From positions 13,977 through 77,976 of the forward strand of contig JACQWB010000265.1 of assembly GCA_016209385.1 (NCBI GenBank): a DNA stretch of 64,000 bases, read 5' to 3'. This DNA comes from Candidatus Rokuibacteriota bacterium. Lineage in GTDB: Bacteria; Methylomirabilota; Methylomirabilia; Rokubacteriales; CSP1-6. The notes under the pieces are model-generated. The model worked only from the letters and a program-made list of their open reading frames with translations. It was not told the DNA's origin and did not search any database. Shown here piece by piece: positions 1 to 64,000 of this stretch; the first letter of the stretch is position 1; every line of letters starts with the position of its first letter. The position numbers and the translations under genes were made by a program.

Positions 1-111
1 GTCCGTCCGATCCCTCAAGAGACTGCCGGTGCTGACCTCTTCCCCTGGGCCCCGGGAGAGATCACGACTTCTCTCGCCCGCTGCCCTGCCGGGGCCTTCC
101 ACATCACCGGG

Positions 112-3100
112 ATGCGCCTCGAGCGTCTAAGCACCAACCGTTGGTGGGGCGACCTCACGGGCTACCGGGAGGACCTCAAGAGCCCGTTCACATTGCAAGG
201 GTTCCGCATCGCGGAAGGCTGGCCCGCGACGGTGACGCTCCCGCCTTACCTCGCCGATCTCGAAGATGGCTGGCGGACCCTGATCGTCGCCGCCGTGGCG
301 GAGATCGCCGAGTCTGTGTTTGCTGACCCCGAGACCTCGAGCAAGAACGTCATCTATGTCTCGGTCTCAGTTCCTGACCACATCCCCGTCGTCACCAAGG
401 TTGGCGGAGACCGCATCACGCCGGGCGACACCTTCGTCGGGATCTACGTCCATCACGCCAAGCGCTACCGCTTCGCCGCGCGGTTCGGCGAGGGGAAGAC
501 CGTGCTGGACCTGGGATGCGGAGTCGGCTACGGGAGCCGGATGCTGGCCCAAACGGCCCGGCAGGTCGTGGGGATCGAAATCTCCGCGGAGGCTGTGACG
601 TACGCCTCGCACGCGTACCACGGTCCCCGGCTTTCGTTCGGCGTCGGTGATGCGCGACAGCTCCCCTTCCCTGACGGCACGTTCGACCTCGTGGTCTGCT
701 TTGAGATGATCGAGCAAATCCGCGAGCAGCAGCAGATGCTGAAGGAGATCGCGCGGGTCCTGCGCCCCGGAGGGCAGCTGATTATCAGCACTCCCAACAA
801 GCTCATCTACGAGCGCTTTCCGGACCCAGACCACTTCCACTGCGGGCTCCTCGAACGGCGAGAATTTGAGCACCTCCTCCGCGCGGAGTTCAGCCAGGTC
901 CAGCTCTGGGCCCAGCCCAGGTTCCGGGATCTCGCTGAGATCACACTCGAGTTCGAAATCGAAAGAGATGTTCACGACGGCCAGGAGATGTTTATCGCCG
1001 TCGCCACTGGATCCCGGCGGGTGGCGGCCTTCTCAGCCAGGCGTGGCATCCCCGAGGGTCAGACGCCGCGGCGGCTCAAGGTTGTCGTGGCCACCGCGGG
1101 TAATCCGATCGCGACCTCCAGCTACTACGAGCGAGCCCTCCGCCGGCACCACGATGTCCGGACGTGGGGCCCGACCATGGACGACGGGACGCTGGGCCAG
1201 TGGCAGGCCGTGGCCGACCAGCACGCTCTCAAGGCCGCCGGCAGCGCGGAAGAGAAGATCGCGCTGCTGCGAGGGCTGATCCGCCCGGCCGATCACCCAT
1301 GCCCCAAGGGGACGCCCGACGTGAGAGAGCTGCTCCGGACCCTTCCGGCCGGGTGGCGCCCGGATCTCTTCCTCTGGATCGACAACGGCCCTGACTTCCT
1401 GCCGCTCGGGCTGGAGGCGCTGGATTGCCCCACAGCCTGCCTCATGGGCGACAGTCACACCCAGCTCGACTGGCGCCTCCGGTACGCGCAGCTCTTCCAG
1501 CACGCCTTCGTGATGTTCAACCGCCAGCACATCCCGGCCTTCCAGGCGGCCGGGTGCGCCAGCGTGCACTGGCTGCCTGCAGCGTGCGATCCCCGCGTCC
1601 ACCGGCGATTCGCCGTGGAGAAGGCCTTCGACGTCGTCTTCGTCGGCCAGACGCTCAGGCAGTGGCACCCTGACCGCGTCCGCCTGCTGGAGCGCCTCGC
1701 CGCGGCAGGTCTGAGCGTCCACGTGGCGACGAAGATCCTCGAGGAGATGGCGCTGGCGTTCGCCCGCGGGCGGCTCGTCTTCAACCGGAGCCTCGCCGGC
1801 GACCTCAACATGCGCGTCTTCGAGGCCCTCGCCACCGGGAGCCTCCTCCTCACCGACAGCCTCGCCCCCGAGTCAGGGCTCGAGGAGCTCCTGCGGGACC
1901 GCGAGCACCTGGTGCTCTACGACGAGGACAACCTGGAAGCGTTAGCCCGCTACTACCTCGACCACGCCGACGAGCGGGAGGCCATCGCCGCGCGGGGCCG
2001 GCTCGAGGTCCTGCGCCAGCACACGTACGCCCACCGCGTCGCCTCGCTCCTCGCGGCGATCCTGGGCGAGGACGCCGAGCCCTCTCCCGCCGCGGCGTCG
2101 GATCTCACGCAGGCCGCGGGTCCTGTCGCCCCCTCCCCACGCCTTCGGCGTCGGGGGCCCAGCCCCACGCTCCTCGCCACCCCCGCCCCACCCGCTTCGC
2201 GGGTACCCGGGGACCCCCGGCTCGTCGCGTGGGGCGCCCCGCTCGCCGCACCACCCGCGGCCCGCGAGGCCGAGCCGGTTAGCCCCGGCGGAGACGCGGC
2301 CCAGCTCGCCGCCTACCACAGCCAGCCTCGTCCCGAGGTCGCCGCGCTGGTGCCGCCGAGTGCCCACCGGATCCTGGATGTGGGCTGCGCCGGCGGAGCG
2401 CTCGGGCGCCTGCTGAAGGACCGGGGCGGCGTGGAGGTCGTGGGAATCGAGGCCAGCGCCGACGTCGCCCGGGTGGCCGCCGGCCACCTGGACCAGGTCT
2501 TCTGTCTCGACCTCGACGACATCCAGAGCCTCCCCTTCCCCGATGGGTGGTTCGACTGCATCGTCTGCGCCGACGTGCTCGAGCACCTGAAAGATCCCGA
2601 GCTGACGCTCGGCGTCCTGCTCCGCTACCTCTCCGCCGAGGGGCGGCTGGTCGCGAGCATCCCGAACGTCCGCCACAGTTCGGTCCTCCTCCCGCTCCTG
2701 GTGGACGGTCGCTGGCGCTATCAGCCGGAGGGGATCCTGGATCGCACCCACCTCAGGTTCTTCACGCTGGCCGAGATCCTGGAGCTGCTGCGAACGGTGG
2801 GCTTGGAGGCGGATTCCCTGAACGCGGTGACCACGCCCCTGCCCGAGGCGTGTAAGGTCCTCCGGGAGGCCGTCGAGCGCCTGGGTGGCGACCCCGCGAG
2901 GTTCGACCAGGAGGCACACGTCGTCCAGTACCTGGTCACGGCCCATCCCGCTGCTCGCCCCAAACCACGCGCGCCTCAGAGCGTGACGACGGCAACGCCC
3001 GCGGCGAGCGTCATCATCCCGGTCTGGAACCGGGCCGAGTACACTCAGGCCTGCCTGGAGGCGCTCGCGCGGACCGCCACGTTCGAGCTGGCCGAGGTCA

Positions 3101-5157
3101 TCGTCGTGGACAACGGGTCCACCGACGAGACCTCCCGGCTCCTGGCCGACTGGGCCGATCGGGTGCGGGTCATCACGAACCGAGAAAACCTCGGTTTCGC
3201 CCGAGCCTCAAACCAGGGCGCGCGGGCAGCGCGCGGGGAGCTCCTCGTCTTCCTGAACAACGACACGGTCCCTCAGCCCGGCTGGCTGGAGGCGCTGGTG
3301 AAGGAGGCCCAGGATCCCACCATCGGGATCGTCGGCGCTCGCCTCCTCTACCCGGGGAGGGAGACCGTGCAGCACGCCGGCATCGTCCTCGGCCCGGACG
3401 GGATCCCGGACCACATCTGGCGCGGGGTTCCTGCCGACGACCCGCGGGTCTCCGAGTCGAGGGATCTCGACATGGTGACCGGCGCCTGCCTCCTCATCCG
3501 GAAGAGCCTCTTCGAGCGCCTGGGCGGCCTCGACGAAGGCTACCGGAACGGCTGCGAGGACGTGGATCTCTGCCTGGCCGCCCGCCGCCAGGGCTACCGG
3601 GTCCGCTACTGCGCTGACGCGATGGTCGAGCACCACGAAGGCATGACCGAGGGGCGCTTCGCCCACGTGCGGGAGAACCTCCAGCGGCTCTTCGCCAAGT
3701 GGGGGCCCACGCTCGAGAGCCTCCCGCGCTATTCAGAAGACGTTCTTCGCCCCGGTCCTTCCCCGGCGCCGGTCACCGCGATCTGGGAGGGAAGCTTCTT
3801 CTGCCACCACAGCCTGGCCGCGGTCAACCGTGAGATCTGCCGCGAGCTGCTGGGCCGCGGCTTGGACCTGGGGCTGGCCAACTACGAGCCTCCCGAGTTC
3901 GACCCCCGCCAGGAGCCGGGGTTGGCGGCTCTGGCAGAGCGTCTCGACCATCGCCCGGCAGGAGCCCGGATCCGCGTACGCCATCGTTTCCCTCCTGATT
4001 TCTCCCGGCCTGCCGAGGAGACGCTCGTGCTCATCCAGCCGTGGGAGTTCGGCGCCGCGCCGGTTGACTGGGTGGAGGGAATTCGGCGGAACGTGGACGA
4101 GCTGTGGGTGCCCTCCCAGTATGTTAAAGATTGTTTCGTCTCGAGCGGCGTCGCCGGCGAGAGCGTCGTGGTGATCCCCAACGGCTTCGACCCGGCCATC
4201 TTCCATCCCGACGCTCCCGCAATGAACCTCCCCACGGCCAAGCGGTTCAAATTCCTCTTCGTGGGCGGGAGTATCTCGCGGAAAGGGATCGATGTGCTGC
4301 TCGCGGCTTACCTCGAGGAGTTCAGCGCGGCCGACGACGTCTGCCTCATCATCAAAGACCAGGCCTACTACCGCCACAGGCTCGACACCGCCCTGGGCGA
4401 CCTCACGCGACGCGCCGACGCGCCCGAGGTCCTCTACTTCTACGATGATGTCCTTCCGCAGCAGATGGCCGGCTACTACCGGGCGGCAGACTGTCTGGTC
4501 CATCCGTTCCGCGGCGAGGGTTTCGGAATGCCGATCCTCGAGGCGATGGCATCCGGCCTGCCGGTCCTGGTCACCGACTACGGTCCGGTCCGGGAGTTCT
4601 GCCCGGAGGATGCCGCCTGGTTCATCCCCTGCCGGACCATCGCCTTCCCGGAGCCGCGCGTTGATCACCTGAAGACGGTCGGCCATCCGGTCTGGGCAGA
4701 GCCTGATCGGACCGCGCTCCGAGCGTTGATGCGGCATGTCTCCGAGCACCCTGAGGAGTGCAGGGCGCGAGGCCGGCGGGCTGCCGAGGCTGCCCACCGC
4801 CGCTTCACCTGGGCCCACGTCGCCGACCGATACGCCGAGAGGCTGACAGCTCTGGCCAGCAGCGATACAGCCGCCGAGCGCGGAATCGGGCCCCTGCTCG
4901 CCAGGGGAATCCACCTCCTCCAGTCCGACAGGCTCAAAGAGGCCGCAGGCGTCTTCCTGGAGGCCGCCCGCCGCGAGCCCCAGAACCTGGAGGCGCTGGT
5001 CGGTGTGGCTCACTGCGCCCTGGCCCTGGGCGAGACCGAGCTGGCGCGCGGGTTCCTCAAACACATCCTGGCCGTGGACCCCGAGCACGAGGGGGCCAGG
5101 GCGAGCCTGGCCGCTCTCGACGTCGCCGAAGCACCTGAGGAGGTGCCGGCACGATGA
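112..5157 (+). CDS. Six-domain glycan-modification megaprotein (1681 aa), ordered N to C: class I SAM methyltransferase, CgeB-like GT-B domain, Pro/Ala-rich linker, second SAM methyltransferase, GT2 glycosyltransferase, GT4 (group 1) glycosyltransferase, TPR. The reading frame is open to window base 1, so the gene may be truncated at its 5' end.
   Basis: SAM-binding motifs VLDLGCGVGYGSRMLA (aa ~133) and ILDVGCAGGALGRLL (aa ~755). GT2 block SVIIPVWNRAEYTQACLEAL...VVDNGSTDET. GT1/GT4 C-terminal motif EGFGMPILEAMASGLPVLVTD. CgeB-like block WRPDLFLWIDNGPDF...AGCASVHWLPAACDP, shared with the ORFs at 8881 and 23556. TPR-like helical C-terminus. No stop in frame between base 1 and the ATG at 112, and no obvious SD. 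Confidence 0.8.
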   Translation: MRLERLSTNRWWGDLTGYREDLKSPFTLQGFRIAEGWPATVTLPPYLADLEDGWRTLIVAAVAEIAESVFADPETSSKNVIYVSVSVPDHIPVVTKVGGDRITPGDTFVGIYVHHAKRYRFAARFGEGKTVLDLGCGVGYGSRMLAQTARQVVGIEISAEAVTYASHAYHGPRLSFGVGDARQLPFPDGTFDLVVCFEMIEQIREQQQMLKEIARVLRPGGQLIISTPNKLIYERFPDPDHFHCGLLERREFEHLLRAEFSQVQLWAQPRFRDLAEITLEFEIERDVHDGQEMFIAVATGSRRVAAFSARRGIPEGQTPRRLKVVVATAGNPIATSSYYERALRRHHDVRTWGPTMDDGTLGQWQAVADQHALKAAGSAEEKIALLRGLIRPADHPCPKGTPDVRELLRTLPAGWRPDLFLWIDNGPDFLPLGLEALDCPTACLMGDSHTQLDWRLRYAQLFQHAFVMFNRQHIPAFQAAGCASVHWLPAACDPRVHRRFAVEKAFDVVFVGQTLRQWHPDRVRLLERLAAAGLSVHVATKILEEMALAFARGRLVFNRSLAGDLNMRVFEALATGSLLLTDSLAPESGLEELLRDREHLVLYDEDNLEALARYYLDHADEREAIAARGRLEVLRQHTYAHRVASLLAAILGEDAEPSPAAASDLTQAAGPVAPSPRLRRRGPSPTLLATPAPPASRVPGDPRLVAWGAPLAAPPAAREAEPVSPGGDAAQLAAYHSQPRPEVAALVPPSAHRILDVGCAGGALGRLLKDRGGVEVVGIEASADVARVAAGHLDQVFCLDLDDIQSLPFPDGWFDCIVCADVLEHLKDPELTLGVLLRYLSAEGRLVASIPNVRHSSVLLPLLVDGRWRYQPEGILDRTHLRFFTLAEILELLRTVGLEADSLNAVTTPLPEACKVLREAVERLGGDPARFDQEAHVVQYLVTAHPAARPKPRAPQSVTTATPAASVIIPVWNRAEYTQACLEALARTATFELAEVIVVDNGSTDETSRLLADWADRVRVITNRENLGFARASNQGARAARGELLVFLNNDTVPQPGWLEALVKEAQDPTIGIVGARLLYPGRETVQHAGIVLGPDGIPDHIWRGVPADDPRVSESRDLDMVTGACLLIRKSLFERLGGLDEGYRNGCEDVDLCLAARRQGYRVRYCADAMVEHHEGMTEGRFAHVRENLQRLFAKWGPTLESLPRYSEDVLRPGPSPAPVTAIWEGSFFCHHSLAAVNREICRELLGRGLDLGLANYEPPEFDPRQEPGLAALAERLDHRPAGARIRVRHRFPPDFSRPAEETLVLIQPWEFGAAPVDWVEGIRRNVDELWVPSQYVKDCFVSSGVAGESVVVIPNGFDPAIFHPDAPAMNLPTAKRFKFLFVGGSISRKGIDVLLAAYLEEFSAADDVCLIIKDQAYYRHRLDTALGDLTRRADAPEVLYFYDDVLPQQMAGYYRAADCLVHPFRGEGFGMPILEAMASGLPVLVTDYGPVREFCPEDAAWFIPCRTIAFPEPRVDHLKTVGHPVWAEPDRTALRALMRHVSEHPEECRARGRRAAEAAHRRFTWAHVADRYAERLTALASSDTAAERGIGPLLARGIHLLQSDRLKEAAGVFLEAARREPQNLEALVGVAHCALALGETELARGFLKHILAVDPEHEGARASLAALDVAEAPEEVPAR

Positions 5158-6362
5158 CCCCATCGGGCCAGCGCCTTTCCCTCTGCATGATCGTGCGCGA
5201 CGAGGAGCAGCGCCTCGCCGGGTGCCTGGCCGCTGCCCGGCCGCAGGTGGACGAGATCGTCGTGGTGGACACGGGCTCCACCGACCGGAGCGCCGAGGTC
5301 GCGTTGGGCTTCGGAGCCAAGGTGGCTCACTGGGCGTGGCGCGACGACTTCGCCGCCGCCCGGAATGAATCCCTCCGTCACGCCACCGGAGACTGGATCC
5401 TCGTCCTCGACGCCGACGAGCGGATCATCGCCGAGGAGTTCACCCAGCTCCATCCGCTCATGGAGCAGCCCGACGTCATCGGCATCGATCTCTGGCTCCG
5501 CTCCGAACTCCCTCCGGGCCAGCCGGCACCCTCGCTGGCGGCGCCGTACTGCCGGCTGTTTCGGAGCCTGCCGGGGGTCCGTTTCACGGGCAGGATCCAC
5601 GAGCAGGTGGCGCCCTCGCTTCGCGCCCTGGGCGGCAGAATCGTTCGCTCACAGGTCGAGATCCTCCATCTGGGTTACGCCGTCCCGGATGACGCCAAGC
5701 TCGCCCGCAACCTCCGCCTCCTCGCCCTGGAGCTGGAGGAGCGCCCGGACAATGCCTTCGTCCTCTTCAACCTCGGGCTGACGCTTGGAGCTCAGGCCCG
5801 GTGGCCCGAGGCGACGGAGGCGCTCCAACGCGCGCTCGCGACCCGGTCGGATCCGCTGGACCCACAGCTCCGGGCCCTGGCCTGGGCCAAGCTCGCCGAG
5901 GCCGCCCTCGCGCAGAGTCGCTGGAGCGATGCGCTGAACGCAAGCCGCCACGCCCAGGAGGGAAACGGCAAGCTGAGCCTCGCGCGCTTCGCCGAGGCCC
6001 GTGCCCGCTTCGAGCTGGGCCATACCAGGGGCGCCGAGGAGATCTTCGCGACCCTGCTCCAGGCCGCTCCGGACGCGCTCGGGATGACGCTCCACCGGCA
6101 CCTGGTGGCTCAGGCCCTCGGGATTGTCCGGCTTCGCCAGGGCGACTTCGCGGGCGCGGCCGACGCCCTCGCGCTCGCGGCGACCGACCGCGAGGATGGC
6201 GAGACGTGCTTCCTTCTGGGGAACGCCTACCTCGGTCTCCGCCGGCTCAATGCCGCCGCCCATTGGTACCGCCGGGCACAGGGCGCCGGGTACCGAGACC
6301 CGAAGCTCGACAAGCGCCTCGGCCTCTGCGAGACGGTCCTCCGAGAGCTGGAGCTGCGCTGA
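5154..6362 (+). CDS. GT2 glycosyltransferase with C-terminal TPR repeats
   Basis: LSLCMIVRDEE...[15 protein letters not shown]...[31 protein letters not shown] is a GT2 core. The C-terminal half is helical TPR-like (LGNAYLGLRRLNAAAHWYRRA). ATGA overlap with the upstream stop. Confidence 0.8.
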   Translation: MTPSGQRLSLCMIVRDEEQRLAGCLAAARPQVDEIVVVDTGSTDRSAEVALGFGAKVAHWAWRDDFAAARNESLRHATGDWILVLDADERIIAEEFTQLHPLMEQPDVIGIDLWLRSELPPGQPAPSLAAPYCRLFRSLPGVRFTGRIHEQVAPSLRALGGRIVRSQVEILHLGYAVPDDAKLARNLRLLALELEERPDNAFVLFNLGLTLGAQARWPEATEALQRALATRSDPLDPQLRALAWAKLAEAALAQSRWSDALNASRHAQEGNGKLSLARFAEARARFELGHTRGAEEIFATLLQAAPDALGMTLHRHLVAQALGIVRLRQGDFAGAADALALAATDREDGETCFLLGNAYLGLRRLNAAAHWYRRAQGAGYRDPKLDKRLGLCETVLRELELR

Positions 6363-6370
6363 GAACCGCG

Positions 6371-8125
6371 ATGGCCGACCCCACAGTCTCCCTCTGCATG
6401 ATCGTCAAGAACGAGGCCGCGGCGCTCCCCCGCTGTCTTGGGAGCGTCGCCGGCTGGGTGGACGAGATCGTGATCGTCGACACGGGCTCGACGGATCGGA
6501 CCCCTGAGATCGCGGTCGGCTTCGGCGCCAGGGTGGTGCACTGGGCCTGGCGGGATGACTTCGCCGCGGCGCGGAACGAATCCCTCCGCCACGCGACCGG
6601 CGACTGGATCCTCGTCCTCGACGCGGACGAGGCGCTCGCCGAGGGCTGCGCGCCCCGGCTGCGCGAGCTGATCCGGAACCCCGAAGCGGTGGCGTACCTG
6701 GTCAAGATTGTCTGCCCTCGCCAGGGCGATGGCGGGCTCGTCCGCCTCAACTGGTTCCCCCGGCTCTTCCGCAATCTCCCAGGGGTGGCCTTCGAGGGCG
6801 TCATCCACGAGCAGGTCATCGGAAGCCTGGCGGGCCGCGGCAGGATCGACTACTCGGACATCATCGTGGAGCACGCGGGGTACACGCTCGCGCCGGCAGA
6901 GCTCAGCGCCAAGGGGGAGCGGAACCTTCGTCTCCTCGAGCGCCAGCTCAACGATGACCCCACCTACGCCCCGGGATGGTTCCAGCTCGCCGAGACCTAC
7001 ATGCTCCTCGGGCGAGTGGACGAGGCCATCGACGCCTACCGACGCGCGCTACGCCTGCTGGAAGTCTCCTCCCTGACGCTCTCACCCCGCGTCGTGGCTC
7101 TGGCCCTCCAGAACCTCGGTGCCGCACACCTGGCACGCGGCGATACCGAGAAGGGAATCGACCATCTCCGCGAAGCCCTCCTGCTCGACCCCGACCTGCC
7201 CCCTGCCCACGTCCACCTGGGCCTCGCTGCGCTGAGGCGCGACGACCCGGGGGAGGCGGAGAAACACTTCGCTCGCGCGCTCGAAATCGCCGACCGCCTG
7301 AATCGCGAGCAGGATCCGGGCCGCGAGTACGAGATCTCGCCGTGGTTGATCCATTACCTTCGCGCCTGCGCGTTGGGGCAGCAGGGCAAGACCGACGCGG
7401 TCCGAGACGGTCTGCTGGCGGCTCTGCGACTCAACCCGGACCACGCGGAGAGCCTGTGGCTGCTTGCGCTGGCCTGCTCGGCCCTCAAAGAGTGGCCGCA
7501 GGCGCTCGAGGCGCTCGAGGCCCTGTCACGGCAGGGGCGGGATGACCTGCCGTACCACCTTCAGCGGGTCCAGGTGCTCCAGGCCCTCGAGCGCCACGAC
7601 GAAGCCGCCGCCGCCGCGCTGAGAGCCCTGGAGCGCGGTGCGGCCTCACGAGAGGCCCTCACGCTTGCCGCTCAGGCCCTGTGCCGGGACGGGCGCTGGA
7701 GCGAGGCAGCCGACGCGTACGAGAAGCTCGCCCGGCTCGTCCCTGACAACCCCCTGCCGCTGCTGGCGCTGGCCCACTGCCGGGAGGCAATGGGCGACCG
7801 GCCCGGTGCGTTCGCCGCGTATGAGCGCGCCGCCGCGATCGCTCCCGACGCCCCGCCCGTGCTCTTCGCGCTCGGGTCCTCGTGCCTGCGCGCGGGCCAG
7901 CTCGACGAAGCCGTGGCCTGCCTCGAGGAGGCGGCCGCCCGGGGCCCTGACCGGCCCGAGTACCTGGTGAACCTGACCCTCGCTCACCTGAAGCGGGGCG
8001 ACATGACACGCGCCCGCGAGGTCCTCGCCGAGCTGAGCGCCCGCGGGAGGGACCTGCCCCAGGCTGCCGAGCTCGACCGCCTCCTCCACCGCGTCGAGTC
8101 CGCCATAGAGGAGTCCTGCCCATGA
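6371..8125 (+). CDS. GT2 glycosyltransferase with long C-terminal TPR domain (paralog of 5154..6362). The six-frame ORF 5801..8125 has a spurious N-terminal extension; the start is taken at the ATG at 6371.
   Basis: [44 protein letters not shown]...[31 protein letters not shown] is near-identical in motif order to the preceding gene. About 380 aa of TPR-like repeats follow. The start lies 9 nt after the upstream stop. Confidence 0.75.
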
Positions 8126-8877
8126 ACCGCGTGATCCACGGCACAGTCACCGTCGGCCCGGGCGTCTCGTTGGGCTGGAACGTCATCCTGCTGCAGGGGG
8201 TCGAGCTGGGCGAAGGCGTCACGATCGGCCACCACACCATCATCTACCCGGGAACCCGCATCGGCGCCCGCACCGTCATCGGCGACCACTGCGTCATCGG
8301 GCGCCGGCCCGTCACGAGCCCGGCGAGCCCACGGCACGCGAAGCAGCTCCCGCCCCTGGAGATCGGGACGGGATGCGTAATCGGAGCCTCGTGCGTGCTG
8401 GTCGCGGGATCCCGGATCGGGGACGGGGTCTTCATCGGCGATCTGGCGTCGATCGACGAACGCTGCCAGGTCAGCGACCACGTCAGCATCGGCCCGAGGG
8501 TCATGGTCGAGCCCGAGAGCTTCATCGGCGAGGCCACCGAGATCCAGGCCGGCTCCCACATCGCCGGCACCACGGTGATCGAGGACCATGTGCTTCTCGG
8601 CGCCCAGGTCACCACGGTCAACGACAACCGGATGGCCAGGGGCGGTGGACAGCGGGGGCCACGGATCCGATCGGGTGTCCGGATCGGCGCCAACGCGACG
8701 ATCCTCGGCGGCCTGACGGTCGGCGAGGACGCGGTGGTGGGCGCCGGCGCCGTCGTGCTCCGCGACGTGCCGAACTACATGGTAGCCGTCGGCGTCCCGG
8801 CCCGCGTCGTCAAAGATGTCGGCGCCGAGCAGCTGCCGACCTCGCCCGGACTTGCGATCACGATCGGCGCTCAGTGA
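8122..8877 (+). CDS. Left-handed beta-helix (hexapeptide-repeat) acetyl/acyltransferase (NeuD/PglD/WbpD-like sugar N- or O-acetyltransferase)
   Basis: Repeated [LIV]GxxxxI hexapeptide units ([55 protein letters not shown]). ATGA overlap with the upstream gene. Confidence 0.8.
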
Positions 8878-8880
8878 GAG

Positions 8881-11019
8881 GTGGCTCCCGTGTCGCCCAT
8901 GACCATCCTCACCTTTAACTGGAGCGAGCCGTTCCTCCACCTGCTGGCGAAGACCGGCCACCAGCTCGTCGTCTGCGACTGGATGCGGCCGTGGAATCCC
9001 GCCCACCGGCCGGTCGCGGCAAACATCCGCCGAGTCTCGTCGGAAGCCGACGCCCGCCAGCTCCTGGCCGACGGGCGTGTGGACTACGGGCTCGCCCTCA
9101 GGGTAGACGATCTCCTCTGGCTTGGCGAAGAGCGGACCCCGACCTTCTTTGTTGCGCGCCATCCGCTCCGCGACCAGGTGGTCGATGGGACTGCCTGGGC
9201 CGCAGGCCGTATCCGCGACCTGGTGGCGACACGTCTGGGAACGCACGGGCGGTTCGTCACAACATCCCCGCTGGTCCACCAGAGCTGGGGATTGGACGGC
9301 CCGGTGATCCCACCCGGGCTCGACCTTGCGGACTACGGCGGCTACACCGGGCACGTCCCGAGCGTGCTGAGCGTCGGTGACCCGGACGACGAGCGGGACT
9401 CGATGCCCGGCCTCGAGTTCCTCAACTCGGTGCTGTCCAACTTCTACTGGACCGTCATCCGCGTGACCCGGTTCCTCCACCACCGTGATGGAGAAGTCTG
9501 GGAGGACCTCAAGGCCGATTACCGCCGCCACCGGCTCTTTGCGTTCGCGCCCCTCGATCCCGACGCGGACGGCTACGGCCTGCCGCTGCTCGAGGCGATG
9601 GCCACAGGAATGCCCGTGGTCACGACGCCGCACCCCACCTCTCCCGTTCGCGAGGGTATCGACGGGTTCGTGGGTGAGGATCAGGAGAGCTTCGCGCGCT
9701 GGACAACCAGGCTTCTGTCGGATCCCGCCCTCGCGCACCGGCTGGGGGAGCAAGCGCGCCGGCGCGTGGCTGAGCTGTTCCCGCTCCAGGCGTTTTGTGA
9801 GCAGTGGGAGCAGGCTCTCTCGCACTGTGGTGGGGACGCCCGCGTCAAGCGTCTGCACCCCGCGGTAGACGCCTTACCGGATCAAGGCAGGACCCCCGCG
9901 ATGTCCGAGACCCGGAGGCGAGTCGTCCACCTCCGCCGCAGGCCCGAACGCCTGAAGATCCTGGTGAGCGTCGGAAACCATCCGACGCTCCCATCGGCGT
10001 ACTACGCGCGCGCGCTTCGCACGCGTCACGACGTGCTGACCTCCGGCCCGCCCCTCGATGACGAGCGGCTGGCCTCGACCCGGCAGGACCTGGAGCTGCG
10101 CAACCCGTTCAGATCGAAGGAGTCCGTCGGCGAAGCGATGGAGCTCCTCCGGCGTCTCAGACGCGCGCCCGACATCCCCATCCTGGAAAAGCACCCCCCG
10201 ATCACGGATCTCCTCGACCGGCTCCCCCGGAACTGGCGGCCGGACCTCTTCATCTGGTTCGACGACGACGTCCGCGACTTCATGCCGCAGGGGGTGGAAC
10301 GCCTCGACTGCCCCACCGCCTGCGTCATCAGCGATTTCCACATCGAGGGCCGCTTCAGGCTCGACCGCGCGCGCGCGTTCGATCACGTGTTCGTCATGTA
10401 CGACCGTCGGCACGTCCGCTACTTCGCGGAGGCCGGCTGCCGGAGCGTGCACTGGCTCCCGACCGCGTGCGATCCGGCGATCCACCGCGGCTTCGACGTC
10501 GAGAAGGCCTTCGATATCGTCTTCATCGGCCAGACCCGGCCCTCGAACAACCCCGACCGCTTCCGCCTACTGACCCGGCTCATGCGCGGTGGGTTCGACG
10601 TATTCGTGACAACCAAGTACCTGGAGGACGCGACGCTCGCCTTCTCCCGCGCGCGGATCGTCTTCAACTGCAGCCTGGTCGGCGGGCTGATCCAGCGGGT
10701 GTTCGAAGCCTGCGCCTCCGGGAGCCTCCTGCTTACCAATCGACTGGCGCCGGAAACCGGGCTCGACGAGCTGCTGCAGGACCGCGTCCACCTGGTCTGC
10801 TACGACGACCACAACTTAGACGCGCTCGCGCAGTACTACCTCGAGCATCCCGACGAGCGCGAGGCAATCGCCCGCGAAGGTCAGCGCGAGGTCCTGGCGC
10901 GCCACACGTACGCCCACCGCGTCGAGAGCCTCTTGACGGCGGTCTTCCGCCCGGCGGCGACCGTCTTACCCCCGGTGCCGACCCGTGGCGCTGTGCTCGT
11001 CCCCGTGAACGCCCCCTGA
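8881..11019 (+). CDS. CgeB-like (DUF3880 + group-1 GT-B) glycosyltransferase, 712 aa
   Basis: C-terminal 350 aa is collinear with aa 320-660 of the megaprotein (NWRPDLFIWFDDDVRDF...CPTACVISDFH...AGCRSVHWLPTACDP...RARIVFNCSLVGGLIQRVFEACASGSLLLTN...LDALAQYYLEHPDEREAIAREGQREV). The N-terminal half contains a GT-B-like E-A-M-A motif (LPLLEAMATGMPVVTTP). GTG start at 8881; an alternative ATG lies at 8899. Confidence 0.7.
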   Translation: MAPVSPMTILTFNWSEPFLHLLAKTGHQLVVCDWMRPWNPAHRPVAANIRRVSSEADARQLLADGRVDYGLALRVDDLLWLGEERTPTFFVARHPLRDQVVDGTAWAAGRIRDLVATRLGTHGRFVTTSPLVHQSWGLDGPVIPPGLDLADYGGYTGHVPSVLSVGDPDDERDSMPGLEFLNSVLSNFYWTVIRVTRFLHHRDGEVWEDLKADYRRHRLFAFAPLDPDADGYGLPLLEAMATGMPVVTTPHPTSPVREGIDGFVGEDQESFARWTTRLLSDPALAHRLGEQARRRVAELFPLQAFCEQWEQALSHCGGDARVKRLHPAVDALPDQGRTPAMSETRRRVVHLRRRPERLKILVSVGNHPTLPSAYYARALRTRHDVLTSGPPLDDERLASTRQDLELRNPFRSKESVGEAMELLRRLRRAPDIPILEKHPPITDLLDRLPRNWRPDLFIWFDDDVRDFMPQGVERLDCPTACVISDFHIEGRFRLDRARAFDHVFVMYDRRHVRYFAEAGCRSVHWLPTACDPAIHRGFDVEKAFDIVFIGQTRPSNNPDRFRLLTRLMRGGFDVFVTTKYLEDATLAFSRARIVFNCSLVGGLIQRVFEACASGSLLLTNRLAPETGLDELLQDRVHLVCYDDHNLDALAQYYLEHPDEREAIAREGQREVLARHTYAHRVESLLTAVFRPAATVLPPVPTRGAVLVPVNAP

Positions 11020-11046
11020 CCGCAAGGGCCGCGGAGAGTCACTGCC

Positions 11047-12372
11047 ATGAGCCCCCCTGTCGATGTGGTCATAATCACCTTCAACAGGATCGACCTCACC
11101 AAGCGCACGATCGAGTGCTACCGGGGCCACGTGCGCCACCCGTACCGGCTCATCTGCGTGGACAACGGCTCCACGGACGGCACGCCCGATTACTTGCGAT
11201 CGGTCGCGGACTTCGTGATCGCCAACTCAGCCAACACGGGGCCCAGCCGGGCACGAAACCTGGGCTACGCGGTCACTACCTCGGAATACGTCCTCTTCAG
11301 CGACAACGACATCGAGTTCGAGGCCGACGTGATCACGCGTCTCGTGACGGCCATGGAGCACGAACCGCGCCTTGGCCTCGTGGCACCTCTGCTGCAGCAC
11401 TATCTCGAAGAGACGGGCAACTTCCCTACGGGAGCCAGCCTCGCCGAGATGACGGCCGTGGCGGCCGCCCGGGCCCCCGCCTCGCTTCAGGACATTCCCC
11501 TCCTGATGTCCACGGTCGTCCTCGCGCGCCGGTCGATGATCGAAGAAATCGGCCCGTGGGACACCGGCTACGGCCTGTACGGCCACGAAGACTCCGACTA
11601 CACGCTGCGGGCGCGCGCGCGAGGTTGGCGCGCCGCCATGGCCCCGGACTGCTATGTCCATCATTCGGGCGCAGGGATCCCCGCCTTGCCGAACCGAGAG
11701 GCCATCGCGGAGCAAAGCCGCCAGGTCCTGCTCCGGCGCTGGGGAATAAAGGGCGCCAACGTGACTGGCATCGTGGACCCGTCCTCTTTCCCCACGCACA
11801 CGCGGTCCGCGCCGTCCCAACTTCGCGATCATCTGAAACTGATCGAGCGATACGCCGCGACGTGCCGGCTCCCCGCCGACTGGCCGGTCATCACCGAGCG
11901 TTTCCTAGCCGTGATGCCGAAGATCGGTCAGGATGTTCTGGTCGTCGGCTGCGGCAGCGGCGAGGCCGTGAAGCAGCTTCGCCATCGATACCGACGCCAC
12001 GCTATCGGCCTCGTCCCAACGCTCAGGCCCGACGACGTGTACGGAGTGCAACAGGGCCACGGCTACGAGCTGCCGTTCGACGACGGGAGCTTGGACGCCG
12101 TGATCGCGCGGCATAGCCTCGAACACAGCCCGATGCCGCTCGTGGATCTCCTGGAGACCCGGCGCGTGCTGAGGCAGAACGGGCTGGCGATTCTGTCGCT
12201 GCCAGCTCCCTCCGACGGCACCCAGCCGTCCCTCCTTCCCCTGGCACTCACCGAGGCTGAGTGGCGACGCTTGTTTGCAATCGCCGGGCTGGCCCTGCTG
12301 CACGCAGACACCGAGCGCGGAGGCGAAGGCCCCGTGCACCGGTACATTCTGCAAAAGGCCGGCGATCCGTAG
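11047..12372 (+). CDS. Bifunctional GT2 glycosyltransferase / class I SAM methyltransferase
   Basis: N-terminal VDVVIITFNRIDLTKRTIECY...CVDNGSTDGT (GT2). C-terminal VLVVGCGSGEAVKQL...LPFDDGSLDAVIARHSLEH (type-11 methyltransferase). Confidence 0.75.
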   Translation: MSPPVDVVIITFNRIDLTKRTIECYRGHVRHPYRLICVDNGSTDGTPDYLRSVADFVIANSANTGPSRARNLGYAVTTSEYVLFSDNDIEFEADVITRLVTAMEHEPRLGLVAPLLQHYLEETGNFPTGASLAEMTAVAAARAPASLQDIPLLMSTVVLARRSMIEEIGPWDTGYGLYGHEDSDYTLRARARGWRAAMAPDCYVHHSGAGIPALPNREAIAEQSRQVLLRRWGIKGANVTGIVDPSSFPTHTRSAPSQLRDHLKLIERYAATCRLPADWPVITERFLAVMPKIGQDVLVVGCGSGEAVKQLRHRYRRHAIGLVPTLRPDDVYGVQQGHGYELPFDDGSLDAVIARHSLEHSPMPLVDLLETRRVLRQNGLAILSLPAPSDGTQPSLLPLALTEAEWRRLFAIAGLALLHADTERGGEGPVHRYILQKAGDP

Positions 12373-12388
12373 GCGGAGGAGCCTGCCC

Positions 12389-13237
12389 ATGCGGCCCGGA
12401 CCCCAAACGACCCTCGCCCCGGAGACGCGGACCGACCCCGCTCCCGCCCTCTCCGCCCGCGCGATCCGCCGGATCGTGCTGGAGCAGGCGAAGCGCGCTA
12501 ACGTGGGACACATCGGCTCTGCGCTTTGTGTCGCCGACATCCTGGCCGCGCTGTACGGAAGCATCCTTCGGATGGCCCACCCGGCCGATCCCAAGCGGGA
12601 CTGCTTCATCCTCTCGAAAGGCCACGCCGCCCTCGCCCTCTACGCGGCCCTCTTCCTGAAAGGGTGGCTCAGCCGCGAGGCGCTCGACACCTATTGCGCG
12701 GACGCGAGCCTCCTGGGGGTACACCCTGACCACGCGCTGCCGGGCGTCGATTTCTCGACGGGCTCGCTCGGTCACGGGCTTCCGATGGGCGCAGGAGTAG
12801 CGCTGGGGGCGCGCCTCCAGCGCTCATCCCGGCGCATCTTCGTCCTGGTAAGCGACGCGGAGTGCAACGAGGGCTCGCTCTGGGAGGCGGTGATGTTCGC
12901 GGCGCACCACCGGCTCGCCAACCTGGTCGCCATCGTGGACCTGAACGGGCAGCAGGCGCTCGGCCGCACCGACGCGATCCTGGCGCTCCCCGGCCTGGAG
13001 GGCCGCTGGCAGGCGTTCGGCTGGGACGCGCACGTCGTCGACGGCCACGACGGGGCCGCAATCGAGCGGACCATCGCCGGGCTCGACACGCGGTCGGGCC
13101 CGCCCCACGTCTTGATCGCGCGCACGGTCTTCGGCAAGGGCGTCTCCTTCATGGAACGGCGCCTCGAGTGGCACTACCTGCCGATGTCGGAGGCGCAGTA
13201 CCGGCAGGCGCTGGCGGAGGTCTGCGGAAACCGATGA
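12389..13237 (+). CDS. Transketolase, N-terminal (ThDP-binding) subunit of a split transketolase
   Basis: GHIGSALCVADILAALYG...LSKGHAALALYAALFLKG...GSLGHGLPMGAGVAL...LVSDAECNEGSLWEA, which is the transketolase pyrophosphate-binding domain. GGAGGA SD lies 9 nt upstream of the ATG. The track ORF 12275..13237 is extended 5'. Confidence 0.8.
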   Translation: MRPGPQTTLAPETRTDPAPALSARAIRRIVLEQAKRANVGHIGSALCVADILAALYGSILRMAHPADPKRDCFILSKGHAALALYAALFLKGWLSREALDTYCADASLLGVHPDHALPGVDFSTGSLGHGLPMGAGVALGARLQRSSRRIFVLVSDAECNEGSLWEAVMFAAHHRLANLVAIVDLNGQQALGRTDAILALPGLEGRWQAFGWDAHVVDGHDGAAIERTIAGLDTRSGPPHVLIARTVFGKGVSFMERRLEWHYLPMSEAQYRQALAEVCGNR

Positions 13238-14163
13238 GGGGCGCGTTCGCGACCGCGCTCATCGAGCTGGCCGCGGCGGATCCGCGGATCCTGCTGCTGA
13301 CCGGCGACCTCGGCTTCATGGTGCTCGAGCCGTTCGCCGAGCGGTTCCCCGAGCGCTTCTTCAACGCGGGCGTCGCCGAACAGAACATGATCGGGCTCGC
13401 CACAGGCCTGGCCAGGAGCGGGTTCATCCCGTTCGTCTATTCGATCGCGACGTTCGCCTCGATGCGCCCGTACGAGTTCATCCGGAACGGGCCGATCCTG
13501 CACCGCCTGCCCGTGCGCATCGTGGGCGTGGGCGCCGGGTTCGAATACGGCCACGCGGGCCCGAGCCACCACGGGCTGGAGGACATCGGCATCATGCGCG
13601 TCCAGCCCGGGCTCACGCTCATCGCTCCGGCGGATCACCGGCAGACGCGCACGGCGCTCCAGAAGACCTGGGACCTGCCGGGCCCGATCTACCTGAGCCT
13701 GGGCAAGGACGACCGGACCATCGTGCCCGGCCTCGACGGTCGCTTCGAGCTGGGCCGGGCCGACCTGGTCCACGACGGCACCGATGTCCTCATGCTCGCC
13801 ACCGGCGCCATCGCGAGCGAGGCCGTCGCCGCCGCGGACGCGCTCGCCCGACACGGGGTCGCGTGCGCCGTGATGGTCGTCGCCAGCCTCAACCCGGCTC
13901 CCACTGACGACCTGCTCGGCGTCCTCGAGCGCTTTTCCGTGGCGCTCACGGTCGAGGCCCACTACGTCGTCGGGGGCCTGGGCTCGCTCGTGTCGGAGAC
14001 GATCGCCGAGCACGGCCTCCGTTGCCGGCTCGTGCGTTGCGGGGCCCGGACGGCCCCGGACGGGCGGTCGGGAAGCAACGCGGCCCTCTCGCGTGCCCAC
14101 GGGCTCTCGCGCGACGCGCTCGTCCGGACCGTGCTCGCCGCGCTGGCCACGGTGACGGTGTAG
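13234..14163 (+). CDS. Transketolase, C-terminal (pyrimidine-binding/C-terminal) subunit
   Basis: MRGAFATALIELAAADPRILLLTGDLGF...FFNAGVAEQNMIGLATGLA...HHGLEDIGIMRVQPGLTLIAPAD. ATGA overlap with the N-terminal subunit. The track ORF 12862..14163 carries a spurious N-terminal extension. Confidence 0.8.
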   Translation: MRGAFATALIELAAADPRILLLTGDLGFMVLEPFAERFPERFFNAGVAEQNMIGLATGLARSGFIPFVYSIATFASMRPYEFIRNGPILHRLPVRIVGVGAGFEYGHAGPSHHGLEDIGIMRVQPGLTLIAPADHRQTRTALQKTWDLPGPIYLSLGKDDRTIVPGLDGRFELGRADLVHDGTDVLMLATGAIASEAVAAADALARHGVACAVMVVASLNPAPTDDLLGVLERFSVALTVEAHYVVGGLGSLVSETIAEHGLRCRLVRCGARTAPDGRSGSNAALSRAHGLSRDALVRTVLAALATVTV

Positions 14164-14165
14164 CG

Positions 14166-15350
14166 ATGGCGCGCCGAGAGGAGGGGCGGTGGGCCCGGCA
14201 CGACGGCGAGTGGCGCGACCCCGCGCAGATCGTCGCCCTCTGGGGCGACGCCGGCGCGCGCGATCCGGGTCTGCTCAGCTACCGGGCCCGGGGAAGCTGG
14301 TGGGAGACGCTCGCGGCGCTGGACGTGACCCTGCTGGTCACGCGGGAGTACGAGCACCTGGTCGTCGCGCTGACCGTCGCCGACGGGGCGCCGCGCGTCT
14401 CCTACCTGCAGGTCCCCCACCCCTCGGGCCTCGCCGTGGACCCGGCCAGCGGCTCGGTCTACCTCGCGAGCACGCGTAACCCGAACGTCGTGTACGAGCT
14501 GGCGCCCGCCGCCGGCCGGCTCGCGCGTCTGGATGTCCGGGCCGACCCGCCGCCCGGCTGCCCGCTCGTTCCGGTCCGGGCGCGCTTCCTGCCCGGCTGC
14601 CTCTACCTCCACGACCTGGCGATGATCGACGGCGCGCTTCACGCGACAGCGGTCGGCCAGAACGCCGTCATCCGCCTGCACGACGACGGCCGGTACGCGC
14701 GCATGTGGTGGCCCCGCTGCATCGAAGCGGCGTCCGGGCCGGTCTTCGGCGGCAACCACCTCCAGCTCAACTCGATCGCCGCGGGCCCGGACCTCGCAAG
14801 CTCGTACTTCTCCGCCTCGGCGGACCGACTCTCCGAGCGCCGGCCGGGTCACAGGAACTTTCCGGTGGACGGGCGAGGCGTCATCTTTTCCGGCGCCACG
14901 CGCGAAGTCGTGGCGCGGGGGCTGACACGGCCCCACTCGGCGCGCCTGGCGAACGGCCGCCTCTGGGTTAACAACAGCGGCTACGGAGAGCTGGGGACGA
15001 TCGAGGACGGCCGCTTCGTCCCGATCCTCAGGCTCCCGGGATGGACGCGCGGGCTCGCGTTTTCGGGATCCGTCGCGTTCGTCGGCACGTCGCGGGTGCT
15101 CCCGCGCTTCCGGCGCTACGCGCCCGGTCTGGACCTGGAGACGAGCCTCTGCGGCGTCCACGCGGTGGACACGGCGTCGGGGCGCGTCCTGGGGAGCCTC
15201 TTCTGGCCGGCGGGGAACCAGATCTTCGCGATCGACTGCGCGCCGACCAAGCTGACCTCCGGTTTCCCGTTCCGGGGCGGACGGCCGCGCTCGCGCCGTC
15301 AGGAACGAGCGCTCTTTTACGCCTTCGCGACCCGCTTCGAGGAGGGTTGA
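14166..15350 (+). CDS. Conserved hypothetical protein (resembles the TIGR03032/DUF4915 uncharacterised family; assigned from memory)
   Basis: The ATG follows the transketolase stop directly. Conserved-looking blocks YLHDLAMIDGALHATAVGQNAVIRL, GGNHLQLNSIAAG, LWVNNSGYGELG. No catalytic motif recognised. The family name is recalled from memory, not searched. Confidence 0.55.
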   Translation: MARREEGRWARHDGEWRDPAQIVALWGDAGARDPGLLSYRARGSWWETLAALDVTLLVTREYEHLVVALTVADGAPRVSYLQVPHPSGLAVDPASGSVYLASTRNPNVVYELAPAAGRLARLDVRADPPPGCPLVPVRARFLPGCLYLHDLAMIDGALHATAVGQNAVIRLHDDGRYARMWWPRCIEAASGPVFGGNHLQLNSIAAGPDLASSYFSASADRLSERRPGHRNFPVDGRGVIFSGATREVVARGLTRPHSARLANGRLWVNNSGYGELGTIEDGRFVPILRLPGWTRGLAFSGSVAFVGTSRVLPRFRRYAPGLDLETSLCGVHAVDTASGRVLGSLFWPAGNQIFAIDCAPTKLTSGFPFRGGRPRSRRQERALFYAFATRFEEG

Positions 15351-15354
15351 CCCG

Positions 15355-16278
15355 GTGACGTCCGACTTCCGGCTCCTCATGATCAGCGCGATGTACGAGA
15401 ACGGGGGCAACGCAACCCACCGGTTCCTCGACGGCCATCCGCAGCTCTTCGTCTATCCGTTCGAATCGCAGCTTGGCACCCGGCTCGTCGGTGACCACCT
15501 GGCTTCCCTCTTCCCCGTGAAGTACCGCTGGCCCGTCTTCGCCCTCCACGCGACGCCCCGCGAGGACTACGAGACCATTATCGATGAGGAGTGCCGCGTC
15601 CGGGCCCGCACCCCCCACGTGAGCAAGTTCCGCCACGTGGCGTTCGACTTCTCCGACGAAGATCGGCGGGCGATCTACGAGCGGTACGTGGGCGAGACCG
15701 GACGGTCGCGCGCCGCCAACGTGGCCGCGTTTTTCCGGGCCACCTTCCACGCGTGGCGGAACCACGCCCGGACCGGCGCGGAGGTGGCGTACGTCGGGTA
15801 CAGCCCCATCGTCGTCGTGGACGCCGACAGGATCCTGGCCGATTTTCCGCAGGCCCACGTGCTTCACGTCGTGCGCAATCCGTGGTCCGCCTACGCCGAC
15901 ACGAAGCGGCGCCCGGTCCCCCTCCCCCTGCCCCAGTACATGCTCGCCTGGACGGTGAGCCAGTACCATGCGCTGATCTTCAGCGAGCGCTTCCCCGGGC
16001 AGGTCCACATCGTCCGGGCCGAAGACATCATGGCCGGCCCCCTCGCCACCCTGGGCACGCTCTGCGACCGCCTGGGGCTCGAGCGCGCAGAGGCCCTCAG
16101 ACGGCCGAGCTGGAACAGCCAACCACTCGAGGAGGTCTACCCGTGGGGGACCCTCCGCGCGGTCACGCCCGAGGCCAACCTGGCCACCGCCCGGGAGCTT
16201 TCGGAGGAGGAGCGCGCGGATATCCGGTCCTTCGCCTGGCAGTACCTCGACGCCTTCGACTACAAGCGGTTCCTCTAG
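15355..16278 (+). CDS. Sulfotransferase-family protein
   Basis: LLMISAMYENGGNATHRFL resembles a 5'-PSB-like loop, and HVLHVVRNPWSAYAD resembles the 3'-PB RNPxD motif. GTG start with a GAGGAGGG SD upstream; an alternative ATG lies at 15379. Confidence 0.65.
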   Translation: MTSDFRLLMISAMYENGGNATHRFLDGHPQLFVYPFESQLGTRLVGDHLASLFPVKYRWPVFALHATPREDYETIIDEECRVRARTPHVSKFRHVAFDFSDEDRRAIYERYVGETGRSRAANVAAFFRATFHAWRNHARTGAEVAYVGYSPIVVVDADRILADFPQAHVLHVVRNPWSAYADTKRRPVPLPLPQYMLAWTVSQYHALIFSERFPGQVHIVRAEDIMAGPLATLGTLCDRLGLERAEALRRPSWNSQPLEEVYPWGTLRAVTPEANLATARELSEEERADIRSFAWQYLDAFDYKRFL

Positions 16279-16344
16279 CAGGGTACTGAAAAACTCGACT
16301 CGAATGCGCCAATCATCCACCCGCACACGGCCGAAGCGCTCCGA

Positions 16345-16363
16345 GCGCGGGCTAGGCCCGCGC
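16345..16363 (+). terminator. Perfect 8-bp GC stem with a 3-nt loop in the sulfotransferase-epimerase intergenic region
   Basis: GCGCGGGC-tag-GCCCGCGC. A second imperfect hairpin GGAAGGGGG-acgaa-GCCCCCCTCC lies at about 16383..16407, just before the epimerase SD. Confidence 0.3.
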
Positions 16364-16417
16364 AACCTCTGGGGGAGGTTCGGAAGGGGGACGAAGCCCC
16401 CCTCCGAGGATGTCTAG

Positions 16418-17455
16418 ATGGCGAAGCGCGTCCTGATCACCGGGGCGGCCGGGTTTGTCGGCGCAAACCTGAGCCGGCGACTCCTCCGCGACGGGCACGA
16501 CCTCCACCTCCTGGTCAGCCGTCGCACCCCGGCTTGGCGGATCGACCCGATCCGGAGCGAGGTCCGGGTGTACGACGTGGATCTCAGGGACGGTGAGACC
16601 GTTGCGCGCGTGGTCCGCGCCATCCGGCCCGAGTGGGTCTTCCACCTGGCCGCCTACGGCGCCTATCCCTCGCAGACGGCCCTTCACCGGATGGTCCAGA
16701 CTAATATCGTCGGCACGATTAACCTGGTGGAGGCGTACCTCAGGACCGGGTGGGAGGCATTCGTCAACACCGGCTCGTCGTCTGAGTACGGCTTCAAGGA
16801 CCACGCGGCGTCAGAGCGGGAGCTGCTCGAGCCGAACAGCCACTACGCGGTGACCAAGGCCTCCGCGACACTCTTCTGCCGCTATACAGCTCGTAGTCGC
16901 GGCGTCCACCTGCCGACACTCCGCCTCTACTCGGTCTACGGGCCGTTTGAAGAGCCGGGGCGGCTCATACCGACGCTGGCCCTTGACGGGCTGGAGGGAA
17001 AGCTGCCGCCGCTGGTGAGCCCCGATGTCGCCCGCGACTATGTCTGCGTCGAAGACGTCACGGACGCCTACCTCCTGGCCGCTGCACGGACCGCCCAGGA
17101 ACCTGGCGCCATCTACAACGTGGGAACCGGCGTTCAGACTCCCCTGCGGGAGGTCGTTGCGCTTGCGCGCCGGGTCCTGGGGATCCCGGTCGAGCCCGCG
17201 TGGGGGTCGATGCCGCCCCGGCAGTGGGACACCCCGGTCTGGGTCTCGGACGCCCGAAGGATCCGGGATGACCTGGGCTGGCGCCCCCGCTACACGCTCG
17301 AGGCCGGCTTCCGCCTCACGGTGAAGTGGTTCCAGGATAACCGCCACCTGCACCGCCTCTACCGGGCGGGCCAGTGCCGCTCGGCCGAAGCCTCACATGG
17401 CCGCGGGGAAGTCTGGGTCAGCTTTTCAGGCCGGGCTGCCGAACACTTCCCCTAG
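16418..17455 (+). CDS. NAD-dependent NDP-sugar epimerase/dehydratase (extended SDR). The C-terminal ~20 aa are encoded by repeat copy A and may be read-through.
   Basis: MAKRVLITGAAGFVGANLSRRL is a Rossmann GxxGxxG motif. YxxxK active site (YAVTKAS). SD 9 nt upstream. Confidence 0.8.
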   Translation: MAKRVLITGAAGFVGANLSRRLLRDGHDLHLLVSRRTPAWRIDPIRSEVRVYDVDLRDGETVARVVRAIRPEWVFHLAAYGAYPSQTALHRMVQTNIVGTINLVEAYLRTGWEAFVNTGSSSEYGFKDHAASERELLEPNSHYAVTKASATLFCRYTARSRGVHLPTLRLYSVYGPFEEPGRLIPTLALDGLEGKLPPLVSPDVARDYVCVEDVTDAYLLAAARTAQEPGAIYNVGTGVQTPLREVVALARRVLGIPVEPAWGSMPPRQWDTPVWVSDARRIRDDLGWRPRYTLEAGFRLTVKWFQDNRHLHRLYRAGQCRSAEASHGRGEVWVSFSGRAAEHFP

Positions 17456-17482
17456 CGAACGCCGGGGCCTCCGGCGAAGGGA
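17415..17482. repeat. Direct repeat copy A (~68 bp). It is about 80% identical to copy B at 18021..18088 and contains TCAGCTTT-N12-GCCGAACA.
   Basis: gggtcagcttttcaggccgggctgccgaacacttcccctagcgaacgccggggcctccggcgaaggga, compared with copy B gggtcagctttccagctctgcctgccgaacactccccatgcgaacgcgcgtggcctccgccgaagggg. Confidence 0.7.
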
Positions 17483-17508
17483 CCGGGCGCAATCTTCTCC
17501 GCAGTCGG

Positions 17509-17931
17509 TTATCCACGGATTCTCTCCTCCAGCTCCTGGATGCGGGCCTGGAGGGCCGCAACCTGGCGCTTCAGCTCTTCCAGGCTCCGCTCGAGGATTT
17601 CCCGCCGGCCTCGCTCATCGACCAGCAGAGTCTCGATCCGCCGGAGGGCCTGGAGGATCGCCTGATATTCTTGCTCCAGTCGTTCGAGGCGGCGGTAGAT
17701 CTCGTCGAAATGCCCCAGGATGTCTCGGAGCTGCTGCTCGATGGTGTCGAACCGCGCTTCGAAGCGCTGCTCCATGGACACAAACCGGCGGTCCATCTCG
17801 ATGAACCTGCGGTCCATCTCAACGAACCGGCCGTCGATCTGGGCAAAGCGGTCGTCAATCTCGCCAAACCGGCGACCGAGGAACTCAACGAGCTGCTGGT
17901 AGTCGCTATTGGGCATTGGGGGAGGTGCCAC
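17509..17931 (-). CDS. Small charged coiled-coil protein with internal 7-aa (21-bp) tandem repeats, of unknown function, lying between the glycan island and the flagellin gene
   Basis: Clean helical, charged sequence ...IDDRFAQIDGRFVEMDRRFIEMDRRFVSMEQRFEARFDTIEQQL...LEELKRQVAALQARIQELEERIRG. The plus-strand ORF over the same DNA translates to Cys/Arg/Pro-rich junk. Start uncertain: GTG at 17931 or ATG at 17916. Confidence 0.5.
   Translation of the reverse strand: MAPPPMPNSDYQQLVEFLGRRFGEIDDRFAQIDGRFVEMDRRFIEMDRRFVSMEQRFEARFDTIEQQLRDILGHFDEIYRRLERLEQEYQAILQALRRIETLLVDERGRREILERSLEELKRQVAALQARIQELEERIRG
17785..17880. repeat. Four to five 21-bp tandem repeats (GCGGTCCATCTCGATGAACCT-like) inside the coiled-coil CDS
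   Basis: Top strand reads gcggtccatctcgatgaacct / gcggtccatctcaacgaaccg / gccgtcgatctgggcaaagcg / gtcgtcaatctcgccaaaccg. These encode the DxRFxEM heptads. Confidence 0.7.
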
Positions 17932-18020
17932 CCGCGGAAACCCGCACCCCTCACTTCTACCCCAGACTCGCCCGCCTGTTCAAGTGTCTCGAAAAAGATG
18001 CACGAGGGTTGTCTCAGGCG

Positions 18021-18088
18021 GGGTCAGCTTTCCAGCTCTGCCTGCCGAACACTCCCCATGCGAACGCGCGTGGCCTCCGCCGAAGGGG
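18021..18088. repeat. Direct repeat copy B, about 130 bp upstream of the flagellin ATG
   Basis: See copy A. The two copies are 606 bp apart and flank the coiled-coil gene. Confidence 0.7.
18024..18051 (+). promoter_or_regulatory. Candidate sigma-28 (FliA)-like promoter for the flagellin gene, inside repeat copy B
   Basis: TCAGCTTT-N12-GCCGAACA, compared with the enteric class-3 consensus TAAAGTTT-N11-GCCGATAA. The -10 half matches 6/8. The identical motif is present in copy A at 17418..17445. Confidence 0.3.
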
Positions 18089-18158
18089 GGTGAGCTGGTG
18101 AGCTGAGACGGGGGCTGCGACACGAGACGAGTCAGCAGAGCGAAATTGCAAACTCTCT

Positions 18159-18192
18159 GGGCACGGATGCCCAGAAGCCGGGCATGCCCGGC
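18159..18192 (+). promoter_or_regulatory. Two adjacent GC hairpins in the flagellin 5' UTR, sharing a GGGCA/TGCCC core
   Basis: GGGCA-cgga-TGCCC at 18159..18172, and the perfect 16-bp palindrome GCCGGGCATGCCCGGC at 18177..18192. These are followed by the AAGGAGGA SD at 18201 and the ATG at 18219. Confidence 0.5.
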
Positions 18193-18218
18193 GAACAACC
18201 AAGGAGGAGAGCTTATCC

Positions 18219-19049
18219 ATGCCAGCTACCGGTGATCTGACACGGATTCGGACCAACCTCGCCGCCCTCAACGCCCTCGAAGCCCTCAGGCAGATCAACT
18301 CGCGCCTGGGCGTCGCCCAGTTGAGGCTCTCGACCGGGAGGCGGATCAACTCCGCGGCCGACGACCCCTCCGGGTTGACCTTGTCTAACAAGCTGGATGT
18401 CCAGGCCCGACGGATGGGCCAGGCCATCAGCAACATCGGCGACGCCGAGAACGTCCTGAACATCGCCGAGGGCGGGCTCCAGAACCTCCAGTCGCTCCTG
18501 AACGAGATGAGCGAAAAGGTCCTGCAGGCGGCCAACGACACCCAGGGCACCAACGAGCGGGCGTCCATCTTCCAGCAGCTCCAGCAGCTCGGGGAAGAGG
18601 TCGACTCGGTCGCCCGGCAGACCCAGTTTAACAACGTGGTCCTCCTGACCAACCAGACCATGACCTTCCAGAGCGGCCCGGACGGCGCCGACATCACCGT
18701 CTTTAGGATCTCAAGCGCCTTCACTTCCGCTGCCCTGTCGGTGAACAACCTGACGGTGGCGAGCCAGACCCTGGCCAGCACCTCGCTGGGCTCGGTCACC
18801 GCGGCTCTCAACTCGGTGTCCACCGTGCTCCAGCAGCTCGGTGCGTCGCTCCAGCGCATGCGCATCAAGGCCGACAACCTCTCGATCGGCAAGCTCAACG
18901 TTATCGCGGCTCAGAGCCGGATCATGGACGCCGACCTGGCGGCCGAGCAGCTTGAATCCTCCAAGCTGCAGATCCTCCAGCAGACGGCCACCGCCATGCT
19001 GGCCGCGGCCAACAACGGGCCAGCGTCGATCCTGGCCCTGTTCCAGTAA
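18219..19049 (+). CDS. fliC: Flagellin, a short 276-aa form containing only the D0/D1 domains
   Basis: N-terminal LTRIRTNLAALNALEALRQINSRLGVAQLRLSTGRRINSAADDPSGLTLSNKL and C-terminal LESSKLQILQQTATAMLAAANNGPASILALFQ are the canonical flagellin N and C helices. Strong SD. Confidence 0.9.
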   Translation: MPATGDLTRIRTNLAALNALEALRQINSRLGVAQLRLSTGRRINSAADDPSGLTLSNKLDVQARRMGQAISNIGDAENVLNIAEGGLQNLQSLLNEMSEKVLQAANDTQGTNERASIFQQLQQLGEEVDSVARQTQFNNVVLLTNQTMTFQSGPDGADITVFRISSAFTSAALSVNNLTVASQTLASTSLGSVTAALNSVSTVLQQLGASLQRMRIKADNLSIGKLNVIAAQSRIMDADLAAEQLESSKLQILQQTATAMLAAANNGPASILALFQ

Positions 19050-19057
19050 GCAAGAAG

Positions 19058-19104
19058 CGCTCGGGGAGCGCGGGAGGTCAGGGCAACCGGCCTCCCCGCT
19101 CTCC
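19058..19104 (+). terminator. GC-rich stem-loop after the flagellin stop. It lacks a clear U-tract, so it may be an intrinsic terminator or attenuator.
   Basis: cgctcggggagcgcgggagg-tcagggcaaccgg-cctccccgctc forms an imperfect 11-12 bp stem. Confidence 0.3.
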
Positions 19105-19141
19105 TGAGCGGGACCAATGAGACAAGGAGGCAAGCGCGAAG

Positions 19142-19465
19142 ATGCCCGCTACTGCTGAAAGCTACGCACGGACGGCATACCTCGAAACCCACACGCGGGG
19201 AATGTCTCCCCAGCAGGTGCTGCTCCAGCTCTACGATATCGCCATCGCCGGCTGCGTGGCCCGGGACATGCGCCGGGCCAGCGCCGCGCTGGTGGAGCTG
19301 ATCGCCGCCCTCGACTTCAGCTATGAGGAGATCGCCCGCGGCCTCTACCGGCTCTACGAGTACGCGCTCCGGGAAGTCAAGGCGGAGCGTTACGAAACTC
19401 CGATCAACATCCTCCGTGAGCTCCGGGACACCTGGGAGCAGGCCTTCGCCGCGATGCCTGGATAG
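19142..19465 (+). CDS. fliS: Flagellar export chaperone FliS
   Basis: 107 aa. LLQLYDIAIAGCV...LIAALDFSYEEIARGLYRLYEYALREV is typical of FliS. AAGGAGG SD. Confidence 0.8.
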   Translation: MPATAESYARTAYLETHTRGMSPQQVLLQLYDIAIAGCVARDMRRASAALVELIAALDFSYEEIARGLYRLYEYALREVKAERYETPINILRELRDTWEQAFAAMPG

Positions 19466-19468
19466 TCC

Positions 19469-20911
19469 ATGGCCGATATCACCGCGATCGGGACCCTCGC
19501 CACGCCGGCTCAGCTGGCCGAGCTGGCCAGGCGGCTCCTGGCGAGGGACCGCGTGCCGCTCCAGGCGCTCCAGGATCGGCAGAGCCTGCTCAACAAGCGC
19601 TCATCGGTCCTGGGGACGCTCCGGGGCAAGCTCTCCCTGCTCAAGGGCGCCCTGGATCAGTTTCTCCAGCCGGGGACCCTCTCCCCCTTCGCGGCCAAGA
19701 GCGCTACCTCGAGCGACACGGCGCTCCTGGGCGCGGCCGCGTCCACGAGCGCGAGCGCGGGAAGCCACACCGTCGTCGTGAACCAGCTCGCGAAGCGAAG
19801 CACGTTCGCGTCGGCGGTCTACACGGACAGCGGCACCGCGATCTCCGGGGCGGGCACCGGGACGTTCAACTTCACGCTGACGATCAACGGCACTGCGTAC
19901 ACGGCCTCGGTCACCGTCAATGCGGGGGACACGGATCGGACGGTTCTCAGTAACGTGGCAACGGCCATCACCAACGCCGTATCCGGGAAAGCCACGGCCG
20001 TCGTGGTGGCTACCGAGAGCGGGAAGTCGCGGCTGTCGCTGGCCAGCACAGAGACGGGGACCGCCAACAATATCGCCTTCACCGACACCGACGGCCTCCT
20101 GGGCCGGCTCGGCCTGACCAACGCGACCGCGGCCACCGACACGGACGGGGGGTACATCTACAAAGACCTCGGCAACCACGAGCTGGACGCCAAGGTCACG
20201 CTCAACGGCCTCACCTACTACCGGGAGTCCAACACGATCTCGGACCTGATCGCGGGGCTCACCTTCACCCTGAAGGCGGCCGATGCCTCGAAAACCGTGA
20301 CGGTCAACGTGGAGCCCGATGCCGACGGCATCCTCGCGAAGATCAAGGACTTCATCACGAAGTACAACGACGTCCTCGACTTCCTCGCCGCGAACAGCGC
20401 GGTGGACACCAAAGCGGGCACGCGCGGGGTTCTGTCGCTGGACCCGGTGGTGTCGGGATTCCGGAGCCAGCTCCGATCGCTGGCGGCGACCGTGGTCGGC
20501 TCGGCGGCGAGCGGCGACCCGAACAGCCTGCCTGCCCTGGGCATTCTGGCCGGCGCCGACGGCAAGCTCTCGATCTCCAACGAGACGACCCTCAAGGACA
20601 CGATCAAGTCCGACCCCACGGCGGTCTCGACGGTCTTCGCGGCGACCTCTGACGGTGTGGCCACCAAGATCGAGGACTTCATCGACGACTACACGGGCGC
20701 CGGCGGCCGCATCAGCGCCACCCAGACCCAGCTCTCGACCCGGATCAGGGGGCTCGACACTCAGATCGCGCGGATGAAGGCAGCGCTGGAGAAAAAACAG
20801 CTCGCGCTCCAGCAGCAGCTCGCCCGTGACCAGTCGGTGCTCGTCGCCCTGAACCGGCAGCTCGCCCAGGTCCAGAAGTTCTTCACCACGCTGTCGGGGA
20901 CGACGACATAG
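19469..20911 (+). CDS. fliD: Flagellar filament cap protein FliD (HAP2)
   Basis: N-terminal helices with SLLNKRSSVLGTLRGKLSLLKGALDQF. C-terminal TQTQLSTRIRGLDTQIARMKAALEKKQLALQQQLARDQSVLVALNRQLAQVQ coiled coil. Confidence 0.85.
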   Translation: MADITAIGTLATPAQLAELARRLLARDRVPLQALQDRQSLLNKRSSVLGTLRGKLSLLKGALDQFLQPGTLSPFAAKSATSSDTALLGAAASTSASAGSHTVVVNQLAKRSTFASAVYTDSGTAISGAGTGTFNFTLTINGTAYTASVTVNAGDTDRTVLSNVATAITNAVSGKATAVVVATESGKSRLSLASTETGTANNIAFTDTDGLLGRLGLTNATAATDTDGGYIYKDLGNHELDAKVTLNGLTYYRESNTISDLIAGLTFTLKAADASKTVTVNVEPDADGILAKIKDFITKYNDVLDFLAANSAVDTKAGTRGVLSLDPVVSGFRSQLRSLAATVVGSAASGDPNSLPALGILAGADGKLSISNETTLKDTIKSDPTAVSTVFAATSDGVATKIEDFIDDYTGAGGRISATQTQLSTRIRGLDTQIARMKAALEKKQLALQQQLARDQSVLVALNRQLAQVQKFFTTLSGTTT

Positions 20912-20927
20912 GAAGGGGGGGACAACG

Positions 20928-21206
20928 ATGGTGGACGCGGTGCGGCCGATCCCGTCGGCGCGAGGAGGCCTCCCCGGTCTGCTCTCCCGGCCCTCGGGGA
21001 GCGGAGGGCCGAGGCCTGAGCCCGACAGGGTCCGGCCAACCTCAACCCGGGTGGCGTTTTCCCCGCGGGAGAACGGGGACATTCTTGTTCGGGTGCTCGA
21101 CGGAGCCACAGGCGAGCTGATCCGGCAGATTCCGCCGGAGGCGGAGCTGAAGCTGGCTGCCGCCGTCACCGCTCTCGCCCGACGCTTCCTGGGTCTGGAT
21201 GGCTGA
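20928..21206 (+). CDS. flaG: FlaG-family flagellar protein
   Basis: 92 aa. The C-terminal block ILVRVLDGATGELIRQIPPEAELKLAAAV matches the FlaG signature (VxVxDxxTGEVIRQIP). Confidence 0.7.
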   Translation: MVDAVRPIPSARGGLPGLLSRPSGSGGPRPEPDRVRPTSTRVAFSPRENGDILVRVLDGATGELIRQIPPEAELKLAAAVTALARRFLGLDG

Positions 21207-21546
21207 CGACCCGCTCGCCCTGGCCAACGCCCTGCAGGCGCTCACCGAAGCGCTGGTGCAGAGCCTGGAGGACGACGCGGGGGATCCCGCGTCCATCGTC
21301 GAGCGTCGGGCGGCTTTGCTGGGCGCTGCTTTCGAAGGACAACCCCTCGACGGGGACCGACGCGCTCAACTCCAGGCTGTTCGGGCCGCGGTTGAAGCGC
21401 TGGAACGATCCGCGCGTAGCACCCTCAGCCAGCGCATCGCCCAGACCAAGGCGGCCCTGATCGCCGTGGAGGCCGGCTGGACAGCGACCCGTACCTATCT
21501 CGAAGAGCGCGCGCTGCCGCCGCTCCTCCTGGATCGGCAAGAGTGA
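21199..21546 (+). CDS. Small all-helical hypothetical protein. It sits where a FliT/FlgN-like chaperone would be expected.
   Basis: 115 aa, helical and acidic. It overlaps the flaG stop by 8 nt and its stop overlaps the downstream GTG. Confidence 0.4.
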   Translation: MADDPLALANALQALTEALVQSLEDDAGDPASIVERRAALLGAAFEGQPLDGDRRAQLQAVRAAVEALERSARSTLSQRIAQTKAALIAVEAGWTATRTYLEERALPPLLLDRQE

Positions 21547-23525
21547 GGCTGGCCACGGCCATGAGCGACGAGGCGCGGACCGACCGCCAATCGGGAGGCC
21601 CGGTCGAGCGACTGGCTCGCCTGGCCCAATCCATCGGCGAGAGTCGCGCGACGACGTCCGCCCTCAGGGCCGTCGCCCGTGCCGCGGCTGACCTTTTCGG
21701 CTTCTCCCGCGTGTGGATCTGGCGAGTCGACCATCGCCACGGTCGCCTGTTGACCCTCGCCGCCATGGACGGCGGCGAGCGGACAGAAGAAATCCTGCTC
21801 CAGTCCGGGCTGCTCAGGACCGTGTGTGAGGACCGCGTGCCGCGCCTTCGGGTGGACGTGAGCGAGGAAAAGCTCGGGGCAAAGCTCGATCTTCCCGGGA
21901 CGGCTGGGATGGCGGGTGCCCTGCTCCCTCTCCTCTCCGGTGGGGAGCTGGAGGGTCTCCTCCTGGGAGTCTGGGAGGGCGGAGGGCCCGGCTGCCTGTC
22001 AAGCCTCCCTGCGCTCCTCACCCTGGCTGCCGAGGCTGGGCTCCTGGTTCGGCTGGACCGGCTCGTCCGGGAGCAGGAGCAGCTCGGGGCACAATACGCC
22101 GCGCTGGCGGACCAGCTCCACGCCGGGGTCGCCGTCATCACGCGGCAACACGACTTCCTCTACACCAACGCTCGCTTCTGGCAGCTCCTTGGCCTCCCCC
22201 CCGAACACGTACAACGGCTCAGCGTGGAGGAGTTGATCCCGGACCCGACCGGACAAGCTCAGGTCCGGGAGTTCCTCCATCAGGCGTGGGCCCAGCCGCG
22301 CGAGAGCACGTTAAGAGGGCTCAGCCTTCGACGGGCGACCGGGCCCGCGGCGACGGTCACCCTCAGCGCTCAGCGGCTCCCGCTCGGAGCCAGCGTGGCC
22401 CTCCAGCTCGTCGTGGCTCAGGCTGCTGATCAACCGCGCGAGGAGCTGGCGGCCGGCGACCCCCTCCGGGCCTTCGGGCTCTACCTGGCCGGCCTGGCCA
22501 ACGATCTCAAGGGGCCCCTGACCGCTTACCTGGGACACTTGAAGCTCCTGGGAGACCGTAAGGACCTGCCGACCGATCTCCGGGAAGCCTTCCATCTCTA
22601 CCGCGAGGTCACGGCCGAGGTTCTCGCGCGAATCTCCCGCACCATGGAATGGGGGAGACGGTTCCCGGTCAAGGAGCCGGTGGACCTTCGGGCCGTGGTG
22701 CAGGACGCCGTGGCCACCATCGAGGGGGGCGATCTCCCCGACACAGTCCAGCTCATCGTGGAGGCCGAGCCCGTCTGGCCGGTCAACGGCATGGCCGACC
22801 AGCTCCAGGTGGCGATCGAGGCGCTGCTCCGGAACGCGTGCGAGGCGCTTGTGGACCGGGGCGGGACGATTCGGGTGAGCTGCACGATGCGGGGCGACAC
22901 GGTGTCGGTCGCGGTCTCGGACTCGGGCGAGGGAATTCCCGAATCGATCCTCCCCTATATCTTCGACCCGTTCTCGTCAACCAAGGGCGCCGGCGAGGGG
23001 CGCGGGCTGGGTCTGGCCATTGTGAAGGAGATTGCCGCCCGCCACGGCGGGAGGGTCGAGGCCCGTTCCGAGCCCGGCCGGGGGACCACGGTCAGCCTCG
23101 CGTTCCCGCGACTGGCCCAGGCAAAAGCCGACGCCGGAAGCCCGGCGAACCGGCAGACCGTCTTGCTCGTGGATGACGATGCGGGGATCCGGGAGAGCTA
23201 CCGGCTCATGCTGGAGGCGGCTCGGTATCGTGTGGCGACGGCCATGGACGCCGACGACGCGCTCCGACAGATCGCCGTGGAGGCACCGGATATCCTCCTC
23301 ATCGACGTCCAGATGCCAGGCCGGGACGGCGTGGCTCTCGTCGAGGCGCTGAGGAAGTGGCATCCGGAATACCTGGGGCGAACCGTGCTCCACACGGCCT
23401 ATGCCCACGAGGCCAGGGTGCGGGACACGGCACGGCGGTGCGGGGTCATGCTGCTCGAGAAGCCCTGCGATCCGGAGATTCTGTTCAAGACGCTCGCCCG
23501 CCTCGGGCGTCGTGACCACGCCTGA
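21543..23525 (+). CDS. Hybrid sensor histidine kinase, with domains GAF, PAS, HisKA, HATPase_c and a C-terminal receiver
   Basis: GAF-like LRAVARAAADLFGFSRVWIWRV. Phosphorylated-His box LANDLKGPLTAYLGHLKLL. ATPase G-boxes DSGEGIPESILPYIFDPFSSTKGAGEGRGLGLAIV. Receiver LLVDDDAGIRESY...DILLIDVQMPGRDG. Start GTG at 21543 or ATG at 21561. Confidence 0.8.
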   Translation: MRLATAMSDEARTDRQSGGPVERLARLAQSIGESRATTSALRAVARAAADLFGFSRVWIWRVDHRHGRLLTLAAMDGGERTEEILLQSGLLRTVCEDRVPRLRVDVSEEKLGAKLDLPGTAGMAGALLPLLSGGELEGLLLGVWEGGGPGCLSSLPALLTLAAEAGLLVRLDRLVREQEQLGAQYAALADQLHAGVAVITRQHDFLYTNARFWQLLGLPPEHVQRLSVEELIPDPTGQAQVREFLHQAWAQPRESTLRGLSLRRATGPAATVTLSAQRLPLGASVALQLVVAQAADQPREELAAGDPLRAFGLYLAGLANDLKGPLTAYLGHLKLLGDRKDLPTDLREAFHLYREVTAEVLARISRTMEWGRRFPVKEPVDLRAVVQDAVATIEGGDLPDTVQLIVEAEPVWPVNGMADQLQVAIEALLRNACEALVDRGGTIRVSCTMRGDTVSVAVSDSGEGIPESILPYIFDPFSSTKGAGEGRGLGLAIVKEIAARHGGRVEARSEPGRGTTVSLAFPRLAQAKADAGSPANRQTVLLVDDDAGIRESYRLMLEAARYRVATAMDADDALRQIAVEAPDILLIDVQMPGRDGVALVEALRKWHPEYLGRTVLHTAYAHEARVRDTARRCGVMLLEKPCDPEILFKTLARLGRRDHA

Positions 23526-23555
23526 CGCGCGGCCGACGAGCCGCCCCATGGATCC

Positions 23556-25418
23556 GTGCGACCTGTGAGCCGCTCCCTGATCCGGCGGCTCCTGTTTGGC
23601 CCGCTCTACGTCGCCACCAACAACCACCCTGACGCGTACGGCGCTCACAGCGCCCTGCTGACAGCGCTCCGGTCCCTCGATACGCTGACATTCGGCGGGC
23701 CGGGCGCGGACATCCCGTACGGTCCGAGCCGGGAGCCGCTCGAGGCGCTGTTCGCCCGTCTGCCTGCGGGGTGGACGCCGGACGCGCTCCTCTGGTGGGC
23801 GCTCGAGTACACTGTGGTCCCGCCGGACCTCTGTCGCGCTCCGATGCCGTCCATCGCGCTCCTCAACGACTGGAACTTCAACCTCTGGGGGACGGCCGGC
23901 GTCCTCGGCATGTTCGATCTCGTGCTCACGGATCGTCCGGGTGCCCGGATCCTGCCGGGCCTCGGCTACGACCACATCGAGGCGTGGCGCGCCCACAGCT
24001 TCGACCCGACCTTCCACCGGCGCCTCGCCGGGATCCCCCGCGACATCGACATCCTGTTCGTCGGGAATCTCAACGGCGAGATCTATCGAGAGCGCTGCCG
24101 CTACGTCGCCCGCCTGGCCAGCCTGGCCGATCAGTATCGGGTCGCGATCGCCGGCGGCGTCCACGGCGAGCCCTACGTCCGCCTGCTCAACCGGGCCCGC
24201 ATCGTGCTCAACCACGGCTACCGGCACGAGCTGAACATGCGGGCCTACGAAGCCGCGGCCTGCGGCGCGCTGCTCCTCCAGGAACGCGGCAACGAGCTGG
24301 AGGAGATTTTCTCGGACGGCGTGCACGCGGTCTTCTACGGGGAGGACGACTTGGAGGAACTGCTCGATTACTACCTCGAGCACGAGGCCGCGCGGGCGGC
24401 CGTGGCGGAGCGCGGCTGCGCCCGCATCCAGGGCGAGACCGCCGCCGACCACCTCGCGACCCTCCTCGACCGGGTCGCGCGTCTGCGGGGTCGCCCGAGG
24501 GCGGCGCGTCAGTTCGGGACCCTCCCCGCCGAGGAGCGCGCCTGGCGGATCGGCCTCAAGGCGTTTCACAGCGCGGACCCTCACGGCGAGGTGCTCGCAA
24601 CCCGGATGCTGGCGACGATCCGGGGGCGGGAGGCGCTGAGTCGCGTGAGCGGGACACTCGCGAGCATCTTCGGAATGGGGGCGGCCAGCAACCCGGCCCG
24701 GAGCGACCTGGCGAGCGCGGCCCGCCAGTGGGCAGCCCGCGCCCTGGCCCTGGACCCCGAGGATCCGATCCACCGCACGCGCGTGGCCGAGCTGGCGCTC
24801 GCCGACGGGGACCGCGCCGCGGCGATCGAGCATTTCCGCGCGGCGACGCACCTCCCCCTGCGCGCGATCTCGCTCCCCTACCCGTATCCGACGGACCGCT
24901 TCCGCGTCGAATGGGACCATGCGGTAGCCGACGCCCCCCGCGAGTTTCGCGCAACGCTTCAGCGCCTGGTCCGGGCCCGGGCCCTCCACCGCCTCGCCGA
25001 CGTCCTCACGGGCGACGGGAAGACGGTCGAGGCGATCGCCCGGCTCGAGCTTTCGAGCGCGCTCGCCCCCCACCTCTGCGGGAACACGCTGGCGCTGGCC
25101 CGTCTCCACGCCCGCACCGGGGATCTGGAGGCCGCCACCGAGCGGTACGCGGAGTACCTGAGCGAGTGCCCGCTCGACCTCATGGCCCGGCAGGAACTTG
25201 GCGACGCGCTGGTCTCGCTGAATGCCCCTCAGGCTGAGGCGTTCCTTGAGGAAACGCTCCGGCTGCTGAGGGCGATGGAGTCGTTCGAGCCGAGTGGCGT
25301 CGGCCATGCCGTGGGGCAGGCCCGTCACGAGGCGAGGCCCGAATTAATCTTGGAGGGAGAAAGCGACCTCGCGGCCATTCCGGTCAGCGAGGCCGGTTTG
25401 CTGGCCGCCACGCCCTAG
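23556..25418 (+). CDS. CgeB-like (DUF3880/GT-B) domain protein with C-terminal TPR repeats, a candidate protein glycosyltransferase
   Basis: Aa ~70-330 are collinear with the CgeB-like blocks of the ORFs at 112 and 8881 (PAGWTPDALLWW..., RARIVLNHGYRHELNMRAYEAAACGALLLQERG...LEELLDYYLEHEAARAAVAERG). The C-terminal 250 aa are TPR-like. GTG start. Confidence 0.7.
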   Translation: MRPVSRSLIRRLLFGPLYVATNNHPDAYGAHSALLTALRSLDTLTFGGPGADIPYGPSREPLEALFARLPAGWTPDALLWWALEYTVVPPDLCRAPMPSIALLNDWNFNLWGTAGVLGMFDLVLTDRPGARILPGLGYDHIEAWRAHSFDPTFHRRLAGIPRDIDILFVGNLNGEIYRERCRYVARLASLADQYRVAIAGGVHGEPYVRLLNRARIVLNHGYRHELNMRAYEAAACGALLLQERGNELEEIFSDGVHAVFYGEDDLEELLDYYLEHEAARAAVAERGCARIQGETAADHLATLLDRVARLRGRPRAARQFGTLPAEERAWRIGLKAFHSADPHGEVLATRMLATIRGREALSRVSGTLASIFGMGAASNPARSDLASAARQWAARALALDPEDPIHRTRVAELALADGDRAAAIEHFRAATHLPLRAISLPYPYPTDRFRVEWDHAVADAPREFRATLQRLVRARALHRLADVLTGDGKTVEAIARLELSSALAPHLCGNTLALARLHARTGDLEAATERYAEYLSECPLDLMARQELGDALVSLNAPQAEAFLEETLRLLRAMESFEPSGVGHAVGQARHEARPELILEGESDLAAIPVSEAGLLAATP

Positions 25419-25438
25419 CCGGGCCGCGGCGAGGCGGG

Positions 25439-25999
25439 TTAGCCGAGAATCGTCTCTACCGTCAGGCTGACGTCGCGGAAGGCTTCCAGGGAGATCGTTT
25501 CGCCGCGCGGGATCCGCCGGAAGTTTCGGTAGCCATCCGGCGTCGGGTCTCTATACTCTTCGACAGTTTCGGTTGAAAGGTCAACGAGCCACGCGTTGGG
25601 AATCCCCGCGCGAGCATACAGGGGAATCTTCACGGTTCGGTCAAACTCCACTGAGGTGTCCGCCACTTCGACCACAAGCCACACGTCCTCCGGTCCCGGG
25701 TGCGCCTGGGCATAGAAGTCAGGCCGGGGTCGAAGCAGGGCGAGGTCGGGCTGGGGTTCAGAGTGGAGACCAAGACCCAGAGGGCTTTGGACGGACACCG
25801 TGATCCGTTGACCGAGAAGCGAGTTGAACAGGTGACCCAGACGCCGTACGCACGCGGCATGGCGGGCGCCGATAGGGGTCATCTCAATTATCTCCCCTTC
25901 GATGAGCTCCACGCGATCATCTTCGGAGAAGACACCCGCCTGGCCCATCCGATGGTACTCCTCGACACTGAACCGGCGCCTGAGAAGCTGAACGTCCAT
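25439..25999 (-). CDS. Uma2-family (DUF820) putative restriction-endonuclease-like protein
   Basis: MDVQLLRRRFSVEEYHRMGQAGVF...RVELIEGEIIEM...PDLAL...VWLVVEV is the Uma2 signature. ATG at 25999 carries a purine-rich RBS; an alternative ATG lies at 26023. The track ORF is extended to 26095. Confidence 0.7.
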   Translation of the reverse strand: MDVQLLRRRFSVEEYHRMGQAGVFSEDDRVELIEGEIIEMTPIGARHAACVRRLGHLFNSLLGQRITVSVQSPLGLGLHSEPQPDLALLRPRPDFYAQAHPGPEDVWLVVEVADTSVEFDRTVKIPLYARAGIPNAWLVDLSTETVEEYRDPTPDGYRNFRRIPRGETISLEAFRDVSLTVETILG

Positions 26000-26091
26000 C
26001 GCCTTTTTCCTTGCTCCGACCATATGACGGAAAGAGAGGGTCGTCAAGTGTATCGGATCTGCTGCGCTCCAAGTTCTGTGGCTGACAGCAA

Positions 26092-26592
26092 TCATCCACC
26101 TTGTGGGCGGGCTAGGCGCTGGCGGACCAGCGCGGGGAGGTAGCCCGGGTCGGCAGCCGCGTCGGCTTTCGACACGAACTCGACGCCGGCGTGCCGGAGC
26201 TCCGGAGCCGGCGGCGCGTCACCCGTCACCACCATCACCGGCACGTCCCGGAGTCCCGACTCCTTGGCCATGGCTCCGATCAGATCCATTCCCGACCGGA
26301 GCGATCCCCCTTCCGGAACGCGGAGCCAGAGGTCCACGATCACGAGGGCGGGCCGGAGACGTCGGATCCCCTCGAGCCCGTCGTCGGCGGTGTCGCTCGA
26401 GGCGGTGCGGAAGCCCCCGCGCTGGAGAAAGAGCTGGAAGCAGCGGGCCAGCTCGGGATCGTCATCGATCACCAAGACCAACGGCGCGCCGTCCGGACCC
26501 TGTGGATCCCAGGGTCCCTGAGTCAGTTGCGACCCCTCACCATCGCGGTCCCTCACCCGTCGCGTGTCGCCCGGTCGTGAACCCGTCCTCAA
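26092..26592 (-). CDS. Single-domain response-regulator receiver (CheY-like), paralog of 28417..28872
   Basis: PLVLVIDDDPELARCFQLFLQRGGFRTASS...PALVIVDLWLR...VPVMVVTGD is the receiver fold, with an acidic pocket DDD and a phospho-acceptor D in IVDL. Confidence 0.65.
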   Translation of the reverse strand: MRTGSRPGDTRRVRDRDGEGSQLTQGPWDPQGPDGAPLVLVIDDDPELARCFQLFLQRGGFRTASSDTADDGLEGIRRLRPALVIVDLWLRVPEGGSLRSGMDLIGAMAKESGLRDVPVMVVTGDAPPAPELRHAGVEFVSKADAAADPGYLPALVRQRLARPQGG

Positions 26593-26648
26593 GTCTTGCC
26601 GATACCCGGCTCGCCCCGGCGCCCGAGTTCGGCCCTTCCATGGTCATT

Positions 26649-26677
26649 ATGCCCCGGCGAAGGGCATGAGATACAAT
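26649..26677 (+). promoter_or_regulatory. Candidate promoter/operator for the MNT-HEPN pair: palindrome ATGCCC-N7-GGGCAT, then a TACAAT -10-like hexamer
   Basis: atgccccggcgaagggcat at 26649..26667, and tacaat at 26672..26677, 14 nt before the ATG at 26691. Confidence 0.3.
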
Positions 26678-26690
26678 GCGGGGCAGCGCA

Positions 26691-27185
26691 ATGAGCCTTC
26701 TGCAAAGGTACGAGGATCTGCTGGAGCAGCTCTTGGTGGAAGTCACGGCCACCTACGGGCCCAGGCTGGTCGCGTGCGCCGTGTTCGGCTCCGTGGGGCG
26801 CGGCACGCCACGCGGCGACTCGGACATTGACCTCCTCCTCGTGGTGCGGGGCCTGCCGCGGGGCCGGCTCAAACGCGTGGAGGAGTTCCTGGTGGTCGAG
26901 AGCCGCCTCGATCCGGCGCTGAAGCCCGCGGAGCCCGGAGGCGCCCCGATTGGGCTCTCGCCCGTCTTCAAAACCCCCGAGGAGGTGGAAGCCGGCAGCC
27001 CACTGTTTCTCGACATGGTCGAGGACGCGAGGATCCTGTACGACCCCGAGGGCTTCTTGGCCGCGCATCTGGACCTGCTCCGTATCCGGCTTCGCGAGCT
27101 TGGCGCCCGACGGGTCCGCTCGGGGAACGCCTGGTACTGGGACCTCAAGCCGGACCTCAAGCCCGGCGAGGTGTTTACGCTGTGA
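26691..27185 (+). CDS. MNT-type minimal nucleotidyltransferase (antitoxin-like partner of HEPN)
   Basis: FGSVGRGTPRGDSDIDLLLVV is the GS-x9-DxD polymerase-beta nucleotidyltransferase motif. Start at the second in-frame ATG (26691; track 26676). Confidence 0.7.
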   Translation: MSLLQRYEDLLEQLLVEVTATYGPRLVACAVFGSVGRGTPRGDSDIDLLLVVRGLPRGRLKRVEEFLVVESRLDPALKPAEPGGAPIGLSPVFKTPEEVEAGSPLFLDMVEDARILYDPEGFLAAHLDLLRIRLRELGARRVRSGNAWYWDLKPDLKPGEVFTL

Positions 27186-27592
27186 CGAACCAGAGCCTCG
27201 CCCGGAGCTACCTGGTCAAAGCCCAGAAGCGACTCAAAGCCCTCGCGGTCCTTCGGGACGAGGGGGCGTACTCGGACGTCATCCGCGAGGCCCAGGAGCT
27301 GGTTGAGCTGGCCCTGAAGGGAATGCTTCGGGCGGCGGGCATCGAGCCGCCGAAGTTTCACGACGTCGGAGGACTGCTCCTCGAGCACGCGCGGAAGTTC
27401 TCCCAGGCGGCGCGTGAGCAGCTGCCCCGAACGCGCGTATCAGGATGCGGCGTGGGTGGTCACCCTCGCCAGCGAGGTGATCGAACCGAGGCAAGTCGGG
27501 ACTTGACAGCTCTGTTCCTGTCCCCTCCTGCCTACCGCGAGGGCCAGGTGGCCAGCCAGCGAACCCTAGGAAACCTTGGATGCACCGCCTGA
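27182..27592 (+). CDS. HEPN-domain protein (toxin-like partner of MNT). The C-terminal third may be frameshifted.
   Basis: ATGA overlap with the MNT gene. The helical N-terminal 85 aa (ARSYLVKAQKRLKALAVLRDEGAYSDVIREAQELVELALKGMLRAAGIEPPKFHDVGGLLLEH) are HEPN-like. The tail after REQLP is Gly/Arg-rich and overlaps the convergent PIN gene by 61 nt. Confidence 0.55.
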   Translation: MTNQSLARSYLVKAQKRLKALAVLRDEGAYSDVIREAQELVELALKGMLRAAGIEPPKFHDVGGLLLEHARKFSQAAREQLPRTRVSGCGVGGHPRQRGDRTEASRDLTALFLSPPAYREGQVASQRTLGNLGCTA

Positions 27593-27975
27593 TAGAACGG
27601 TTCATCCGCAGTAACCAAGTCCGCGTCCGTCGCAACGCTGAGGGCAAGGAAGAGCGCATCGTAGATGCTCTGCTGGTGCTCCAGGCCCAGGCGGTACGCC
27701 ATGGCAAGAAGGGGTAGACTCGGGACGATTTCGAACGGGATGGAGGCGAATGCCGAGAGAACGGCGGCTCCGTCCTCTGGATCAAGCCCCTCAAACATCA
27801 CGCGCTTCCAGACCACATTGGCGAACTCCGGATAGACGAGGTCTGGCCCCAGGGGGTGGTAGATGCCTGTCTGGAAGAGTTGACGGAGCCGGAGCGCTTG
27901 GTCCGAATAGGGTTCATCGAAGAACCACTTCACCGCCACGCTCGTGTCAACCGCCACACGTTGGACCGTGCTCAT
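27532..27975 (-). CDS. vapC: PIN-domain toxin VapC
   Basis: VAVDTSVAVKWFFDE carries the first acidic D of the PIN fold, with conserved D/E further on. 4-nt overlap with the upstream antitoxin. Confidence 0.75.
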   Translation of the reverse strand: MSTVQRVAVDTSVAVKWFFDEPYSDQALRLRQLFQTGIYHPLGPDLVYPEFANVVWKRVMFEGLDPEDGAAVLSAFASIPFEIVPSLPLLAMAYRLGLEHQQSIYDALFLALSVATDADLVTADEPFYQAVHPRFPRVRWLATWPSR

Positions 27976-28214
27976 CGCTGTCGGTCTTCCCGGAGGAGGG
28001 GAGCGCTGTCCTTAAACGTGCCGTACCCGGCTCGCAGTCGTTCCCTGAGGGTATCGACCATTTCCCACGCTGCCTGTGGGCCTTCGGGCCTTCCGAGAAC
28101 CTGTTCGAGGATCACCGCCGCTTCCTGGGTCACCGAGCGCCGGTTTCGCCTAGCACGCTTCTTTAGCCTTTGGTAGATCACTGCCGGAAGTGTCCGAATA
28201 TAAAGGGTCGCCAT
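27972..28214 (-). CDS. vapB: RHH (FitA/VapB-like) antitoxin
   Basis: MATLYIRTLPAVIYQRLKKRARRNRRSVTQEAAVILEQ matches the FitA-type plasmid-stability antitoxin N-terminus. GGAGGGG SD. Confidence 0.7.
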   Translation of the reverse strand: MATLYIRTLPAVIYQRLKKRARRNRRSVTQEAAVILEQVLGRPEGPQAAWEMVDTLRERLRAGYGTFKDSAPLLREDRQR

Positions 28215-28300
28215 GGAACCCCTCCAGAAATGTTCTCAAGTTCCATCATTTTGTGATCATTTTACCACATAATGCTAACACATTATATATTTGGGGCAAC
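28215..28300 (-). promoter_or_regulatory. AT-rich promoter/operator region of vapBC (the only AT-rich stretch in the window)
   Basis: ccatcattttgtgatcattttaccacataatgctaacacattatatatttgg. Direct repeats ATCATTTT x2 around a TGATCA palindrome. TAAAAT/TATAAT-like hexamers on the minus strand. Confidence 0.45.
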
Positions 28301-28416
28301 AGAGGACGAGCCCTGTGGGAAGCCGTGGGCGCGGGACGGGAGCTGGGCGACCTCCTGGTAGAGCGGGGCGCGCCGGAGGCCGAGCCGCTACTCCCGGAGA
28401 CGTTACGCCTGCTCCG

Positions 28417-28872
28417 TCACCCGCCAGCCTCGGCCCGCCGATCAGCCGGCGGCGACGCCAGTCGGCGTCGGACCAGATCGGGGAGGCGTGTTGGGTCGGC
28501 CGCGGCGGCGGCCTTCGCGACGAACTGAACCGCGCGGTCCCCGAACTGGTCGGGCTCCGGGACGTCGCCCGTCATGACGATCACGCGCAGGTCTCGGAGC
28601 GCTGGGTCCTCGCCGAGCGCCCGGATCAGGTCGGCCCCGGACTGGAGCGCCGCTCCCTCCCGGCTGCGGAGCCACAGGTCCACGATCGCGAGCGCCGGCC
28701 TGAGCGTCCGGATCCCGTCGAGGCCATCCGAGGCGGTCTCGGCGGACGCGGTCCGGAAGCCGCCCCGCTGGAGGAAGAGCTGGAAGCAGCGGGCCAGGTC
28801 CGCATCGTCCTCGACTAGGAAGACGAGCGGGGCACTCTCCGGGCCCTGGGCGATCCAGCGCGTCTGACTCAC
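28417..28872 (-). CDS. Single-domain response-regulator receiver (CheY-like), paralog of 26092..26592, translationally coupled to the lasso-cluster nucleotidyltransferase
   Basis: PLVFLVEDDADLARCFQLFLQRGGFRTASAETASDGLDGIRTLRPALAIVDLWLR. GTG start with a GGAGG SD 7 nt upstream, 13 nt after the stop of the upstream gene. The track ORF is extended to 28941. Confidence 0.65.
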   Translation of the reverse strand: MSQTRWIAQGPESAPLVFLVEDDADLARCFQLFLQRGGFRTASAETASDGLDGIRTLRPALAIVDLWLRSREGAALQSGADLIRALGEDPALRDLRVIVMTGDVPEPDQFGDRAVQFVAKAAAAADPTRLPDLVRRRLASPPADRRAEAGG

Positions 28873-28885
28873 GCGGCGACCTCCG

Positions 28886-30076
28886 TCAGCCGGGGTCTCC
28901 GGCCGCGCGGCGCCCGGGCGGGAGCAGCAGCGTCGTGGCACCCTTCGCGGCCTCCCGACCGAAGCCGCACACGCGGCGGGCGTACGCTGCGCCGAGCTGC
29001 CGTCTGCGGGTGAGCCCGTACTGCAGCAGCATGAATTCGGGCGACGGCGCGAGCAGGGCGAGCGCGTAACGGAGCTTCGCGCGGAGCCCCTTGAGGGCGA
29101 ACAGCATGCCCAGGCTCTCCACCCCGTCCACGCGCGACCCCTGGGCCAGCAGGCGAAGCAGCCGGCCCTCGAGCGATCGCGGACGTTCCAGCCTCAACCG
29201 ATCGAGGAGCGGATCCGGCATCGGCGTGGCAAAGAGTGCCCTCACCGTTCCCAGGACGCGCCCGAGAAGAAACTCGAGCCGCGTCTGGTGAGCGAGCGAC
29301 AGAAACCACGACCAGTCAACGAGGGCCGCCTCCCTGCGCAGGAGCTGATCGATCTCATAATACCAGAGCAGCGGGGCGGTCCCGTCCCGATGGGTCAGGT
29401 GAAGACAGAGGTGGAAGAGCAGCTCGTCCGCGGGGAGCACCCGGGTCTGGAGGCCGACAACCTGCCCTCCCAGGCACCGCGCCAAGAGCTGGTCCGTCTC
29501 CAGCCGGTCCACGAATGGCGGGTAGGTCAGCGTCCAGTGGGGCTCGACGATGATCCAGCCGTGACGGTCTTTGAAGAACTTGAGGGTGTAGGAGAAGGCC
29601 CGGGCGAAGCCCGGCCGGCGGTCCATCTCCGCAAATCCCAGGCTTCGGAGAAGCCCGCCCACGTCCGCCAGGTCCGCCTTCCTCACGAGGAGATCGATGT
29701 CCCCCATGGGGCGGGCCGTGATGTCGCCGTAGAGCCGCTCCGCCAGGGCCAGGCCCCGCAGCGGCGCGCACGCCAGCTTGCGCTCGTCGAAGGCCCTGAG
29801 GATGCTCGCCAGCTCGTCAGCCAGGATCAGGTTCCGGGCGGCAGAGCCGGCGGCCTGCGCTTCGAGCCGCTCCGCGAGCCCAGCCGGAAGCTGCCCGCCG
29901 ATCTCGGATCCCCTGAGCCGACGGTGGAGGAGCGGGGTGAATCCGTGCGTGGCTGCGTCGCTGACGATCGCTTCCCAGTCTGCCGGGGTCGGTGCGGGGA
30001 GCGTCGCGGGATCAGCGCCGCGAAGCAGTCCCATCAGGAAGGGGTGGACCATCAAGGCAGCCTCCGAAGCCCTCAT
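28886..30076 (-). CDS. PF14907-type nucleotidyltransferase-family protein, of the kind that often accompanies lasso-peptide clusters
   Basis: GDIDLLVRKADLADVGGLLRSLGF is a nucleotidyltransferase hG[GS]/DxD-like motif. 396 aa. 4-nt overlap with the upstream ABC gene. Confidence 0.65.
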   Translation of the reverse strand: MRASEAALMVHPFLMGLLRGADPATLPAPTPADWEAIVSDAATHGFTPLLHRRLRGSEIGGQLPAGLAERLEAQAAGSAARNLILADELASILRAFDERKLACAPLRGLALAERLYGDITARPMGDIDLLVRKADLADVGGLLRSLGFAEMDRRPGFARAFSYTLKFFKDRHGWIIVEPHWTLTYPPFVDRLETDQLLARCLGGQVVGLQTRVLPADELLFHLCLHLTHRDGTAPLLWYYEIDQLLRREAALVDWSWFLSLAHQTRLEFLLGRVLGTVRALFATPMPDPLLDRLRLERPRSLEGRLLRLLAQGSRVDGVESLGMLFALKGLRAKLRYALALLAPSPEFMLLQYGLTRRRQLGAAYARRVCGFGREAAKGATTLLLPPGRRAAGDPG

Positions 30077-31917
30077 CGCCGAACCTGCCCGGCGCCAGGG
30101 ACGCGCGACCGCTGGGGCCCGCAGTCTTCCCCGTGTTCACGCTCGGCGCCTTGCGCCTGCCACAGGGCGCGAAACCGCCCGCGCTCCCGCGCGATCAGAA
30201 TCCCCCAGGTTCCTGACTCCGCGAGGCGCCCGTCCTCGATCACGTAGATGATGTCGGCCTCCCGTACCGCGGAGAGCCGGTGGCTGATGACCACCAGTGT
30301 CAGCCTGCCGCGAAGGTTCCCCATCGCCTGTCGGATGCGTCGCTCGTTCTCAGAGTCCAGCGCGCTGACCGCTTCGTCCAGGATCAGGAGGCACGGCTTC
30401 CGGAGCAGCGCCCGGGCCAGGGCCAGACGCTGCCGTTCGCCCCCCGAGAGGAGCACGCCCCGATCGCCGACCATCGTGTCCAGTCCCTTCGGCAGTCTCG
30501 CCACGAACTCCTCGGCCGCTGCCAGGCTCAACGCCTCCCGGACCTCATCATCCGTCGCGCCTGGCGCCGCCCAGAGCAGGTTAGCGCGGACCGTGTCGTG
30601 GAAGAGAAAGGTCTCCTGGGTGACATAACCGATGCGGTCCCGCCAGGCTCCCACCCGCTCGGGAGTCAGCGGCACGCCGTCAACCAGCACGCGCCCGTCA
30701 TCGGGCGTGACCAGCCCGATGATCAGGTCGGCGATCGTGCTCTTGCCGCTCCCGGACGGGCCCACGATCGCGGTCGTCCGGCCGGCAGGAATACTCAGCT
30801 CGAGCTCGCGAATGACCGGGAGGCCGTCGTAGGCGAAGGAGACCCGATCCAGCCTGATGGCTGAGTTCAGCTCGACCGACTCGGCTCTGCGGGACCGGGG
30901 TTCCACCGCAGCCTCGCAGCGCCGCTGCATCTCCACGATCGACGCGAACGCCGGCAGCAGATTCACGAAGCTCTGATAGCTCTGCTGCACGCTGGCGAAC
31001 TTGGGCATCAGCCGTCCGAAGAGGAAGAGGAACAGGAGCAGCTCGGCGGCCGACAGGGCGAGCAGCTCGAGGGCCACGTACAGGATCGCGCTCAGGAGGC
31101 CCACCGAGCCGACCTCGAACCAGTACCTGACGTCAGCCTGGTTGCGGACGGCCCGCAGGTACATGTCCCGCACCCGCGCGCTGAGCCGCGCAAACAGCTC
31201 GGCGTGACGCTCCTCGGCCCCATAGCTCTTCGCGATCTTCATGCCGCCGAGATGCTCCGTCACGGCCGCGTACAAGTGGTTCGTCGCCTCGGAGAGCCCC
31301 TCGCCCGCCACGTGGGCCACCCGAGTCCGGCCCCTGAGCCCGACCATCAGCGCGACACCGCTGGCACAGATGACCGCTGTCATCATAAGCGAGAGCCTCA
31401 TCGCGAACCCGACATAGACAAGGACGACCACGGCGCTCGCCACCGAATGCAGCAGGCAGTGCGTCGCCCCGCCGACCCGTTCCACCTCGGCGGTCAGGAC
31501 ATGGGTGAAGTCCGCCGAGCGGCTCCGCGAAAAGAAGGGCCAGCTCGTATTAGCGATCGCCCGATAGAGCCGTGTCCGCAACGACGCCACAAACCCGTGC
31601 TCCACGCCGAGGCTGACGGTCGTCTGCCAGCGGGCCAGGAGCCCGTACAGGTTGACGATCAGCGCATAGGCGCCGAGCACGGCCACCAGGGTCGGGCCCA
31701 CGCCGGCCGCCGCAAAGATCGAGGAGACGAAGCGGGCGATCGCGCTCACGCCGCCCTGCTGAACATCCAGGCCGACGAGCTGGAGCAGCGGCACGAGCAT
31801 GAGGACCCCGATCCCTTCGGTCAGCCCCAGGCCGAGCATCAACCCGAGGGCCAGCGCGACCTTCCATCGCATCACGCCGACCAGGGTTGCCAGGTAGGAG
31901 CGGAAAGACTGGCGCAT
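30073..31917 (-). CDS. Fused TMD-NBD ABC exporter (lasso-peptide D protein, McjD-like)
   Basis: Walker A GPSGSGKST. ABC signature LSGGERQRLALARALL. Walker B LLILDEAVSALD. Six-helix N-terminal TMD. Confidence 0.85.
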   Translation of the reverse strand: MRQSFRSYLATLVGVMRWKVALALGLMLGLGLTEGIGVLMLVPLLQLVGLDVQQGGVSAIARFVSSIFAAAGVGPTLVAVLGAYALIVNLYGLLARWQTTVSLGVEHGFVASLRTRLYRAIANTSWPFFSRSRSADFTHVLTAEVERVGGATHCLLHSVASAVVVLVYVGFAMRLSLMMTAVICASGVALMVGLRGRTRVAHVAGEGLSEATNHLYAAVTEHLGGMKIAKSYGAEERHAELFARLSARVRDMYLRAVRNQADVRYWFEVGSVGLLSAILYVALELLALSAAELLLFLFLFGRLMPKFASVQQSYQSFVNLLPAFASIVEMQRRCEAAVEPRSRRAESVELNSAIRLDRVSFAYDGLPVIRELELSIPAGRTTAIVGPSGSGKSTIADLIIGLVTPDDGRVLVDGVPLTPERVGAWRDRIGYVTQETFLFHDTVRANLLWAAPGATDDEVREALSLAAAEEFVARLPKGLDTMVGDRGVLLSGGERQRLALARALLRKPCLLILDEAVSALDSENERRIRQAMGNLRGRLTLVVISHRLSAVREADIIYVIEDGRLAESGTWGILIARERGRFRALWQAQGAEREHGEDCGPQRSRVPGAGQVRR

Positions 31918-31918
31918 G

Positions 31919-32881
31919 TCAGAAGCGGCGGAGGTCCGACTCGAGCGCCGCGCGGACGGCCGGCAGCCGCGCGAGATCTCGCGGGAAGGCGAGGAGCCTG
32001 ACGGGAATCCGGGCGACGAGCCGCGCCGTCAGGTCGAACTGACGTGCGAGCCGTTCCGGTTCAACAATCACGGCGTTGAAGGTGTTCTTCAGCAGCGCGA
32101 GAAAGGCCTGGCGCGGAGCGAGCGGCCGGATCGTCACCCTTGCGCGTCGCGTATTCTGCGCCGGCGGCGTCAACACGTAGATCGCCTTCAGGGGCGCGGC
32201 GCCCAGCCAGGACATCTTCCACGCGAGCCGGATAACGAGTTTGGGCGTGAGGGGATTCATCGGGGTGCCCACGACCCCATCGCCGAACACGCGTTTGGCA
32301 ACCTCGGGAAAGAGCTTGATCCGTGGCGGGCCAGGCCACGCCCGGAAGCTGTGGCCGTTTTCTTCCACCACCAGGAGGTCGTCGGTCAGCAACGAATGCC
32401 CGGCCTGGAGAAAGGCCGCCCCAAGGCTCGACTTCCCGTAGCCGCAGTCGCCGACGAAGGCCACGGCCTTCCCGTCGACGACCACGACAGTCGCGTGGAG
32501 GGAATCGATGCCCTGCTTCAGGAGGGCGAACGAGAGGACCTGACCCAGCAGGTAGGTCTGAAACGCCTCGACGCTCCCGCCGTCGAGCGACCGGCCGGCG
32601 ATTCTACGCCCATCGGCCGAGATCACGAACTCGAACAGGCCCGACCATCGCAAATAACACGAGCCGTCGTCGAGCGACGCGTACCTGAACCAGGAAACGT
32701 CGTTCCGCTCGCCGCCGATCGTGCGATGGACTCGAGGGAAGAGCGATGCCGGTGCGCGGACCACCTCGGCGTCCACGCGGCCGCACCCGGCTACGCGACG
32801 ACACGGGAGCGGGATCACGCTCCGGACACTTAGCCCGTACGCCTGGTAGGCATACCGGCGTCTGGATCTCGACCGTGGCAC
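31919..32881 (-). CDS. HPr-kinase/phosphorylase-related kinase, a lasso-peptide tailoring kinase candidate
   Basis: P-loop VGDCGYGKSSLGAAFLQAGHSLLTDD matches the HprK C-terminal-domain Walker A. GTG start with an AGGAGG SD 5 nt upstream, immediately after the precursor ORF stop. Confidence 0.7.
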   Translation of the reverse strand: MPRSRSRRRYAYQAYGLSVRSVIPLPCRRVAGCGRVDAEVVRAPASLFPRVHRTIGGERNDVSWFRYASLDDGSCYLRWSGLFEFVISADGRRIAGRSLDGGSVEAFQTYLLGQVLSFALLKQGIDSLHATVVVVDGKAVAFVGDCGYGKSSLGAAFLQAGHSLLTDDLLVVEENGHSFRAWPGPPRIKLFPEVAKRVFGDGVVGTPMNPLTPKLVIRLAWKMSWLGAAPLKAIYVLTPPAQNTRRARVTIRPLAPRQAFLALLKNTFNAVIVEPERLARQFDLTARLVARIPVRLLAFPRDLARLPAVRAALESDLRRF

Positions 32882-32894
32882 CCCGGCCTCCTGA

Positions 32895-33044
32895 TTAACC
32901 TGTACCGGCCCTCGTCTTCGGGCCGGCCACGTTCGCCTCGCTCCTGTTCTTGGCCCCGCCCCTCGTGAGCGTTCGCAAGTCGCCGTAGCAGCGGAGTCGG
33001 GGCGGGGTGTACGGCTTTTTGGCCGGGCGGTTTAGCTTATTCAT
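32895..33044 (-). CDS. Candidate lasso-peptide precursor (A peptide), 49 aa, absent from the six-frame track
   Basis: Translation: MNKLNRPAKKPYTPPRLRCYGDLRTLTRGGAKNRSEANVAGPKTRAGTG*. The leader contains Y-T-P-P-R-L-R-C-Y-G (YxxPxLxxxG) and Thr at -2 (LTR|G). The core starts with Gly and has Glu8 as ring acceptor. GGGGGAG SD 8 nt upstream. It lies in the 164-bp gap between the cyclase and kinase genes. Confidence 0.6.
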   Translation of the reverse strand: MNKLNRPAKKPYTPPRLRCYGDLRTLTRGGAKNRSEANVAGPKTRAGTG

Positions 33045-33045
33045 C

Positions 33046-34923
33046 TCAACATCTCCCCCAGAATTTCTCGAGCCAGCGGTCCACGCTCACCAAGAACCAC
33101 ACCTCCCATCGAAGCTCCCTCTCCCCCCGGAGATAGCGGGTCACCAGCTCGTGCGCTCGCTCCAGGTCCACGTAGCGCCCCATCCGTCCCGAGCGATCCT
33201 CGAGCGGGGCGGGCGGATCACGGCGACAGAGAGCGGTCAGGTTTCGATCCATCGGATCGGTCCAGTCTCCCTTCCCCTGTCTCGACCGGATCGTGTCAGG
33301 CACGATCCCCTGCATCGATCGTCGCAAGATCCATTTTCGCTCGCCATCGCGCGTCCTCCGCTCCCAGGGGATCGAGAGGACGAACTCCACGAGCCGACTG
33401 TCCAGGAACGGATATCTGAGCTCCATGCCCCACCGGGCCACAGCCCGTTCGTCCACCTCGACCTTCAGGACATAGTAGGCCCCGGTCACGGAGACGTGTG
33501 TGTCAGCCTGGACGCAGGACGGGAACGGCAGCCGAACGCGCGGCTCGCGGATGCGCTCCCGCAGCCCGACCTCGCGGGCCAGGTGCGGGCGGATCCAGCT
33601 CGGTGGGGCGCGGCGGGCCGCCCGCTTGCCCCAGTACTTGAGCCGGGACGGGAGAAGGCTGGCGAGCGCCAGCTGGGCAAACTCCCACGGCTGGCCGCCG
33701 TACCAGCGGGCCAGCTCGCCGGTCTCGCGGATGAACCGTCCGGGCTTCAGCGTGCGCAGCAGATCGGCCAGGTAACCGATCTCGTCCAGGAGCTGGTCTC
33801 CACCGTCACCCGACAGGAGTACCCGGCACCCCCAGGCGTCAACCGACTCCAGCGAGGCGAGGCCGCTCTGGCGGTTCGCCGCGACGATCGGGCTCTCGAC
33901 CGACCAGAGGAGATCGTCAAGCCGGTAGAGCGGGTCGTCGTCCGACGCGTGGATCTCGTGCACCTTGACACCCGAGGCCCGGCCCACCGCCCGGACGTAC
34001 CGCCGCTCGTCAGAATCCGGGTGATCTGAAAAGAGCGTGAAGGCGTCCAGCGAGGGGGAGACCGCCCCGCCGTCGGCGAAGACCCGCGCGGCGGTACAGA
34101 CGATCGCCGACGAGTCCAGACCGCCGCTCACGAAGGCGCCGATCGGGAAGTCGCTGCGCGTGCGACACCTCACAGCCTCCGTGAAAAGGGAGCGGAAGTG
34201 CTCGGCGTATTCCTCGTCGCGGGCGTACCGGGTCTCCCGTGGCGGATCGACGGCCCAGTAACGCTCGATCCAAAGGCGTCCCTCCTCGAGCACGAGGAGG
34301 TGGCCGGGCGGGAGCCGATGGATTCCGCGGAAGAAGGTCCGCGCGTGATCCCCCTCCCGGAACTCCCTGAGCAAAAAGGCCAGGATCATCTCGTCGTCAG
34401 GTTCCGGCATCCGGTCAAGAACGGCGAGAATGGGCTTCGTCTCCGAGCTGATCAGCAGGGTGACGCCGTCCCACGTGTAGTGAAGCGGTTTGAGCCCGAG
34501 CCGGTCTCTCGCACAGAGAAGCCTCCCCCTTCGGCCATCCCAGAGCGCGAACGCAAACTCCCCGATGATTCTTCCCAGGGCGCCCGCTCCCCACTGCCTG
34601 TACGCCTCCAGCGTCAGCTCAGGATCGGTCTGACCCGAAAGCGGACGTCGCTCCGCCTTCAGGGCTGCGATCAGTTCCTCCCGGTTGTCGAGCCGGCCAT
34701 CCCAGACCAGCCGGCACGTGCCCTGGGAGTCAACCACTGGCTGCTCCTCGTGGAGAGACTCCGGGGTCGTGTAGAGGAGCCGATGAGCCAGCCCGACTGG
34801 CCCGCTCACCCACCGGCCCTCGCCATCGGGGCCCCGATGGGCCATGGCCCCCGACATCCGCTCCAGGAGACTCGGATCCACGGCCAGTCCGTAAGCGTGA
34901 CAGATCCCCACAAGCCCGCTCAT
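33046..34923 (-). CDS. Asparagine-synthetase-like lasso cyclase (C protein), copy 2
   Basis: Class-II amidotransferase and AsnB synthetase domains (SGGLDSS PP-loop). The N-terminus is MSGLVGICH: the nucleophilic Cys2 of true AsnB (compare MCGIAG at 48164) is replaced by Ser, as expected for lasso cyclases. Confidence 0.8.
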   Translation of the reverse strand: MSGLVGICHAYGLAVDPSLLERMSGAMAHRGPDGEGRWVSGPVGLAHRLLYTTPESLHEEQPVVDSQGTCRLVWDGRLDNREELIAALKAERRPLSGQTDPELTLEAYRQWGAGALGRIIGEFAFALWDGRRGRLLCARDRLGLKPLHYTWDGVTLLISSETKPILAVLDRMPEPDDEMILAFLLREFREGDHARTFFRGIHRLPPGHLLVLEEGRLWIERYWAVDPPRETRYARDEEYAEHFRSLFTEAVRCRTRSDFPIGAFVSGGLDSSAIVCTAARVFADGGAVSPSLDAFTLFSDHPDSDERRYVRAVGRASGVKVHEIHASDDDPLYRLDDLLWSVESPIVAANRQSGLASLESVDAWGCRVLLSGDGGDQLLDEIGYLADLLRTLKPGRFIRETGELARWYGGQPWEFAQLALASLLPSRLKYWGKRAARRAPPSWIRPHLAREVGLRERIREPRVRLPFPSCVQADTHVSVTGAYYVLKVEVDERAVARWGMELRYPFLDSRLVEFVLSIPWERRTRDGERKWILRRSMQGIVPDTIRSRQGKGDWTDPMDRNLTALCRRDPPAPLEDRSGRMGRYVDLERAHELVTRYLRGERELRWEVWFLVSVDRWLEKFWGRC

Positions 34924-36815
34924 GACTTACCTCTTCGTTCTGAGTTCCACTCGGGAAACCACTGCCGGAGCCACACCTCCAGCCTTGCGAAATTCCACAA
35001 GAGGTTCCGATGTCGCCCCTGCGTCCACACGTAGCGCTCCCGGAGCCGTTCGGCTTCCCGGCGGCTGACGTAGCGAAAGACCCGCCCGTCGGAACCGAAC
35101 AGGTCGCGCTCCAGCCGCTTCGCCTCCAGCTCAGTGGGCAGCCGGCCATTCATCACTGGGACGAACTGCGCGACCTCTTCGCGTTGCCTCACCGGCGCGA
35201 TGGCCGCCAGCGCGCGCTGGACGAACTGCTTTCGATAGCCGGGTGCCAGCGTCACGGCCGACGGCACGGCGAGGAAGAATTCCACCAGCCGTCGGTCCAG
35301 GTACGGGTGGCGGCACTCCAGCGAGAAGGCTGAGACCATCCCGTCCATCTGGTTCAGCGCGAGCGCCATCGCCGGTCGCGTGAGCGCGCGGTAGGTGGTT
35401 TCCTGGCACAGCGTCGGGAATCTCCGCCGCTCCCTCGGCATCGTCCACCGGTCCAGCCCGACCCGCGTGGCAAACTCGGCGTCGATCCAGCGGGGGAGCT
35501 GGCGCTTCACCCCAGCCCTGAAGAGCCGGCGGAGTCCAGGCGGAAATTGATCCCAGACGAGCGCCAGGACGGTCCGCCCGGAGCCAGTTCCGCCGTAGGC
35601 CGTCGAGCTGAGCCGGGCATGCCGGACCAGCGTTCCGAGCTGGAGCGAATGGAGAAGGTCCGCAAGATACCCCGCCTCGGCACGCTGGCTCAACTCGTCC
35701 GCTCCAAACCCTGTCAGCAGGACCCGGCAGCCCCGCGCCGCCGCCGGCCCGACGAGCGCCGGAATCGTGAGGGCAGGATCGTGGTGAGGGGTCTCGGCGC
35801 AGTCGAGGAAGAGCTCGAACAACGTGATCGGCCCGTCCGCTCCCTCAGGACGAACGAAGTGGACCTCGGTGCCGTATCTCCTGGCCAGGTGCTGGATCGC
35901 GTCCCACTCCTCCTGCAGGAACCCTTCGGCCAGCAGGGTGAACGCCGCCAGTTCGGGAACGCCCACATCCGCCAGCCGGAGCGTCTCTGCCGTCGCAGTG
36001 ACTAACGTCGAGTCGATTCCTCCGCTGAGCAGCAGTCCCACCGGCGAGCAGCTCCGGAGACGGCAGCGCACCGCCTCGCGGAAGAGCGCTGCGAACGCCT
36101 CGAGATAGTCCTCTTCCTTCGCGTACCGGGCCTGACGCGACGGATCCACGTCCCAGTAGCGCTCGATCGAGAGACCTGAGTCTGCCAGGCGAAGGACGTG
36201 GCCCGGTCTCAACTGCTTGATCCCCTCAAAGAAGGTCGCCTCGGGGTCGCGAAAGCCCATCAGGAGGTAATCGGCGATCATCGCCTCGTTTGGCCGCCTG
36301 GCGATCGCCGGATCGGCGAACAGCGCCTTCACCTCCGAGCCAAAGAGGAGCCGCTGGCCGGCCCAGTGGTAGTAGAAGGGTTTGACCCCGATCGGGTCTC
36401 GCGCGCACACGAGCTCCCGCCGTCTGCCGTCCCAGAGCGCGAACGCGAACTCGCCGACGATCCGCCTCACGCAGCCCGCGCCCCACTGCCCGTAGGCCTC
36501 CAGAACCAGCTCAGGATCGGTCAATCCTTCCTGATCGTGTCGGTCGATCTTCAGCGCCGCGATCAGCTCCTCACGGTTGTCGACCCGCCCATCCCAGGCG
36601 AGCTGGCAGGTCCCGTGAGCGTCCGCCAGCGGCTGCTTCTCGTGGAGCGACTCCGGGGTGGTGTGGAGCATCCGATGGCCCAGCCCGACCGGCCCTGCCA
36701 CCCACTGGCCCTCGCCGTCCGGGCCGCGATGCGCGAGGATGTCGGTCATGCGCTGGAGGAGCGCCGGGTCGGCCGGGCGCCCACCGCTGTGACAGATTCC
36801 GGCAATCGCGCTCAT
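34920..36815 (-). CDS. Asparagine-synthetase-like lasso cyclase (C protein), copy 1
   Basis: MSAIAGICH N-terminus (Cys2 replaced by Ser). SGGIDST PP-loop. 631 aa. ATGA overlap with copy 2. Confidence 0.8.
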   Translation of the reverse strand: MSAIAGICHSGGRPADPALLQRMTDILAHRGPDGEGQWVAGPVGLGHRMLHTTPESLHEKQPLADAHGTCQLAWDGRVDNREELIAALKIDRHDQEGLTDPELVLEAYGQWGAGCVRRIVGEFAFALWDGRRRELVCARDPIGVKPFYYHWAGQRLLFGSEVKALFADPAIARRPNEAMIADYLLMGFRDPEATFFEGIKQLRPGHVLRLADSGLSIERYWDVDPSRQARYAKEEDYLEAFAALFREAVRCRLRSCSPVGLLLSGGIDSTLVTATAETLRLADVGVPELAAFTLLAEGFLQEEWDAIQHLARRYGTEVHFVRPEGADGPITLFELFLDCAETPHHDPALTIPALVGPAAARGCRVLLTGFGADELSQRAEAGYLADLLHSLQLGTLVRHARLSSTAYGGTGSGRTVLALVWDQFPPGLRRLFRAGVKRQLPRWIDAEFATRVGLDRWTMPRERRRFPTLCQETTYRALTRPAMALALNQMDGMVSAFSLECRHPYLDRRLVEFFLAVPSAVTLAPGYRKQFVQRALAAIAPVRQREEVAQFVPVMNGRLPTELEAKRLERDLFGSDGRVFRYVSRREAERLRERYVWTQGRHRNLLWNFARLEVWLRQWFPEWNSERRGKS

Positions 36816-36824
36816 CTCACTGGC

Positions 36825-37268
36825 TCACCGCGAATGGAACAGCGGCTCATATCGCCCGGCCTCCTGACCGCCGAGGATCGGCTCGCCGGCGTAATCGAGC
36901 CAGGCGTGTGCCCTGAGCTTCCCCTCCTCGCGCGACACGCCGATCCGCAAGGCTGTCGGGATGCCCCACCGCCCGAGGAGCCACGAGAGGACGAGCGCCT
37001 TTTTCAGGCAGGTGGGGTTGACCGGCGCGTACCGGCCGGCAACCTCCACGAGCCAGACCACGCGAGCCAGGGATGCGGGGCGGCCCGAGGCCGGGGTCGC
37101 ACCCGTCGTGCGGGAGAGCTTCCGGTGGAGCCCCAGCAGCCGCTTGAAGCTCAGGACTCTCAGCGCCAGCTCCACGAGGAGAAAGAGCCCCCAGGCCTCG
37201 GCGAGGATGGCCCGCTCGCCGGGAGGGAGCCGGAATAAATTCCGCAGCCGCTCACTCAACGATTTCAA
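36825..37268 (-). CDS. Lasso-peptide B2 protein (transglutaminase-like cysteine protease)
   Basis: CLKKALVLSWLLGRWGIPTALRIGV...LRAHAWL carries the conserved Cys...His catalytic pair of the McjB C-terminal domain. 147 aa. Confidence 0.75.
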   Translation of the reverse strand: MKSLSERLRNLFRLPPGERAILAEAWGLFLLVELALRVLSFKRLLGLHRKLSRTTGATPASGRPASLARVVWLVEVAGRYAPVNPTCLKKALVLSWLLGRWGIPTALRIGVSREEGKLRAHAWLDYAGEPILGGQEAGRYEPLFHSR

Positions 37269-37551
37269 CTAAGTCGTTCTCCCGCAGTCGCGTGATGAAC
37301 TGGAGCAGATCGTCCGTGCAGCGTGGCTCCGCGACCGCGTACTCCTCCAGGAGCGCGTCACGCACCGCGCGCAGCGAGGCGTGCTCCCGGACGAGTTGCC
37401 AGATCCGCGTACCGGCCGGATCCAGGCCGAAGTAGACGCCGGTCTCGAGATTGAGGATGACGATCTCGCCCCCCAGATCGTGAAAGACGACGTCGTCTCG
37501 GATCCGGACTCGAGATGCGAGCGACAGTTCTCTCGCCAGCGCGGCACTCAT
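37252..37551 (-). CDS. Lasso-peptide B1 protein (PqqD-like RRE leader-recognition domain)
   Basis: MSAALARELSLASRVRIRDDVVFHDLGGEIVILNLETGVYFGLDPAGTRIWQLV is a PqqD-family fold. 99 aa. The start codon overlaps the stop of the upstream WecA-like gene. The track shows this only as the tail of a longer ORF. Confidence 0.7.
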   Translation of the reverse strand: MSAALARELSLASRVRIRDDVVFHDLGGEIVILNLETGVYFGLDPAGTRIWQLVREHASLRAVRDALLEEYAVAEPRCTDDLLQFITRLRENDLVEIVE

Positions 37552-38702
37552 CACAATAGCCTCCCCTTTCGCTCCAGGATCGTGAGGATCAGGAAGATGC
37601 TGAGGGCCTGGCAGAGCAGCAGGAAGGCGGAGAGCGCGGACGCCATCAGGAGGACCGTCGCCCCCACGCTGAGGCAGATGCTCAGCGCGTAGATCAACAG
37701 CACCGCGTGCTCTCGCCGCCCCAAGAGGTGCTCCATGCGGTGGTGGAGGTGGTCCCGCCCCACGTACTCGATCCATCCCCGGACGCCCTTCACCTTCCCC
37801 GAGACCACGCGATCCACGGTGATGTAGATCATGTCGTAGATGAACACGCCAAAGATGAGAATCGGCGCGGCCAGGTCCACGATCGTGTTCTCGGCCCACT
37901 CTCCCATCACGGCCAGCGACGCCAGCACGAACCCCAGGAAATTGGCCCCGGCGTCTCCCAGGAAGATCGTGGCGCGATCGCCCGGACGGAAATTGTAGGG
38001 GAGGAACCCGAGGGTGCTCCCGAGCAGAGCCGCCGCGACCCATCCGAGGAACACCTGCTGGCTCTGGTAGGCGATGATCCCCAGGAAGAAGGCGGCGATG
38101 GCGGCCAGGCCGGGAGCCAGGCCGTCCATCCCGTCCAGGAAGTTCATGGCGTTGGTGAGCCCCACGATCCAGAGGATGGTCAGGAAGATATTCAGCGCCT
38201 GCCCCCAGAGGGCACGGGTCGGAAACAGCGTCAGCGAGATCCCCGAGGCGATGACGATCCCTGTCGCGAGCAGCATGATGGCCAGCTTGAAGACAGCAGG
38301 GAGCGGGCGGACGTCGTCGACGCGGCTGATACAGATCACCAGTGTCCCGCCGGTCAGCAACCCCCAGAGGGCCGGCGTCAGGATCGAGTTCGCCAGCAGG
38401 CTGATCAGGAAGGCGAGATAGATCGCGACCCCGCCCAGCAGCGGAATCGGCTCGCCGTGGAGCTTCCGCGAATCCGGCCGGTCAACGATCCCCATCGCCA
38501 GCGCGAAGGCTCGAACCGGCCTGACCAAGAGGAAGGAGAGGAGGAACGAGAACAGGACGATGTAGAGCCACCTCAACCCTTCCTGGAAGAAGAAGCTCTT
38601 CACCGGGAAAAGGAAGAGCAGGAGCAACACGACGACGCCCAGGAGATACAGGAGCTGCCCCGCCGGGAGGGAGATCGTCGAGACACGAATGGCGGATCTC
38701 AC
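37551..38702 (-). CDS. WecA/MraY-family (GT4 polyprenyl-phosphate HexNAc-1-phosphate) initiating transferase
   Basis: Ten or more TM helices. Cytoplasmic loop motifs DDVxxL-like (ISRVDDVRPL) and NxxNxxDGxDGL (NAMNFLDGMDGLA). Confidence 0.8.
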   Translation of the reverse strand: MRSAIRVSTISLPAGQLLYLLGVVVLLLLFLFPVKSFFFQEGLRWLYIVLFSFLLSFLLVRPVRAFALAMGIVDRPDSRKLHGEPIPLLGGVAIYLAFLISLLANSILTPALWGLLTGGTLVICISRVDDVRPLPAVFKLAIMLLATGIVIASGISLTLFPTRALWGQALNIFLTILWIVGLTNAMNFLDGMDGLAPGLAAIAAFFLGIIAYQSQQVFLGWVAAALLGSTLGFLPYNFRPGDRATIFLGDAGANFLGFVLASLAVMGEWAENTIVDLAAPILIFGVFIYDMIYITVDRVVSGKVKGVRGWIEYVGRDHLHHRMEHLLGRREHAVLLIYALSICLSVGATVLLMASALSAFLLLCQALSIFLILTILERKGRLL

Positions 38703-39766
38703 CGGAAGCTCTCGAGCGCGGCTGCCACGACGCGCTCGATCTCCGCGTCCGTGAGGGAGGGATAGAGGGGAAGGGAGACAGCCTTCTCCCAGGCTTCTTC
38801 AGCGCCGGGAAATCCTCCCAGGCCGAGATACCAGTGAAGCGGTCGAAACACCGGTTGCCGCGCCTCCACGCCGCAGGTCTGAAGCCGGGCGAGGTAGTGG
38901 TCCGCGTCCCATGGCCCCTTGACCACGTAGCGGTAGTAGATCCGCGCTCGATCCTGAGGCGCGGCGGGAGGCTTCAGGTTCAGCGCGTGAAGCTGCTCGG
39001 CATAGAAGGACGCGATCGCCTCCCGCCGCTTGAGGAACTCGGGCAGCCGCTCGAGCTGAGCGAGCCCCAGGGCGGCCTGAAGGTCGGTCAGCTTGTAGTT
39101 GAAGCGCGGTCGGTCAGCGTCCTTTTGGTCGTACGCTCTGAGATCCCGCGCCATCGCCAAGATCCGCTCGTCGTTCGAGAGGAGCATCCCGCCTTCCCCG
39201 GTGGTGATGACCTTTGTGGCATAGAAGGAGAAGACCGAGGCTTCCCCGATACTTCCCACCGGCTCTCCCCGGTAGAACGCCCCCAGAGCATGCGCCGCCG
39301 CCTCGATGACGGGGAGCCCCAACGCCTTCAGCTCATCGAGGTCGGCGGGCAGGCCGAAGGAGTGGACCACGATCAGCGCCTTGGCCCTGGCCGAGCGCGC
39401 CTTGCGCGCCGCCGCCGGGTCTATGTTGAAGCTCTCGGGATCCGAGTCGACGAGGCGCGGGGCCGCCCGGACAGCTCTGACAGCGTGGAGCAGGGCCGAG
39501 CACGCGTAGGTTGGAAGGAGGACCTCGTCCCCGTCGCCGATGTTCAGCGCGAGCAGCGCGAGGTGAAGGGCTGCCGTCCCCGAGCTGCAGGCCACCGCGC
39601 CGCGAACCCCGACCAGCCGCGCCACCTCCCGCTCGAACGCGGCGACGCGGGCCCCCTGAGCGATGGAGCCGGACCTGACCACCTGGGCGAGGGCGTGAGC
39701 CTCGGCCTCGCCCAATGTGGGCCGCGAGTGAGAGATGGGAGCCCGTGTTGGCACGTCAGTCACCAT
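38699..39766 (-). CDS. DegT/DnrJ/EryC1/StrS-family PLP-dependent sugar aminotransferase
   Basis: AGAKPVFVD-like blocks ...GDEVLLPTYACSALLHAV..., SFYATKVITTGEGGMLLSND (PLP-lysine region), LRAYDQ. The ATG at 39766 gives a 355-aa product. The track ORF has a 100-aa Pro/Arg-rich false extension. Confidence 0.8.
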   Translation of the reverse strand: MVTDVPTRAPISHSRPTLGEAEAHALAQVVRSGSIAQGARVAAFEREVARLVGVRGAVACSSGTAALHLALLALNIGDGDEVLLPTYACSALLHAVRAVRAAPRLVDSDPESFNIDPAAARKARSARAKALIVVHSFGLPADLDELKALGLPVIEAAAHALGAFYRGEPVGSIGEASVFSFYATKVITTGEGGMLLSNDERILAMARDLRAYDQKDADRPRFNYKLTDLQAALGLAQLERLPEFLKRREAIASFYAEQLHALNLKPPAAPQDRARIYYRYVVKGPWDADHYLARLQTCGVEARQPVFRPLHWYLGLGGFPGAEEAWEKAVSLPLYPSLTDAEIERVVAAALESFR

Positions 39767-40373
39767 TGAGGAAGAGGCGCAAGGGCACGAAGCCCTCCGC
39801 GTTGCGGACCCTCCCCTGGATCCCGCGGAAGTGGGCGGCCGCCCGGGCCAGATCCAGGATGATGAGGCCCTCGACGCCCGTCTTCGCGACCTGGGAGGCA
39901 TGGGCGCCCAGGGCCGCCAGCTTCTGCTCCAGCACAGCGTCGATATCGACGAAGACCGAGGGGGTGAAGTTGGCCGTGGTCGGGCCTTCGTAGAGCAGGA
40001 CGTTGCGCGCATACCGGGAGGCCGTGACGACCGAGGTGGAGAGGTGCCGGTGGTCCTGATGGGTATCGTCACCGAAGTGCGCGAAGATCAGGTCCGGCTT
40101 GACGCGGTGAAGGAACCCCTCCACCTTCTGGATGAGGTCGCGATCCAGGGCGACCTCGGTGTCCGCGTAGCCGCCCCAGAAGATCTCCTGAGCTCCGAGC
40201 AGCTTCGCGGCCGCCTCCTGCTCCCGCCGTCGCTCCATCGCGTCCCCTCCCTGTGCGCCGTCCGTGAGGACCAGGAGGTGGACATCATGACCCTTCAGCG
40301 CGTACTTGATGAGAGCCCCACCGCAGCCGAACTCGATGTCATCCGGATGGGCACCGATCGCGAGGATGTTCAA
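39756..40373 (-). CDS. PIG-L/LmbE-family N-acetylglucosaminyl deacetylase
   Basis: NILAIGAHPDDIEFGCGGALIKY is the PIG-L HPDDE motif. A TTG start at 40373 is preferred, with an AAGGGAGGGGAG SD 6 nt upstream. A start at the upstream in-frame ATG (40490) would overlap the WbqC gene by about 120 nt. The track ORF is extended further, to 40565. Confidence 0.6.
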   Translation of the reverse strand: MNILAIGAHPDDIEFGCGGALIKYALKGHDVHLLVLTDGAQGGDAMERRREQEAAAKLLGAQEIFWGGYADTEVALDRDLIQKVEGFLHRVKPDLIFAHFGDDTHQDHRHLSTSVVTASRYARNVLLYEGPTTANFTPSVFVDIDAVLEQKLAALGAHASQVAKTGVEGLIILDLARAAAHFRGIQGRVRNAEGFVPLRLFLNGD

Positions 40374-41065
40374 CCGACTCCCCTCCCTTGCCTGAGAACA
40401 GAAAGACTCTGCGAACCGCAGTTGAACAACAGGTCCACGACAGAAAGGTTCGGCTCGAAGGGCCCGAATCGCTGGGGATACGCCGGACATCGAAAGTCCT
40501 GGAAGGCGAGCCGGATCCCCGCGTCGGCGAAGCGCTGGCGGTCCAGGTAGTCCAGCCCCCCGCATCCGGAGAGATAGGTGTCCCCCCCGAGAGCCTGACA
40601 GATCGCGATCAGCCGCTCGGTCTTCCCCTCCGCTTCACGAAGCGCCAGGGAAGAAGCCGGGACCAGCTTCGTCTGGATCCCGAGCGCGTCGACCAGATAC
40701 CCGAGGGTCTCGAGGGCCAGATCGATGAGCTGCGCCCACTGCCGGGAATAGACCTCCTCGAAGAACGCCCGGTGGGTTTCGAAGAACGGGGCGGCTGCGT
40801 AATTCAGGACCAGCGCCTGGAGGTGCTTCCGCGACCAGCGTGCGCGGTTGTTCACCCCGACCTCGGAAATCGCCTGGGGGAAGCGATGAAGGACGGGCAC
40901 GGTGAGCCACTGCCAGCCGGCGGCTGTCTTGATCCGGTTCCGGTTCTGCCACTCGTTCTTCTTGAACTGGACATGGTCGAGGAGCACGAAGCAGTCGGCT
41001 CGATCCATCTTGTCGAAGTAGCCCAGCCAGGGCAGGTACTGGGGCTGGTGCACCGCCACCTTCAT
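40370..41065 (-). CDS. WbqC-family protein (O-antigen-cluster protein of unknown function)
   Basis: MKVAVHQPQYLPWLGYFDKMDRADCFVLLDHVQFKKNEWQNRNRI is the characteristic WbqC N-terminus. Confidence 0.7.
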   Translation of the reverse strand: MKVAVHQPQYLPWLGYFDKMDRADCFVLLDHVQFKKNEWQNRNRIKTAAGWQWLTVPVLHRFPQAISEVGVNNRARWSRKHLQALVLNYAAAPFFETHRAFFEEVYSRQWAQLIDLALETLGYLVDALGIQTKLVPASSLALREAEGKTERLIAICQALGGDTYLSGCGGLDYLDRQRFADAGIRLAFQDFRCPAYPQRFGPFEPNLSVVDLLFNCGSQSLSVLRQGRGVG

Positions 41066-42528
41066 GCGCGCCTCCGGACGAAAATCGGATTGGAGAGGAG
41101 CCGGTGGGGTTTCTTGATGTCGATCCTGAAGAACTCGCGGCTCCCCGGCGCGGGCGGGGTCGCCTGCACGACCGTCTGGAACGGGGTCCTGCTCTCGAGG
41201 ACCGAGAGCACTCGGCCGGAGCGGATCAGCCTCAGGGTGAAGGGCACCTCCCGCCCGTCGCTGGCGGCGATCCGGAGGCTGACCAGCACGGGCCCTCGCC
41301 CGTGGGCTTCCAGCTCCCCTCCCATCGGCGTCCGCACGCGGCCGTCCTGGCCAACGGAGAAGTCCTCGAGCACGAGCGAGTACTCGGGCACCGGCGTGAC
41401 GGCGTAGTGCCGCCCCGCCCTGAGGGCCGAGAGGACACCCTCCCGAGAGCGTTCACGAACCAGGAAGATCGTCAGGACGTCGCCGAGCTGCTTCGCGGGG
41501 CCGTGGTAGCCCAGCTCGCCGATTCCCCAGGCTGGTCGAGTCCGGCGTCCCTGAGCGTACTCCAGGAGGAGCCGGTCCCAGTGCCGCCCTGGCTCTGTGA
41601 AGGTCACGTGGTCACCGTAGAGAGCCCCGAATCCCGTGTACCCGTGGCTCTGGAGCAGCGCCTCCGGGTACGGGTCGGTCCGGACCACCACCTGCCCCAG
41701 CCGGCCCATGTCGATGCGCTCGAAGTCCCGCGCCTCGGGAAAGGACCAGAGGACGGCCCCGCCCCGGGATTCGGCGTATTCGATCACACGCTGGTACGGC
41801 CCGATCCCCAGGCTCCCCTGGTACGCGTTGAGCTCCGAACCGGCGAAGGCCTCGAGCACGAGGAGCACGCCGAGCCCGATGGCCGACCATCCAGCCAGGC
41901 GGTACCGCGCCGGGACTTTGAGGGTGAAACGGGTCAGCCTGATCTCTCGGGCTCGCCGCGCTGTCAGCAAGCGAAGCCCGCAGCCGATCACCCCGACGGC
42001 CAAGGACAGCTTGAACACGCCCGCCCACCCGAACCCTGAAGCGCTCCCGTTTCCAATGGCCGGGATCTGCTCGTGGCTTTCGGCGCTGGAAAGGCCGACC
42101 ACCAGGAGGTTCTTCTGGACATCCCACAGGGTGAGATCTCCGCGCAGCGGGGAGCCGGTCCAGTAGTAGTGGGGGATGACTTCGACGCCGGGGATCAGGA
42201 TCACGTCGGGAAACCTCGCCTGGGCCGCCTCGACAGAGCGGAGCCACTGCCCGTTCCCAAGCCCCAGGACGGAAGGCCTTTCCACGACCTTCTTGACGAG
42301 GCCCCGGAAAGGAAAGAGGCCGTACTCGAACCGGAGGACGAAGTTCTCGGACAAGATCACGGCCCCGATCCCTTCCCGTCGCGCCGCTTCAACGACCTCA
42401 TCCAGGGAGCGGGAGCCGGTGGAGGCGGTCGTGTGAACATGGACCACGCCCTTCACCTGAAGGAGTGCGGTCTCGGCTTCCCCTGCCAGGAAGACGACCC
42501 CAAGGCCGGCGAGGATGAGCGCCTTCAT
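41062..42528 (-). CDS. PHP-domain protein with signal peptide and internal TM helices, a possible CpsB-type phosphoesterase
   Basis: VVHVHTTASTGSRSLDEVVEAARREGIGAVILSENF is the PHP HxH metal-binding start. Hydrophobic segments lie near aa 150-230. Confidence 0.5.
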   Translation of the reverse strand: MKALILAGLGVVFLAGEAETALLQVKGVVHVHTTASTGSRSLDEVVEAARREGIGAVILSENFVLRFEYGLFPFRGLVKKVVERPSVLGLGNGQWLRSVEAAQARFPDVILIPGVEVIPHYYWTGSPLRGDLTLWDVQKNLLVVGLSSAESHEQIPAIGNGSASGFGWAGVFKLSLAVGVIGCGLRLLTARRAREIRLTRFTLKVPARYRLAGWSAIGLGVLLVLEAFAGSELNAYQGSLGIGPYQRVIEYAESRGGAVLWSFPEARDFERIDMGRLGQVVVRTDPYPEALLQSHGYTGFGALYGDHVTFTEPGRHWDRLLLEYAQGRRTRPAWGIGELGYHGPAKQLGDVLTIFLVRERSREGVLSALRAGRHYAVTPVPEYSLVLEDFSVGQDGRVRTPMGGELEAHGRGPVLVSLRIAASDGREVPFTLRLIRSGRVLSVLESRTPFQTVVQATPPAPGSREFFRIDIKKPHRLLSNPIFVRRRA

Positions 42529-43742
42529 CGCGTCGGCTCCGCGCGGTCAAGCAGCCCGCGGTAGAGGTCCTCGATCCTCTCAAGCATGACCCCGACGCTA
42601 TAGCCGGCCGCCCGCTTACTGCCCGCGCTGGCGAGCCTCAGCCTGAGCGCCGGATCGAGAAGGAGGACCTCGATGCCCCTGACCAGGGCCGCTGCGCTGC
42701 CGGCTTCGACAAGTAGCCCTGCCTCGCCGTCCCCCAGGATGTCAGGGATCCCGCCGGTCCGCGACGCGACAATGGGCAGGCCGGCCGCCATGGCCTCCAC
42801 CAATGCCCTGCCCATCCCCTCGTTGAGTGACGGGAGGACGAAGAGGTCGAAGGCATGCAGGAGGACGGAGGGGTCATCCCGCCAACCCAGGAAGAGCACC
42901 CGATCCGCCACGCCCCAGCGTTGGGCGAGACTGCGGAGGGCAGCAGTCAGCTCTCCGTCACCCACGAGGGCCAGGGAGAGCGCTGGGAACCGCGGGGCGA
43001 GTCGTACAAACGCCTCAAGCAGGTGGATATGTCCCTTGACAGGCTCGAGTCGTCCGACAGACCCGATCAGGAATGCGTCATCGGGAACCCCGAGGGAGGC
43101 GCGGATCCCTGAACGCCGGGAGCGGAGCGATTCGGTGCCGAACCGTTCGATGTCGACCCCGCTGGGGATGCTGACGAACTGTCCGGGCTTCCCGATCTTC
43201 AGCGCCAGATGATCCCGGATCTCCTGCTCCGTCAGCCCGATGATCCGATCGGTGAAGGTTGCGGCCCAGCGCTCCAGGAGGATGAAGAGTCTGGTCAGCA
43301 TCCTTCCGGCGTAACCCGTAAAGACGTGGCCGTGCGGGGTGTGAACGAGATGGGGAACCCCGGCCAGCCGCGCCGCGACCCTCCCCAGGATTCCGGCCTT
43401 CGACGAATGGGTGTGGACGATGTCGAACCTCCCCCGCCGGATGAGCCGGCAGATCTTCACGAGTGCCACTAGGTCCTTCAGGGGCGAGATATGGCGCACC
43501 AGCTCGCCGACTTCTGTCATCTCCACCTTTCCCCGAAGCTCCCGGGCCTCGGGCGGCAACTCCCGTGTCGCGCCGTAGATCAGGCTCGACCGGAAGGGCG
43601 ACGAGAGGCCAGCCACGGTCAGGAGCGTGTTCGTGGTCGAGCCTCCCGGGTCCAGGCGGGTGATGAGGTGGAGAACCCGCACCACGGGGGTTCCCAGCCT
43701 CCCCGCCCGGTCCTCGAGGCCCCTTTCCAGTGTCTCCAGCAT
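42525..43742 (-). CDS. GT4 (group 1) glycosyltransferase
   Basis: VRVLHLITRLDPGGSTTNTL...EGMGRALVEAMAAGLPIVASRTGGIPDIL. The start is uncertain; the track ORF extends to 43877. Confidence 0.7.
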   Translation of the reverse strand: MLETLERGLEDRAGRLGTPVVRVLHLITRLDPGGSTTNTLLTVAGLSSPFRSSLIYGATRELPPEARELRGKVEMTEVGELVRHISPLKDLVALVKICRLIRRGRFDIVHTHSSKAGILGRVAARLAGVPHLVHTPHGHVFTGYAGRMLTRLFILLERWAATFTDRIIGLTEQEIRDHLALKIGKPGQFVSIPSGVDIERFGTESLRSRRSGIRASLGVPDDAFLIGSVGRLEPVKGHIHLLEAFVRLAPRFPALSLALVGDGELTAALRSLAQRWGVADRVLFLGWRDDPSVLLHAFDLFVLPSLNEGMGRALVEAMAAGLPIVASRTGGIPDILGDGEAGLLVEAGSAAALVRGIEVLLLDPALRLRLASAGSKRAAGYSVGVMLERIEDLYRGLLDRAEPTR

Positions 43743-43951
43743 CGAGAGATCCTCGGAGGGGGGCTCCGCCCCCCTTCCGAACCTCCCCCAGAGGTTGCGC
43801 GGGCCAAGCCCGCGCTCGGAGCGCTTCGGCCGTGTCCAGGTGGACGATTGGAGCATTCGAGTGGAGCTTTCCAGCACCCTGCTCTAGTCCCTCTGGCTAT
43901 CGCCGGGCTGCCCGTATCGGGGCGCGTAGCAGCCGAGCGTCGTGATAGGGA

Positions 43952-45172
43952 TCACGCCCCGCACCTGGTCTTCTCCTCGACGCGATCGATCAGGTCGAGA
44001 AGCTCTTGTTCCAGCCGGTCGATGATCCGATCCCAGCCGAAGCAGGCTGAGGCGTAGATCCGGCAGCGCTTCCGCAGGGCCTCATAGCGCTGGGGATCAG
44101 CCCGGAACTGTCGGAGGTGGCCTCGAATTCCCTGGGCGATGGCCTCAGGGCGGGTTCCCCCGAACACCAGATCGGGCTCGAGCCCTCCGAGGACTTCGGG
44201 GATCGCCCCCACCGGGGTCCCCAGGACCGGCGTCCCACAGGCGAGGGCCTCCACCGCCACCAGGCCGAATCCTTCCAGCTCCTTCGATGGGAGGACGAAG
44301 AAGTCCGCCGCCTGGTAGAGCAACGGGAGCCGCTCTTCGGGCACGTACCCCTCGAACCGGACGGCCCGCTCCAGACCCAACCGGTGGGCGAGGTCCCTGA
44401 GAGCGCCTTCGATCGGACCCTCGCCCCCAACGATCAGGATGACATCGTCCAGGGTCTTGACGACGCTCTGCATCGCCTGCAGGAGATGATCAAGCCCCAT
44501 CCGCGGTTCCAGGTTCCGGATCGTGAGGAGCACGGGGCTCCGGAGAGGCAGCCCGAGCATTTCCTTCACCGCGAGCCGGTCGTGGACGGGCCTGAACTGA
44601 TCGAGGTCAACGCCGCCTGGCACGATGGCCGCCCGGCCGTTGAGCCCGCGATGCTCCGCCTCGAGCCGACCCGCCATGAAGCGGCTCAGCACGAAAATCC
44701 GGCGGCAGGCCTTTAACACGAACCGCTCGACGCTCCGCCGGAGGAGCCTCCCGCCCGCATGAAGATTCAAGTATGAGCTGCGGGATTTCCCATCGGGAAC
44801 CCGAGCCGCGTACTCCTCGCCCCACGGCGAGAGGAACACACACGCCTTCGGGAGGTGGCGGCTTCCCGGCGCCAGGAGTACGCCGAGGCCGGAAAGGGGC
44901 TGGTGGAAGATGAGGACATCGAAGCGGACGTGGCGGGCGAGGATCCGAAAGAGGCGGAAGGACCCCAAGCAGGAGCGAAGTGATCGCCGGTAGCGGTAGA
45001 CCCGCACCCCTCCGATCTCTTCGACGGCGTTTCCCCGGCCGTCACGGGTTCCGGCGATGAGGTACACGCTGTGACCCCGTTTGGCCAGGCCCTGGCAATG
45101 GCCAGCGAGCAGTCGCTCCGCGCCGCTTCTCCCTGTCATCAGGTCAACGTCCGAGACCACCAGGACATTCAC
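43952..45172 (-). CDS. GT4 (group 1) glycosyltransferase
   Basis: MNVLVVSDVDLMTGRSGAERLLAGHCQGLAKRGHSVYLIAG...EGFGLVAVEALACGTPVLGTPVGAIPEVL. Confidence 0.8.
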   Translation of the reverse strand: MNVLVVSDVDLMTGRSGAERLLAGHCQGLAKRGHSVYLIAGTRDGRGNAVEEIGGVRVYRYRRSLRSCLGSFRLFRILARHVRFDVLIFHQPLSGLGVLLAPGSRHLPKACVFLSPWGEEYAARVPDGKSRSSYLNLHAGGRLLRRSVERFVLKACRRIFVLSRFMAGRLEAEHRGLNGRAAIVPGGVDLDQFRPVHDRLAVKEMLGLPLRSPVLLTIRNLEPRMGLDHLLQAMQSVVKTLDDVILIVGGEGPIEGALRDLAHRLGLERAVRFEGYVPEERLPLLYQAADFFVLPSKELEGFGLVAVEALACGTPVLGTPVGAIPEVLGGLEPDLVFGGTRPEAIAQGIRGHLRQFRADPQRYEALRKRCRIYASACFGWDRIIDRLEQELLDLIDRVEEKTRCGA

Positions 45173-46299
45173 CGGGCTTCCTTCTCCAAAAGCGTGGTGT
45201 AGAATGCTTCGACCTCGTCGACCATCCGCTCGACGGTGAACCGATCCTCAATCAGTTTCCGGCCCGCCCCTCCTAGCCGACGTGCCAGCTCGGGATCCTT
45301 CACGAGCGAGACGATCGCGTCGGCCAGGGCGACGGGATCCCGAGGGCGCACGAGGAGCCCGGCGCCCCCGTGCTGGACGACCTCGGCGACGCCGTCGATC
45401 CTGGTCGCCACAACGGGCCGGGCCATGGCCAGAGCCTCGAGCAGGACCCGCGGGAGTCCCTCGAGGATCGAGGGGAGCGCGAAGACATCCATCAGGGACA
45501 GGAGGTGGGGGACGTCCTCCCGAAACCCGGCGAAGCGACACGCGTGAAGGCCCAGCTCGCGGCTCAACCCTTCCAGGCTCCGCCGGAACGGCCCGTCCCC
45601 CACGATCAGGACCTGGACGTTGGGAATCGACCTCTGCGCCAGCGACGCGGCCTGGAGAAAGACGTGCTGGGCCTTCTGGTAGACCAGCCTGCCGATGGTC
45701 CCCACCACCGGCGCTCCGGGCTCCAGTGCCAGCTCTCGCCTCAACCCGAATCCGTTCTGGCCCTCCGGGCTGAAGGCCTCAAGCTCGACACCGCTGTAGA
45801 TCCTCCTCACCTTCGCCTCGGGGATCCGGTGGCCCTCGACCAGGGTCTTTCGCACCGCGTCGGAAACGGCGATGAAGCCATCGGTGAGCCGCTCTGTCAG
45901 CCGGATCACCCTTCGATAGAGCGCGCGCTTCAGCGCGGACACCTCGTAGCCGTCGACGAACATGGCCACCGTGGAGACGACCAGAGGTCTGCCGGCCAGC
46001 CTGGCAGCGATACGGGCAGCGAAGTCGGCGCGGGCGCCCATGCTGTGGACCAGGTCAACCTGCTCGTGCCGCATGATGGCGGAGAGACGGAGGATCCGCA
46101 TGAGGCTCAGCTGCCGGCGGAAGTCCAGGGGCCGGATCGGAACCGCCATGGATTGGAGCCGCCTCCCCAGCAGACCGCCGGGGGCGCAGGCGAAGCGGAT
46201 CTCGTAGCGGTCGCGCAATGCCTCCGCGAGCTGGGCAAAGCCTCGCTCGCCGCCCCCAAACTCCAGGTTGTCGATGACGTAGAGGATCTTCGCCTTCAT
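45169..46299 (-). CDS. GT4 (group 1) glycosyltransferase
   Basis: MKAKILYVIDNLEFGGGERGF...EGLPRVLLEALAMARPVVATRIDGVAEVV. Start at the second Met. Confidence 0.75.
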   Translation of the reverse strand: MKAKILYVIDNLEFGGGERGFAQLAEALRDRYEIRFACAPGGLLGRRLQSMAVPIRPLDFRRQLSLMRILRLSAIMRHEQVDLVHSMGARADFAARIAARLAGRPLVVSTVAMFVDGYEVSALKRALYRRVIRLTERLTDGFIAVSDAVRKTLVEGHRIPEAKVRRIYSGVELEAFSPEGQNGFGLRRELALEPGAPVVGTIGRLVYQKAQHVFLQAASLAQRSIPNVQVLIVGDGPFRRSLEGLSRELGLHACRFAGFREDVPHLLSLMDVFALPSILEGLPRVLLEALAMARPVVATRIDGVAEVVQHGGAGLLVRPRDPVALADAIVSLVKDPELARRLGGAGRKLIEDRFTVERMVDEVEAFYTTLLEKEAR

Positions 46300-48164
46300 C
46301 TCCGCGTCCGGTGCCACAGTTCCAGGACCAAGAGCTTCCAGAGAAGCGGCGACCAGTCGGCGCGCCGCTGCCGGTGAGCGTCCAGAAGCGCCTCCACGAA
46401 CGGCGCCCGGAGATAGCCGCGGCCCCGCGCCGTCCCATCCAGGAGAAGGTCGGCGGCCATCTCCCTCAGGTCTTCACGGAGCCAGCGCGCCACCGGAGGG
46501 TCGAACCCCCGCTTCGGAAGGCTCAGGAGATCCGCCGGCAGGATCCCGCTGAGGGCTTTTTTCAAGATGAACTTGCGCCTGAGCCCGCGGAGCTTGAAGG
46601 AGCCGGGGATCCCGAAGGCGAATTCGACGAAGCGATGATCGAGAAACGGCGAGCGCGCCTCCAGGCCGTGGGCCATGGTGGCCATGTCCATCTTGTAGAG
46701 GAGGTCGTCAGGGAGGAAGCCGCTCGCGTCGGCAGCGAGCATCCGGTTCACCCTGTCCTCGATCGGGATGGCTCGGTAGCGCTCGGCCAGCAGGTCGGGC
46801 GGATTCCCGATGGCGGCCCTGAAGTCGGCCGTGTAGAGCTTCGCCCGCGCGGTCTCCTCGAGGGTGCCCGAGAGGACGGCGTAGCGCTCGGGGTGCGACA
46901 ACGACGCTGACCGACAGATCGCCTGGAGGCTCGTGAGCCGCCGGGTCTCCGGGGCCAGGCGTCGGAGGAACGAGATGCTCCGATCCAGAAGGCCGTCGTG
47001 AAACGGCCGCGGCAGAACCCCGAGCCAGCCCGCCGCCCGGTTCTGCCAGTACTTTCCGTAACCGGCGAACGTCTCGTCTCCGCCATCGCCGTTCAGAGCC
47101 ACGGTCACGTGCTCCCGCGCGAAGCGGGCCAGATACCACGTGGGGATGATCGACGGGTCTCCGAACGGCTCGTCCAGGTGGCAGACCAGCCGCGGCAGAA
47201 GACCGACGGCGTCGGGCTTGACGACCAGCTCGTGATGGGCTGTCCCGAAGGCCCGCGCCACGCGCCGCGCCCGTTCCAGGTCGTCGCCGTCGCCCTCGAA
47301 GCCCACCGCGAACGTCCTGACAGGCGCGGGGGAGACCTCCGCCATCAGGGCCACCACGGCGCTCGAGTCGATCCCACCGCTCAGGAAGGCTCCGACGGGC
47401 ACATCGCTCGCCATCCTCAGCCGGACCGCCTCCTGCAGGCGCTGGACCAGCTCCTGGCAGAGCGCCTGCTCGTCGCCATCCTGGCCCGCCGAGGCTCCGA
47501 CCTGCCAGTACGGCTTGATCCTCAGCATGTCTCCGCTCAGCAGCAAGAGGTGGGCCGGGGGGAGCTTTCGGATGGATCGGAAGATCGTCAGGGGATGCGG
47601 GATGTAGCGGTAGGAGAGGTAGTAGTGGAGGGCGAGCGGATCTACCTCCTGCGCCATCCCATCGGCGAGGATCGCCTTCATCTCGGAGGCAAACCGGAAG
47701 GTTCGGCCGTCGAAGGCGTAGAAGAGGGGCTTTTTCCCGAGCCGGTCGCGGGCGAGGAGCAGCCGGCGCCGTCGTCTGTCCCAGAGCGCGAAGGCGAACA
47801 TCCCGCGAAGCCGCTCGACCGCTCCGGGGCCCTCCTCCTCGTAGAGGTGGACGAGGATCTCGGTGTCGGTCCGAGACCGGAACCGGTGCCCCTTCGTTTC
47901 CAGCTCGGCTCTGAGCTCGGGGAAGTTGTAGATCTCCCCGTTAAAGACGACCCAGATGCTGCCGTCCTCGTTCGCGAGGGGCTGCTGCCCCGCCGGCGAG
48001 AGGTCGAGAATGGCGAGCCGGCGGGCGGCGAGACCGAGCCCGCCGTCGAGGAGGACGGACTGATCATCGGGGCCGCGGTGGGCCAGGAGGCGCGCCATGC
48101 GCTCGAGCGCCTCCGGCTCGACCGGCTCGCCGCCGAGATTCAGCTTGCCGGCGATCCCGCACAT
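46296..48164 (-). CDS. asnB: Asparagine synthetase B (glutamine-hydrolysing) / WbpS-like polysaccharide amidotransferase
   Basis: MCGIAG N-terminal nucleophile. GAFLSGGIDSS PP-loop. Start at Met10 of the track ORF. Confidence 0.85.
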   Translation of the reverse strand: MCGIAGKLNLGGEPVEPEALERMARLLAHRGPDDQSVLLDGGLGLAARRLAILDLSPAGQQPLANEDGSIWVVFNGEIYNFPELRAELETKGHRFRSRTDTEILVHLYEEEGPGAVERLRGMFAFALWDRRRRRLLLARDRLGKKPLFYAFDGRTFRFASEMKAILADGMAQEVDPLALHYYLSYRYIPHPLTIFRSIRKLPPAHLLLLSGDMLRIKPYWQVGASAGQDGDEQALCQELVQRLQEAVRLRMASDVPVGAFLSGGIDSSAVVALMAEVSPAPVRTFAVGFEGDGDDLERARRVARAFGTAHHELVVKPDAVGLLPRLVCHLDEPFGDPSIIPTWYLARFAREHVTVALNGDGGDETFAGYGKYWQNRAAGWLGVLPRPFHDGLLDRSISFLRRLAPETRRLTSLQAICRSASLSHPERYAVLSGTLEETARAKLYTADFRAAIGNPPDLLAERYRAIPIEDRVNRMLAADASGFLPDDLLYKMDMATMAHGLEARSPFLDHRFVEFAFGIPGSFKLRGLRRKFILKKALSGILPADLLSLPKRGFDPPVARWLREDLREMAADLLLDGTARGRGYLRAPFVEALLDAHRQRRADWSPLLWKLLVLELWHRTRR

Positions 48165-49648
48165 AGCTTCGACCTGCTGATGAGACTCCACGCCTCGAGA
48201 TCCTCGGCCTCAAGCCCCATGCGCCTGAGGAGGAACGGATAGAGGAGCCAGATCCCTCCCGCCGCGACGAGCCGCGGCACAGGTTTCTCGCCGACGAGAG
48301 GCGCGAGAACTAGCTGCAACGCCGCGACCACCAGGGCGACTAGGATGGGCTTGACGATGGCTCGGGTATAGGGCTGGAGCCCGGTGAACCGCCACGCCAT
48401 CCAGACGTTGGCGAGGTTGCTCGACGCAATGGTCAGGCCGGTGGCGACGGCCGCGCCGAAGAGCCCGAACAGGGGGATCAGGGAGGCATTCAGCGCCAGG
48501 CCTAGCGCCCCGACCGCCAGTGACGAGTACAGCACTGCGTCAGATCTCCCAGCCATGAGGACCAGGTCCCCGGCCGACCCGGTGCCCGTCATGACCAGCG
48601 TCGCCACCGAGAGGATGAGAAGCGCGGGGGCCGCCTCCACGAAGCCCTGGCCGAAGAGCGCCAGGAGCGACTCGGCGTTCGTGACGGTGTAAAGGAAGAG
48701 CGGCACAGAGAGGATGAGCACCCAGCGCGTAGAGCGCTGGTAGAGCCGCCCCACCTCGGCGAGATCGCCCTGGCCGTCTAGCGCATAGATCTTCGGCGCG
48801 AACACGGCGCCGACCGCCGTCAGGAACATCGCGCCCAGGCCCGCCAGCCGGCCTACCGCGCCGTAGAGGCCTACCTCCGCTGTGCTCAGGTAGTAGCCGA
48901 GGAGGAGCGTGTCCGCCCACTGGAGGGCGAACCCCACCAGGTTGCTGACGAACAACGGGAGCGAAAAGGCCATGAGCGCGCCGAAACGGAACTCGAGGGA
49001 GGCACGGGAGAAGAGAGGGAAGGCGAACGAGAGCCAGATGATACCCACCAGCGCCGTCGTGACTGCGGCCAGGAGGTGCGAGGCGGCAGCCGCGACGAGG
49101 TGCCAGCCGAGCAGGCCCAGGCCCGCGAAAACCGCGATGCGCAGCAGTGGGTCGAGCAGGTACTGGATCACGGAGAGTGCGGCGGGCCGCCTCAGCGCCT
49201 GAAGAGTGCTCACCGAGAGCGTTGCCAGCGTGGTGAACGGAAGCGCGAGCGCAAATACGGGGAGCAGCCACGCGAGGTCGGACGCTTTAAACCAGGCGGC
49301 TGCTGAGGGTGTGAGCGCGAGAAGGCCTACACCCGCGAGGAGGCTTCCCCCCAGCCCGACCAGGCTCCCGCCCACAAACGTCCCCCTGACGCGCCCCAGG
49401 TCGCCCCGCCCCTCGGCCGTCGCCGATTCGCGGAGGACCCACCACCGGAGCCCCAGGTCTGCCAGAAGCGACGCAAACGTGAAGAGCGCTAGACCAAGGA
49501 GGAAGGCTCCGTACCCGACGGGGCCGAGGACGCGGCCGAGGAGGAGATGGTAGAAGAAGCTCAGGGCTCTCCCCACCAGCTGCCCGGCGAAGACGACCCC
49601 GGCTCCGATCAGGAGCTGAACGCTTTCCGGCGCACGTCCCGCGGTCAT
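48140..49648 (-). CDS. Wzx-like MOP-family oligosaccharide flippase
   Basis: 12-14 TM helices. Start at Met17, which abuts the stop of the upstream GT2 gene. Confidence 0.75.
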   Translation of the reverse strand: MTAGRAPESVQLLIGAGVVFAGQLVGRALSFFYHLLLGRVLGPVGYGAFLLGLALFTFASLLADLGLRWWVLRESATAEGRGDLGRVRGTFVGGSLVGLGGSLLAGVGLLALTPSAAAWFKASDLAWLLPVFALALPFTTLATLSVSTLQALRRPAALSVIQYLLDPLLRIAVFAGLGLLGWHLVAAAASHLLAAVTTALVGIIWLSFAFPLFSRASLEFRFGALMAFSLPLFVSNLVGFALQWADTLLLGYYLSTAEVGLYGAVGRLAGLGAMFLTAVGAVFAPKIYALDGQGDLAEVGRLYQRSTRWVLILSVPLFLYTVTNAESLLALFGQGFVEAAPALLILSVATLVMTGTGSAGDLVLMAGRSDAVLYSSLAVGALGLALNASLIPLFGLFGAAVATGLTIASSNLANVWMAWRFTGLQPYTRAIVKPILVALVVAALQLVLAPLVGEKPVPRLVAAGGIWLLYPFLLRRMGLEAEDLEAWSLISRSKLCAGSPAS

Positions 49649-50544
49649 GATCGGCCTTCCCGGCGCCCGCCATTCGGCCGCAGCGTCTGGAGCCATAGGA
49701 CATAGGCGCGCCAGAAGCTCCGGCAGTTCCTGATCGCGTGGCCGAATTCAGCGCGCGCGCGCCTCGGCTCGCACTTCGCGAGGAGGTGGAGCCCGTGGTG
49801 GTAATGGGCTGACGCGCGATATCGCCTGACCAGGCTCGCGTGCTGGGGAAATCGCACTGCCAGCTCCGCGGCCACGATGAGCCGATCCAGGACCATCCGC
49901 CCGTCCTGCCAGGCGTTCCGCGAGTGGTACCGAAGGCTGGCGAGGGGGAGGGGGAGGTAGCTGAACCGAAACTCGGCAGCAAGACGGACGAGTAACTCAT
50001 AATCATCGCAGCCGTACAGCCGCTCGTCGAATCCGCCGACCTTTTTGAAGCACTCGTGGCGGATCATTGTCGTCATGATCGGAACCGCGACCCCGTGGCG
50101 CAGGAAGCGCTCCAGCAGCCATCCCTCCGGCTGCGGCCCGTCGAAGCGTCGGCCGATGATCCTGCCAGTTGCGTCGATGTGCTCGGCGTTGGTGTAGACC
50201 GCCCCGACCTGCGGGTCGTGGCTTAGCCGGGATACCTGAAGGGCGAGCTTGTCCGGATGCCAGAGGTCGTCCTGGTCGAGAATGCAGATGGCCTCCCCCT
50301 TCGCCTCCATCAACCCGCGGTTCCGCGCGCCGGGAATCCCCCGGTTCGGCTGCTCGACGTACCGGAGGCGCGGATCATTGAACGAGCGCACGATCTCGCC
50401 GGAGCGATCCGCGGAGCCGTCGTTGATCACGATCAGCTCGTGCTCGGTGTGGGATTGGGCGAGGACACTTCGGATCGTCTCGGCGATCCAGCGCTCGCCG
50501 TTGTAACAGGTCAGAATCACGCTCACCAACGCCGGGTCGGCCAT
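49645..50544 (-). CDS. GT2 glycosyltransferase
   Basis: VSVILTCYNGERWIAETIRSVLAQSHTEHELIVINDGSADRS. DxD in ILDQDDLWHPDK. Confidence 0.75.
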   Translation of the reverse strand: MADPALVSVILTCYNGERWIAETIRSVLAQSHTEHELIVINDGSADRSGEIVRSFNDPRLRYVEQPNRGIPGARNRGLMEAKGEAICILDQDDLWHPDKLALQVSRLSHDPQVGAVYTNAEHIDATGRIIGRRFDGPQPEGWLLERFLRHGVAVPIMTTMIRHECFKKVGGFDERLYGCDDYELLVRLAAEFRFSYLPLPLASLRYHSRNAWQDGRMVLDRLIVAAELAVRFPQHASLVRRYRASAHYHHGLHLLAKCEPRRARAEFGHAIRNCRSFWRAYVLWLQTLRPNGGRREGRS

Positions 50545-50549
50545 ATGCC

Positions 50550-51242
50550 TCACTCGTCCGGCTCGAGGCTGAAAACGAAGTGCACCGCGAAGAGCCCTGG
50601 CCACGCGCGAGCCACCCGCTCGGCCGCCAGCGTCATCAGCGCGGCGACCCTTCCGGGGCGGGCCCGCTGGCGCGCAGCCACACGGTTTCCCAGGGGCACG
50701 TCCCAGGCGATGCGTTCCGTGACCACGCGGTACCCACCGGCATGGCAGAGCGCCAGCGCTGATTCGTACGAAAAGAAGCGCAGGTGGGTCTCGTCCATGA
50801 GCCCAGTCGGTTCGTACCTAAACTCGCCGCGAACCAGGCGCAATCGCATCCGCCACGTCAGGAAATTCGGGATCGAGGCATACACGCGGCCACAGCGGCC
50901 CAGCTTCCCGCGGAGGGCCCGGAGGAGGCGCTCCGGCTCGCGCAGATGCTCGAGAATGTCCGAGCAGACGATCGCGGCGAATCCGTCAGGCAGTATCGCG
51001 ACAATGTCCGGATCCTCCAGGTCGCCGACGATGACGTCGTCGCACACCTCTTTGGCCAGGGCGGCAAGGGCGGGATCGCGCTCGACGCCGACGACGTAGC
51101 AGCCGTTGGTCTTGAGCAGGGCAGCGATGCGGCCGCCAGCGCACCCCACGTCGAGGACGCGCACGCCGGCTGGAACGGCCCGCGCAATCATGACCTGCGG
51201 CCGCTTGAAGTCGTTTGGGGCGATCGGCTCCACGTACTTCAC
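50550..51242 (-). CDS. Class I SAM-dependent methyltransferase
   Basis: VLDVGCAGGRIAALLKTNGCYVVGVERD...CSDILEHLREP. Confidence 0.75.
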   Translation of the reverse strand: MKYVEPIAPNDFKRPQVMIARAVPAGVRVLDVGCAGGRIAALLKTNGCYVVGVERDPALAALAKEVCDDVIVGDLEDPDIVAILPDGFAAIVCSDILEHLREPERLLRALRGKLGRCGRVYASIPNFLTWRMRLRLVRGEFRYEPTGLMDETHLRFFSYESALALCHAGGYRVVTERIAWDVPLGNRVAARQRARPGRVAALMTLAAERVARAWPGLFAVHFVFSLEPDE

Positions 51243-51248
51243 GCTCGT

Positions 51249-52484
51249 CTATCCTCCGATGGGGGCAGCCTGATGCGGGACCGCGGGCCGAGCCGCCTCG
51301 ACAAGCTCGCGGCAGACCTCTTCGACCCGGGCGAGCACAACATCGCTGGCGTACAGGCGCATGGCCCGTTCGCGCGCCGCTTGCCCCGTTCCCGTGGCCA
51401 GCCGCGGGGCGTCGAGGAGCCGGACCATGCTCTGGGCCAGCTCCTGCGTGTCGCCCGGACGGACGAGGAAGCCGGCGTTCCCGATCGCCTCGGGGACGCC
51501 GCCGATCCAGCTCGCGATCACGGGGAGGGCCGAGGCCATCGCCTCCAGCACCACATACGGGAGGCCCTCGATCCTCAGGCTGGGAAAGAGGAACGCATCA
51601 GCCGCCTGGTAGTACGTCGGCATTCGGGTCGGAGCGACCGCACCGACGAAGCGGACCCGCTCGTTCGCCCCCAACGCACGGGCCTGCTGCACCAGCGCGG
51701 GACGGTAGGGCCCATCCCCGACGATCAGGAGGAACGGATGACGAGCCTTTGAACAGCATTGGGCGAACGCTTCAAGGCCGACCTGCAGCCCCTTCTGCTT
51801 CGTCAATACCGACGCCATCAGGAAGACGAAGGCGTCCGACGGCATCTCGTGGGCGCTGCGCACCTCGCGCCGCAGTGAGGGATCGGGCCTGAACCGATCG
51901 ACGTCCACCCACGGGGGGAGCAGCCGGAGGGCTTCTTCGGGGACCCGGTACCAGCGCCGGATGAGCCCCATGACTCGCCGGTTGACAACGCCGAGCCTTC
52001 GGGCTCGCACGACAAGGGGACGCTCGCGGGCCAGCGCATAGTAGGTCAGCTCCGGAATTTTTATCGCGGGATACTTGAGGGCGCCCGTCGCTCCCTGGAT
52101 CTGCCTGAACTCGCTCACCAGGTGGTCCAGGGTGAAGCCATGGAGGATCGGCAAGTGGGGCACGTGTCGGAGATATCCGTCCGACGCGCCGGCAAGGTCT
52201 TCGCTGACGACCAGATCAAAGGGCTGCTCGGCTTCGAGCCGTTCGAGGGCAACCGCGCTTTCCCGCCACCAGGAGCGGCTGTAGACACCGCTCCGCGTCC
52301 CGGGGAGGAAGTGGATCTCGACGCCATCCCGGCAGACGACCGCGGGCTGCCCGGGCAGCGAGGTGGTCACGACCACGACCTCGTGGGCGCGCTCGCAAAG
52401 GCCACGCGCAAGCTCCTCGGCGTGGACCTGGAGCCCACCCAGGCCATGGGCCAGCGTCTGTTTCGTCAGGAGGGCGATCCGCAT
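51249..52484 (-). CDS. GT4 (group 1) glycosyltransferase
   Basis: MRIALLTKQTLAHGLGGLQVHAEELARGL...EGLPYVVLEAMASALPVIASWIGGVPEAI. Confidence 0.8.
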   Translation of the reverse strand: MRIALLTKQTLAHGLGGLQVHAEELARGLCERAHEVVVVTTSLPGQPAVVCRDGVEIHFLPGTRSGVYSRSWWRESAVALERLEAEQPFDLVVSEDLAGASDGYLRHVPHLPILHGFTLDHLVSEFRQIQGATGALKYPAIKIPELTYYALARERPLVVRARRLGVVNRRVMGLIRRWYRVPEEALRLLPPWVDVDRFRPDPSLRREVRSAHEMPSDAFVFLMASVLTKQKGLQVGLEAFAQCCSKARHPFLLIVGDGPYRPALVQQARALGANERVRFVGAVAPTRMPTYYQAADAFLFPSLRIEGLPYVVLEAMASALPVIASWIGGVPEAIGNAGFLVRPGDTQELAQSMVRLLDAPRLATGTGQAARERAMRLYASDVVLARVEEVCRELVEAARPAVPHQAAPIGG

Positions 52485-53350
52485 AGGGTGTAGTTCCGCT
52501 CGCGCCTGTTCCCCGGTTCGGCAAGCACGTGGGCGATGGAGACGTTCGGAGGCTCGTCCAGATACCGTGGCCGGTACCCGCTCCGCCTGAGCGTGGAGAG
52601 CGTGAGCTGGTTTTCCGAGGGATCGCCATCGAGCTCAACGACGACGAGCGGGCGGTCCTCGGCGAGAACCCGTCGCATGCCGGCCAGCACCGCCGCCTCC
52701 GCACCCTCCACGTCGATCTTGACGAACCCGACACGGGTCCCGGTCGCCTCCAGGTAGGCGTCGAGCGCGGTGGCCGGTACCTCGATGCCGTCTCCGGGGC
52801 CGTGAACGATGGAGGCGCTCCCCGTGAGCAGATGCTCGCGGCGCCGGTAGAGACGAAGCGTGCCCGTCCGGTCCGTGACCGCCATCTGCTCCAGGGTCAC
52901 ATTGGCGTACTGGTTGAGACGCACGTTCTCCCGCAGGATCACGAAATTCTCGGGGAGCGGCTCGAAGGCGATGACCCGACCCTGGGCGCCCACGAGCTTT
53001 GCCAGGAGCAGCGTGAAGTAGCCCACGTTGGCCCCGACATCCACCGCCAGCCACCCGGGACGGATAACGGCCTGTACCGCCTGGACCACCTCGCGCTCGT
53101 AGGTGCCGAAGGCGTAGCTCGCCTGCATCCGCCAGTTCACGCGCATCCGGTGCCCTTCGAGAGGGCGGGCGAGCGGGACGACGGTGAGCTGCACGGGCGC
53201 GACGAGGTCGAGGAGGCGACGCACGGCTGGCCTGAGGGGCGAGTGCCACAGCCTCTCCCGCCAGGACGCCGGCAGCTTGTCCGCCATTCGAATCAGACGA
53301 TCAATCGGCGCCATGCCAGTGTCCCGAAGCCTTTCCAGACCGCGCGCCAA
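52466..53350 (-). CDS. FkbM-family methyltransferase
   Basis: AVDVGANVGYFTLLLAKLVGAQGRVIAFEPLPENF...FVKIDVEGAEAAVLAGM is the FkbM signature. Confidence 0.75.
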   Translation of the reverse strand: MARGLERLRDTGMAPIDRLIRMADKLPASWRERLWHSPLRPAVRRLLDLVAPVQLTVVPLARPLEGHRMRVNWRMQASYAFGTYEREVVQAVQAVIRPGWLAVDVGANVGYFTLLLAKLVGAQGRVIAFEPLPENFVILRENVRLNQYANVTLEQMAVTDRTGTLRLYRRREHLLTGSASIVHGPGDGIEVPATALDAYLEATGTRVGFVKIDVEGAEAAVLAGMRRVLAEDRPLVVVELDGDPSENQLTLSTLRRSGYRPRYLDEPPNVSIAHVLAEPGNRRERNYTLCGSPS

Positions 53351-54119
53351 GCCGCCAGGCCCGCCTGAGGTAGAGGGCCAGCACTGCGCCCAGGTCGAGA
53401 GCGCTCACGGCGAAGCTCACCAGCAGAAACGCCTCCGCCTGGCCGGCGAGGACGGCCAGGAGCAGGACGACGTCGTGCCCCTGGAGATCCGTGAGGTTGT
53501 AGTAGAGGCGGTAGTACCAGCGGCCCGCGTGCCCTGTCGCGTGCCGTGCGCGCTTGTCCTCCTCCCACACCTCCCCGAAACAGAGGTGGAAGCTCTGGCG
53601 AATCTGAGGGACCAGCAACTTCAGGATCGTGGTCGCGGCCCCGACTGCCAGAATGAATTCCCCTTGGCCCGACCCGGCCGCCCGCGCGAGGCCGATGCCG
53701 AGGGCAAAGTAGGGAAGGACGAAGGCGGGGGCCGCCAGGCCGTCGAGGAAGCGACCCAACGCGTTCGACGTCCCCCGGAGCCGGGCCAGGGCGCCGTCCA
53801 CGCAGTCAAGGAGGCTGAAGAGGACGAGGAGGATGGACCCGGTCAGCAAGCCCGCGAACGACCCGTGAACCAGCAGGAGGAGGCTTGCCAGCGAAACCAG
53901 ATAGGACAGCAGTGTCAGCTCGTTCGCTGTGACCCGGGCGGGGAGGAGCCAGCACACGAAGAGCGAGGCGGGCCGATAGATGTAGGCAATCGACGGGTAA
54001 GTTCGGTCCCAGCGGCGCTTCTCGTCCGAGTAACTGGCCAGAATCGTCTCCCATCGGCTTCTCGCCTTCATCGCCACTCGCTCCCGCGGCGCGGGCAAAT
54101 GAATGACCGTCAGCGGCAT
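53301..54119 (-). CDS. CDP-alcohol phosphatidyltransferase-family membrane protein
   Basis: DCVDGALARLRGTSNALGRFLDGLAAPAF matches D-G-x2-A-R-x8-G-x3-D-x3-D. Multiple TM helices. Confidence 0.7.
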   Translation of the reverse strand: MPLTVIHLPAPRERVAMKARSRWETILASYSDEKRRWDRTYPSIAYIYRPASLFVCWLLPARVTANELTLLSYLVSLASLLLLVHGSFAGLLTGSILLVLFSLLDCVDGALARLRGTSNALGRFLDGLAAPAFVLPYFALGIGLARAAGSGQGEFILAVGAATTILKLLVPQIRQSFHLCFGEVWEEDKRARHATGHAGRWYYRLYYNLTDLQGHDVVLLLAVLAGQAEAFLLVSFAVSALDLGAVLALYLRRAWRLGARSGKASGHWHGAD

Positions 54120-55858
54120 GGTGCGTCCAACGAGGTATGGGGGTCCCGTGCCGGAACTGGCGGTGCCGAGGCGCGCGTTTCCTGGCGGTGCGAGGGATGG
54201 GCTGCGCCGTACTCATTTGCCCATGCCCGGCAGGTCCGCCGGTCGGCGCGGCGCTGGAGCAGCAGGAGCACCAAAAAGTACGGGAGCCCCGCGACAGCCA
54301 GAAGCCAGGCAAACCCGACCGGTATTCCGACGAGGCAGGCGAACACCAGGACCAGGGCGATGCTGGACATGCCGGCCACACGCCAGAGGCAGAGCGGAAG
54401 GGCCTGGAGCTCCCAGTACCTCCGCCGCCCGCTCAGGTCCACGGGGCCCAGCTCCACGAGCCGTGCCCGCCAGGGGTTCAGCCAGGTGAGCGCTTGGTGC
54501 ATGAGCCCGAGGCGAACCGCGTAGTAGCGGAACAAGAGCCCGATCAGGCGACCGCGCCAGCCTCGCCCGTGCTCGCCCGCTGACGCGACGATCCGCTCCC
54601 GACCCTCGCGGATCCCGCCACCGGCTCCCCGTTCCGCCACGCTCCGGTAGTCCTCGCTGTAGAAGTACTGGGAGGCCGTCAGGAGAAGGGCCGCCGCGAA
54701 GCTGACGGCGAGGAGTACCAGCCTGGCCGGCAAACCGAGGTCGCTCCGCCAGACCGCGAGACCAAGCGCAACGGAAACCAGGAGGAAGGTCAGGTCGTCA
54801 GACGTGTGATCCAAGACTTCTCCCCGGAGACTCGCGAGGCCTTTTGTGCGGGCAAGCTGGCCGTCGGCACAGTCCACGACGATGGCCAGCTGGAGAAGCA
54901 GGGCCCCCATGATGAGCGCGGGCCACCCCGCGAGGCTCAACAGGGTCGCCGCGGCCAGGCCGAGCAGGCAGGACACGGCGGTCAACTGGTTGGGGGTCAC
55001 CGTGGTCGGCCCGAGCCAGCGGACGATCCGATCAGCCGCCGGCCGGTTCAGGAAGCGGTCCGTGACGTCCTCGACCCGTTCCGGATATGGCCAACGCCCG
55101 CGCTCGACCACCGCCGCCGCGTGGACCACGAAGGGATCGACGAGGGGAGCCAGAAACGGGACCGCGCTCGCCCCCTGGGTGAGGCGGAGGGCCAGGCGGT
55201 AGCCGCCGAGCTTGGTCAGGACTTTGAACCCGACTGCAACCATCCGCTGGAGAGGGGTCAGCGCTGCCAGTGGCCTCAGGTTCAGGTGGAGCTGGACGGG
55301 AACCGCGCGTGCCTCGGGAAAGACCCGTCGGACATGATCGAGGAACGCGCCCGGCGTCTGGAAGTCATGGCCTGGCCAGTACCACCCCGACCGCCCGGCG
55401 GGCACAATCCTGCTAGTGACCAGGATGGTGGGCTGCCGCCCGTTCGCGCCGTCCACGATCCGCCTCAGCACACGCTGGCTATCCTCGGGCGCCAGCCAGT
55501 AGATCGCATCGAGCCAGCAGATCAGCTCGAAGCGCGTGAACCAGTCCGAGGGCAACTCCCGCACGTCGCCGGCCTGGAACGAGACGGTCGGGAGCTTCAG
55601 CCGCGCCCGCTCGATCACCCGGCTTGACAAATCAAGGCCGGTGACCTTTTCGGCGACCCGGCAGAGTCGGGCGGCGAAATCTCCCTCCCCGCAAGCCAGA
55701 TCCACCGCTGTCCTGACGGGCTCGCGCGGCAGGAGGCGCTCGAGTTCGGCGTACCGGACCCGCTTCTCCGGTATCGTCCGGGCGCCCCAGGGGTCCTCCT
55801 GCCTCCGGTAGAGGGCGTCCAGAGCTTCCTGTGTGCTGGGGAGGGGATCGGCGGTCAT
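54110..55858 (-). CDS. Fusion of a class I SAM methyltransferase (N-terminus) with a CDP-alcohol phosphatidyltransferase (C-terminus)
   Basis: N-terminal VDLACGEGDFAARLCR...ICWLDAIYWL. C-terminal DCADGQLARTKGLASLRGEVLDHTSDDL. Start at the ATG giving MTADPLPST; the track ORF is extended to 55957. Confidence 0.7.
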   Translation of the reverse strand: MTADPLPSTQEALDALYRRQEDPWGARTIPEKRVRYAELERLLPREPVRTAVDLACGEGDFAARLCRVAEKVTGLDLSSRVIERARLKLPTVSFQAGDVRELPSDWFTRFELICWLDAIYWLAPEDSQRVLRRIVDGANGRQPTILVTSRIVPAGRSGWYWPGHDFQTPGAFLDHVRRVFPEARAVPVQLHLNLRPLAALTPLQRMVAVGFKVLTKLGGYRLALRLTQGASAVPFLAPLVDPFVVHAAAVVERGRWPYPERVEDVTDRFLNRPAADRIVRWLGPTTVTPNQLTAVSCLLGLAAATLLSLAGWPALIMGALLLQLAIVVDCADGQLARTKGLASLRGEVLDHTSDDLTFLLVSVALGLAVWRSDLGLPARLVLLAVSFAAALLLTASQYFYSEDYRSVAERGAGGGIREGRERIVASAGEHGRGWRGRLIGLLFRYYAVRLGLMHQALTWLNPWRARLVELGPVDLSGRRRYWELQALPLCLWRVAGMSSIALVLVFACLVGIPVGFAWLLAVAGLPYFLVLLLLQRRADRRTCRAWANEYGAAHPSHRQETRASAPPVPARDPHTSLDAPCR

Positions 55859-57033
55859 CGCCTCCCCCAGTTCCGGATCGCCTCCAGGAAGAGCCCCTCC
55901 ATTCGCTCGGCCACATGGGCCCACGAGTAGCGGGCTTCCACGAAGCGCCGGCCCCATGTTCCGAGCGCGTACCGCTTGGCCTGGTCCGCCAGAAGCTCCG
56001 ACACCGCATCGGCCAGGGCATGGGGATCGTCCGGTGGAACCGCCATGGCCGCCCGGCTCTCCCGAATCAGCTCGGCGAGGTCAGGGAGGTCGCTGGCCAC
56101 CACCGGCCGCGCGCAGGCCCAGTAGTCGAAGAGCTTCAACGGCGAGGTGGGCCCGCGGCGCGCGACCATCGGGGCCAGGGCCACGTCCATGGCATTGATG
56201 CAGAGGGGCACCTGCCGGTAAGGCACCTGCCCGGTGAAGCGAAACGCCGCGCTCAGCCCCTTCGCCCGCACCATGCCTTCCCAGGCCGGGCGCATCTCGC
56301 CATCGCCCACGAGGAGGAAGAGCGCGCGGGGGCAGCGCTCCAGGATGGAGGGCGCGGCTTCGATCAGGGTCTGGAGACCCTGGTAGCCGAAAAACGTTCC
56401 CGCGAACCCCACCGTCGGACGGTCAGGCTCGAGACCGATCCGCTCGCGGGCCAGCGCGGGAGGGACGGGTCGCATCTGCTCCAGGTTCGCGCCGTTCGGC
56501 AGGACCCTGATCTTTTCCGCCGGGAGCCCGTACCGGTTCCTCAGGACACGGCCGAGCTCCTCGGAGACGGCCGCGACGAAGTCCGCTCTGGGGAGGATTG
56601 ACCGGTAGAACGCCCTGGCCCATGCCGCCCTGACCCGGTGGCCGCCGAGCTCCGCGTGATGCGCGGAATCGCCGTTCAGCTCGAAGATGAGCGGGCGCCG
56701 GAGGAGCCGGGCGAGGAGCAACGGAGCGGGCGAGAGACCGCCGGTGACGTAAATGAGATCCGGGCGGGCCGCGCGCGCGGTCCAGAGTGCGCTCACGAGG
56801 AAGAGAAGCTGGACGAGGAGCGGCCGAAGCCCGGGCAGATCGAGGAACGGAAGCCGCACCACCTCAGCGCTGGTCTCCTCCGGTGTCCGCGTAAGCCTCG
56901 GGCAGAAGACGATGACCCGGTGCCCCCGCCGCCCCAGAGCTTCTGCCTTTTCCCAGGTCGCCCGAAAGCCGCCCATGTCGCACCGGACGCGCCGATCGTA
57001 CTGATAGGAGAGCCAGAAGATCGTGAGCCTCAT
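55855..57033 (-). CDS. GT4 (group 1) glycosyltransferase
   Basis: MRLTIFWLSYQYD...GHRVIVFCP...a C-terminal GT-B motif. ATGA overlap with the upstream gene. Confidence 0.8.
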   Translation of the reverse strand: MRLTIFWLSYQYDRRVRCDMGGFRATWEKAEALGRRGHRVIVFCPRLTRTPEETSAEVVRLPFLDLPGLRPLLVQLLFLVSALWTARAARPDLIYVTGGLSPAPLLLARLLRRPLIFELNGDSAHHAELGGHRVRAAWARAFYRSILPRADFVAAVSEELGRVLRNRYGLPAEKIRVLPNGANLEQMRPVPPALARERIGLEPDRPTVGFAGTFFGYQGLQTLIEAAPSILERCPRALFLLVGDGEMRPAWEGMVRAKGLSAAFRFTGQVPYRQVPLCINAMDVALAPMVARRGPTSPLKLFDYWACARPVVASDLPDLAELIRESRAAMAVPPDDPHALADAVSELLADQAKRYALGTWGRRFVEARYSWAHVAERMEGLFLEAIRNWGRR

Positions 57034-58433
57034 CGGACCTGTCTCCGGACCTCTGGCCTCGACGCCGGCGCGGGAGGCAGACGCTCCACCTCCGGGATCA
57101 TCACGACCATCCCGGCCAGAAACCAGAACGGCTCCATGATCCGCACGATGATGAACGTGTTCGCGCCGATGGAGTGAGCAACCAGGGCGACGAGACCGGC
57201 CAGGAAGCCCAGGGCCACGCCCTTGAACAGCGGGTCCCGGGTCGTCTTGAGGATGGAGCGGGTCTGGCGGAGCAGGCTGAACTGAAGCCAGAGGAAGGCT
57301 GACAGCCCGACGAGGCCGGTCTCCACGAGGACCCGGGGATACTGGGCGTCGATGAAGCGGTAGCCGGTGACGCCGTAGCCGAACAGGGGATGGGCGGTCC
57401 AGTCCTCGAAGAACGCCTGGCGCCAGTCCCTCAGCCGGGCCGACGTGGAGGTGTCGAGGCGGACCTCGCCGAGCTGGACCTGCTCCGAGTGGAACGGCTG
57501 GGTGATGGTGTAGAGGACGCGGTCGACCACCGCCTTCGGGGTCACGACCGGCAACAGCGCCAGCGCGAGCGCGAAGAGCGCGGCCAGGAAGCGCTTTCGC
57601 TCGCTCCAGGCAAACAGCGCGCCGGCCAATGCGATCAGGGCGAGATAGGAGGCCCGCGAGAGGGTGAAGAGCAGCGGGAGGAGGATCAGGGCAGCCGAGC
57701 CGGCGAGCAGGACCTTCCTCCGGAGAGAGTCGCTCGTGAGGTAGAGCCCCGCGACGACAGCGAGCATCAGGACTAGATATCCGCCGAACGTGTTCGGCTC
57801 GCCCCTCGATCCCTCGAAGGGCGCGGAGACCCGGCCGCCCGACGGGATCTGGAGGATGCCGATCAGGGCTGACACGGCGGCCGTGGACAGGAGGGCGACG
57901 AGAAAGCGCTCGTACTGTCTCCGCTCGCGGAGGTTGTTGACCACCATGAAATAGATCACGACGTACTGGACGTACTTCAGGACGAAGAGGGCGCCCGCCA
58001 GGATCTTCACCTGCCCCAGGATCATCCCCAGGCCTGTCGCGAAGAAGGCGGCGAACGTGTACGCGGCGATCTGCCGGTTGAGCGGCGTCCTGAAGAGGAG
58101 GCCGAGCTCCTTGTACAGCGCCGTCTTCCCGAGCCAGGCCAGGCCGACGACGGCGAGGAGGAGGTCGTCCAGGCGAAAGGTGAGGCCCCGTCCCAGCCCC
58201 GCCTCCGCGCCGAGCTCGCCCAGGATCACCTCCGGGCCGAGCAGCATGGAGAAGATCAGGAGATAGAGGGCCAGCTCGTTGCTGGCGGCGGCGATGATCA
58301 GGACCGCGAGGCTGAGCCCGACCCCCAAAGCGGCGGGCACGGACAGCTTGGCCAGGACAGCGCTCATCAGGACGGCGAGGGAGACGGCGGCGAGCAGCGA
58401 CCCCGCCGTTGCGGTCTCCGCCTGCATCCGCAT
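57030..58433 (-). CDS. O-antigen ligase/polymerase-family (Wzy/WaaL-like) membrane protein
   Basis: Ten or more TM helices, with a large periplasmic loop near aa 300-360. It sits between the BY-kinase and a GT4, as in EPS loci. Confidence 0.65.
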   Translation of the reverse strand: MRMQAETATAGSLLAAVSLAVLMSAVLAKLSVPAALGVGLSLAVLIIAAASNELALYLLIFSMLLGPEVILGELGAEAGLGRGLTFRLDDLLLAVVGLAWLGKTALYKELGLLFRTPLNRQIAAYTFAAFFATGLGMILGQVKILAGALFVLKYVQYVVIYFMVVNNLRERRQYERFLVALLSTAAVSALIGILQIPSGGRVSAPFEGSRGEPNTFGGYLVLMLAVVAGLYLTSDSLRRKVLLAGSAALILLPLLFTLSRASYLALIALAGALFAWSERKRFLAALFALALALLPVVTPKAVVDRVLYTITQPFHSEQVQLGEVRLDTSTSARLRDWRQAFFEDWTAHPLFGYGVTGYRFIDAQYPRVLVETGLVGLSAFLWLQFSLLRQTRSILKTTRDPLFKGVALGFLAGLVALVAHSIGANTFIIVRIMEPFWFLAGMVVMIPEVERLPPAPASRPEVRRQVR

Positions 58434-58434
58434 G

Positions 58435-61131
58435 TCAGCGCCCCGAGGCTCGGCTAACGACCCGGAATCCCTCGACCTCCCCGTCCAGGATCAGATCCCA
58501 CCCGAACACCTCGGCTTCTCCACGAGTGTGAAACGCGCCGACCAGGACCCGCCACCAGCGGTCATCGCCCAAGGTCCGCACCTCGCTGACGGCCGCCCGC
58601 AGGCCCTCAGCCCGGTATCGGGCGACGTGCCGGTCGGCGTTTGCCCTTGTCCGGAAGACGCCAACCTGGACTGCGTAGGTGGGTCGCTCTGGCCCCTTGG
58701 GCCTCTCGGGGTCATCGGATCTGCGGAGGTCCGGGGATGGCTCGGCCTGAGCCGGGACCTCCACGCGTGCGCGCGCGACGGGCACCGGAGGGGCGGTACC
58801 CGGGCTGGCCGAGTCCGCCAGCTCCCTCGAGTCGGGAAAGAGGTCGAACTCGCCGGCCCACCAGGCCCAAACCCCCGCCGTAAGGGCCAGGAGAAACAGC
58901 GGCGCCAGCACCACCGCTCCCACGACACTCTTGCGGTGCGAGGCCAAAAGACTCGCCCAGCCCGTGGCAGGGGCGGGTCGCCGGCTCCTATCGCCGTACC
59001 GGTAGCGGTAGTAGGCCATCTCGGCATAGTCCGGGCTGACCTCCGCCCTCACCCCGGTCAGGCACACGCCGACGATGCGAGCCCGCGCCGCCTGCAGCAG
59101 GGTCTTCGCCCGTCTGAGGGCGGCTCGGGCGGCGCTTCCGACGCGAACGACAACGAGCGTCCCGTCGACGCGCGAGCCGAGGATCGCGGGATCAGCGACC
59201 GGCAGGACCGGCGCACAGTCGAGCACGACGTAGTCGTACCGCTGGCGGACCTCGTCCAGGAGGTTTGTCACTCCTTCGGTGCTCAAGAACTCCGTGGGGT
59301 TCGGGGGCTGGCGGCCGCTCGGGAGCAGGAAGAGGTTGTCGATGCCCCGCCGGTCGACGAGGCCCTCCACGCCCGCAACCCCGAGGACGAAGTCGGGGAA
59401 GCCCCGGATCGCCTCCTCGAGCCGGGCGTTGCCGACCAGCACCTCCGTCAGCCCGGGGTCCTTCGGGATCCCGAAGGCGTGGTGGAGGAACGGGTTCCGA
59501 AGATCGGCCTCCACGAGGAGGGTCCGTTTGCCGAGTTGGCTCAGGGCGATCGCCAGGTTGATAGCGACCGTGGTCTTGCCCTCCATCTGGGTCGAGCTCG
59601 TCACCATGATGGTTTTGGAGCCGCCCTCGAGCCCCGAAAAGAGGAGGTTGGTCCGAAGGCCCCGGAAGGCCTCGGCGATCCGGGATGCCGGAAGGAAGAG
59701 GCTGATCAAGAACCCGTAGCGTTCCTCGGTCGCCTTGTCGAGGACCACCGCCTCACCCTTTTCCTCGGACAGCGCCGCCCGGACGTCGAGATGGGGGATC
59801 ACGCCGAGCACGGACGTCTCCAGGAGCGACTCCACCTCGTCGATGGCGCCGATCGAAGTGTCGAGCGTCTCGACGACGAAGGCGAGAACGAACCCGACGA
59901 CGATGCCAATGACGAGCCCGACGGCGGCTTTCGGCACCGCCTGCGGTGCGTTGATCGGGCGAAGCGGCCCCACCGCCGGCCTGACGAGGCTCACCTCCCC
60001 GACCTGCTCCTTCTCTTTGATCAGGGTCTCCTGATGCTTCTCCTTCAGGAGCGAAAAGATGCGCTCGCTGACCTTCACCTCCCGCTCCATCCGGGCGATC
60101 TCGAGGGCCGCCTCGGGAATGGTGGCCTGCTGCTGCTTCAGGCGGCCGATGCTCCGCCCCAGCTCGTCCGCCCGGGCCTGCAACGCCTGGACCCTGCCGG
60201 TCAAGGCTTCCCGCAGCTTCTCACGGACATTGGCGATCCGGGCGTCGAGCTGTTTCACCTGGGGATGGGCGGGGAGGAAGGAGAGCAGCAGGTTTTCCCG
60301 CTCGAGCGTGAGGTCGGACAGGGACGCGTAGAGCTTGGCCTGGGCCGGGTCGGCGGCGTCGGGCGAGAGCTCCGTCGGGCGCGCCGGCGACTTCCCGTCT
60401 CCGAGCAGCCTGACCTGCGCCTCCGTTTCGCCCACGGCCCGCCTGACCCTCGCGTAGTCCACCTCGAGGCCAGCGAGGCGGTTCAGGATCCCTTTGGTCT
60501 CTTCCGGCAGCAGGAGGATCGCGTTGGCCTCCTGATACGCTTTCAGCCCGTCCTCGGACTGCCGGAGCTTTGCGCCGACCCCCTCGAGCTGCTTCTCGAT
60601 GAACTCCCGCGCCTCCCGGACCTGCCGGTTGCGCGTCGCGTAGTTGTCCTCGCGGAACGCCTCGGCCAGGCTGTTGGCGATCCGCACCGCGTCGTCGGGA
60701 TCGGGGGCGGTCGCGCTGATCTCGATGAGGTTGGTGGCCTCGACCCGTTTCACCTCCACCTGGTCCTGGAGGTCCTGGAGCACCTGGAGATAGGCGGGCG
60801 TCGCCTGGATCCGTTCCGCAGTGGCGTCCCCAGGGATGAGCCCCAGTTTCTTGGCGGCCGCGCTCATGACCGGGAAGCCCTTGATCAGGGCGGCCTGGGT
60901 GCCCAGGTTCCCATCCGGGTTGTACGCGACGAGCTCCTGGAGGAGCCCGGTGACGCTGAGAGCCCGCTCCACCCGCACGACCGCCGTCGCTCGATAGAGG
61001 GGCGTGGGGGCCTGGAGGAACGCCAGCGTGAAGGAGAAGACGCCGAAGAGGAGCGGGACGAGGATGACGATCCCCCGCCGGCGGCGGAGGATCCTGAAAT
61101 AATCTCTGAGGTTGATGTCGTACTGGGCCAT
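58435..61131 (-). CDS. Wzc-like polysaccharide co-polymerase / BY tyrosine autokinase with a C-terminal SPOR-like extension
   Basis: MAQYDINLRDYFRILRRRRGIVIL is a typical Wzc N-terminus, followed by a long periplasmic coiled coil. Walker A SSTQMEGKTTVAINLAIALSQ. Walker A' VEADLRNP. Walker B VVLDCAPVLPVAD. The final ~80 aa (PTYAVQVGVFRTRANADRHVARYRAEGLRAAVSEV...WWRVLVGAF) are SPOR-like. Confidence 0.8.
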   Translation of the reverse strand: MAQYDINLRDYFRILRRRRGIVILVPLLFGVFSFTLAFLQAPTPLYRATAVVRVERALSVTGLLQELVAYNPDGNLGTQAALIKGFPVMSAAAKKLGLIPGDATAERIQATPAYLQVLQDLQDQVEVKRVEATNLIEISATAPDPDDAVRIANSLAEAFREDNYATRNRQVREAREFIEKQLEGVGAKLRQSEDGLKAYQEANAILLLPEETKGILNRLAGLEVDYARVRRAVGETEAQVRLLGDGKSPARPTELSPDAADPAQAKLYASLSDLTLERENLLLSFLPAHPQVKQLDARIANVREKLREALTGRVQALQARADELGRSIGRLKQQQATIPEAALEIARMEREVKVSERIFSLLKEKHQETLIKEKEQVGEVSLVRPAVGPLRPINAPQAVPKAAVGLVIGIVVGFVLAFVVETLDTSIGAIDEVESLLETSVLGVIPHLDVRAALSEEKGEAVVLDKATEERYGFLISLFLPASRIAEAFRGLRTNLLFSGLEGGSKTIMVTSSTQMEGKTTVAINLAIALSQLGKRTLLVEADLRNPFLHHAFGIPKDPGLTEVLVGNARLEEAIRGFPDFVLGVAGVEGLVDRRGIDNLFLLPSGRQPPNPTEFLSTEGVTNLLDEVRQRYDYVVLDCAPVLPVADPAILGSRVDGTLVVVRVGSAARAALRRAKTLLQAARARIVGVCLTGVRAEVSPDYAEMAYYRYRYGDRSRRPAPATGWASLLASHRKSVVGAVVLAPLFLLALTAGVWAWWAGEFDLFPDSRELADSASPGTAPPVPVARARVEVPAQAEPSPDLRRSDDPERPKGPERPTYAVQVGVFRTRANADRHVARYRAEGLRAAVSEVRTLGDDRWWRVLVGAFHTRGEAEVFGWDLILDGEVEGFRVVSRASGR

Positions 61132-61138
61132 GCGCCCC

Positions 61139-62200
61139 TCAGCGGGCCACGGTCCCCAGCAGCTGGATCTGCAAGGGAATCGACAGGGGAAGGGCGAGGA
61201 ACTCGAGCGTGGGCCGGAGCTTGGCGAGGAACGCGTTCCAGTTCCCGATGGGGCTCCGCGGCAGCAGGACGAGATCGTTCGCCTGAAGCGGGATGTCCTG
61301 GCTCTGGTCTCCCTGTTCGATCACCTGGCGGAAATCGACCTCCACGACACGAGGGTTGTTCAGGCTCCCGCGTACGATGCGGGCGCTCCTCAGGACCGCG
61401 ACCGCCGTCGGCCCGCCCGCCTGAGCCAGGGCCTGCGAGAGGCGCATGTCCGGCATCAGCGGAAAGGCCCCGGGGGTCTTGACCTCGCCAAGGACAAAGA
61501 CCTTCTTCTCGTCCGCCGGACCGCGGGGTGGGATGAACACCACGTCTCCCGCGTCGAGGACGAAGTCGCGGATGGCGTGGCCGTCGGAGAGGAGGTGGAA
61601 GAGGTTGACGGCGAGCGAGCCGCCGTCCTGGCGGAGCACGCGTACCCGCTCCAGGTTCGCGTTGGGCGCGGGGCCGCCGGCTTCGGCCAGGAGATCCAGG
61701 AGGGTGGTTCGCCCCTTCAGGGGGAACGATCCGGCCTTCCCGCCCACAGCCCCGAGCACAGCGCCGCGCTTGCTGTTGTATTCCCTGACGAGCACCTCAA
61801 CGCTCAGCTGCCTGTAAAATGGGCTCAGGATCCGGCGGATCTCCTCGGCAGCCTGGTCCGTTGTCCGCCCGCCCACCTTCGCCTCGAGGAAGGCGACGCT
61901 CACCATCCCGTTCGCCTTCACCGCGGCCGTCTGCCGTTCCTGGGCCAGCCCCCGCGTCAGCAGGATCTCCACGAGGTCACCGGGCCCGATCTTGTATTGA
62001 GGGACCCCGTTGAGGGTCACGAAGGTCTGATTCTCCGTCACGGGCTGGGGGAGCGGCGACGCTGCCTGGGCCTCGGCCGCGGCCGGCAGCGGGACGGTCA
62101 GGGCGTCCGTGGCCCGGGGAGGCGGAGGGAGCTGAGCCGCACAGGCCGAGCCCAGCAGGAGCAGCACCGCGAGCAGGCACACGTTCCGACACGCGTTCAC
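61139..62200 (-). CDS. Wza/GumB-like outer-membrane polysaccharide export protein
   Basis: Signal peptide ending LLLGSAC, a possible lipobox. Poly_export block YKIGPGDLVEILL and an SLBB-like repeat. Confidence 0.8.
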   Translation of the reverse strand: MNACRNVCLLAVLLLLGSACAAQLPPPPRATDALTVPLPAAAEAQAASPLPQPVTENQTFVTLNGVPQYKIGPGDLVEILLTRGLAQERQTAAVKANGMVSVAFLEAKVGGRTTDQAAEEIRRILSPFYRQLSVEVLVREYNSKRGAVLGAVGGKAGSFPLKGRTTLLDLLAEAGGPAPNANLERVRVLRQDGGSLAVNLFHLLSDGHAIRDFVLDAGDVVFIPPRGPADEKKVFVLGEVKTPGAFPLMPDMRLSQALAQAGGPTAVAVLRSARIVRGSLNNPRVVEVDFRQVIEQGDQSQDIPLQANDLVLLPRSPIGNWNAFLAKLRPTLEFLALPLSIPLQIQLLGTVAR

Positions 62201-63294
62201 GGGAGGGCCTCCTCAGCGACGGAGTCCTCGATCTGGTGGAGGGGGCTCTGGCGGAGGTCGACCACCACGGGCTCCTCGAGCCAGCTCCCTCGGCGGACCA
62301 CGAGGGCCACGACCGGACGGAGCGGGACATCCTTGTTCGTCCTCACGACGCGCGCGATCTCCCCTGTGTTCAGGCGGACCAGGCTCCCCACCGGGAACAT
62401 GGACAGCGACCGGATCAACGCCTTGAGGATCCGGTCGGGGAGAGTTGCCCGCTCGCGCTGGAGGATCTCCCCGAGGCCCTCCAGGGGCCCGCGGAAGGGC
62501 CGACGATGGACCAGGCTCGCGTAGAGCCCCGCCAGGCGGATGATCGCGGCGTACTCGTCCATCCGGTCTTCGGAGTGGCGCGGGCGTTCCGCCTTCTGGT
62601 AGAGCTTCTCGACGACCTCGGCCAGCCAGGCGTACTGGGGCCCGAGCTGCCTCAGCCGCTTCGCGCCGTCGCGGCGGTGGGTCTCGACGAGGGCCCGTTC
62701 GGCCGCGGCCAAGGGCTCCCGCATCCCCACCACTTCCCGCGGCGTCCAGGCCGTCCCGATGTCCGCGAGCAATGCGGCCAGGCCCAGCTTGTACAGCTCC
62801 TCCGGAGCGTAGCCCAGCTCGAGCCCCATCTTGAGCGACAGGATGCAGACGTTGACCGCCTCCCGCGCCGGGCTCCGCGACAGGCCGCCTGCGGCGAAGA
62901 ACGGGACCAGTAGGGCATCACCGGTCTCCAGGTTCTGGAGCAGGCTCTCCACCGTCTTTCCAGCGCCGGCGATGGGAAAGTCGGCAGCGTTCCTGGCCGT
63001 CTCCAGGAGATCTTCCACGGTCTCCACCGCGGCCTGGAGCACCCGGCTGGCGGCCTCAAAATCCTCCAGCCGGGGACTGCCTCGGTCGGGCTTCGGCAGG
63101 CTTGAGGGCTGATCAGGCACCGGGCCGGAATCCGCGCACGGGGCCGGGGGCGGCCCGCGGTCTGGCGGCGGAGACGCCGGCTCCAGCCGCCGGCGGAGCA
63201 GGTCGCTGAGCCTGCGGGAGCCCGTACTGACCTCGCGCGGAGGCCCGCCGGGCTGCTGCCCGCCGCGCCGGACGATGTCGCTCAGCCTCGCCAT
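62197..63294 (-). CDS. HD-GYP-like domain protein with a degenerate HD motif, a probable c-di-GMP-related regulator
   Basis: VNVCILSLKMGLELGYAPEELYKLGLAALLADIGT aligns with the HD-GYP block HxxxVAxL...LLHDIGK, but has N/A in place of H and D. The N-terminal 80 aa are Pro-rich. Confidence 0.45.
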   Translation of the reverse strand: MARLSDIVRRGGQQPGGPPREVSTGSRRLSDLLRRRLEPASPPPDRGPPPAPCADSGPVPDQPSSLPKPDRGSPRLEDFEAASRVLQAAVETVEDLLETARNAADFPIAGAGKTVESLLQNLETGDALLVPFFAAGGLSRSPAREAVNVCILSLKMGLELGYAPEELYKLGLAALLADIGTAWTPREVVGMREPLAAAERALVETHRRDGAKRLRQLGPQYAWLAEVVEKLYQKAERPRHSEDRMDEYAAIIRLAGLYASLVHRRPFRGPLEGLGEILQRERATLPDRILKALIRSLSMFPVGSLVRLNTGEIARVVRTNKDVPLRPVVALVVRRGSWLEEPVVVDLRQSPLHQIEDSVAEEALP

Positions 63295-63305
63295 CTCCCC
63301 ATCAC

Positions 63306-64000
63306 CTACACAAAGGCCAGGGCCGCCTCCACCACGGAGGCGTCCACCGCTTCGGCTCGTCGCTTCCAGCCGTCGTAGAGGCAGAGGTCGCAGAGGTTGT
63401 TGATGCTGCGCGGGATACCGCCCGTCTCGCGGTAGACCAGGTCCATGGCCTGGTCCGTGAAGATCGGCGCCGTCGCCCCGGCTTTCTTCAAGCGAAACGT
63501 GATATAGAAGGCGGTCTCCTCCGGGTTGAGAAAGCTCAGGTTGAGGCGGAAGGCAATCCGCTGGTTCAGCGAGGGCAACCTGGCGAGCCGCGTCCGCAGT
63601 TCGGGCAGCCCGAGCAGGATCAGCGAGAGGAGGTAGCGGTCGTTGAGCTGAAAATTCAGGAGCATCCGCAGGTCTTCGAAGACCGCTTCATCCGCGATCG
63701 TCTGCGCCTCGTCGACGATGAGGACCGTCGCAGCTCCCCGCTCGGCGTTGGCCAGGAGGTGATCAGCGAGCGCGCGGAGGAGGACGGATCGGTGGGGGCT
63801 GGGACGGGAGAGGCCAAGCTGCAGGGCGATCTCATGGAGCAGATCCCGCCCCGCCAGGGCGGGGTTGATGACGAGCCCGACGTCGTACTTGCTCGCGTCG
63901 AGTTGCGAGAGGAAGACACGGCCCAAGGTGCTCTTGCCGCACCCGACCTCGCCGGTGAGCAGCGCGGCACCCTTGCCGTGGTCGACGACATACGGGAGCC
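63306..64000 (-). CDS. ExeA/GspA-like AAA ATPase (the kind associated with exosortase/PEP-CTERM EPS loci). The N-terminus lies beyond the window end.
   Basis: Walker A LLTGEVGCGKSTLGRV. Walker B TVLIVDEAQT. The frame is open to base 64000. The track M at 63926 is an alternative-start artefact. Confidence 0.7.
   Translation of the reverse strand, partial: LPYVVDHGKGAALLTGEVGCGKSTLGRVFLSQLDASKYDVGLVINPALAGRDLLHEIALQLGLSRPSPHRSVLLRALADHLLANAERGAATVLIVDEAQTIADEAVFEDLRMLLNFQLNDRYLLSLILLGLPELRTRLARLPSLNQRIAFRLNLSFLNPEETAFYITFRLKKAGATAPIFTDQAMDLVYRETGGIPRSINNLCDLCLYDGWKRRAEAVDASVVEAALAFV

Follow-up and report, generated by a model that had tools for sequence, protein, structure and literature searches.

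The eight-gene lasso peptide cassette described here is best read, at a probability of about 0.7, as an exchangeable accessory RiPP module, without an evident promoter of its own, appended to a glycan operon at its 3′ end. The window, by which we mean the whole 64-kb stretch of DNA analysed, places the first cassette gene, B1, directly behind a WecA-like gene on the minus strand. In the proposed mechanism, the cassette would form a 3′ extension of a unidirectional exopolysaccharide (EPS) gene string of ∼35 kb; translation of B1 would be coupled to that of the WecA-like gene ending the string, by way of the TGATG overlap and of a GGAGG located within the WecA coding sequence; and the cassette would be expressed by read-through from the glycan operon, which would result in co-production of the peptide with the polysaccharide. 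Lasso peptides are usually regarded as products of stand-alone, separately regulated clusters. Here, a whole cassette is the putative tail of a cell-surface polysaccharide operon, an arrangement that appears to be kept, with swapping of cassettes, across a lineage of uncultured soil bacteria. Were the cassette truly expressed together with the operon, production of the peptide would be linked to the state of the matrix or biofilm.

The junction and the genes immediately upstream of it comprise the following features.

37549..37553, minus strand: TGATG stop/start overlap of one base (direct reading of the sequence).
37560..37564, minus strand: GGAGG Shine-Dalgarno sequence for B1, within the WecA-like coding sequence and 8 nt 5′ of the ATG (direct reading).
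37551..38702, minus strand: WecA-like polyprenyl-phosphate HexNAc-1-phosphate transferase (Pfam PF00953, 118.9 bits).
38699..43877, minus strand: the rest of a six-gene module, namely a DegT aminotransferase, a PIG-L deacetylase, WbqC, a 488-aa PHP-like protein and a GT4 glycosyltransferase (Pfam).

Direct reading bears out the overlap claimed in the preliminary description: the TGA stop of the WecA-like gene (37553..37551) and the ATG of B1 (37551..37549) have the A in common. Along the minus strand, the 3′ end of the PF00953 gene reads ...AGG CTA TTG TGA and B1 opens with ATG AGT GCC GCG. Counterparts of the Shine-Dalgarno sequence (AGGAGA, AGGAAA and AAGGAGG) occur at the equivalent site in contigs L013, L014 and L106. 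The B1 frame is open as far back as 38043 in the list of open reading frames. We take the ATG at 37551 as the true start, since the PqqD domain covers residues 29–95 of the 99-residue product and the homologues in the same three contigs start equivalently; the GTG at 37547 that also appears in the list lies in a different frame. The junction has the sequence hallmarks of translational coupling: both genes on one strand, an overlap, a Shine-Dalgarno sequence in the upstream gene and no terminator-like site.

The near-absence of intergenic gaps that had been reported for the ∼35-kb minus-strand stretch also holds, the largest gap from 63926 to 28886 being 74 nt (between GT1b and GT1a, taking longest-ORF starts). 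Overlaps of 1 or 4 nt are found at 10 of the 32 tabulated junctions, 30 of which lie inside 63926..28886 and two beyond it, as far as the PIN gene. The overlap of the WecA-like gene with B1 is thus ordinary operon packing and not improbable per se. What is notable about the junction is the identity of the genes that it joins and its recurrence in relatives.

The WecA-like protein scores 119 bits against the WecA model TIGR02380, under the equivalog cut-off of 326 bits; by these profiles the protein belongs to the MraY/WecA superfamily. Its orthologues reach up to 84% identity in Rokubacteria/NC10. It is encoded last in the module, whose order (GT4, PHP-like protein, WbqC, PIG-L, DegT, WecA-like) is kept in nearly all of the ∼90 WecA loci compared. 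FliD and giant methyltransferase/glycosyltransferase proteins are encoded on the plus strand (112..25418), and a toxin-antitoxin pair lies between these flagellar genes and the minus-strand operon. The suggestion that flagellar-glycan machinery is made together with the lasso peptide is not supported, as that machinery belongs to a separate plus-strand unit beyond the toxin-antitoxin pair.

The cassette runs from 37551 down to 28886 and consists of eight genes.

37252..37551, minus strand: B1, PqqD-type leader-recognition (RRE) protein, 99 aa (PF05402, 62.9 bits).
36825..37268, minus strand: B2, transglutaminase-like leader peptidase, 147 aa, with an uncertain TTG start (PF13471, 78.7 bits).
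34920..36815, minus strand: C1, asparagine-synthetase-like lasso cyclase homologue, 631 aa (best NCBIfam model NF033535).
33046..34923, minus strand: C2, second tandem cyclase homologue, 625 aa, 44% identical to C1 (NF033535, 455 bits).
32895..33044, minus strand: A, lasso precursor, 49 aa (open reading frame), with leader MNKLNRPAKKPYTPPRLRCYGDLRTLTR and core GGAKNRSEANVAGPKTRAGTG.
31919..32881, minus strand: K, HPr-kinase-like kinase, 320 aa (weak profile and PDB matches).
30073..31917, minus strand: D, ABC exporter with fused permease and ATPase, 614 aa (PF00005, PF00664).
28886..30076, minus strand: N, nucleotidyltransferase, 396 aa, the last cassette gene (PF14907, 166.7 bits).

Judged by its gene content, this block is a genuine class-II lasso peptide cassette, in agreement with the lasso identity first proposed for it; the precursor, which had not been located then, is at 32895..33044. 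B2 exceeds the cut-off of its lasso model (NF033537 lasso_biosyn_B2, 90.4 bits against 33 bits) and B1 remains under that of NF033536 lasso_PqqD_Bac (62.9 bits against 80 bits). C1 scores 458 bits against the lasso isopeptide cyclase model NF033535, which has a cut-off of 525 bits. The N-termini of C1 (MSAIAG) and C2 (MSGLVG) indicate that both are without the Cys2 glutaminase nucleophile; a PP-loop is retained in C1 (SGGIDS) and reads SGGLDS in C2. A tandem cyclase pair is also present in L003, L004, L006, L008, L010 and L011. K falls below the cut-offs of both PF07475 (25.9 bits against 33.3 bits) and TIGR04352 (38.5 bits against 200 bits), and in a PDB sequence search only its residues 127–191 match HPr kinases (E = 4e-4), with weak matches at the P-loop. 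Orthologues of K (55–67% identity) are encoded in every cassette compared, as are those of N in all cassettes examined. The kinase of L004 has a weak precomputed Pfam match to ScmC. D is 68% identical to its counterpart in L010, and N has no relative in the PDB by sequence search. By gene content the cassette is self-sufficient, since the precursor, the leader-recognition protein and the peptidase, the cyclase(s), the kinase, the exporter and the nucleotidyltransferase are all encoded within it.

The leader of A carries the motif YxxPxLxxxGxxxxxT (Y12xxP15xL17xxxG21xxxxxT27), in which the threonine holds the penultimate leader position, and the residues Y, P, L, G, D, L, L and T are invariant in eight family members. 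Its score against NF033521 lasso_leader_L3 is 18.0 bits, just under the 19-bit cut-off. The 21-residue core opens with GG and has a glutamate at position 8, so that a Gly1–Glu8 ring is predicted; position 1 is Gly or Ala and position 8 is Glu or Asp in all eight homologues. An exact look-up of A returned two short contigs only, both metagenomic, on which an identical protein is annotated as a gene; the sequencing runs SRR12113401 and SRR12113390 contain this same precursor. All eight homologues end the core with Gly or Ala, not with a C-terminal Ser, and share a K-[T/S]-[R/K] motif 3–6 residues from the core C-terminus. The conserved Thr/Ser of this motif (T44, within PKTR, in the window) is a modification site predicted from conservation. 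The product would be an exported lasso peptide with a Gly1–Glu8 ring, phosphorylated and possibly decorated further at this Thr/Ser, like paeninodin and pseudomycoidin; the whole of this chemistry is a prediction. The internal Thr/Ser in place of a C-terminal Ser and the tandem cyclase homologues are unstudied features of this cassette family.

The pairing of WecA with a cassette is real and recurrent, since it is also found in related soil bacteria. We compared 12 other contigs from Rokubacteria/NC10 with a WecA at least 68% identical to that of the window; one ends too early, leaving 11 that are informative. In half of the 12 (L013, L014, L025, L026, L078 and L106), B1 lies immediately 3′ of WecA, the two being joined by an ATGA or GTGA overlap or separated by a 5-nt spacer. 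In two more (L104 and L105), the gene coupled to WecA in this manner encodes a cassette-type ABC-2 transporter that shares 73% identity with its counterpart within the L003 cassette; L104 also encodes N and a PqqD protein. Overlaps of the form ATGA, GTGA or TAGTG occur at the equivalent junction in L013, L014, L025, L026, L078, L104 and L105, and a tight WecA-to-cassette junction is seen in 8 of the 11 informative contigs. The remaining three (L019, L108 and L109), although close WecA relatives, have no cassette: WecA is followed by T2SS genes in L108, by SPOR/DUF2062/MscS genes in L109 and by nothing recognisable in L019. A search for an empty site among these cassette-free relatives found that the region downstream of WecA differs in each; no clean insertion boundary could be defined. 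Among loci with a WecA below 55% identity, such a cassette was found in only 2–3 of 65. The slot after this WecA gene in Rokubacteria and NC10 habitually holds such a cassette.

The slot holds differing cassette variants. The cassettes closest to that of the window (L003 and L010, with C1 ∼67% identical) are located at other loci, and these free-standing cassettes share 62–68% (B1) and 58–60% (B2) identity with the window, whereas L106, despite a WecA at 83%, shares only 51% and 41%, respectively. The pairing is not obligatory, since a search by way of the cyclase led to six cassette contexts in which WecA is not nearby. As variants differ by lineage in one slot, and the same cassette family is also found elsewhere, we regard the cassette as an exchangeable module. 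A lasso block at unrelated loci in relatives had been named beforehand as an observation that would refute the link with the glycan operon; it applies in part, as cassettes of the same family, L003 and L010 among them, are found elsewhere. The composition carries no sign of insertion: GC3 is 0.844 for the cassette, 0.844 for the six-gene module and 0.86 for the remaining EPS genes, codon usage is similar, and no shift in either separates the cassette from the glycan genes. Rfam and tRNA scans of the 64-kb window returned no match, and hence no tRNA integration site or riboswitch.

The preliminary description left two options, co-expression with the polysaccharide operon or insertion into it. 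Co-expression of cassette and glycan operon is the most economical reading of the sequence, and co-transcription is very likely, whereas the uniform GC3 and codon usage give no support to a recent insertion. Co-expression is favoured by the lack of a terminator-like site, the Shine-Dalgarno sequence inside the WecA coding sequence and the tight junction in 8 of 11 contigs; any functional tie of the cassette to the glycan is hypothetical. Positions 27500..42000 were scanned for sigma-70 promoters and intrinsic terminators, a weak test that is uninformative for this phylum; a single promoter-like site, on the plus strand, was detected, as were four terminator-like sites, all weak. Shuffled sequence gave more such sites, and neither kind was present at the junction of the WecA-like gene with B1. 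An internal promoter may lie within the WecA-like gene. A promoter in the 3′ part of that gene would permit independent regulation of the cassette and leave the overlap without regulatory consequence, as a product of genome compaction only. Overlaps are indeed the norm here, so that the overlap alone says little, and the L006 and L011 cassettes stand alone behind upstream gaps of 200–500 nt with divergent neighbors, making an own promoter feasible for the family. Coupling nevertheless fits better with the observation that every WecA-linked junction ranges from a 4-nt overlap to a 5-nt spacer in lineages of 59–71% GC. Moreover, the cassettes of L003, L005 and L010 likewise lie within 10 nt of an upstream gene on the same strand, and the scan, weak as it is, offers no promoter-like site at the junction. 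We consider independent regulation unlikely. Far less probable is that the block is not a lasso cluster at all, and encodes polysaccharide-modifying amidotransferases with accessory proteins, or that the WecA-like gene is a self-resistance copy belonging to the RiPP cluster. Both cyclase homologues do pass the asparagine synthase model TIGR01536 (306 and 272 bits; cut-off 267.1 bits) while failing the lasso cyclase cut-off, and a true EPS-type amidotransferase, AsnB (46296..48191), is encoded in the same glycan operon. However, AsnB begins with MCG and has the Cys2 for glutamine hydrolysis that the two homologues lack, and B1, B2 and a precursor with a lasso leader motif and Gly1/Glu8 core are all conserved. 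The role of the WecA-like gene in cluster immunity was rejected, as the six-gene module is conserved across many phyla without lasso genes.

A biochemical link between cassette and module is doubtful on present evidence. The PF14907 enzyme would add a sugar derived from the DegT/PIG-L/WbqC steps to the phosphorylated peptide, or the peptide would act on or regulate the polysaccharide machinery, and selection would keep kinase/nucleotidyltransferase-type RiPP cassettes beside the six-gene module. Such a link would agree with the slot holding different cassette variants, of three architectures, tightly coupled every time. It would also agree with the presence, in the distant lineages of L015, L085/L086 and L020 (Verrucomicrobia), of unrelated radical-SAM PqqD/NTP_transf_5 RiPP-like cassettes beside or inside the module; those of L015 and L085/L086 include an HPr-kinase-like gene. 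Further points in its favour are the NTP_transf_5 genes that close the EPS locus of L071 and of L091, and the L008 cassette lying ∼2 kb from EPS export genes. Pseudomycoidin provides a precedent for glycosylation of a phosphorylated lasso peptide by such enzymes (PMC8498205). Against it, at least three of the six cyclase-derived contexts (L004, L006 and L011) are free of glycan genes in the flanking sequence covered, up to 10 kb on each side, the three cassette-free contigs are close WecA relatives, and cassettes are rare behind the more distant WecA genes. In addition, the WecA-like product is a lipid-linked sugar, not a nucleotide sugar, and the sequence search gives no PDB relative to guide assignment of a donor substrate to PF14907. 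In its broadest form, PqqD/HPr-kinase-like/PF14907 RiPP cassettes, whether lasso or radical-SAM, would be functionally integrated with the lipid-linked amino-sugar module, the peptide being phospho-glycosylated with the module's sugar or else serving the polysaccharide as a regulator or as a partner secreted along with it. We give this a low probability; if true, it would explain why varied cassettes land, coupled, behind one gene in Rokubacteria, NC10 and occasionally Verrucomicrobia. Should the nucleotidyltransferase use the sugar of the neighboring pathway, glycosylated lasso peptides would gain a member of a new kind, and the same link would offer a handle on the function of PF14907.

The arrangement that we favour, an accessory module appended to glycan genes, can be compared with several known systems. 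XrtA/PEP-CTERM EPS loci share with the window a single string that contains an AAA ATPase, an AsnB-type amidotransferase, Wza, Wzc, Wzy and many GT4 genes. The window's markers are, however, below the cut-offs of that system (TIGR03015, 140.8 against 324.5 bits; TIGR03108, 585 against 816.9 bits) and no exosortase was found among the genes scanned by domain profile. SynChlorMet (Scm)/HPr-rel-A cassettes (NCBIfam; PqqD chaperone, HPr-kinase-like protein and radical SAM/SPASM) have PqqD-type and HPr-kinase-like proteins in common with the window. In L015 and L085/L086, Scm-like radical-SAM versions with PF14907 adjoin the WecA module that is also found in the window; in the PqqD/radical-SAM/PF14907 cassette of L020, no kinase was detected. 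In contrast to Scm, the window uses lasso B2 and a cyclase instead of radical SAM, and it is far under the cut-offs of TIGR04352 and TIGR04353.

Production of a lasso peptide together with exopolysaccharide had been thought undescribed. In the literature searched we found no lasso cluster described as adjoining a WecA/EPS operon, but pseudomycoidin (PMC8498205) and clusters of Butyrivibrio (PMC7533575) are partial precedents. For Butyrivibrio fibrisolvens, an in silico survey lists a nucleotidyltransferase, an HPr kinase, GT2 and EpsH as neighbors of lasso clusters (PMC7533575). Glycosyltransferase/EPS-type genes thus lie beside a kinase/nucleotidyltransferase-type lasso cluster in both cases. 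Butyrivibrio differs in phylum and in its glycan genes, has no WecA-type initiating enzyme, and comes with no reported analysis of translational coupling or conservation.

Paeninodin-type clusters of Paenibacillus and Sphingobium contain an HPr-kinase homologue, and the known kinase requires a C-terminal Ser on the precursor (PMC8498205). They share with the window the split B protein and the exporter, K being a putative counterpart of their HPr-kinase homologue, but the window's family is without the C-terminal Ser and its kinase matches HPr-kinase models weakly. In pseudomycoidin, from Bacillus pseudomycoides, the lasso peptide is phosphorylated and then glycosylated by the kinase PsmK and the nucleotidyltransferase PsmN (PMC8498205). 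Its cluster has in common with the window a split B1/B2, an asparagine-synthetase-like cyclase, an HPr-kinase-like kinase, a nucleotidyltransferase and an ABC exporter; N of the window, a PF14907 protein, is the putative counterpart of PsmN. The window differs in having two tandem cyclase homologues and a precursor gene in mid-cluster, and in a core that has Gly instead of Ser at its end, with PK[T/S][R/K] conserved at an internal position. It also differs in its host, a Rokubacterium, and in the attachment of the cluster behind the last gene of a glycan operon.

The WecA-like gene (MraY/WecA family, PF00953; minus strand, 38702 to 37551) ends in ...CTA TTG TGA, and B1 (PqqD-family, 37551..37252) opens with ATG AGT GCC GCG..., its first base being the A of the WecA-like stop codon. 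The stop/start overlap reported in the preliminary description is therefore confirmed at the same coordinates, as the sequence reads TGATG at 37551. A GGAGG at 37564..37560, 8 nt 5′ of the B1 ATG, places the SD within the WecA-like gene. In the mechanical ORF list, the B1 frame is open back to 38043, and the GTG at 37547 belongs to another frame. The ATG at 37551 is the real start, since the PqqD domain occupies residues 29–95 of the 99-aa product and homologues elsewhere start at the equivalent position. The near-absence of intergenic gaps was also borne out, with a widest gap of 74 nt between neighboring minus-strand genes from 63926 to 28886. Overlaps of 1 or 4 nt occur at 10 of the 32 tabulated junctions (30 inside this interval and the next two, as far as the PIN gene). 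Thus, the WecA-like/B1 overlap as such is ordinary operon packing, and its significance lies in the genes that it joins.

The eight genes 3′ of the junction make up a full cassette, in which no reading frame is interrupted.

Genes of the lasso cassette
37252..37551, minus strand, B1, PqqD
36825..37268, minus strand, B2, NF033537 (exceeds the cut-off)
34920..36815, minus strand, C1, Asn-synthetase-like cyclase homologue
33046..34923, minus strand, C2, second cyclase homologue
32895..33044, minus strand, A, 49-aa precursor ORF
31919..32881, minus strand, K, HPr-kinase-like protein
30073..31917, minus strand, D, ABC exporter
28886..30076, minus strand, N, PF14907 nucleotidyltransferase

The precursor A, a small ORF missed in the preliminary description, has the leader MNKLNRPAKKPYTPPRLRCYGDLRTLTR and the core GGAKNRSEANVAGPKTRAGTG. 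In eight homologues from related cassettes, the leader residues Y, P, L, G, D, L, L and T are invariant, core position 1 is Gly/Ala and position 8 is Glu/Asp; the leader pattern of the family is that of lasso precursors, YxxPxLxxxGxxxxxT, with the Thr at position -2. The family has no C-terminal Ser, and a conserved K-[T/S]-[R/K] lies 3–6 residues from the end (PKTR in the window). This PK[T/S][R/K] near the core C-terminus is a candidate modification site. The core of A is unusually hydrophilic, with few bulky plug residues. C1 and C2 (33046..36815, 44% identical) start with MSA/MSG and thus lack the Cys2 nucleophile; both retain the SGGxDS PP-loop and have the lasso cyclase model as their best NCBIfam match. 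The tandem pair is conserved in the related loci L003, L004, L006, L008, L010 and L011, and throughout the cassette family both homologues are without Cys2 and with the PP-loop. NC10-type cassettes (e.g. L013) have a single cyclase. The block is a genuine lasso cluster and belongs to the type that has a kinase plus a nucleotidyltransferase.

5′ of the junction lies an exopolysaccharide (EPS) locus, which closes in a six-gene module ending with the WecA-like gene.

Genes of the EPS locus
minus strand, AAA ATPase with weak likeness to the PEP-CTERM ATPase TIGR03015, first in 5′-to-3′ order
minus strand, HD protein, Wza, Wzc with SPOR domain, Wzy-like protein
58435..61131, minus strand, the Wzc just listed, a Wzc-like chain-length/tyrosine-kinase protein whose SPOR (peptidoglycan-binding) domain is C-terminal
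minus strand, several GT4 and GT2 glycosyltransferases and methyltransferases
53301..55957, minus strand, two CDP-alcohol phosphatidyltransferase-domain genes, one fused to a methyltransferase domain
minus strand, Wzx flippase; EPS-type AsnB, start MCG
minus strand, six-gene module in the order GT4, 488-aa PHP-like, WbqC, PIG-L, DegT, WecA-like
41062..42528, minus strand, 488-aa PHP-like protein of this module, with a sub-threshold PHP/CehA-McbA metallohydrolase signal

The 488-aa protein of the window has no above-threshold Pfam match; it is kept, across phyla, in nearly every locus with the GT4/WbqC/PIG-L/DegT/WecA module. DegT scores 222 bits against the PseC model, below its cut-off of 423.5. 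The CDP-alcohol phosphatidyltransferase-domain pair, unusual for a polysaccharide locus, may serve phospho-alcohol decoration.

The flagellar-glycan machinery, named in the preliminary description as made together with the lasso peptide, is a separate plus-strand block that shares no transcript with the lasso genes. Between it and the minus-strand operon lie a FitA/PIN pair and a response-regulator-like ORF.

Flagellar block and genes beyond the cassette
112..25418, plus strand, flagellin-glycosylation-island-type block
within 112..25418, plus strand, 1681-aa protein (two methyltransferase domains, several glycosyltransferase domains, TPR)
within 112..25418, plus strand, TPR-GT2 proteins, transketolase-like protein, DUF4915
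19469..20911, plus strand, FliD
within 112..25418, plus strand, PAS histidine kinase/receiver hybrid; another large GT-like protein
27532..27975, minus strand, PIN toxin, 4-nt overlap with the antitoxin
27972..28214, minus strand, FitA-like RHH antitoxin, just 3′ of the cassette
28417..28941, response-regulator-like ORF, overlapping the end of N

A protein encoded on an 89.7-kb contig of a Candidatus Rokubacteria MAG matches C1 at 100% identity. Six distinct contexts were retrieved through the cyclase (L003, L004/5, L006/7, L008/9, L010 and L011). All six share the cassette B1-B2-C-C′-A-K-(D or ABC-2)-N and differ in the upstream neighbor, and none contains a WecA gene. The closest cassettes, L003 and L010 (C1 67% identical), follow a cytidylate-kinase/BON gene and L004/5 a methyltransferase; the upstream genes of L006 and L011 are divergent and unrelated. 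The free-standing cassettes of L003, L005 and L010 are no more than 10 nt away from a preceding gene on the same strand, which suggests that the family often uses host-operon promoters. In L008 (10243..14341), the cassette is followed by an opposite-strand HtrA-like protease and then by Poly_export, AAA_22 and HD_5, EPS export genes that also open the EPS locus of the window and lie here ~2 kb downstream of the cassette. L003 (13413..14582) has the HtrA neighbor too, after which the contig ends. By this gene order, some apparently unlinked cassettes are still neighbors of EPS loci.

Contexts retrieved through WecA (genome and metagenome scans, then blastp and HMM searches of the retrieved loci) change this picture. 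WecA orthologues are far better conserved than the lasso genes (up to 84% identity), and the six-gene module is almost universal in ~90 WecA loci from several phyla. Among the 12 distinct contigs with a WecA at least 68% identical to that of the window, B1 lies directly 3′ of WecA in L013 (=L024), L014 (NC10 bacterium SPGG6), L025, L026, L078 and L106 (=L107). An ABC-2 transporter follows in L104 and L105, and unrelated genes in L019, L108 and L109 (=L110); L015 ends ~0.5 kb past WecA. The L104 transporter is 73% identical to that inside the L003 cassette, and N and PqqD are also present in L104 on the opposite strand. The junction is ATGA in L013, L014, L025, L078 and L105, GTGA in L026, TAGTG in L104 and a 5-nt spacer in L106; tight WecA-cassette junctions recur in lineages of 59–71% GC. 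Where WecA falls below 68% identity, 71 loci have enough sequence 3′ of it to be judged, and none of these has lasso B2 or C genes. Dispersal of the block to unrelated loci, which according to the preliminary description would refute the operon link, is what the six cyclase-found contexts show when taken by themselves.

The WecA proteins form one clade with the window, L104, L105 and L106 (76–86% identity) and an NC10 clade with L013, L014, L025 and L078 (83–88%). B1 and B2 of the window are closest to free-standing L003/L010 (62–68% and 58–60% identical), compared to 51% and 41% for L106. Together with the single-cyclase NC10 cassettes, this indicates that the WecA slot holds differing cassette variants and architectures. 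The compositional shift anticipated for an insertion is absent: cassette and six-gene module both have a GC3 of 0.844, against 0.86 for the other EPS genes, and codon usage is similar. L010 (free-standing cassette) and L109 (WecA without cassette) are filed under a single assembly accession, which would fit an organism with its cassette away from WecA.

The WecA-lasso pairing is real and recurrent, and its consequence is probably regulatory. A functional tie between cassette and glycan would agree with the repeated occupation of the WecA slot, taken as a raw recurrence, with PF14907 genes at the end of the L071 and L091 loci, and with non-lasso RiPP-like cassettes beside or inside the same module in distant lineages. 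The latter combine PqqD, an HPr-kinase-like protein, PF14907 NTP_transf_5 and radical SAM/SPASM in L015 (1114..4437) and L085/L086 (L086 2538..9305), resembling SynChlorMet-type cassettes, and PqqD, PF14907, a radical SAM enzyme and an S24/S26-like peptidase in L020 (5607..8737, a Verrucomicrobia MAG). However, many cassettes have no glycan neighbors, a cassette is missing from some of the close WecA relatives, and WecA-type enzymes yield lipid-linked rather than nucleotide sugars; we regard such a tie as unlikely.

Most likely, read-through from the glycan operon would transcribe the cassette, and B1 translation would depend on ribosomes that terminate at the WecA-like stop codon. The leader would be bound by B1 and cut off by B2 after Thr-Arg, and a cyclase would link Gly1 to Glu8. 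On the model of paeninodin and pseudomycoidin (PMC8498205), K would phosphorylate the peptide and N decorate it further, and D would export the product.

Our literature searches turned up neither a lasso cassette with translational coupling to a WecA-type gene nor a conserved pairing with an EPS operon, and no lasso cluster with two cyclases. Glycosyltransferase and EpsH neighbors are already on record for kinase/nucleotidyltransferase lasso clusters of Butyrivibrio (PMC7533575). Read from its genes, the window cluster would work like the pseudomycoidin and paeninodin systems. In contrast to these, its core lacks the known kinase target, the C-terminal Ser, and the cluster has two cyclase homologues, a different position of the precursor gene and a host from another phylum.

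Follow-up and report, generated by a model that had tools for sequence, protein, structure and literature searches.

A Rokubacteria Wzc-type tyrosine autokinase ending in a predicted membrane helix, a linker and a SPOR domain: a candidate wall-binding component of a polysaccharide exporter

How can a tyrosine autokinase of the Wzc type, whose kinase domain is cytoplasmic, end in a SPOR domain, a module of the periplasm, and what might such a tail do for a polysaccharide exporter? One gene in a 64,000-nucleotide stretch of DNA from an uncultured Rokubacteria bacterium (the window, by which we mean the whole stretch that was analysed) raises this question. The span 58435-59100, to which the original prediction of a SPOR-bearing kinase referred, encodes residues 677-898 of the protein, and both peptides quoted there were found within one ORF, 58435..61131 on the minus strand, whose 898-aa product has an identical NCBI entry, a Rokubacteria MAG protein. 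Long spurious ORFs are common at a GC content of about 69%, for example an antisense ORF of 1067 aa; Rfam and tRNA scans across the window gave no matches. The protein, hereafter Wzc-SPOR, is 180 residues longer than E. coli Wzc, and the extension consists of a third putative membrane helix (TM3, 736-758), a linker (759-815) and the SPOR domain (816-894). Automated labels for such proteins are only 'tyrosine autokinase', 'GumC family' or 'SPOR domain-containing'. The gene and the parts of its product that precede the extension are as follows.

58435..61131, minus strand: wzc-SPOR gene, encoding a PCP-2a/BY-kinase of 898 aa whose C-terminus is a TM3-linker-SPOR module (Pfam Wzz, GNVR, AAA_31, SPOR)
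61015..61071, minus strand: predicted TM1, residues 21-39 (Kyte-Doolittle peak 2.64; 6 K/R in the preceding 15 residues)
59929..61014, minus strand: periplasmic co-polymerase domain, residues 40-401 (Pfam Wzz 5-58 and GNVR 344-419; aligns with the Wzc periplasmic region)
59872..59928, minus strand: predicted TM2, residues 402-420 (Kyte-Doolittle peak 2.94)
59032..59724, minus strand: cytoplasmic BY-kinase domain, about residues 470-700 (TIGR01007; alignment to Wzc/CapB/Etk structures)
58996..59028, minus strand: tyrosine cluster YAEMAYYRYRY, Y702/707/708/710/712 (aligns with the Wzc C-terminal Y-cluster)

The identification of the protein as a Wzc-like BY-kinase was borne out by its Pfam domains, by TIGR01007 and by structure alignment. 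Indeed, the match to E. coli K30 Wzc (7NHR) has an E-value of 6.6e-43, the NCBIfam model TIGR01007 scores 161.4 bits (cutoff 108.05), and Walker A (SSTQMEGKTT, 512-521), Walker A' (LLVEADLRNP, 538-547) and Walker B (YVVLDCAPV, 634-642) are present and align each with the matching segment of Wzc. By Pfam and hydropathy the N-terminal PCP module is complete, with TM1, the Wzz/GNVR periplasmic domain and TM2. The NCBIfam equivalog models for E. coli Wzc and Etk score far under their cutoffs (PRK11519, 196 vs 1068; PRK09841, 195 vs 1248), which suggests a distant family member and not a Wzc orthologue. Thus, judged from its sequence, Wzc-SPOR belongs to the wider PCP-2a/BY-kinase family and is not a Wzc equivalog. 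Its five-tyrosine cluster is internal and not C-terminal as in Wzc; five tyrosines occupy this 16-residue segment in 54 of the 69 homologues that bear TM3. The three parts of the extension are these.

58858..58926, minus strand: TM3, residues 736-758, with a predicted in-to-out orientation (Kyte-Doolittle peak 2.47; AlphaFold2 helix; family charge bias)
58687..58857, minus strand: predicted periplasmic linker of 57 residues, 759-815, rich in Pro/Ala/Asp/Glu (composition; disordered, pLDDT <50)
58450..58686, minus strand: SPOR domain, residues 816-894 (Pfam PF05036; AlphaFold2; Foldseek; glycan contacts predicted at Q822, W859 and R861)

The last 80 or so residues had been said to resemble a SPOR domain, with the alternative that the domain might be something else. 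When these residues were compared with Pfam PF05036, as the original prediction had proposed, residues 817-874 matched with an E-value of 4.6e-13 and 49.7 bits, above the gathering cutoff of 21, and the last 99 aa scored separately reached 55.5 bits; NCBIfam gave weak FtsN and DedD C-terminal matches. In the AlphaFold2 model of the tail, the SPOR segment is a beta-alpha-beta-beta-alpha-beta fold with a pLDDT of 95-98 (E128-136, H139-151, E156-162, E168-177, H180-192 and E200-204 in tail numbering), in agreement with the RNP-like fold and four-stranded antiparallel sheet by which SPOR domains are defined. A phmmer search of the segment against PDB sequences returned CwlC as the sole match, a weak one, so a fold comparison was needed to tie the segment to SPOR structures. 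In Foldseek against the PDB, the top ranks were all SPOR domains, namely CwlC (1x60), DedD (6ztg), the RlpA SPOR (6i05; TM 0.73, rmsd 2.4 A) and DamX (2lfv). The sheet residues that bind denuded glycan are Q251, S254, W283, R285 and I313 in FtsN and Q270 and R309 in RlpA; FtsN Q251, W283 and R285 are required for septal localisation, and Q251 and R285 are proposed to contact MurNAc (PMC6895207). In Wzc-SPOR, FtsN Q251, W283 and R285 align to Q822, W859 and R861, and among 35 full SPOR domains of the family the equivalents are retained in 31 for Q251, 26 for W283 and 32 for R285. The equivalent of S254 is a valine, which counts against a role in wall anchoring, and the FtsN-SPOR alignment stops short of FtsN beta4, hence the I313 equivalent has no placement. 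The Pfam cutoff, the predicted fold and the key residues agree, and at the level of sequence and model they confirm a true SPOR domain.

An extra membrane pass ahead of the SPOR domain had also been suggested, and the data point to one. The hydrophobic stretch VVGAVVLAPLFLLALTAGVWAWW spans residues 736-758, its 19-residue Kyte-Doolittle peak of 2.47 comparing with 2.64 for TM1 and 2.94 for TM2, and AlphaFold2 models a long helix at 725-758 with a pLDDT of up to 91. Across the 69 TM3-bearing homologues, the 15 residues preceding TM3 contain on average 3.7 K/R, vs 1.7 in the 15 that follow; basic residues before and acidic residues after the helix suggest an orientation from cytoplasm to periplasm. 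From hydropathy, modelled helix and positive-inside bias, TM3 is therefore predicted to be a third membrane helix, running in to out and placing SPOR in the periplasm. Such a third pass would reconcile a cytoplasmic kinase and a periplasmic SPOR domain in one protein: the N-terminus, the kinase and the tyrosine cluster would lie in the cytoplasm, the co-polymerase and SPOR domains in the periplasm.

Could the joined frame be an error? A frameshift, a mis-assembly or a gene-calling fault that merged a separate SPOR gene with wzc might be suspected, since the source is a metagenome-assembled genome and, at about 69% GC, spurious long ORFs are common. However, the same unbroken kinase-TM3-SPOR frame was recovered from dozens of independent contigs, which come from various samples and databases, the frame contains neither an intervening stop codon nor a separate start, and in none of the relatives examined does SPOR stand as a separate gene beside wzc. 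We have rejected this explanation, whose probability we regard as practically nil, given the recurrence of the frame. The tail is a feature far above chance, conserved on dozens of independent contigs.

The layout is not confined to this protein. A full SPOR domain is present in 35 of the 120 closest homologues, and the kinase, TM and SPOR layout was found in at least 28 clusters at 50% identity, mostly Methylomirabilota. In a Latescibacterota MAG, wza and wzc-SPOR are paired with different genes around them. The original prediction of an unusual Wzc architecture stands in comparison with all solved or characterised Wzc/Etk/CapAB proteins, yet the case is not unique, the architecture recurring in Methylomirabilota/Rokubacteria and at least one other candidate phylum. 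The full tail was found in 6 of 16 GTDB species loci, which were gathered by a single restrictive peptide pattern, E[VLI]SPDY[AE][EN][ML], and tail alignment, so that this contig scan could find this clade only and is silent on absence elsewhere. Within one syntenic locus the wzc 3' end is highly variable, with forms that have no tail, TM3 and a stub, half a SPOR domain, a full SPOR domain, or a full SPOR domain followed by a second SPOR-like segment. The tail-less orthologues have 746 aa and end exactly where TM3 begins, and the half-SPOR orthologues have other residues at the Q and R contact positions. Homologues of 830-880 aa gave no SPOR match in Pfam and carry, according to a family HMM and AlphaFold2, a reduced beta-beta-alpha-beta remnant. 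More homologues have TM3 than have SPOR, and TM3 followed by a stub is a common form.

Given orthologues without the full tail in the same locus, the tail appears dispensable over evolutionary time, and its loss or reduction in these orthologues counts against wall anchoring. It might even be a near-neutral or decaying appendage, gained by fusion, contributing little and repeatedly lost, as the wide range of wzc 3' ends in one syntenic locus and the 746-aa forms that stop just at TM3 would suggest. We consider this very doubtful: the full SPOR domain is about 50% identical between species despite a linker that is unalignable between homologues, about 90% of full domains retain the glycan-contact residues, and the layout persists over those clusters and another candidate phylum. 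Moreover, lineage-specific adaptation would equally yield gain and loss of a module.

The genomic context is that of polysaccharide export. The two genes that flank wzc-SPOR are the following.

61139..62200, minus strand: wza-like outer-membrane polysaccharide export gene, upstream of wzc (Pfam Poly_export and SLBB; syntenic in loci L001-L016)
57030..58433, minus strand: Wzy_C/O-antigen-ligase-like polymerase gene, downstream of wzc (Pfam Wzy_C; syntenic)

By gene content and order, wzc-SPOR sits in a conserved, putative Wzx/Wzy-type EPS operon of 26 kb with the order wza-wzc-wzy. The gap between the wzc stop and the wzy ATG is 1 nt (TGAcATG), and wzy is predicted to be translationally coupled to wzc. 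The same operon contains an ORF with a weak match to the SpoVB family (MOP/Wzx-type flippase; 32 bits vs a cutoff of 372), a WecA-like initiating transferase, a sugar aminotransferase, an amidotransferase and several glycosyltransferases. An HD-domain protein is encoded upstream of wzc-SPOR, and no Wzb-type LMW-PTP was found among the neighbouring genes scanned. For several proteins of the locus the best NCBIfam matches are PEP-CTERM-system models, all below their cutoffs (ATPase TIGR03015, TyrKin TIGR03018, ChnLen TIGR03007, export TIGR03027, amidotransferase TIGR03108 and stp2), and the locus ORFs scanned include no exosortase. The label of an XrtA/PEP-CTERM exopolysaccharide locus was rejected on both counts; on this evidence the locus seems similar in kind to PEP-CTERM exopolysaccharide loci and is not a demonstrated member. 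That the ExeA-like AAA_22 ATPase of the locus has a peptidoglycan-binding domain of its own (cf. Aeromonas ExeA) was also considered and rejected: the ATPase lacks such a domain in relatives, with only 264 aa in locus L011.

What, then, might the tail do? We think it probable that Wzc-SPOR is a working Wzc-type kinase with a fused DedD/FtsN-like module that anchors or localises the Wza-Wzc exporter on denuded peptidoglycan. A TM-linker-SPOR module would be joined in frame to the cytoplasmic C-terminus of a Wzc-type co-polymerase and autokinase, and the linker, about 20 nm when fully extended, would be long enough for SPOR to reach the sacculus. There the domain would bind glycan strands stripped of their peptides by amidases (denuded glycans), and this binding would anchor the trans-envelope exporter to the wall. 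SPOR could also draw the exporter to regions where denuded glycans abound, for instance division septa and new poles. As a result, EPS export machines might be installed or retained at defined places. Both the binding to peptidoglycan and the anchoring or localising role are what we infer from the domain, its contact residues and its context.

The position of the tyrosine cluster, about 24 residues from TM3, leads to another reading, in which the tether might serve kinase regulation instead of wall anchoring. TM3 and SPOR would then mainly control the kinase cycle: with the Tyr-rich tail pinned to the membrane, and via SPOR to the wall, its access to the active site of the neighbouring protomer would be limited or gated, and autophosphorylation, oligomer cycling and EPS export would be coupled to the peptidoglycan state or the cell cycle. 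The spacing between the PDY motif and TM3, held at 27-50 residues in the 69 homologues, is consistent with this, and the wider distribution of TM3 than of SPOR, with frequent stub forms, suggests that a tether is valuable in itself. In the solved Wzc of the 7NHR alignment the C-terminal tail is free, and according to cryo-EM work it is reportedly the substrate of trans-phosphorylation. Such control of the kinase would, however, leave unexplained why the periplasmic end is a glycan-binding SPOR domain with conserved contacts. We hold it to be unlikely as the main role; it is compatible with wall anchoring and not exclusive of it.

A further possibility concerns the product. SPOR might act as a periplasmic carbohydrate-binding module for nascent EPS or another glycan, guiding the polymer or measuring its length. 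SPOR domains naturally bind a peptide-free glycan of amino sugars, the tail is attached to a chain-length-determining protein, and the EPS of the locus probably contains amino sugars because the WecA-like transferase, the sugar aminotransferase and the amidotransferase are encoded there. We nevertheless find this reading quite improbable. The characterised SPOR domains all bind denuded peptidoglycan (10.1101/2022.07.01.498525; PMC6895207), and the conserved Q and R are proposed to contact the MurNAc lactyl carboxylate, a feature specific to peptidoglycan (PMC6895207). Moreover, a long disordered linker suits reaching the sacculus better than action inside the Wzc lumen.

A more speculative extension of the anchoring model, which we would rate as very unlikely, is that TM3-SPOR turns Wzc into a sensor of the wall state. 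Binding of SPOR to denuded glycans at septa or new poles would pull or immobilise TM3 and so gate trans-autophosphorylation and octamer cycling, and EPS output would follow peptidoglycan remodelling. If true, cell-wall turnover would be linked directly, by mechanical or allosteric means, to BY-kinase signalling, a connection that to our knowledge is undescribed for any BY-kinase.

We found no description of a Wzc/BY-kinase-SPOR fusion in the literature on SPOR, Wzc, peptidoglycan-binding PCPs and Rokubacteria EPS, and a phylogenomics paper on BY-kinases does not mention SPOR or peptidoglycan (PMC4007543). The homologues considered here document, in Methylomirabilota/Rokubacteria, a subclass of Wzc with three TM helices and a modular, predicted periplasmic C-terminus. 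They suggest that a BY-kinase can tolerate a membrane-tethered Tyr-rich tail, which constrains models of trans-autophosphorylation. We know of no dedicated wall-binding component for Wza-Wzc exporters. The in-frame fusion may be read as a 'Rosetta-stone' hint that Wza-Wzc machines make contact with the sacculus, perhaps where denuded glycan occurs at septa, and it bears on how these exporters cross the peptidoglycan layer and are positioned there. The idea becomes testable by simple fusions and pull-downs.

In comparison with known systems, Wzc-SPOR shares with E. coli Wzc and Etk (7NHR, 3LA6, 3CIO) two TMs around a periplasmic Wzz/GNVR domain, a P-loop kinase with Walker A/A'/B, a Tyr cluster, and a gene that adjoins wza in a Wzx/Wzy-type polysaccharide locus. 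Wzc and Etk end a few residues past the Tyr cluster and the solved or characterised Wzc/Etk/CapAB proteins all finish there, whereas Wzc-SPOR runs on through TM3, linker and SPOR. This tail resembles E. coli DedD, FtsN and DamX, with a basic cytoplasmic stretch, one in-to-out TM, a long low-complexity Pro-rich linker and a C-terminal SPOR domain with the same fold and Q/W/R contact residues. These are, however, free-standing division proteins, while here the module has been joined to the C-terminus of a kinase for polysaccharide export; the essential (E) domain of FtsN has no counterpart in Wzc-SPOR, and the sequence similarity of the SPOR domain to those of E. coli is low, as the weak NCBIfam matches indicate. 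In concept the fusion matches the wall-binding modules that anchor or recruit envelope-spanning machines, such as the AMIN domains of PilQ, the LysM domains of FimV and TsaP, TagL of the T6SS and ExeA of the T2SS (PMC5285504, PMC10653833, PMC2572700); the type IVa pilus machine, for example, is brought to septal peptidoglycan by the AMIN domains of PilQ (PMC5285504, PMC10653833). In each case a peptidoglycan-binding module is carried by a component of a trans-envelope machine. Those machines bind via AMIN, LysM, OmpA-like or PG_binding_1 domains and Wzc-SPOR would bind via SPOR. Moreover, unlike in those systems, the machine is that of Wza-Wzc polysaccharide export, and the carrier would be an inner-membrane kinase through an added TM helix.

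The feature, wzc-SPOR, is one open reading frame on the minus strand (58435..61131, 898 aa), and the identical NCBI protein is named 'MAG: polysaccharide biosynthesis tyrosine autokinase [Candidatus Rokubacteria bacterium]'. Its body belongs to TIGR01007, the NCBIfam polysaccharide tyrosine autokinase family (161 bits; cutoff, 108), and lies far under the cutoffs of the NCBIfam E. coli Wzc/Etk equivalog models. The alignment with E. coli K30 Wzc as solved by cryo-EM (7NHR, E 6.6e-43) begins in the periplasmic domain and extends as far as the C-terminal tyrosine cluster. The features of the protein are as follows:

Residues 5-58: Wzz (Pfam)
Residues 344-419: GNVR (Pfam)
Residues 508-664: AAA_31 (Pfam)
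Residues 512-521: Walker A, SSTQMEGKTT
Residues 538-547: Walker A', LLVEADLRNP
Residues 634-642: Walker B, YVVLDCAPV
Residues 702-712: five-tyrosine cluster, YAEMAYYRYRY
Residues 817-874: SPOR, PF05036 (Pfam, E 4.6e-13, 49.7 bits vs gathering score 21)

The whole window has a G+C content of ~68-69%, and it therefore holds numerous long spurious antisense ORFs. The 1067-aa ORF at 58279-61482 (+), antisense to wzc, and the many more long overlapping ORFs around it are non-genes, by-products of 69% G+C.

Whereas the solved E. coli Wzc stops a few residues past its tyrosine cluster, wzc-SPOR continues for 180 further residues. The original prediction was that this tail carries a SPOR-like domain, preceded by an extra transmembrane pass, or else is some other domain. 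The SPOR assignment is borne out by the Pfam score (55.5 bits with the last 99 residues as sole query), by the fold and by the glycan-contact residues; the alternative of another domain is not. AlphaFold2, given the last 208 residues and an alignment of 17 homologous tails, closes the model with a compact beta-alpha-beta-beta-alpha-beta domain (818-894, pLDDT 95-98), for which the top Foldseek/PDB matches are SPOR structures: CwlC (1x60), DedD (6ztg) and RlpA (6i05/6i09; TM 0.73, rmsd 2.4 A over 76 columns). DamX (2lfv) ranks lower; what remains are generic folds of the ferredoxin-like/ACT type, whose E-values are weaker. When FtsN from the E. coli K-12 record was aligned to the family HMM, its Q251, W283 and R285 mapped to Q822, W859 and R861, and the position of S254 to Val. 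These three FtsN residues are among five required for septal localisation, Q251 and R285 being proposed MurNAc contacts (PMC6895207). Of the family's 35 full-length SPOR domains, 31 conserve Q, 26 conserve W and 32 conserve R.

The predicted extra membrane pass is supported as well. Three TM-grade Kyte-Doolittle peaks were found (21-39, 2.64; 402-420, 2.94; 736-754, 2.47), and the third, hereafter TM3, is the hydrophobic stretch VVGAVVLAPLFLLALTAGVWAWW (residues 736-758) that had been pointed out. It lies within a long modelled helix (725-758, pLDDT up to 91) and is flanked by RSRR...HRKS before and an acidic stretch after. Among 69 TM3-bearing homologues, the mean K/R count is 3.7 in the 15 residues before TM3 vs 1.7 in the 15 after, the positive-inside pattern expected for a helix exiting the cytoplasm. 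Residues 759-815 form a Pro/Ala/Asp/Glu-rich linker, disordered in the AlphaFold2 model (pLDDT <50). The topological oddity of a periplasmic domain on a cytoplasmic kinase thus disappears, since the whole tail reads as a basic stretch, a predicted in-to-out TM helix, a low-complexity linker and a C-terminal SPOR domain. The bitopic SPOR proteins DedD, FtsN and DamX have the same body plan, here fused onto the cytoplasmic end of Wzc.

SPOR domains bind peptidoglycan glycan strands that amidases have stripped of stem peptides and that are enriched at septa, as described in 10.1101/2022.07.01.498525 and PMC6895207. By analogy with this established behaviour, the tail probably serves to anchor the trans-envelope Wza-Wzc exporter to the sacculus or to localise it there, which we regard as the likeliest reading. 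The 57-residue linker, ~20 nm when extended, would span the distance from inner membrane to wall, and SPOR binding to denuded glycan might hold the exporter where it is or draw it to new poles and sites of division. The tyrosine cluster lies next to the tail, which could instead act on it as a regulatory tether; we consider this unlikely as the main role, and it is compatible with anchoring. A combination of both, with the state of the peptidoglycan gating BY-kinase cycling, is a rather slender possibility.

The architecture recurs. A full SPOR domain is present in 35 of the 120 closest database homologues and is interrupted by an insertion in 2 more; every source-named one of the 120 is from Rokubacteria, Methylomirabilota or NC10. 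The full tail also occurs in 6/16 GTDB species-representative loci, found by a clade-specific pattern in a scan able to see this clade only. A tail profile was also run against a set of 1.84 billion 50%-identity representatives. Among the best 150 matches, kinase and SPOR domains occur together in P0002, P0091 and 26 further representatives, in 25 of which a hydrophobic segment separates the two domains; a fragment without SPOR accounts for one of the 27 kinase-bearing matches. Two of these clusters include NCBI proteins whose MAGs are assigned elsewhere, one to Candidatus Latescibacterota and one to 'Spirochaetes', although MAG binning can err. In the Latescibacterota MAG, the wza-wzc-SPOR pair lies in an unrelated gene neighbourhood, which argues that it is retained as a unit. 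Judged by these comparisons, wzc-SPOR is neither an artefact nor a singleton, and an artefactual fusion is scarcely conceivable. The Wza-like partner in the Latescibacterota MAG (GCA_003644685.1; loci L018 2976-4796 / L019 2825-4774) fuses N-terminal FG-GAP repeats to Poly_export and SLBB, an arrangement that is unusual among OPX proteins. The best tail-profile matches also include giant proteins without a kinase domain (P0128, 3187 aa; P0136, 4487 aa; P0123, 1505 aa) that end in eight tandem SPOR-like repeats.

Gene order is conserved in Methylomirabilota (AAA_22 ATPase, HD protein, wza, wzc, wzy), yet the 3' end of wzc differs:

Classes of wzc 3' end in Methylomirabilota
~746 aa: without TM3, ending exactly at its would-be start; juxtamembrane motif kept
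~780-790 aa: TM3 and a short stub
830-880 aa: TM3, linker and a reduced beta-beta-alpha-beta 'half-SPOR'
~900 aa: full SPOR, including wzc-SPOR
1000-1078 aa: longer linker and SPOR, in most followed by a second, weaker SPOR-like segment

The SPOR-less orthologues of 744-748 aa (P0016, P0020, P0033, P0045) retain the pre-TM3 juxtamembrane motif PSPGW..LKxKLK and look, from their sequences, as if truncated from a TM3-bearing ancestor. Helix 1 and strand 2 are missing from the half-SPOR, which occurs in the 830-880-aa homologues among P0051-P0120 (in P0079, for example, at residues 810-860). Its Q and R glycan-contact positions are replaced and it goes undetected by Pfam; AlphaFold2 models it confidently (pLDDT 84-96). 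The tail is evolutionarily dispensable. That it is a near-neutral appendage, frequently lost, nevertheless seems improbable to us; within the full-SPOR class, SPOR keeps ~50% identity between species and the linker is unalignable. On the complete NC10 chromosome OY970067.1, wza lies between two wzc paralogues (locus L012 3928-6939 and 8314-10545). TM3 and SPOR are present in one, of 1003 aa, and both are absent from the other, of 743 aa, which suggests split roles for tailed and untailed forms.

The gene lies within a minus-strand polysaccharide operon of ~26 kb:

Start (-): PEP-CTERM-ATPase-like AAA_22 protein, then HD-domain protein
Middle (-): Wza-like Poly_export/SLBB protein, wzc-SPOR, Wzy_C protein
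After Wzy_C (-): GT4 and GT2 glycosyltransferases, methyltransferases, two CDP-alcohol phosphatidyltransferase proteins
Also after Wzy_C (-): asparagine-synthase-type amidotransferase, sugar aminotransferase, WecA-like initiating transferase

The Wzy_C ATG lies one nucleotide past the wzc stop, and one of the ORFs after Wzy_C shows a weak SpoVB-family (MOP/Wzx-type flippase) match that falls far below cutoff. Several proteins match XrtA/PEP-CTERM-system models best, each short of its cutoff, and the ORFs scanned yielded no exosortase; we therefore rejected the PEP-CTERM label and term the locus Wzx/Wzy-type EPS. The EPS probably contains amino sugars, to judge from the genes encoded here, and SPOR might bind this exported polymer itself, which we doubt. 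A 615-aa SAM-dependent methyltransferase/CDP-alcohol phosphatidyltransferase fusion (54110-55957, -) and, next to it, a second CDP-alcohol phosphatidyltransferase resembling (archaetidyl)inositol-phosphate synthase (53301-54119, -) are unusual in an EPS operon and hint, from sequence, at a lipid- or polyol-phosphate-modified polymer. Upstream of wza, the HD_5-domain protein (62197-63294, -) and the ExeA/PEP-CTERM-ATPase-like AAA_22 protein (63306-63926, -) are both syntenic across the phylum, with the HD gene duplicated at loci L005 and L010; the start-codon call or the window end has probably shortened the AAA_22 ORF. The 64-kb window holds no tRNA genes and no Rfam families at gathering threshold.

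Some family members are already auto-labelled 'SPOR domain-containing protein' by automated pipelines, so the domain match itself is in databases. Our full-text literature search found no Wzc/PCP protein described as carrying SPOR or any other domain that binds peptidoglycan, and a BY-kinase phylogenomics study (PMC4007543) mentions neither. As a prediction only, from uncultured organisms, wzc-SPOR is a Wzc with three TM helices whose SPOR tail is periplasmic and DedD-like, and it yields a clean, cheaply testable hypothesis on how an exporter relates to the cell wall. For anchoring of the exporter on the sacculus, the nearest conceptual precedent is PilQ, whose AMIN domains bring the machine of type IVa pili to the peptidoglycan of the septum (PMC5285504, PMC10653833).
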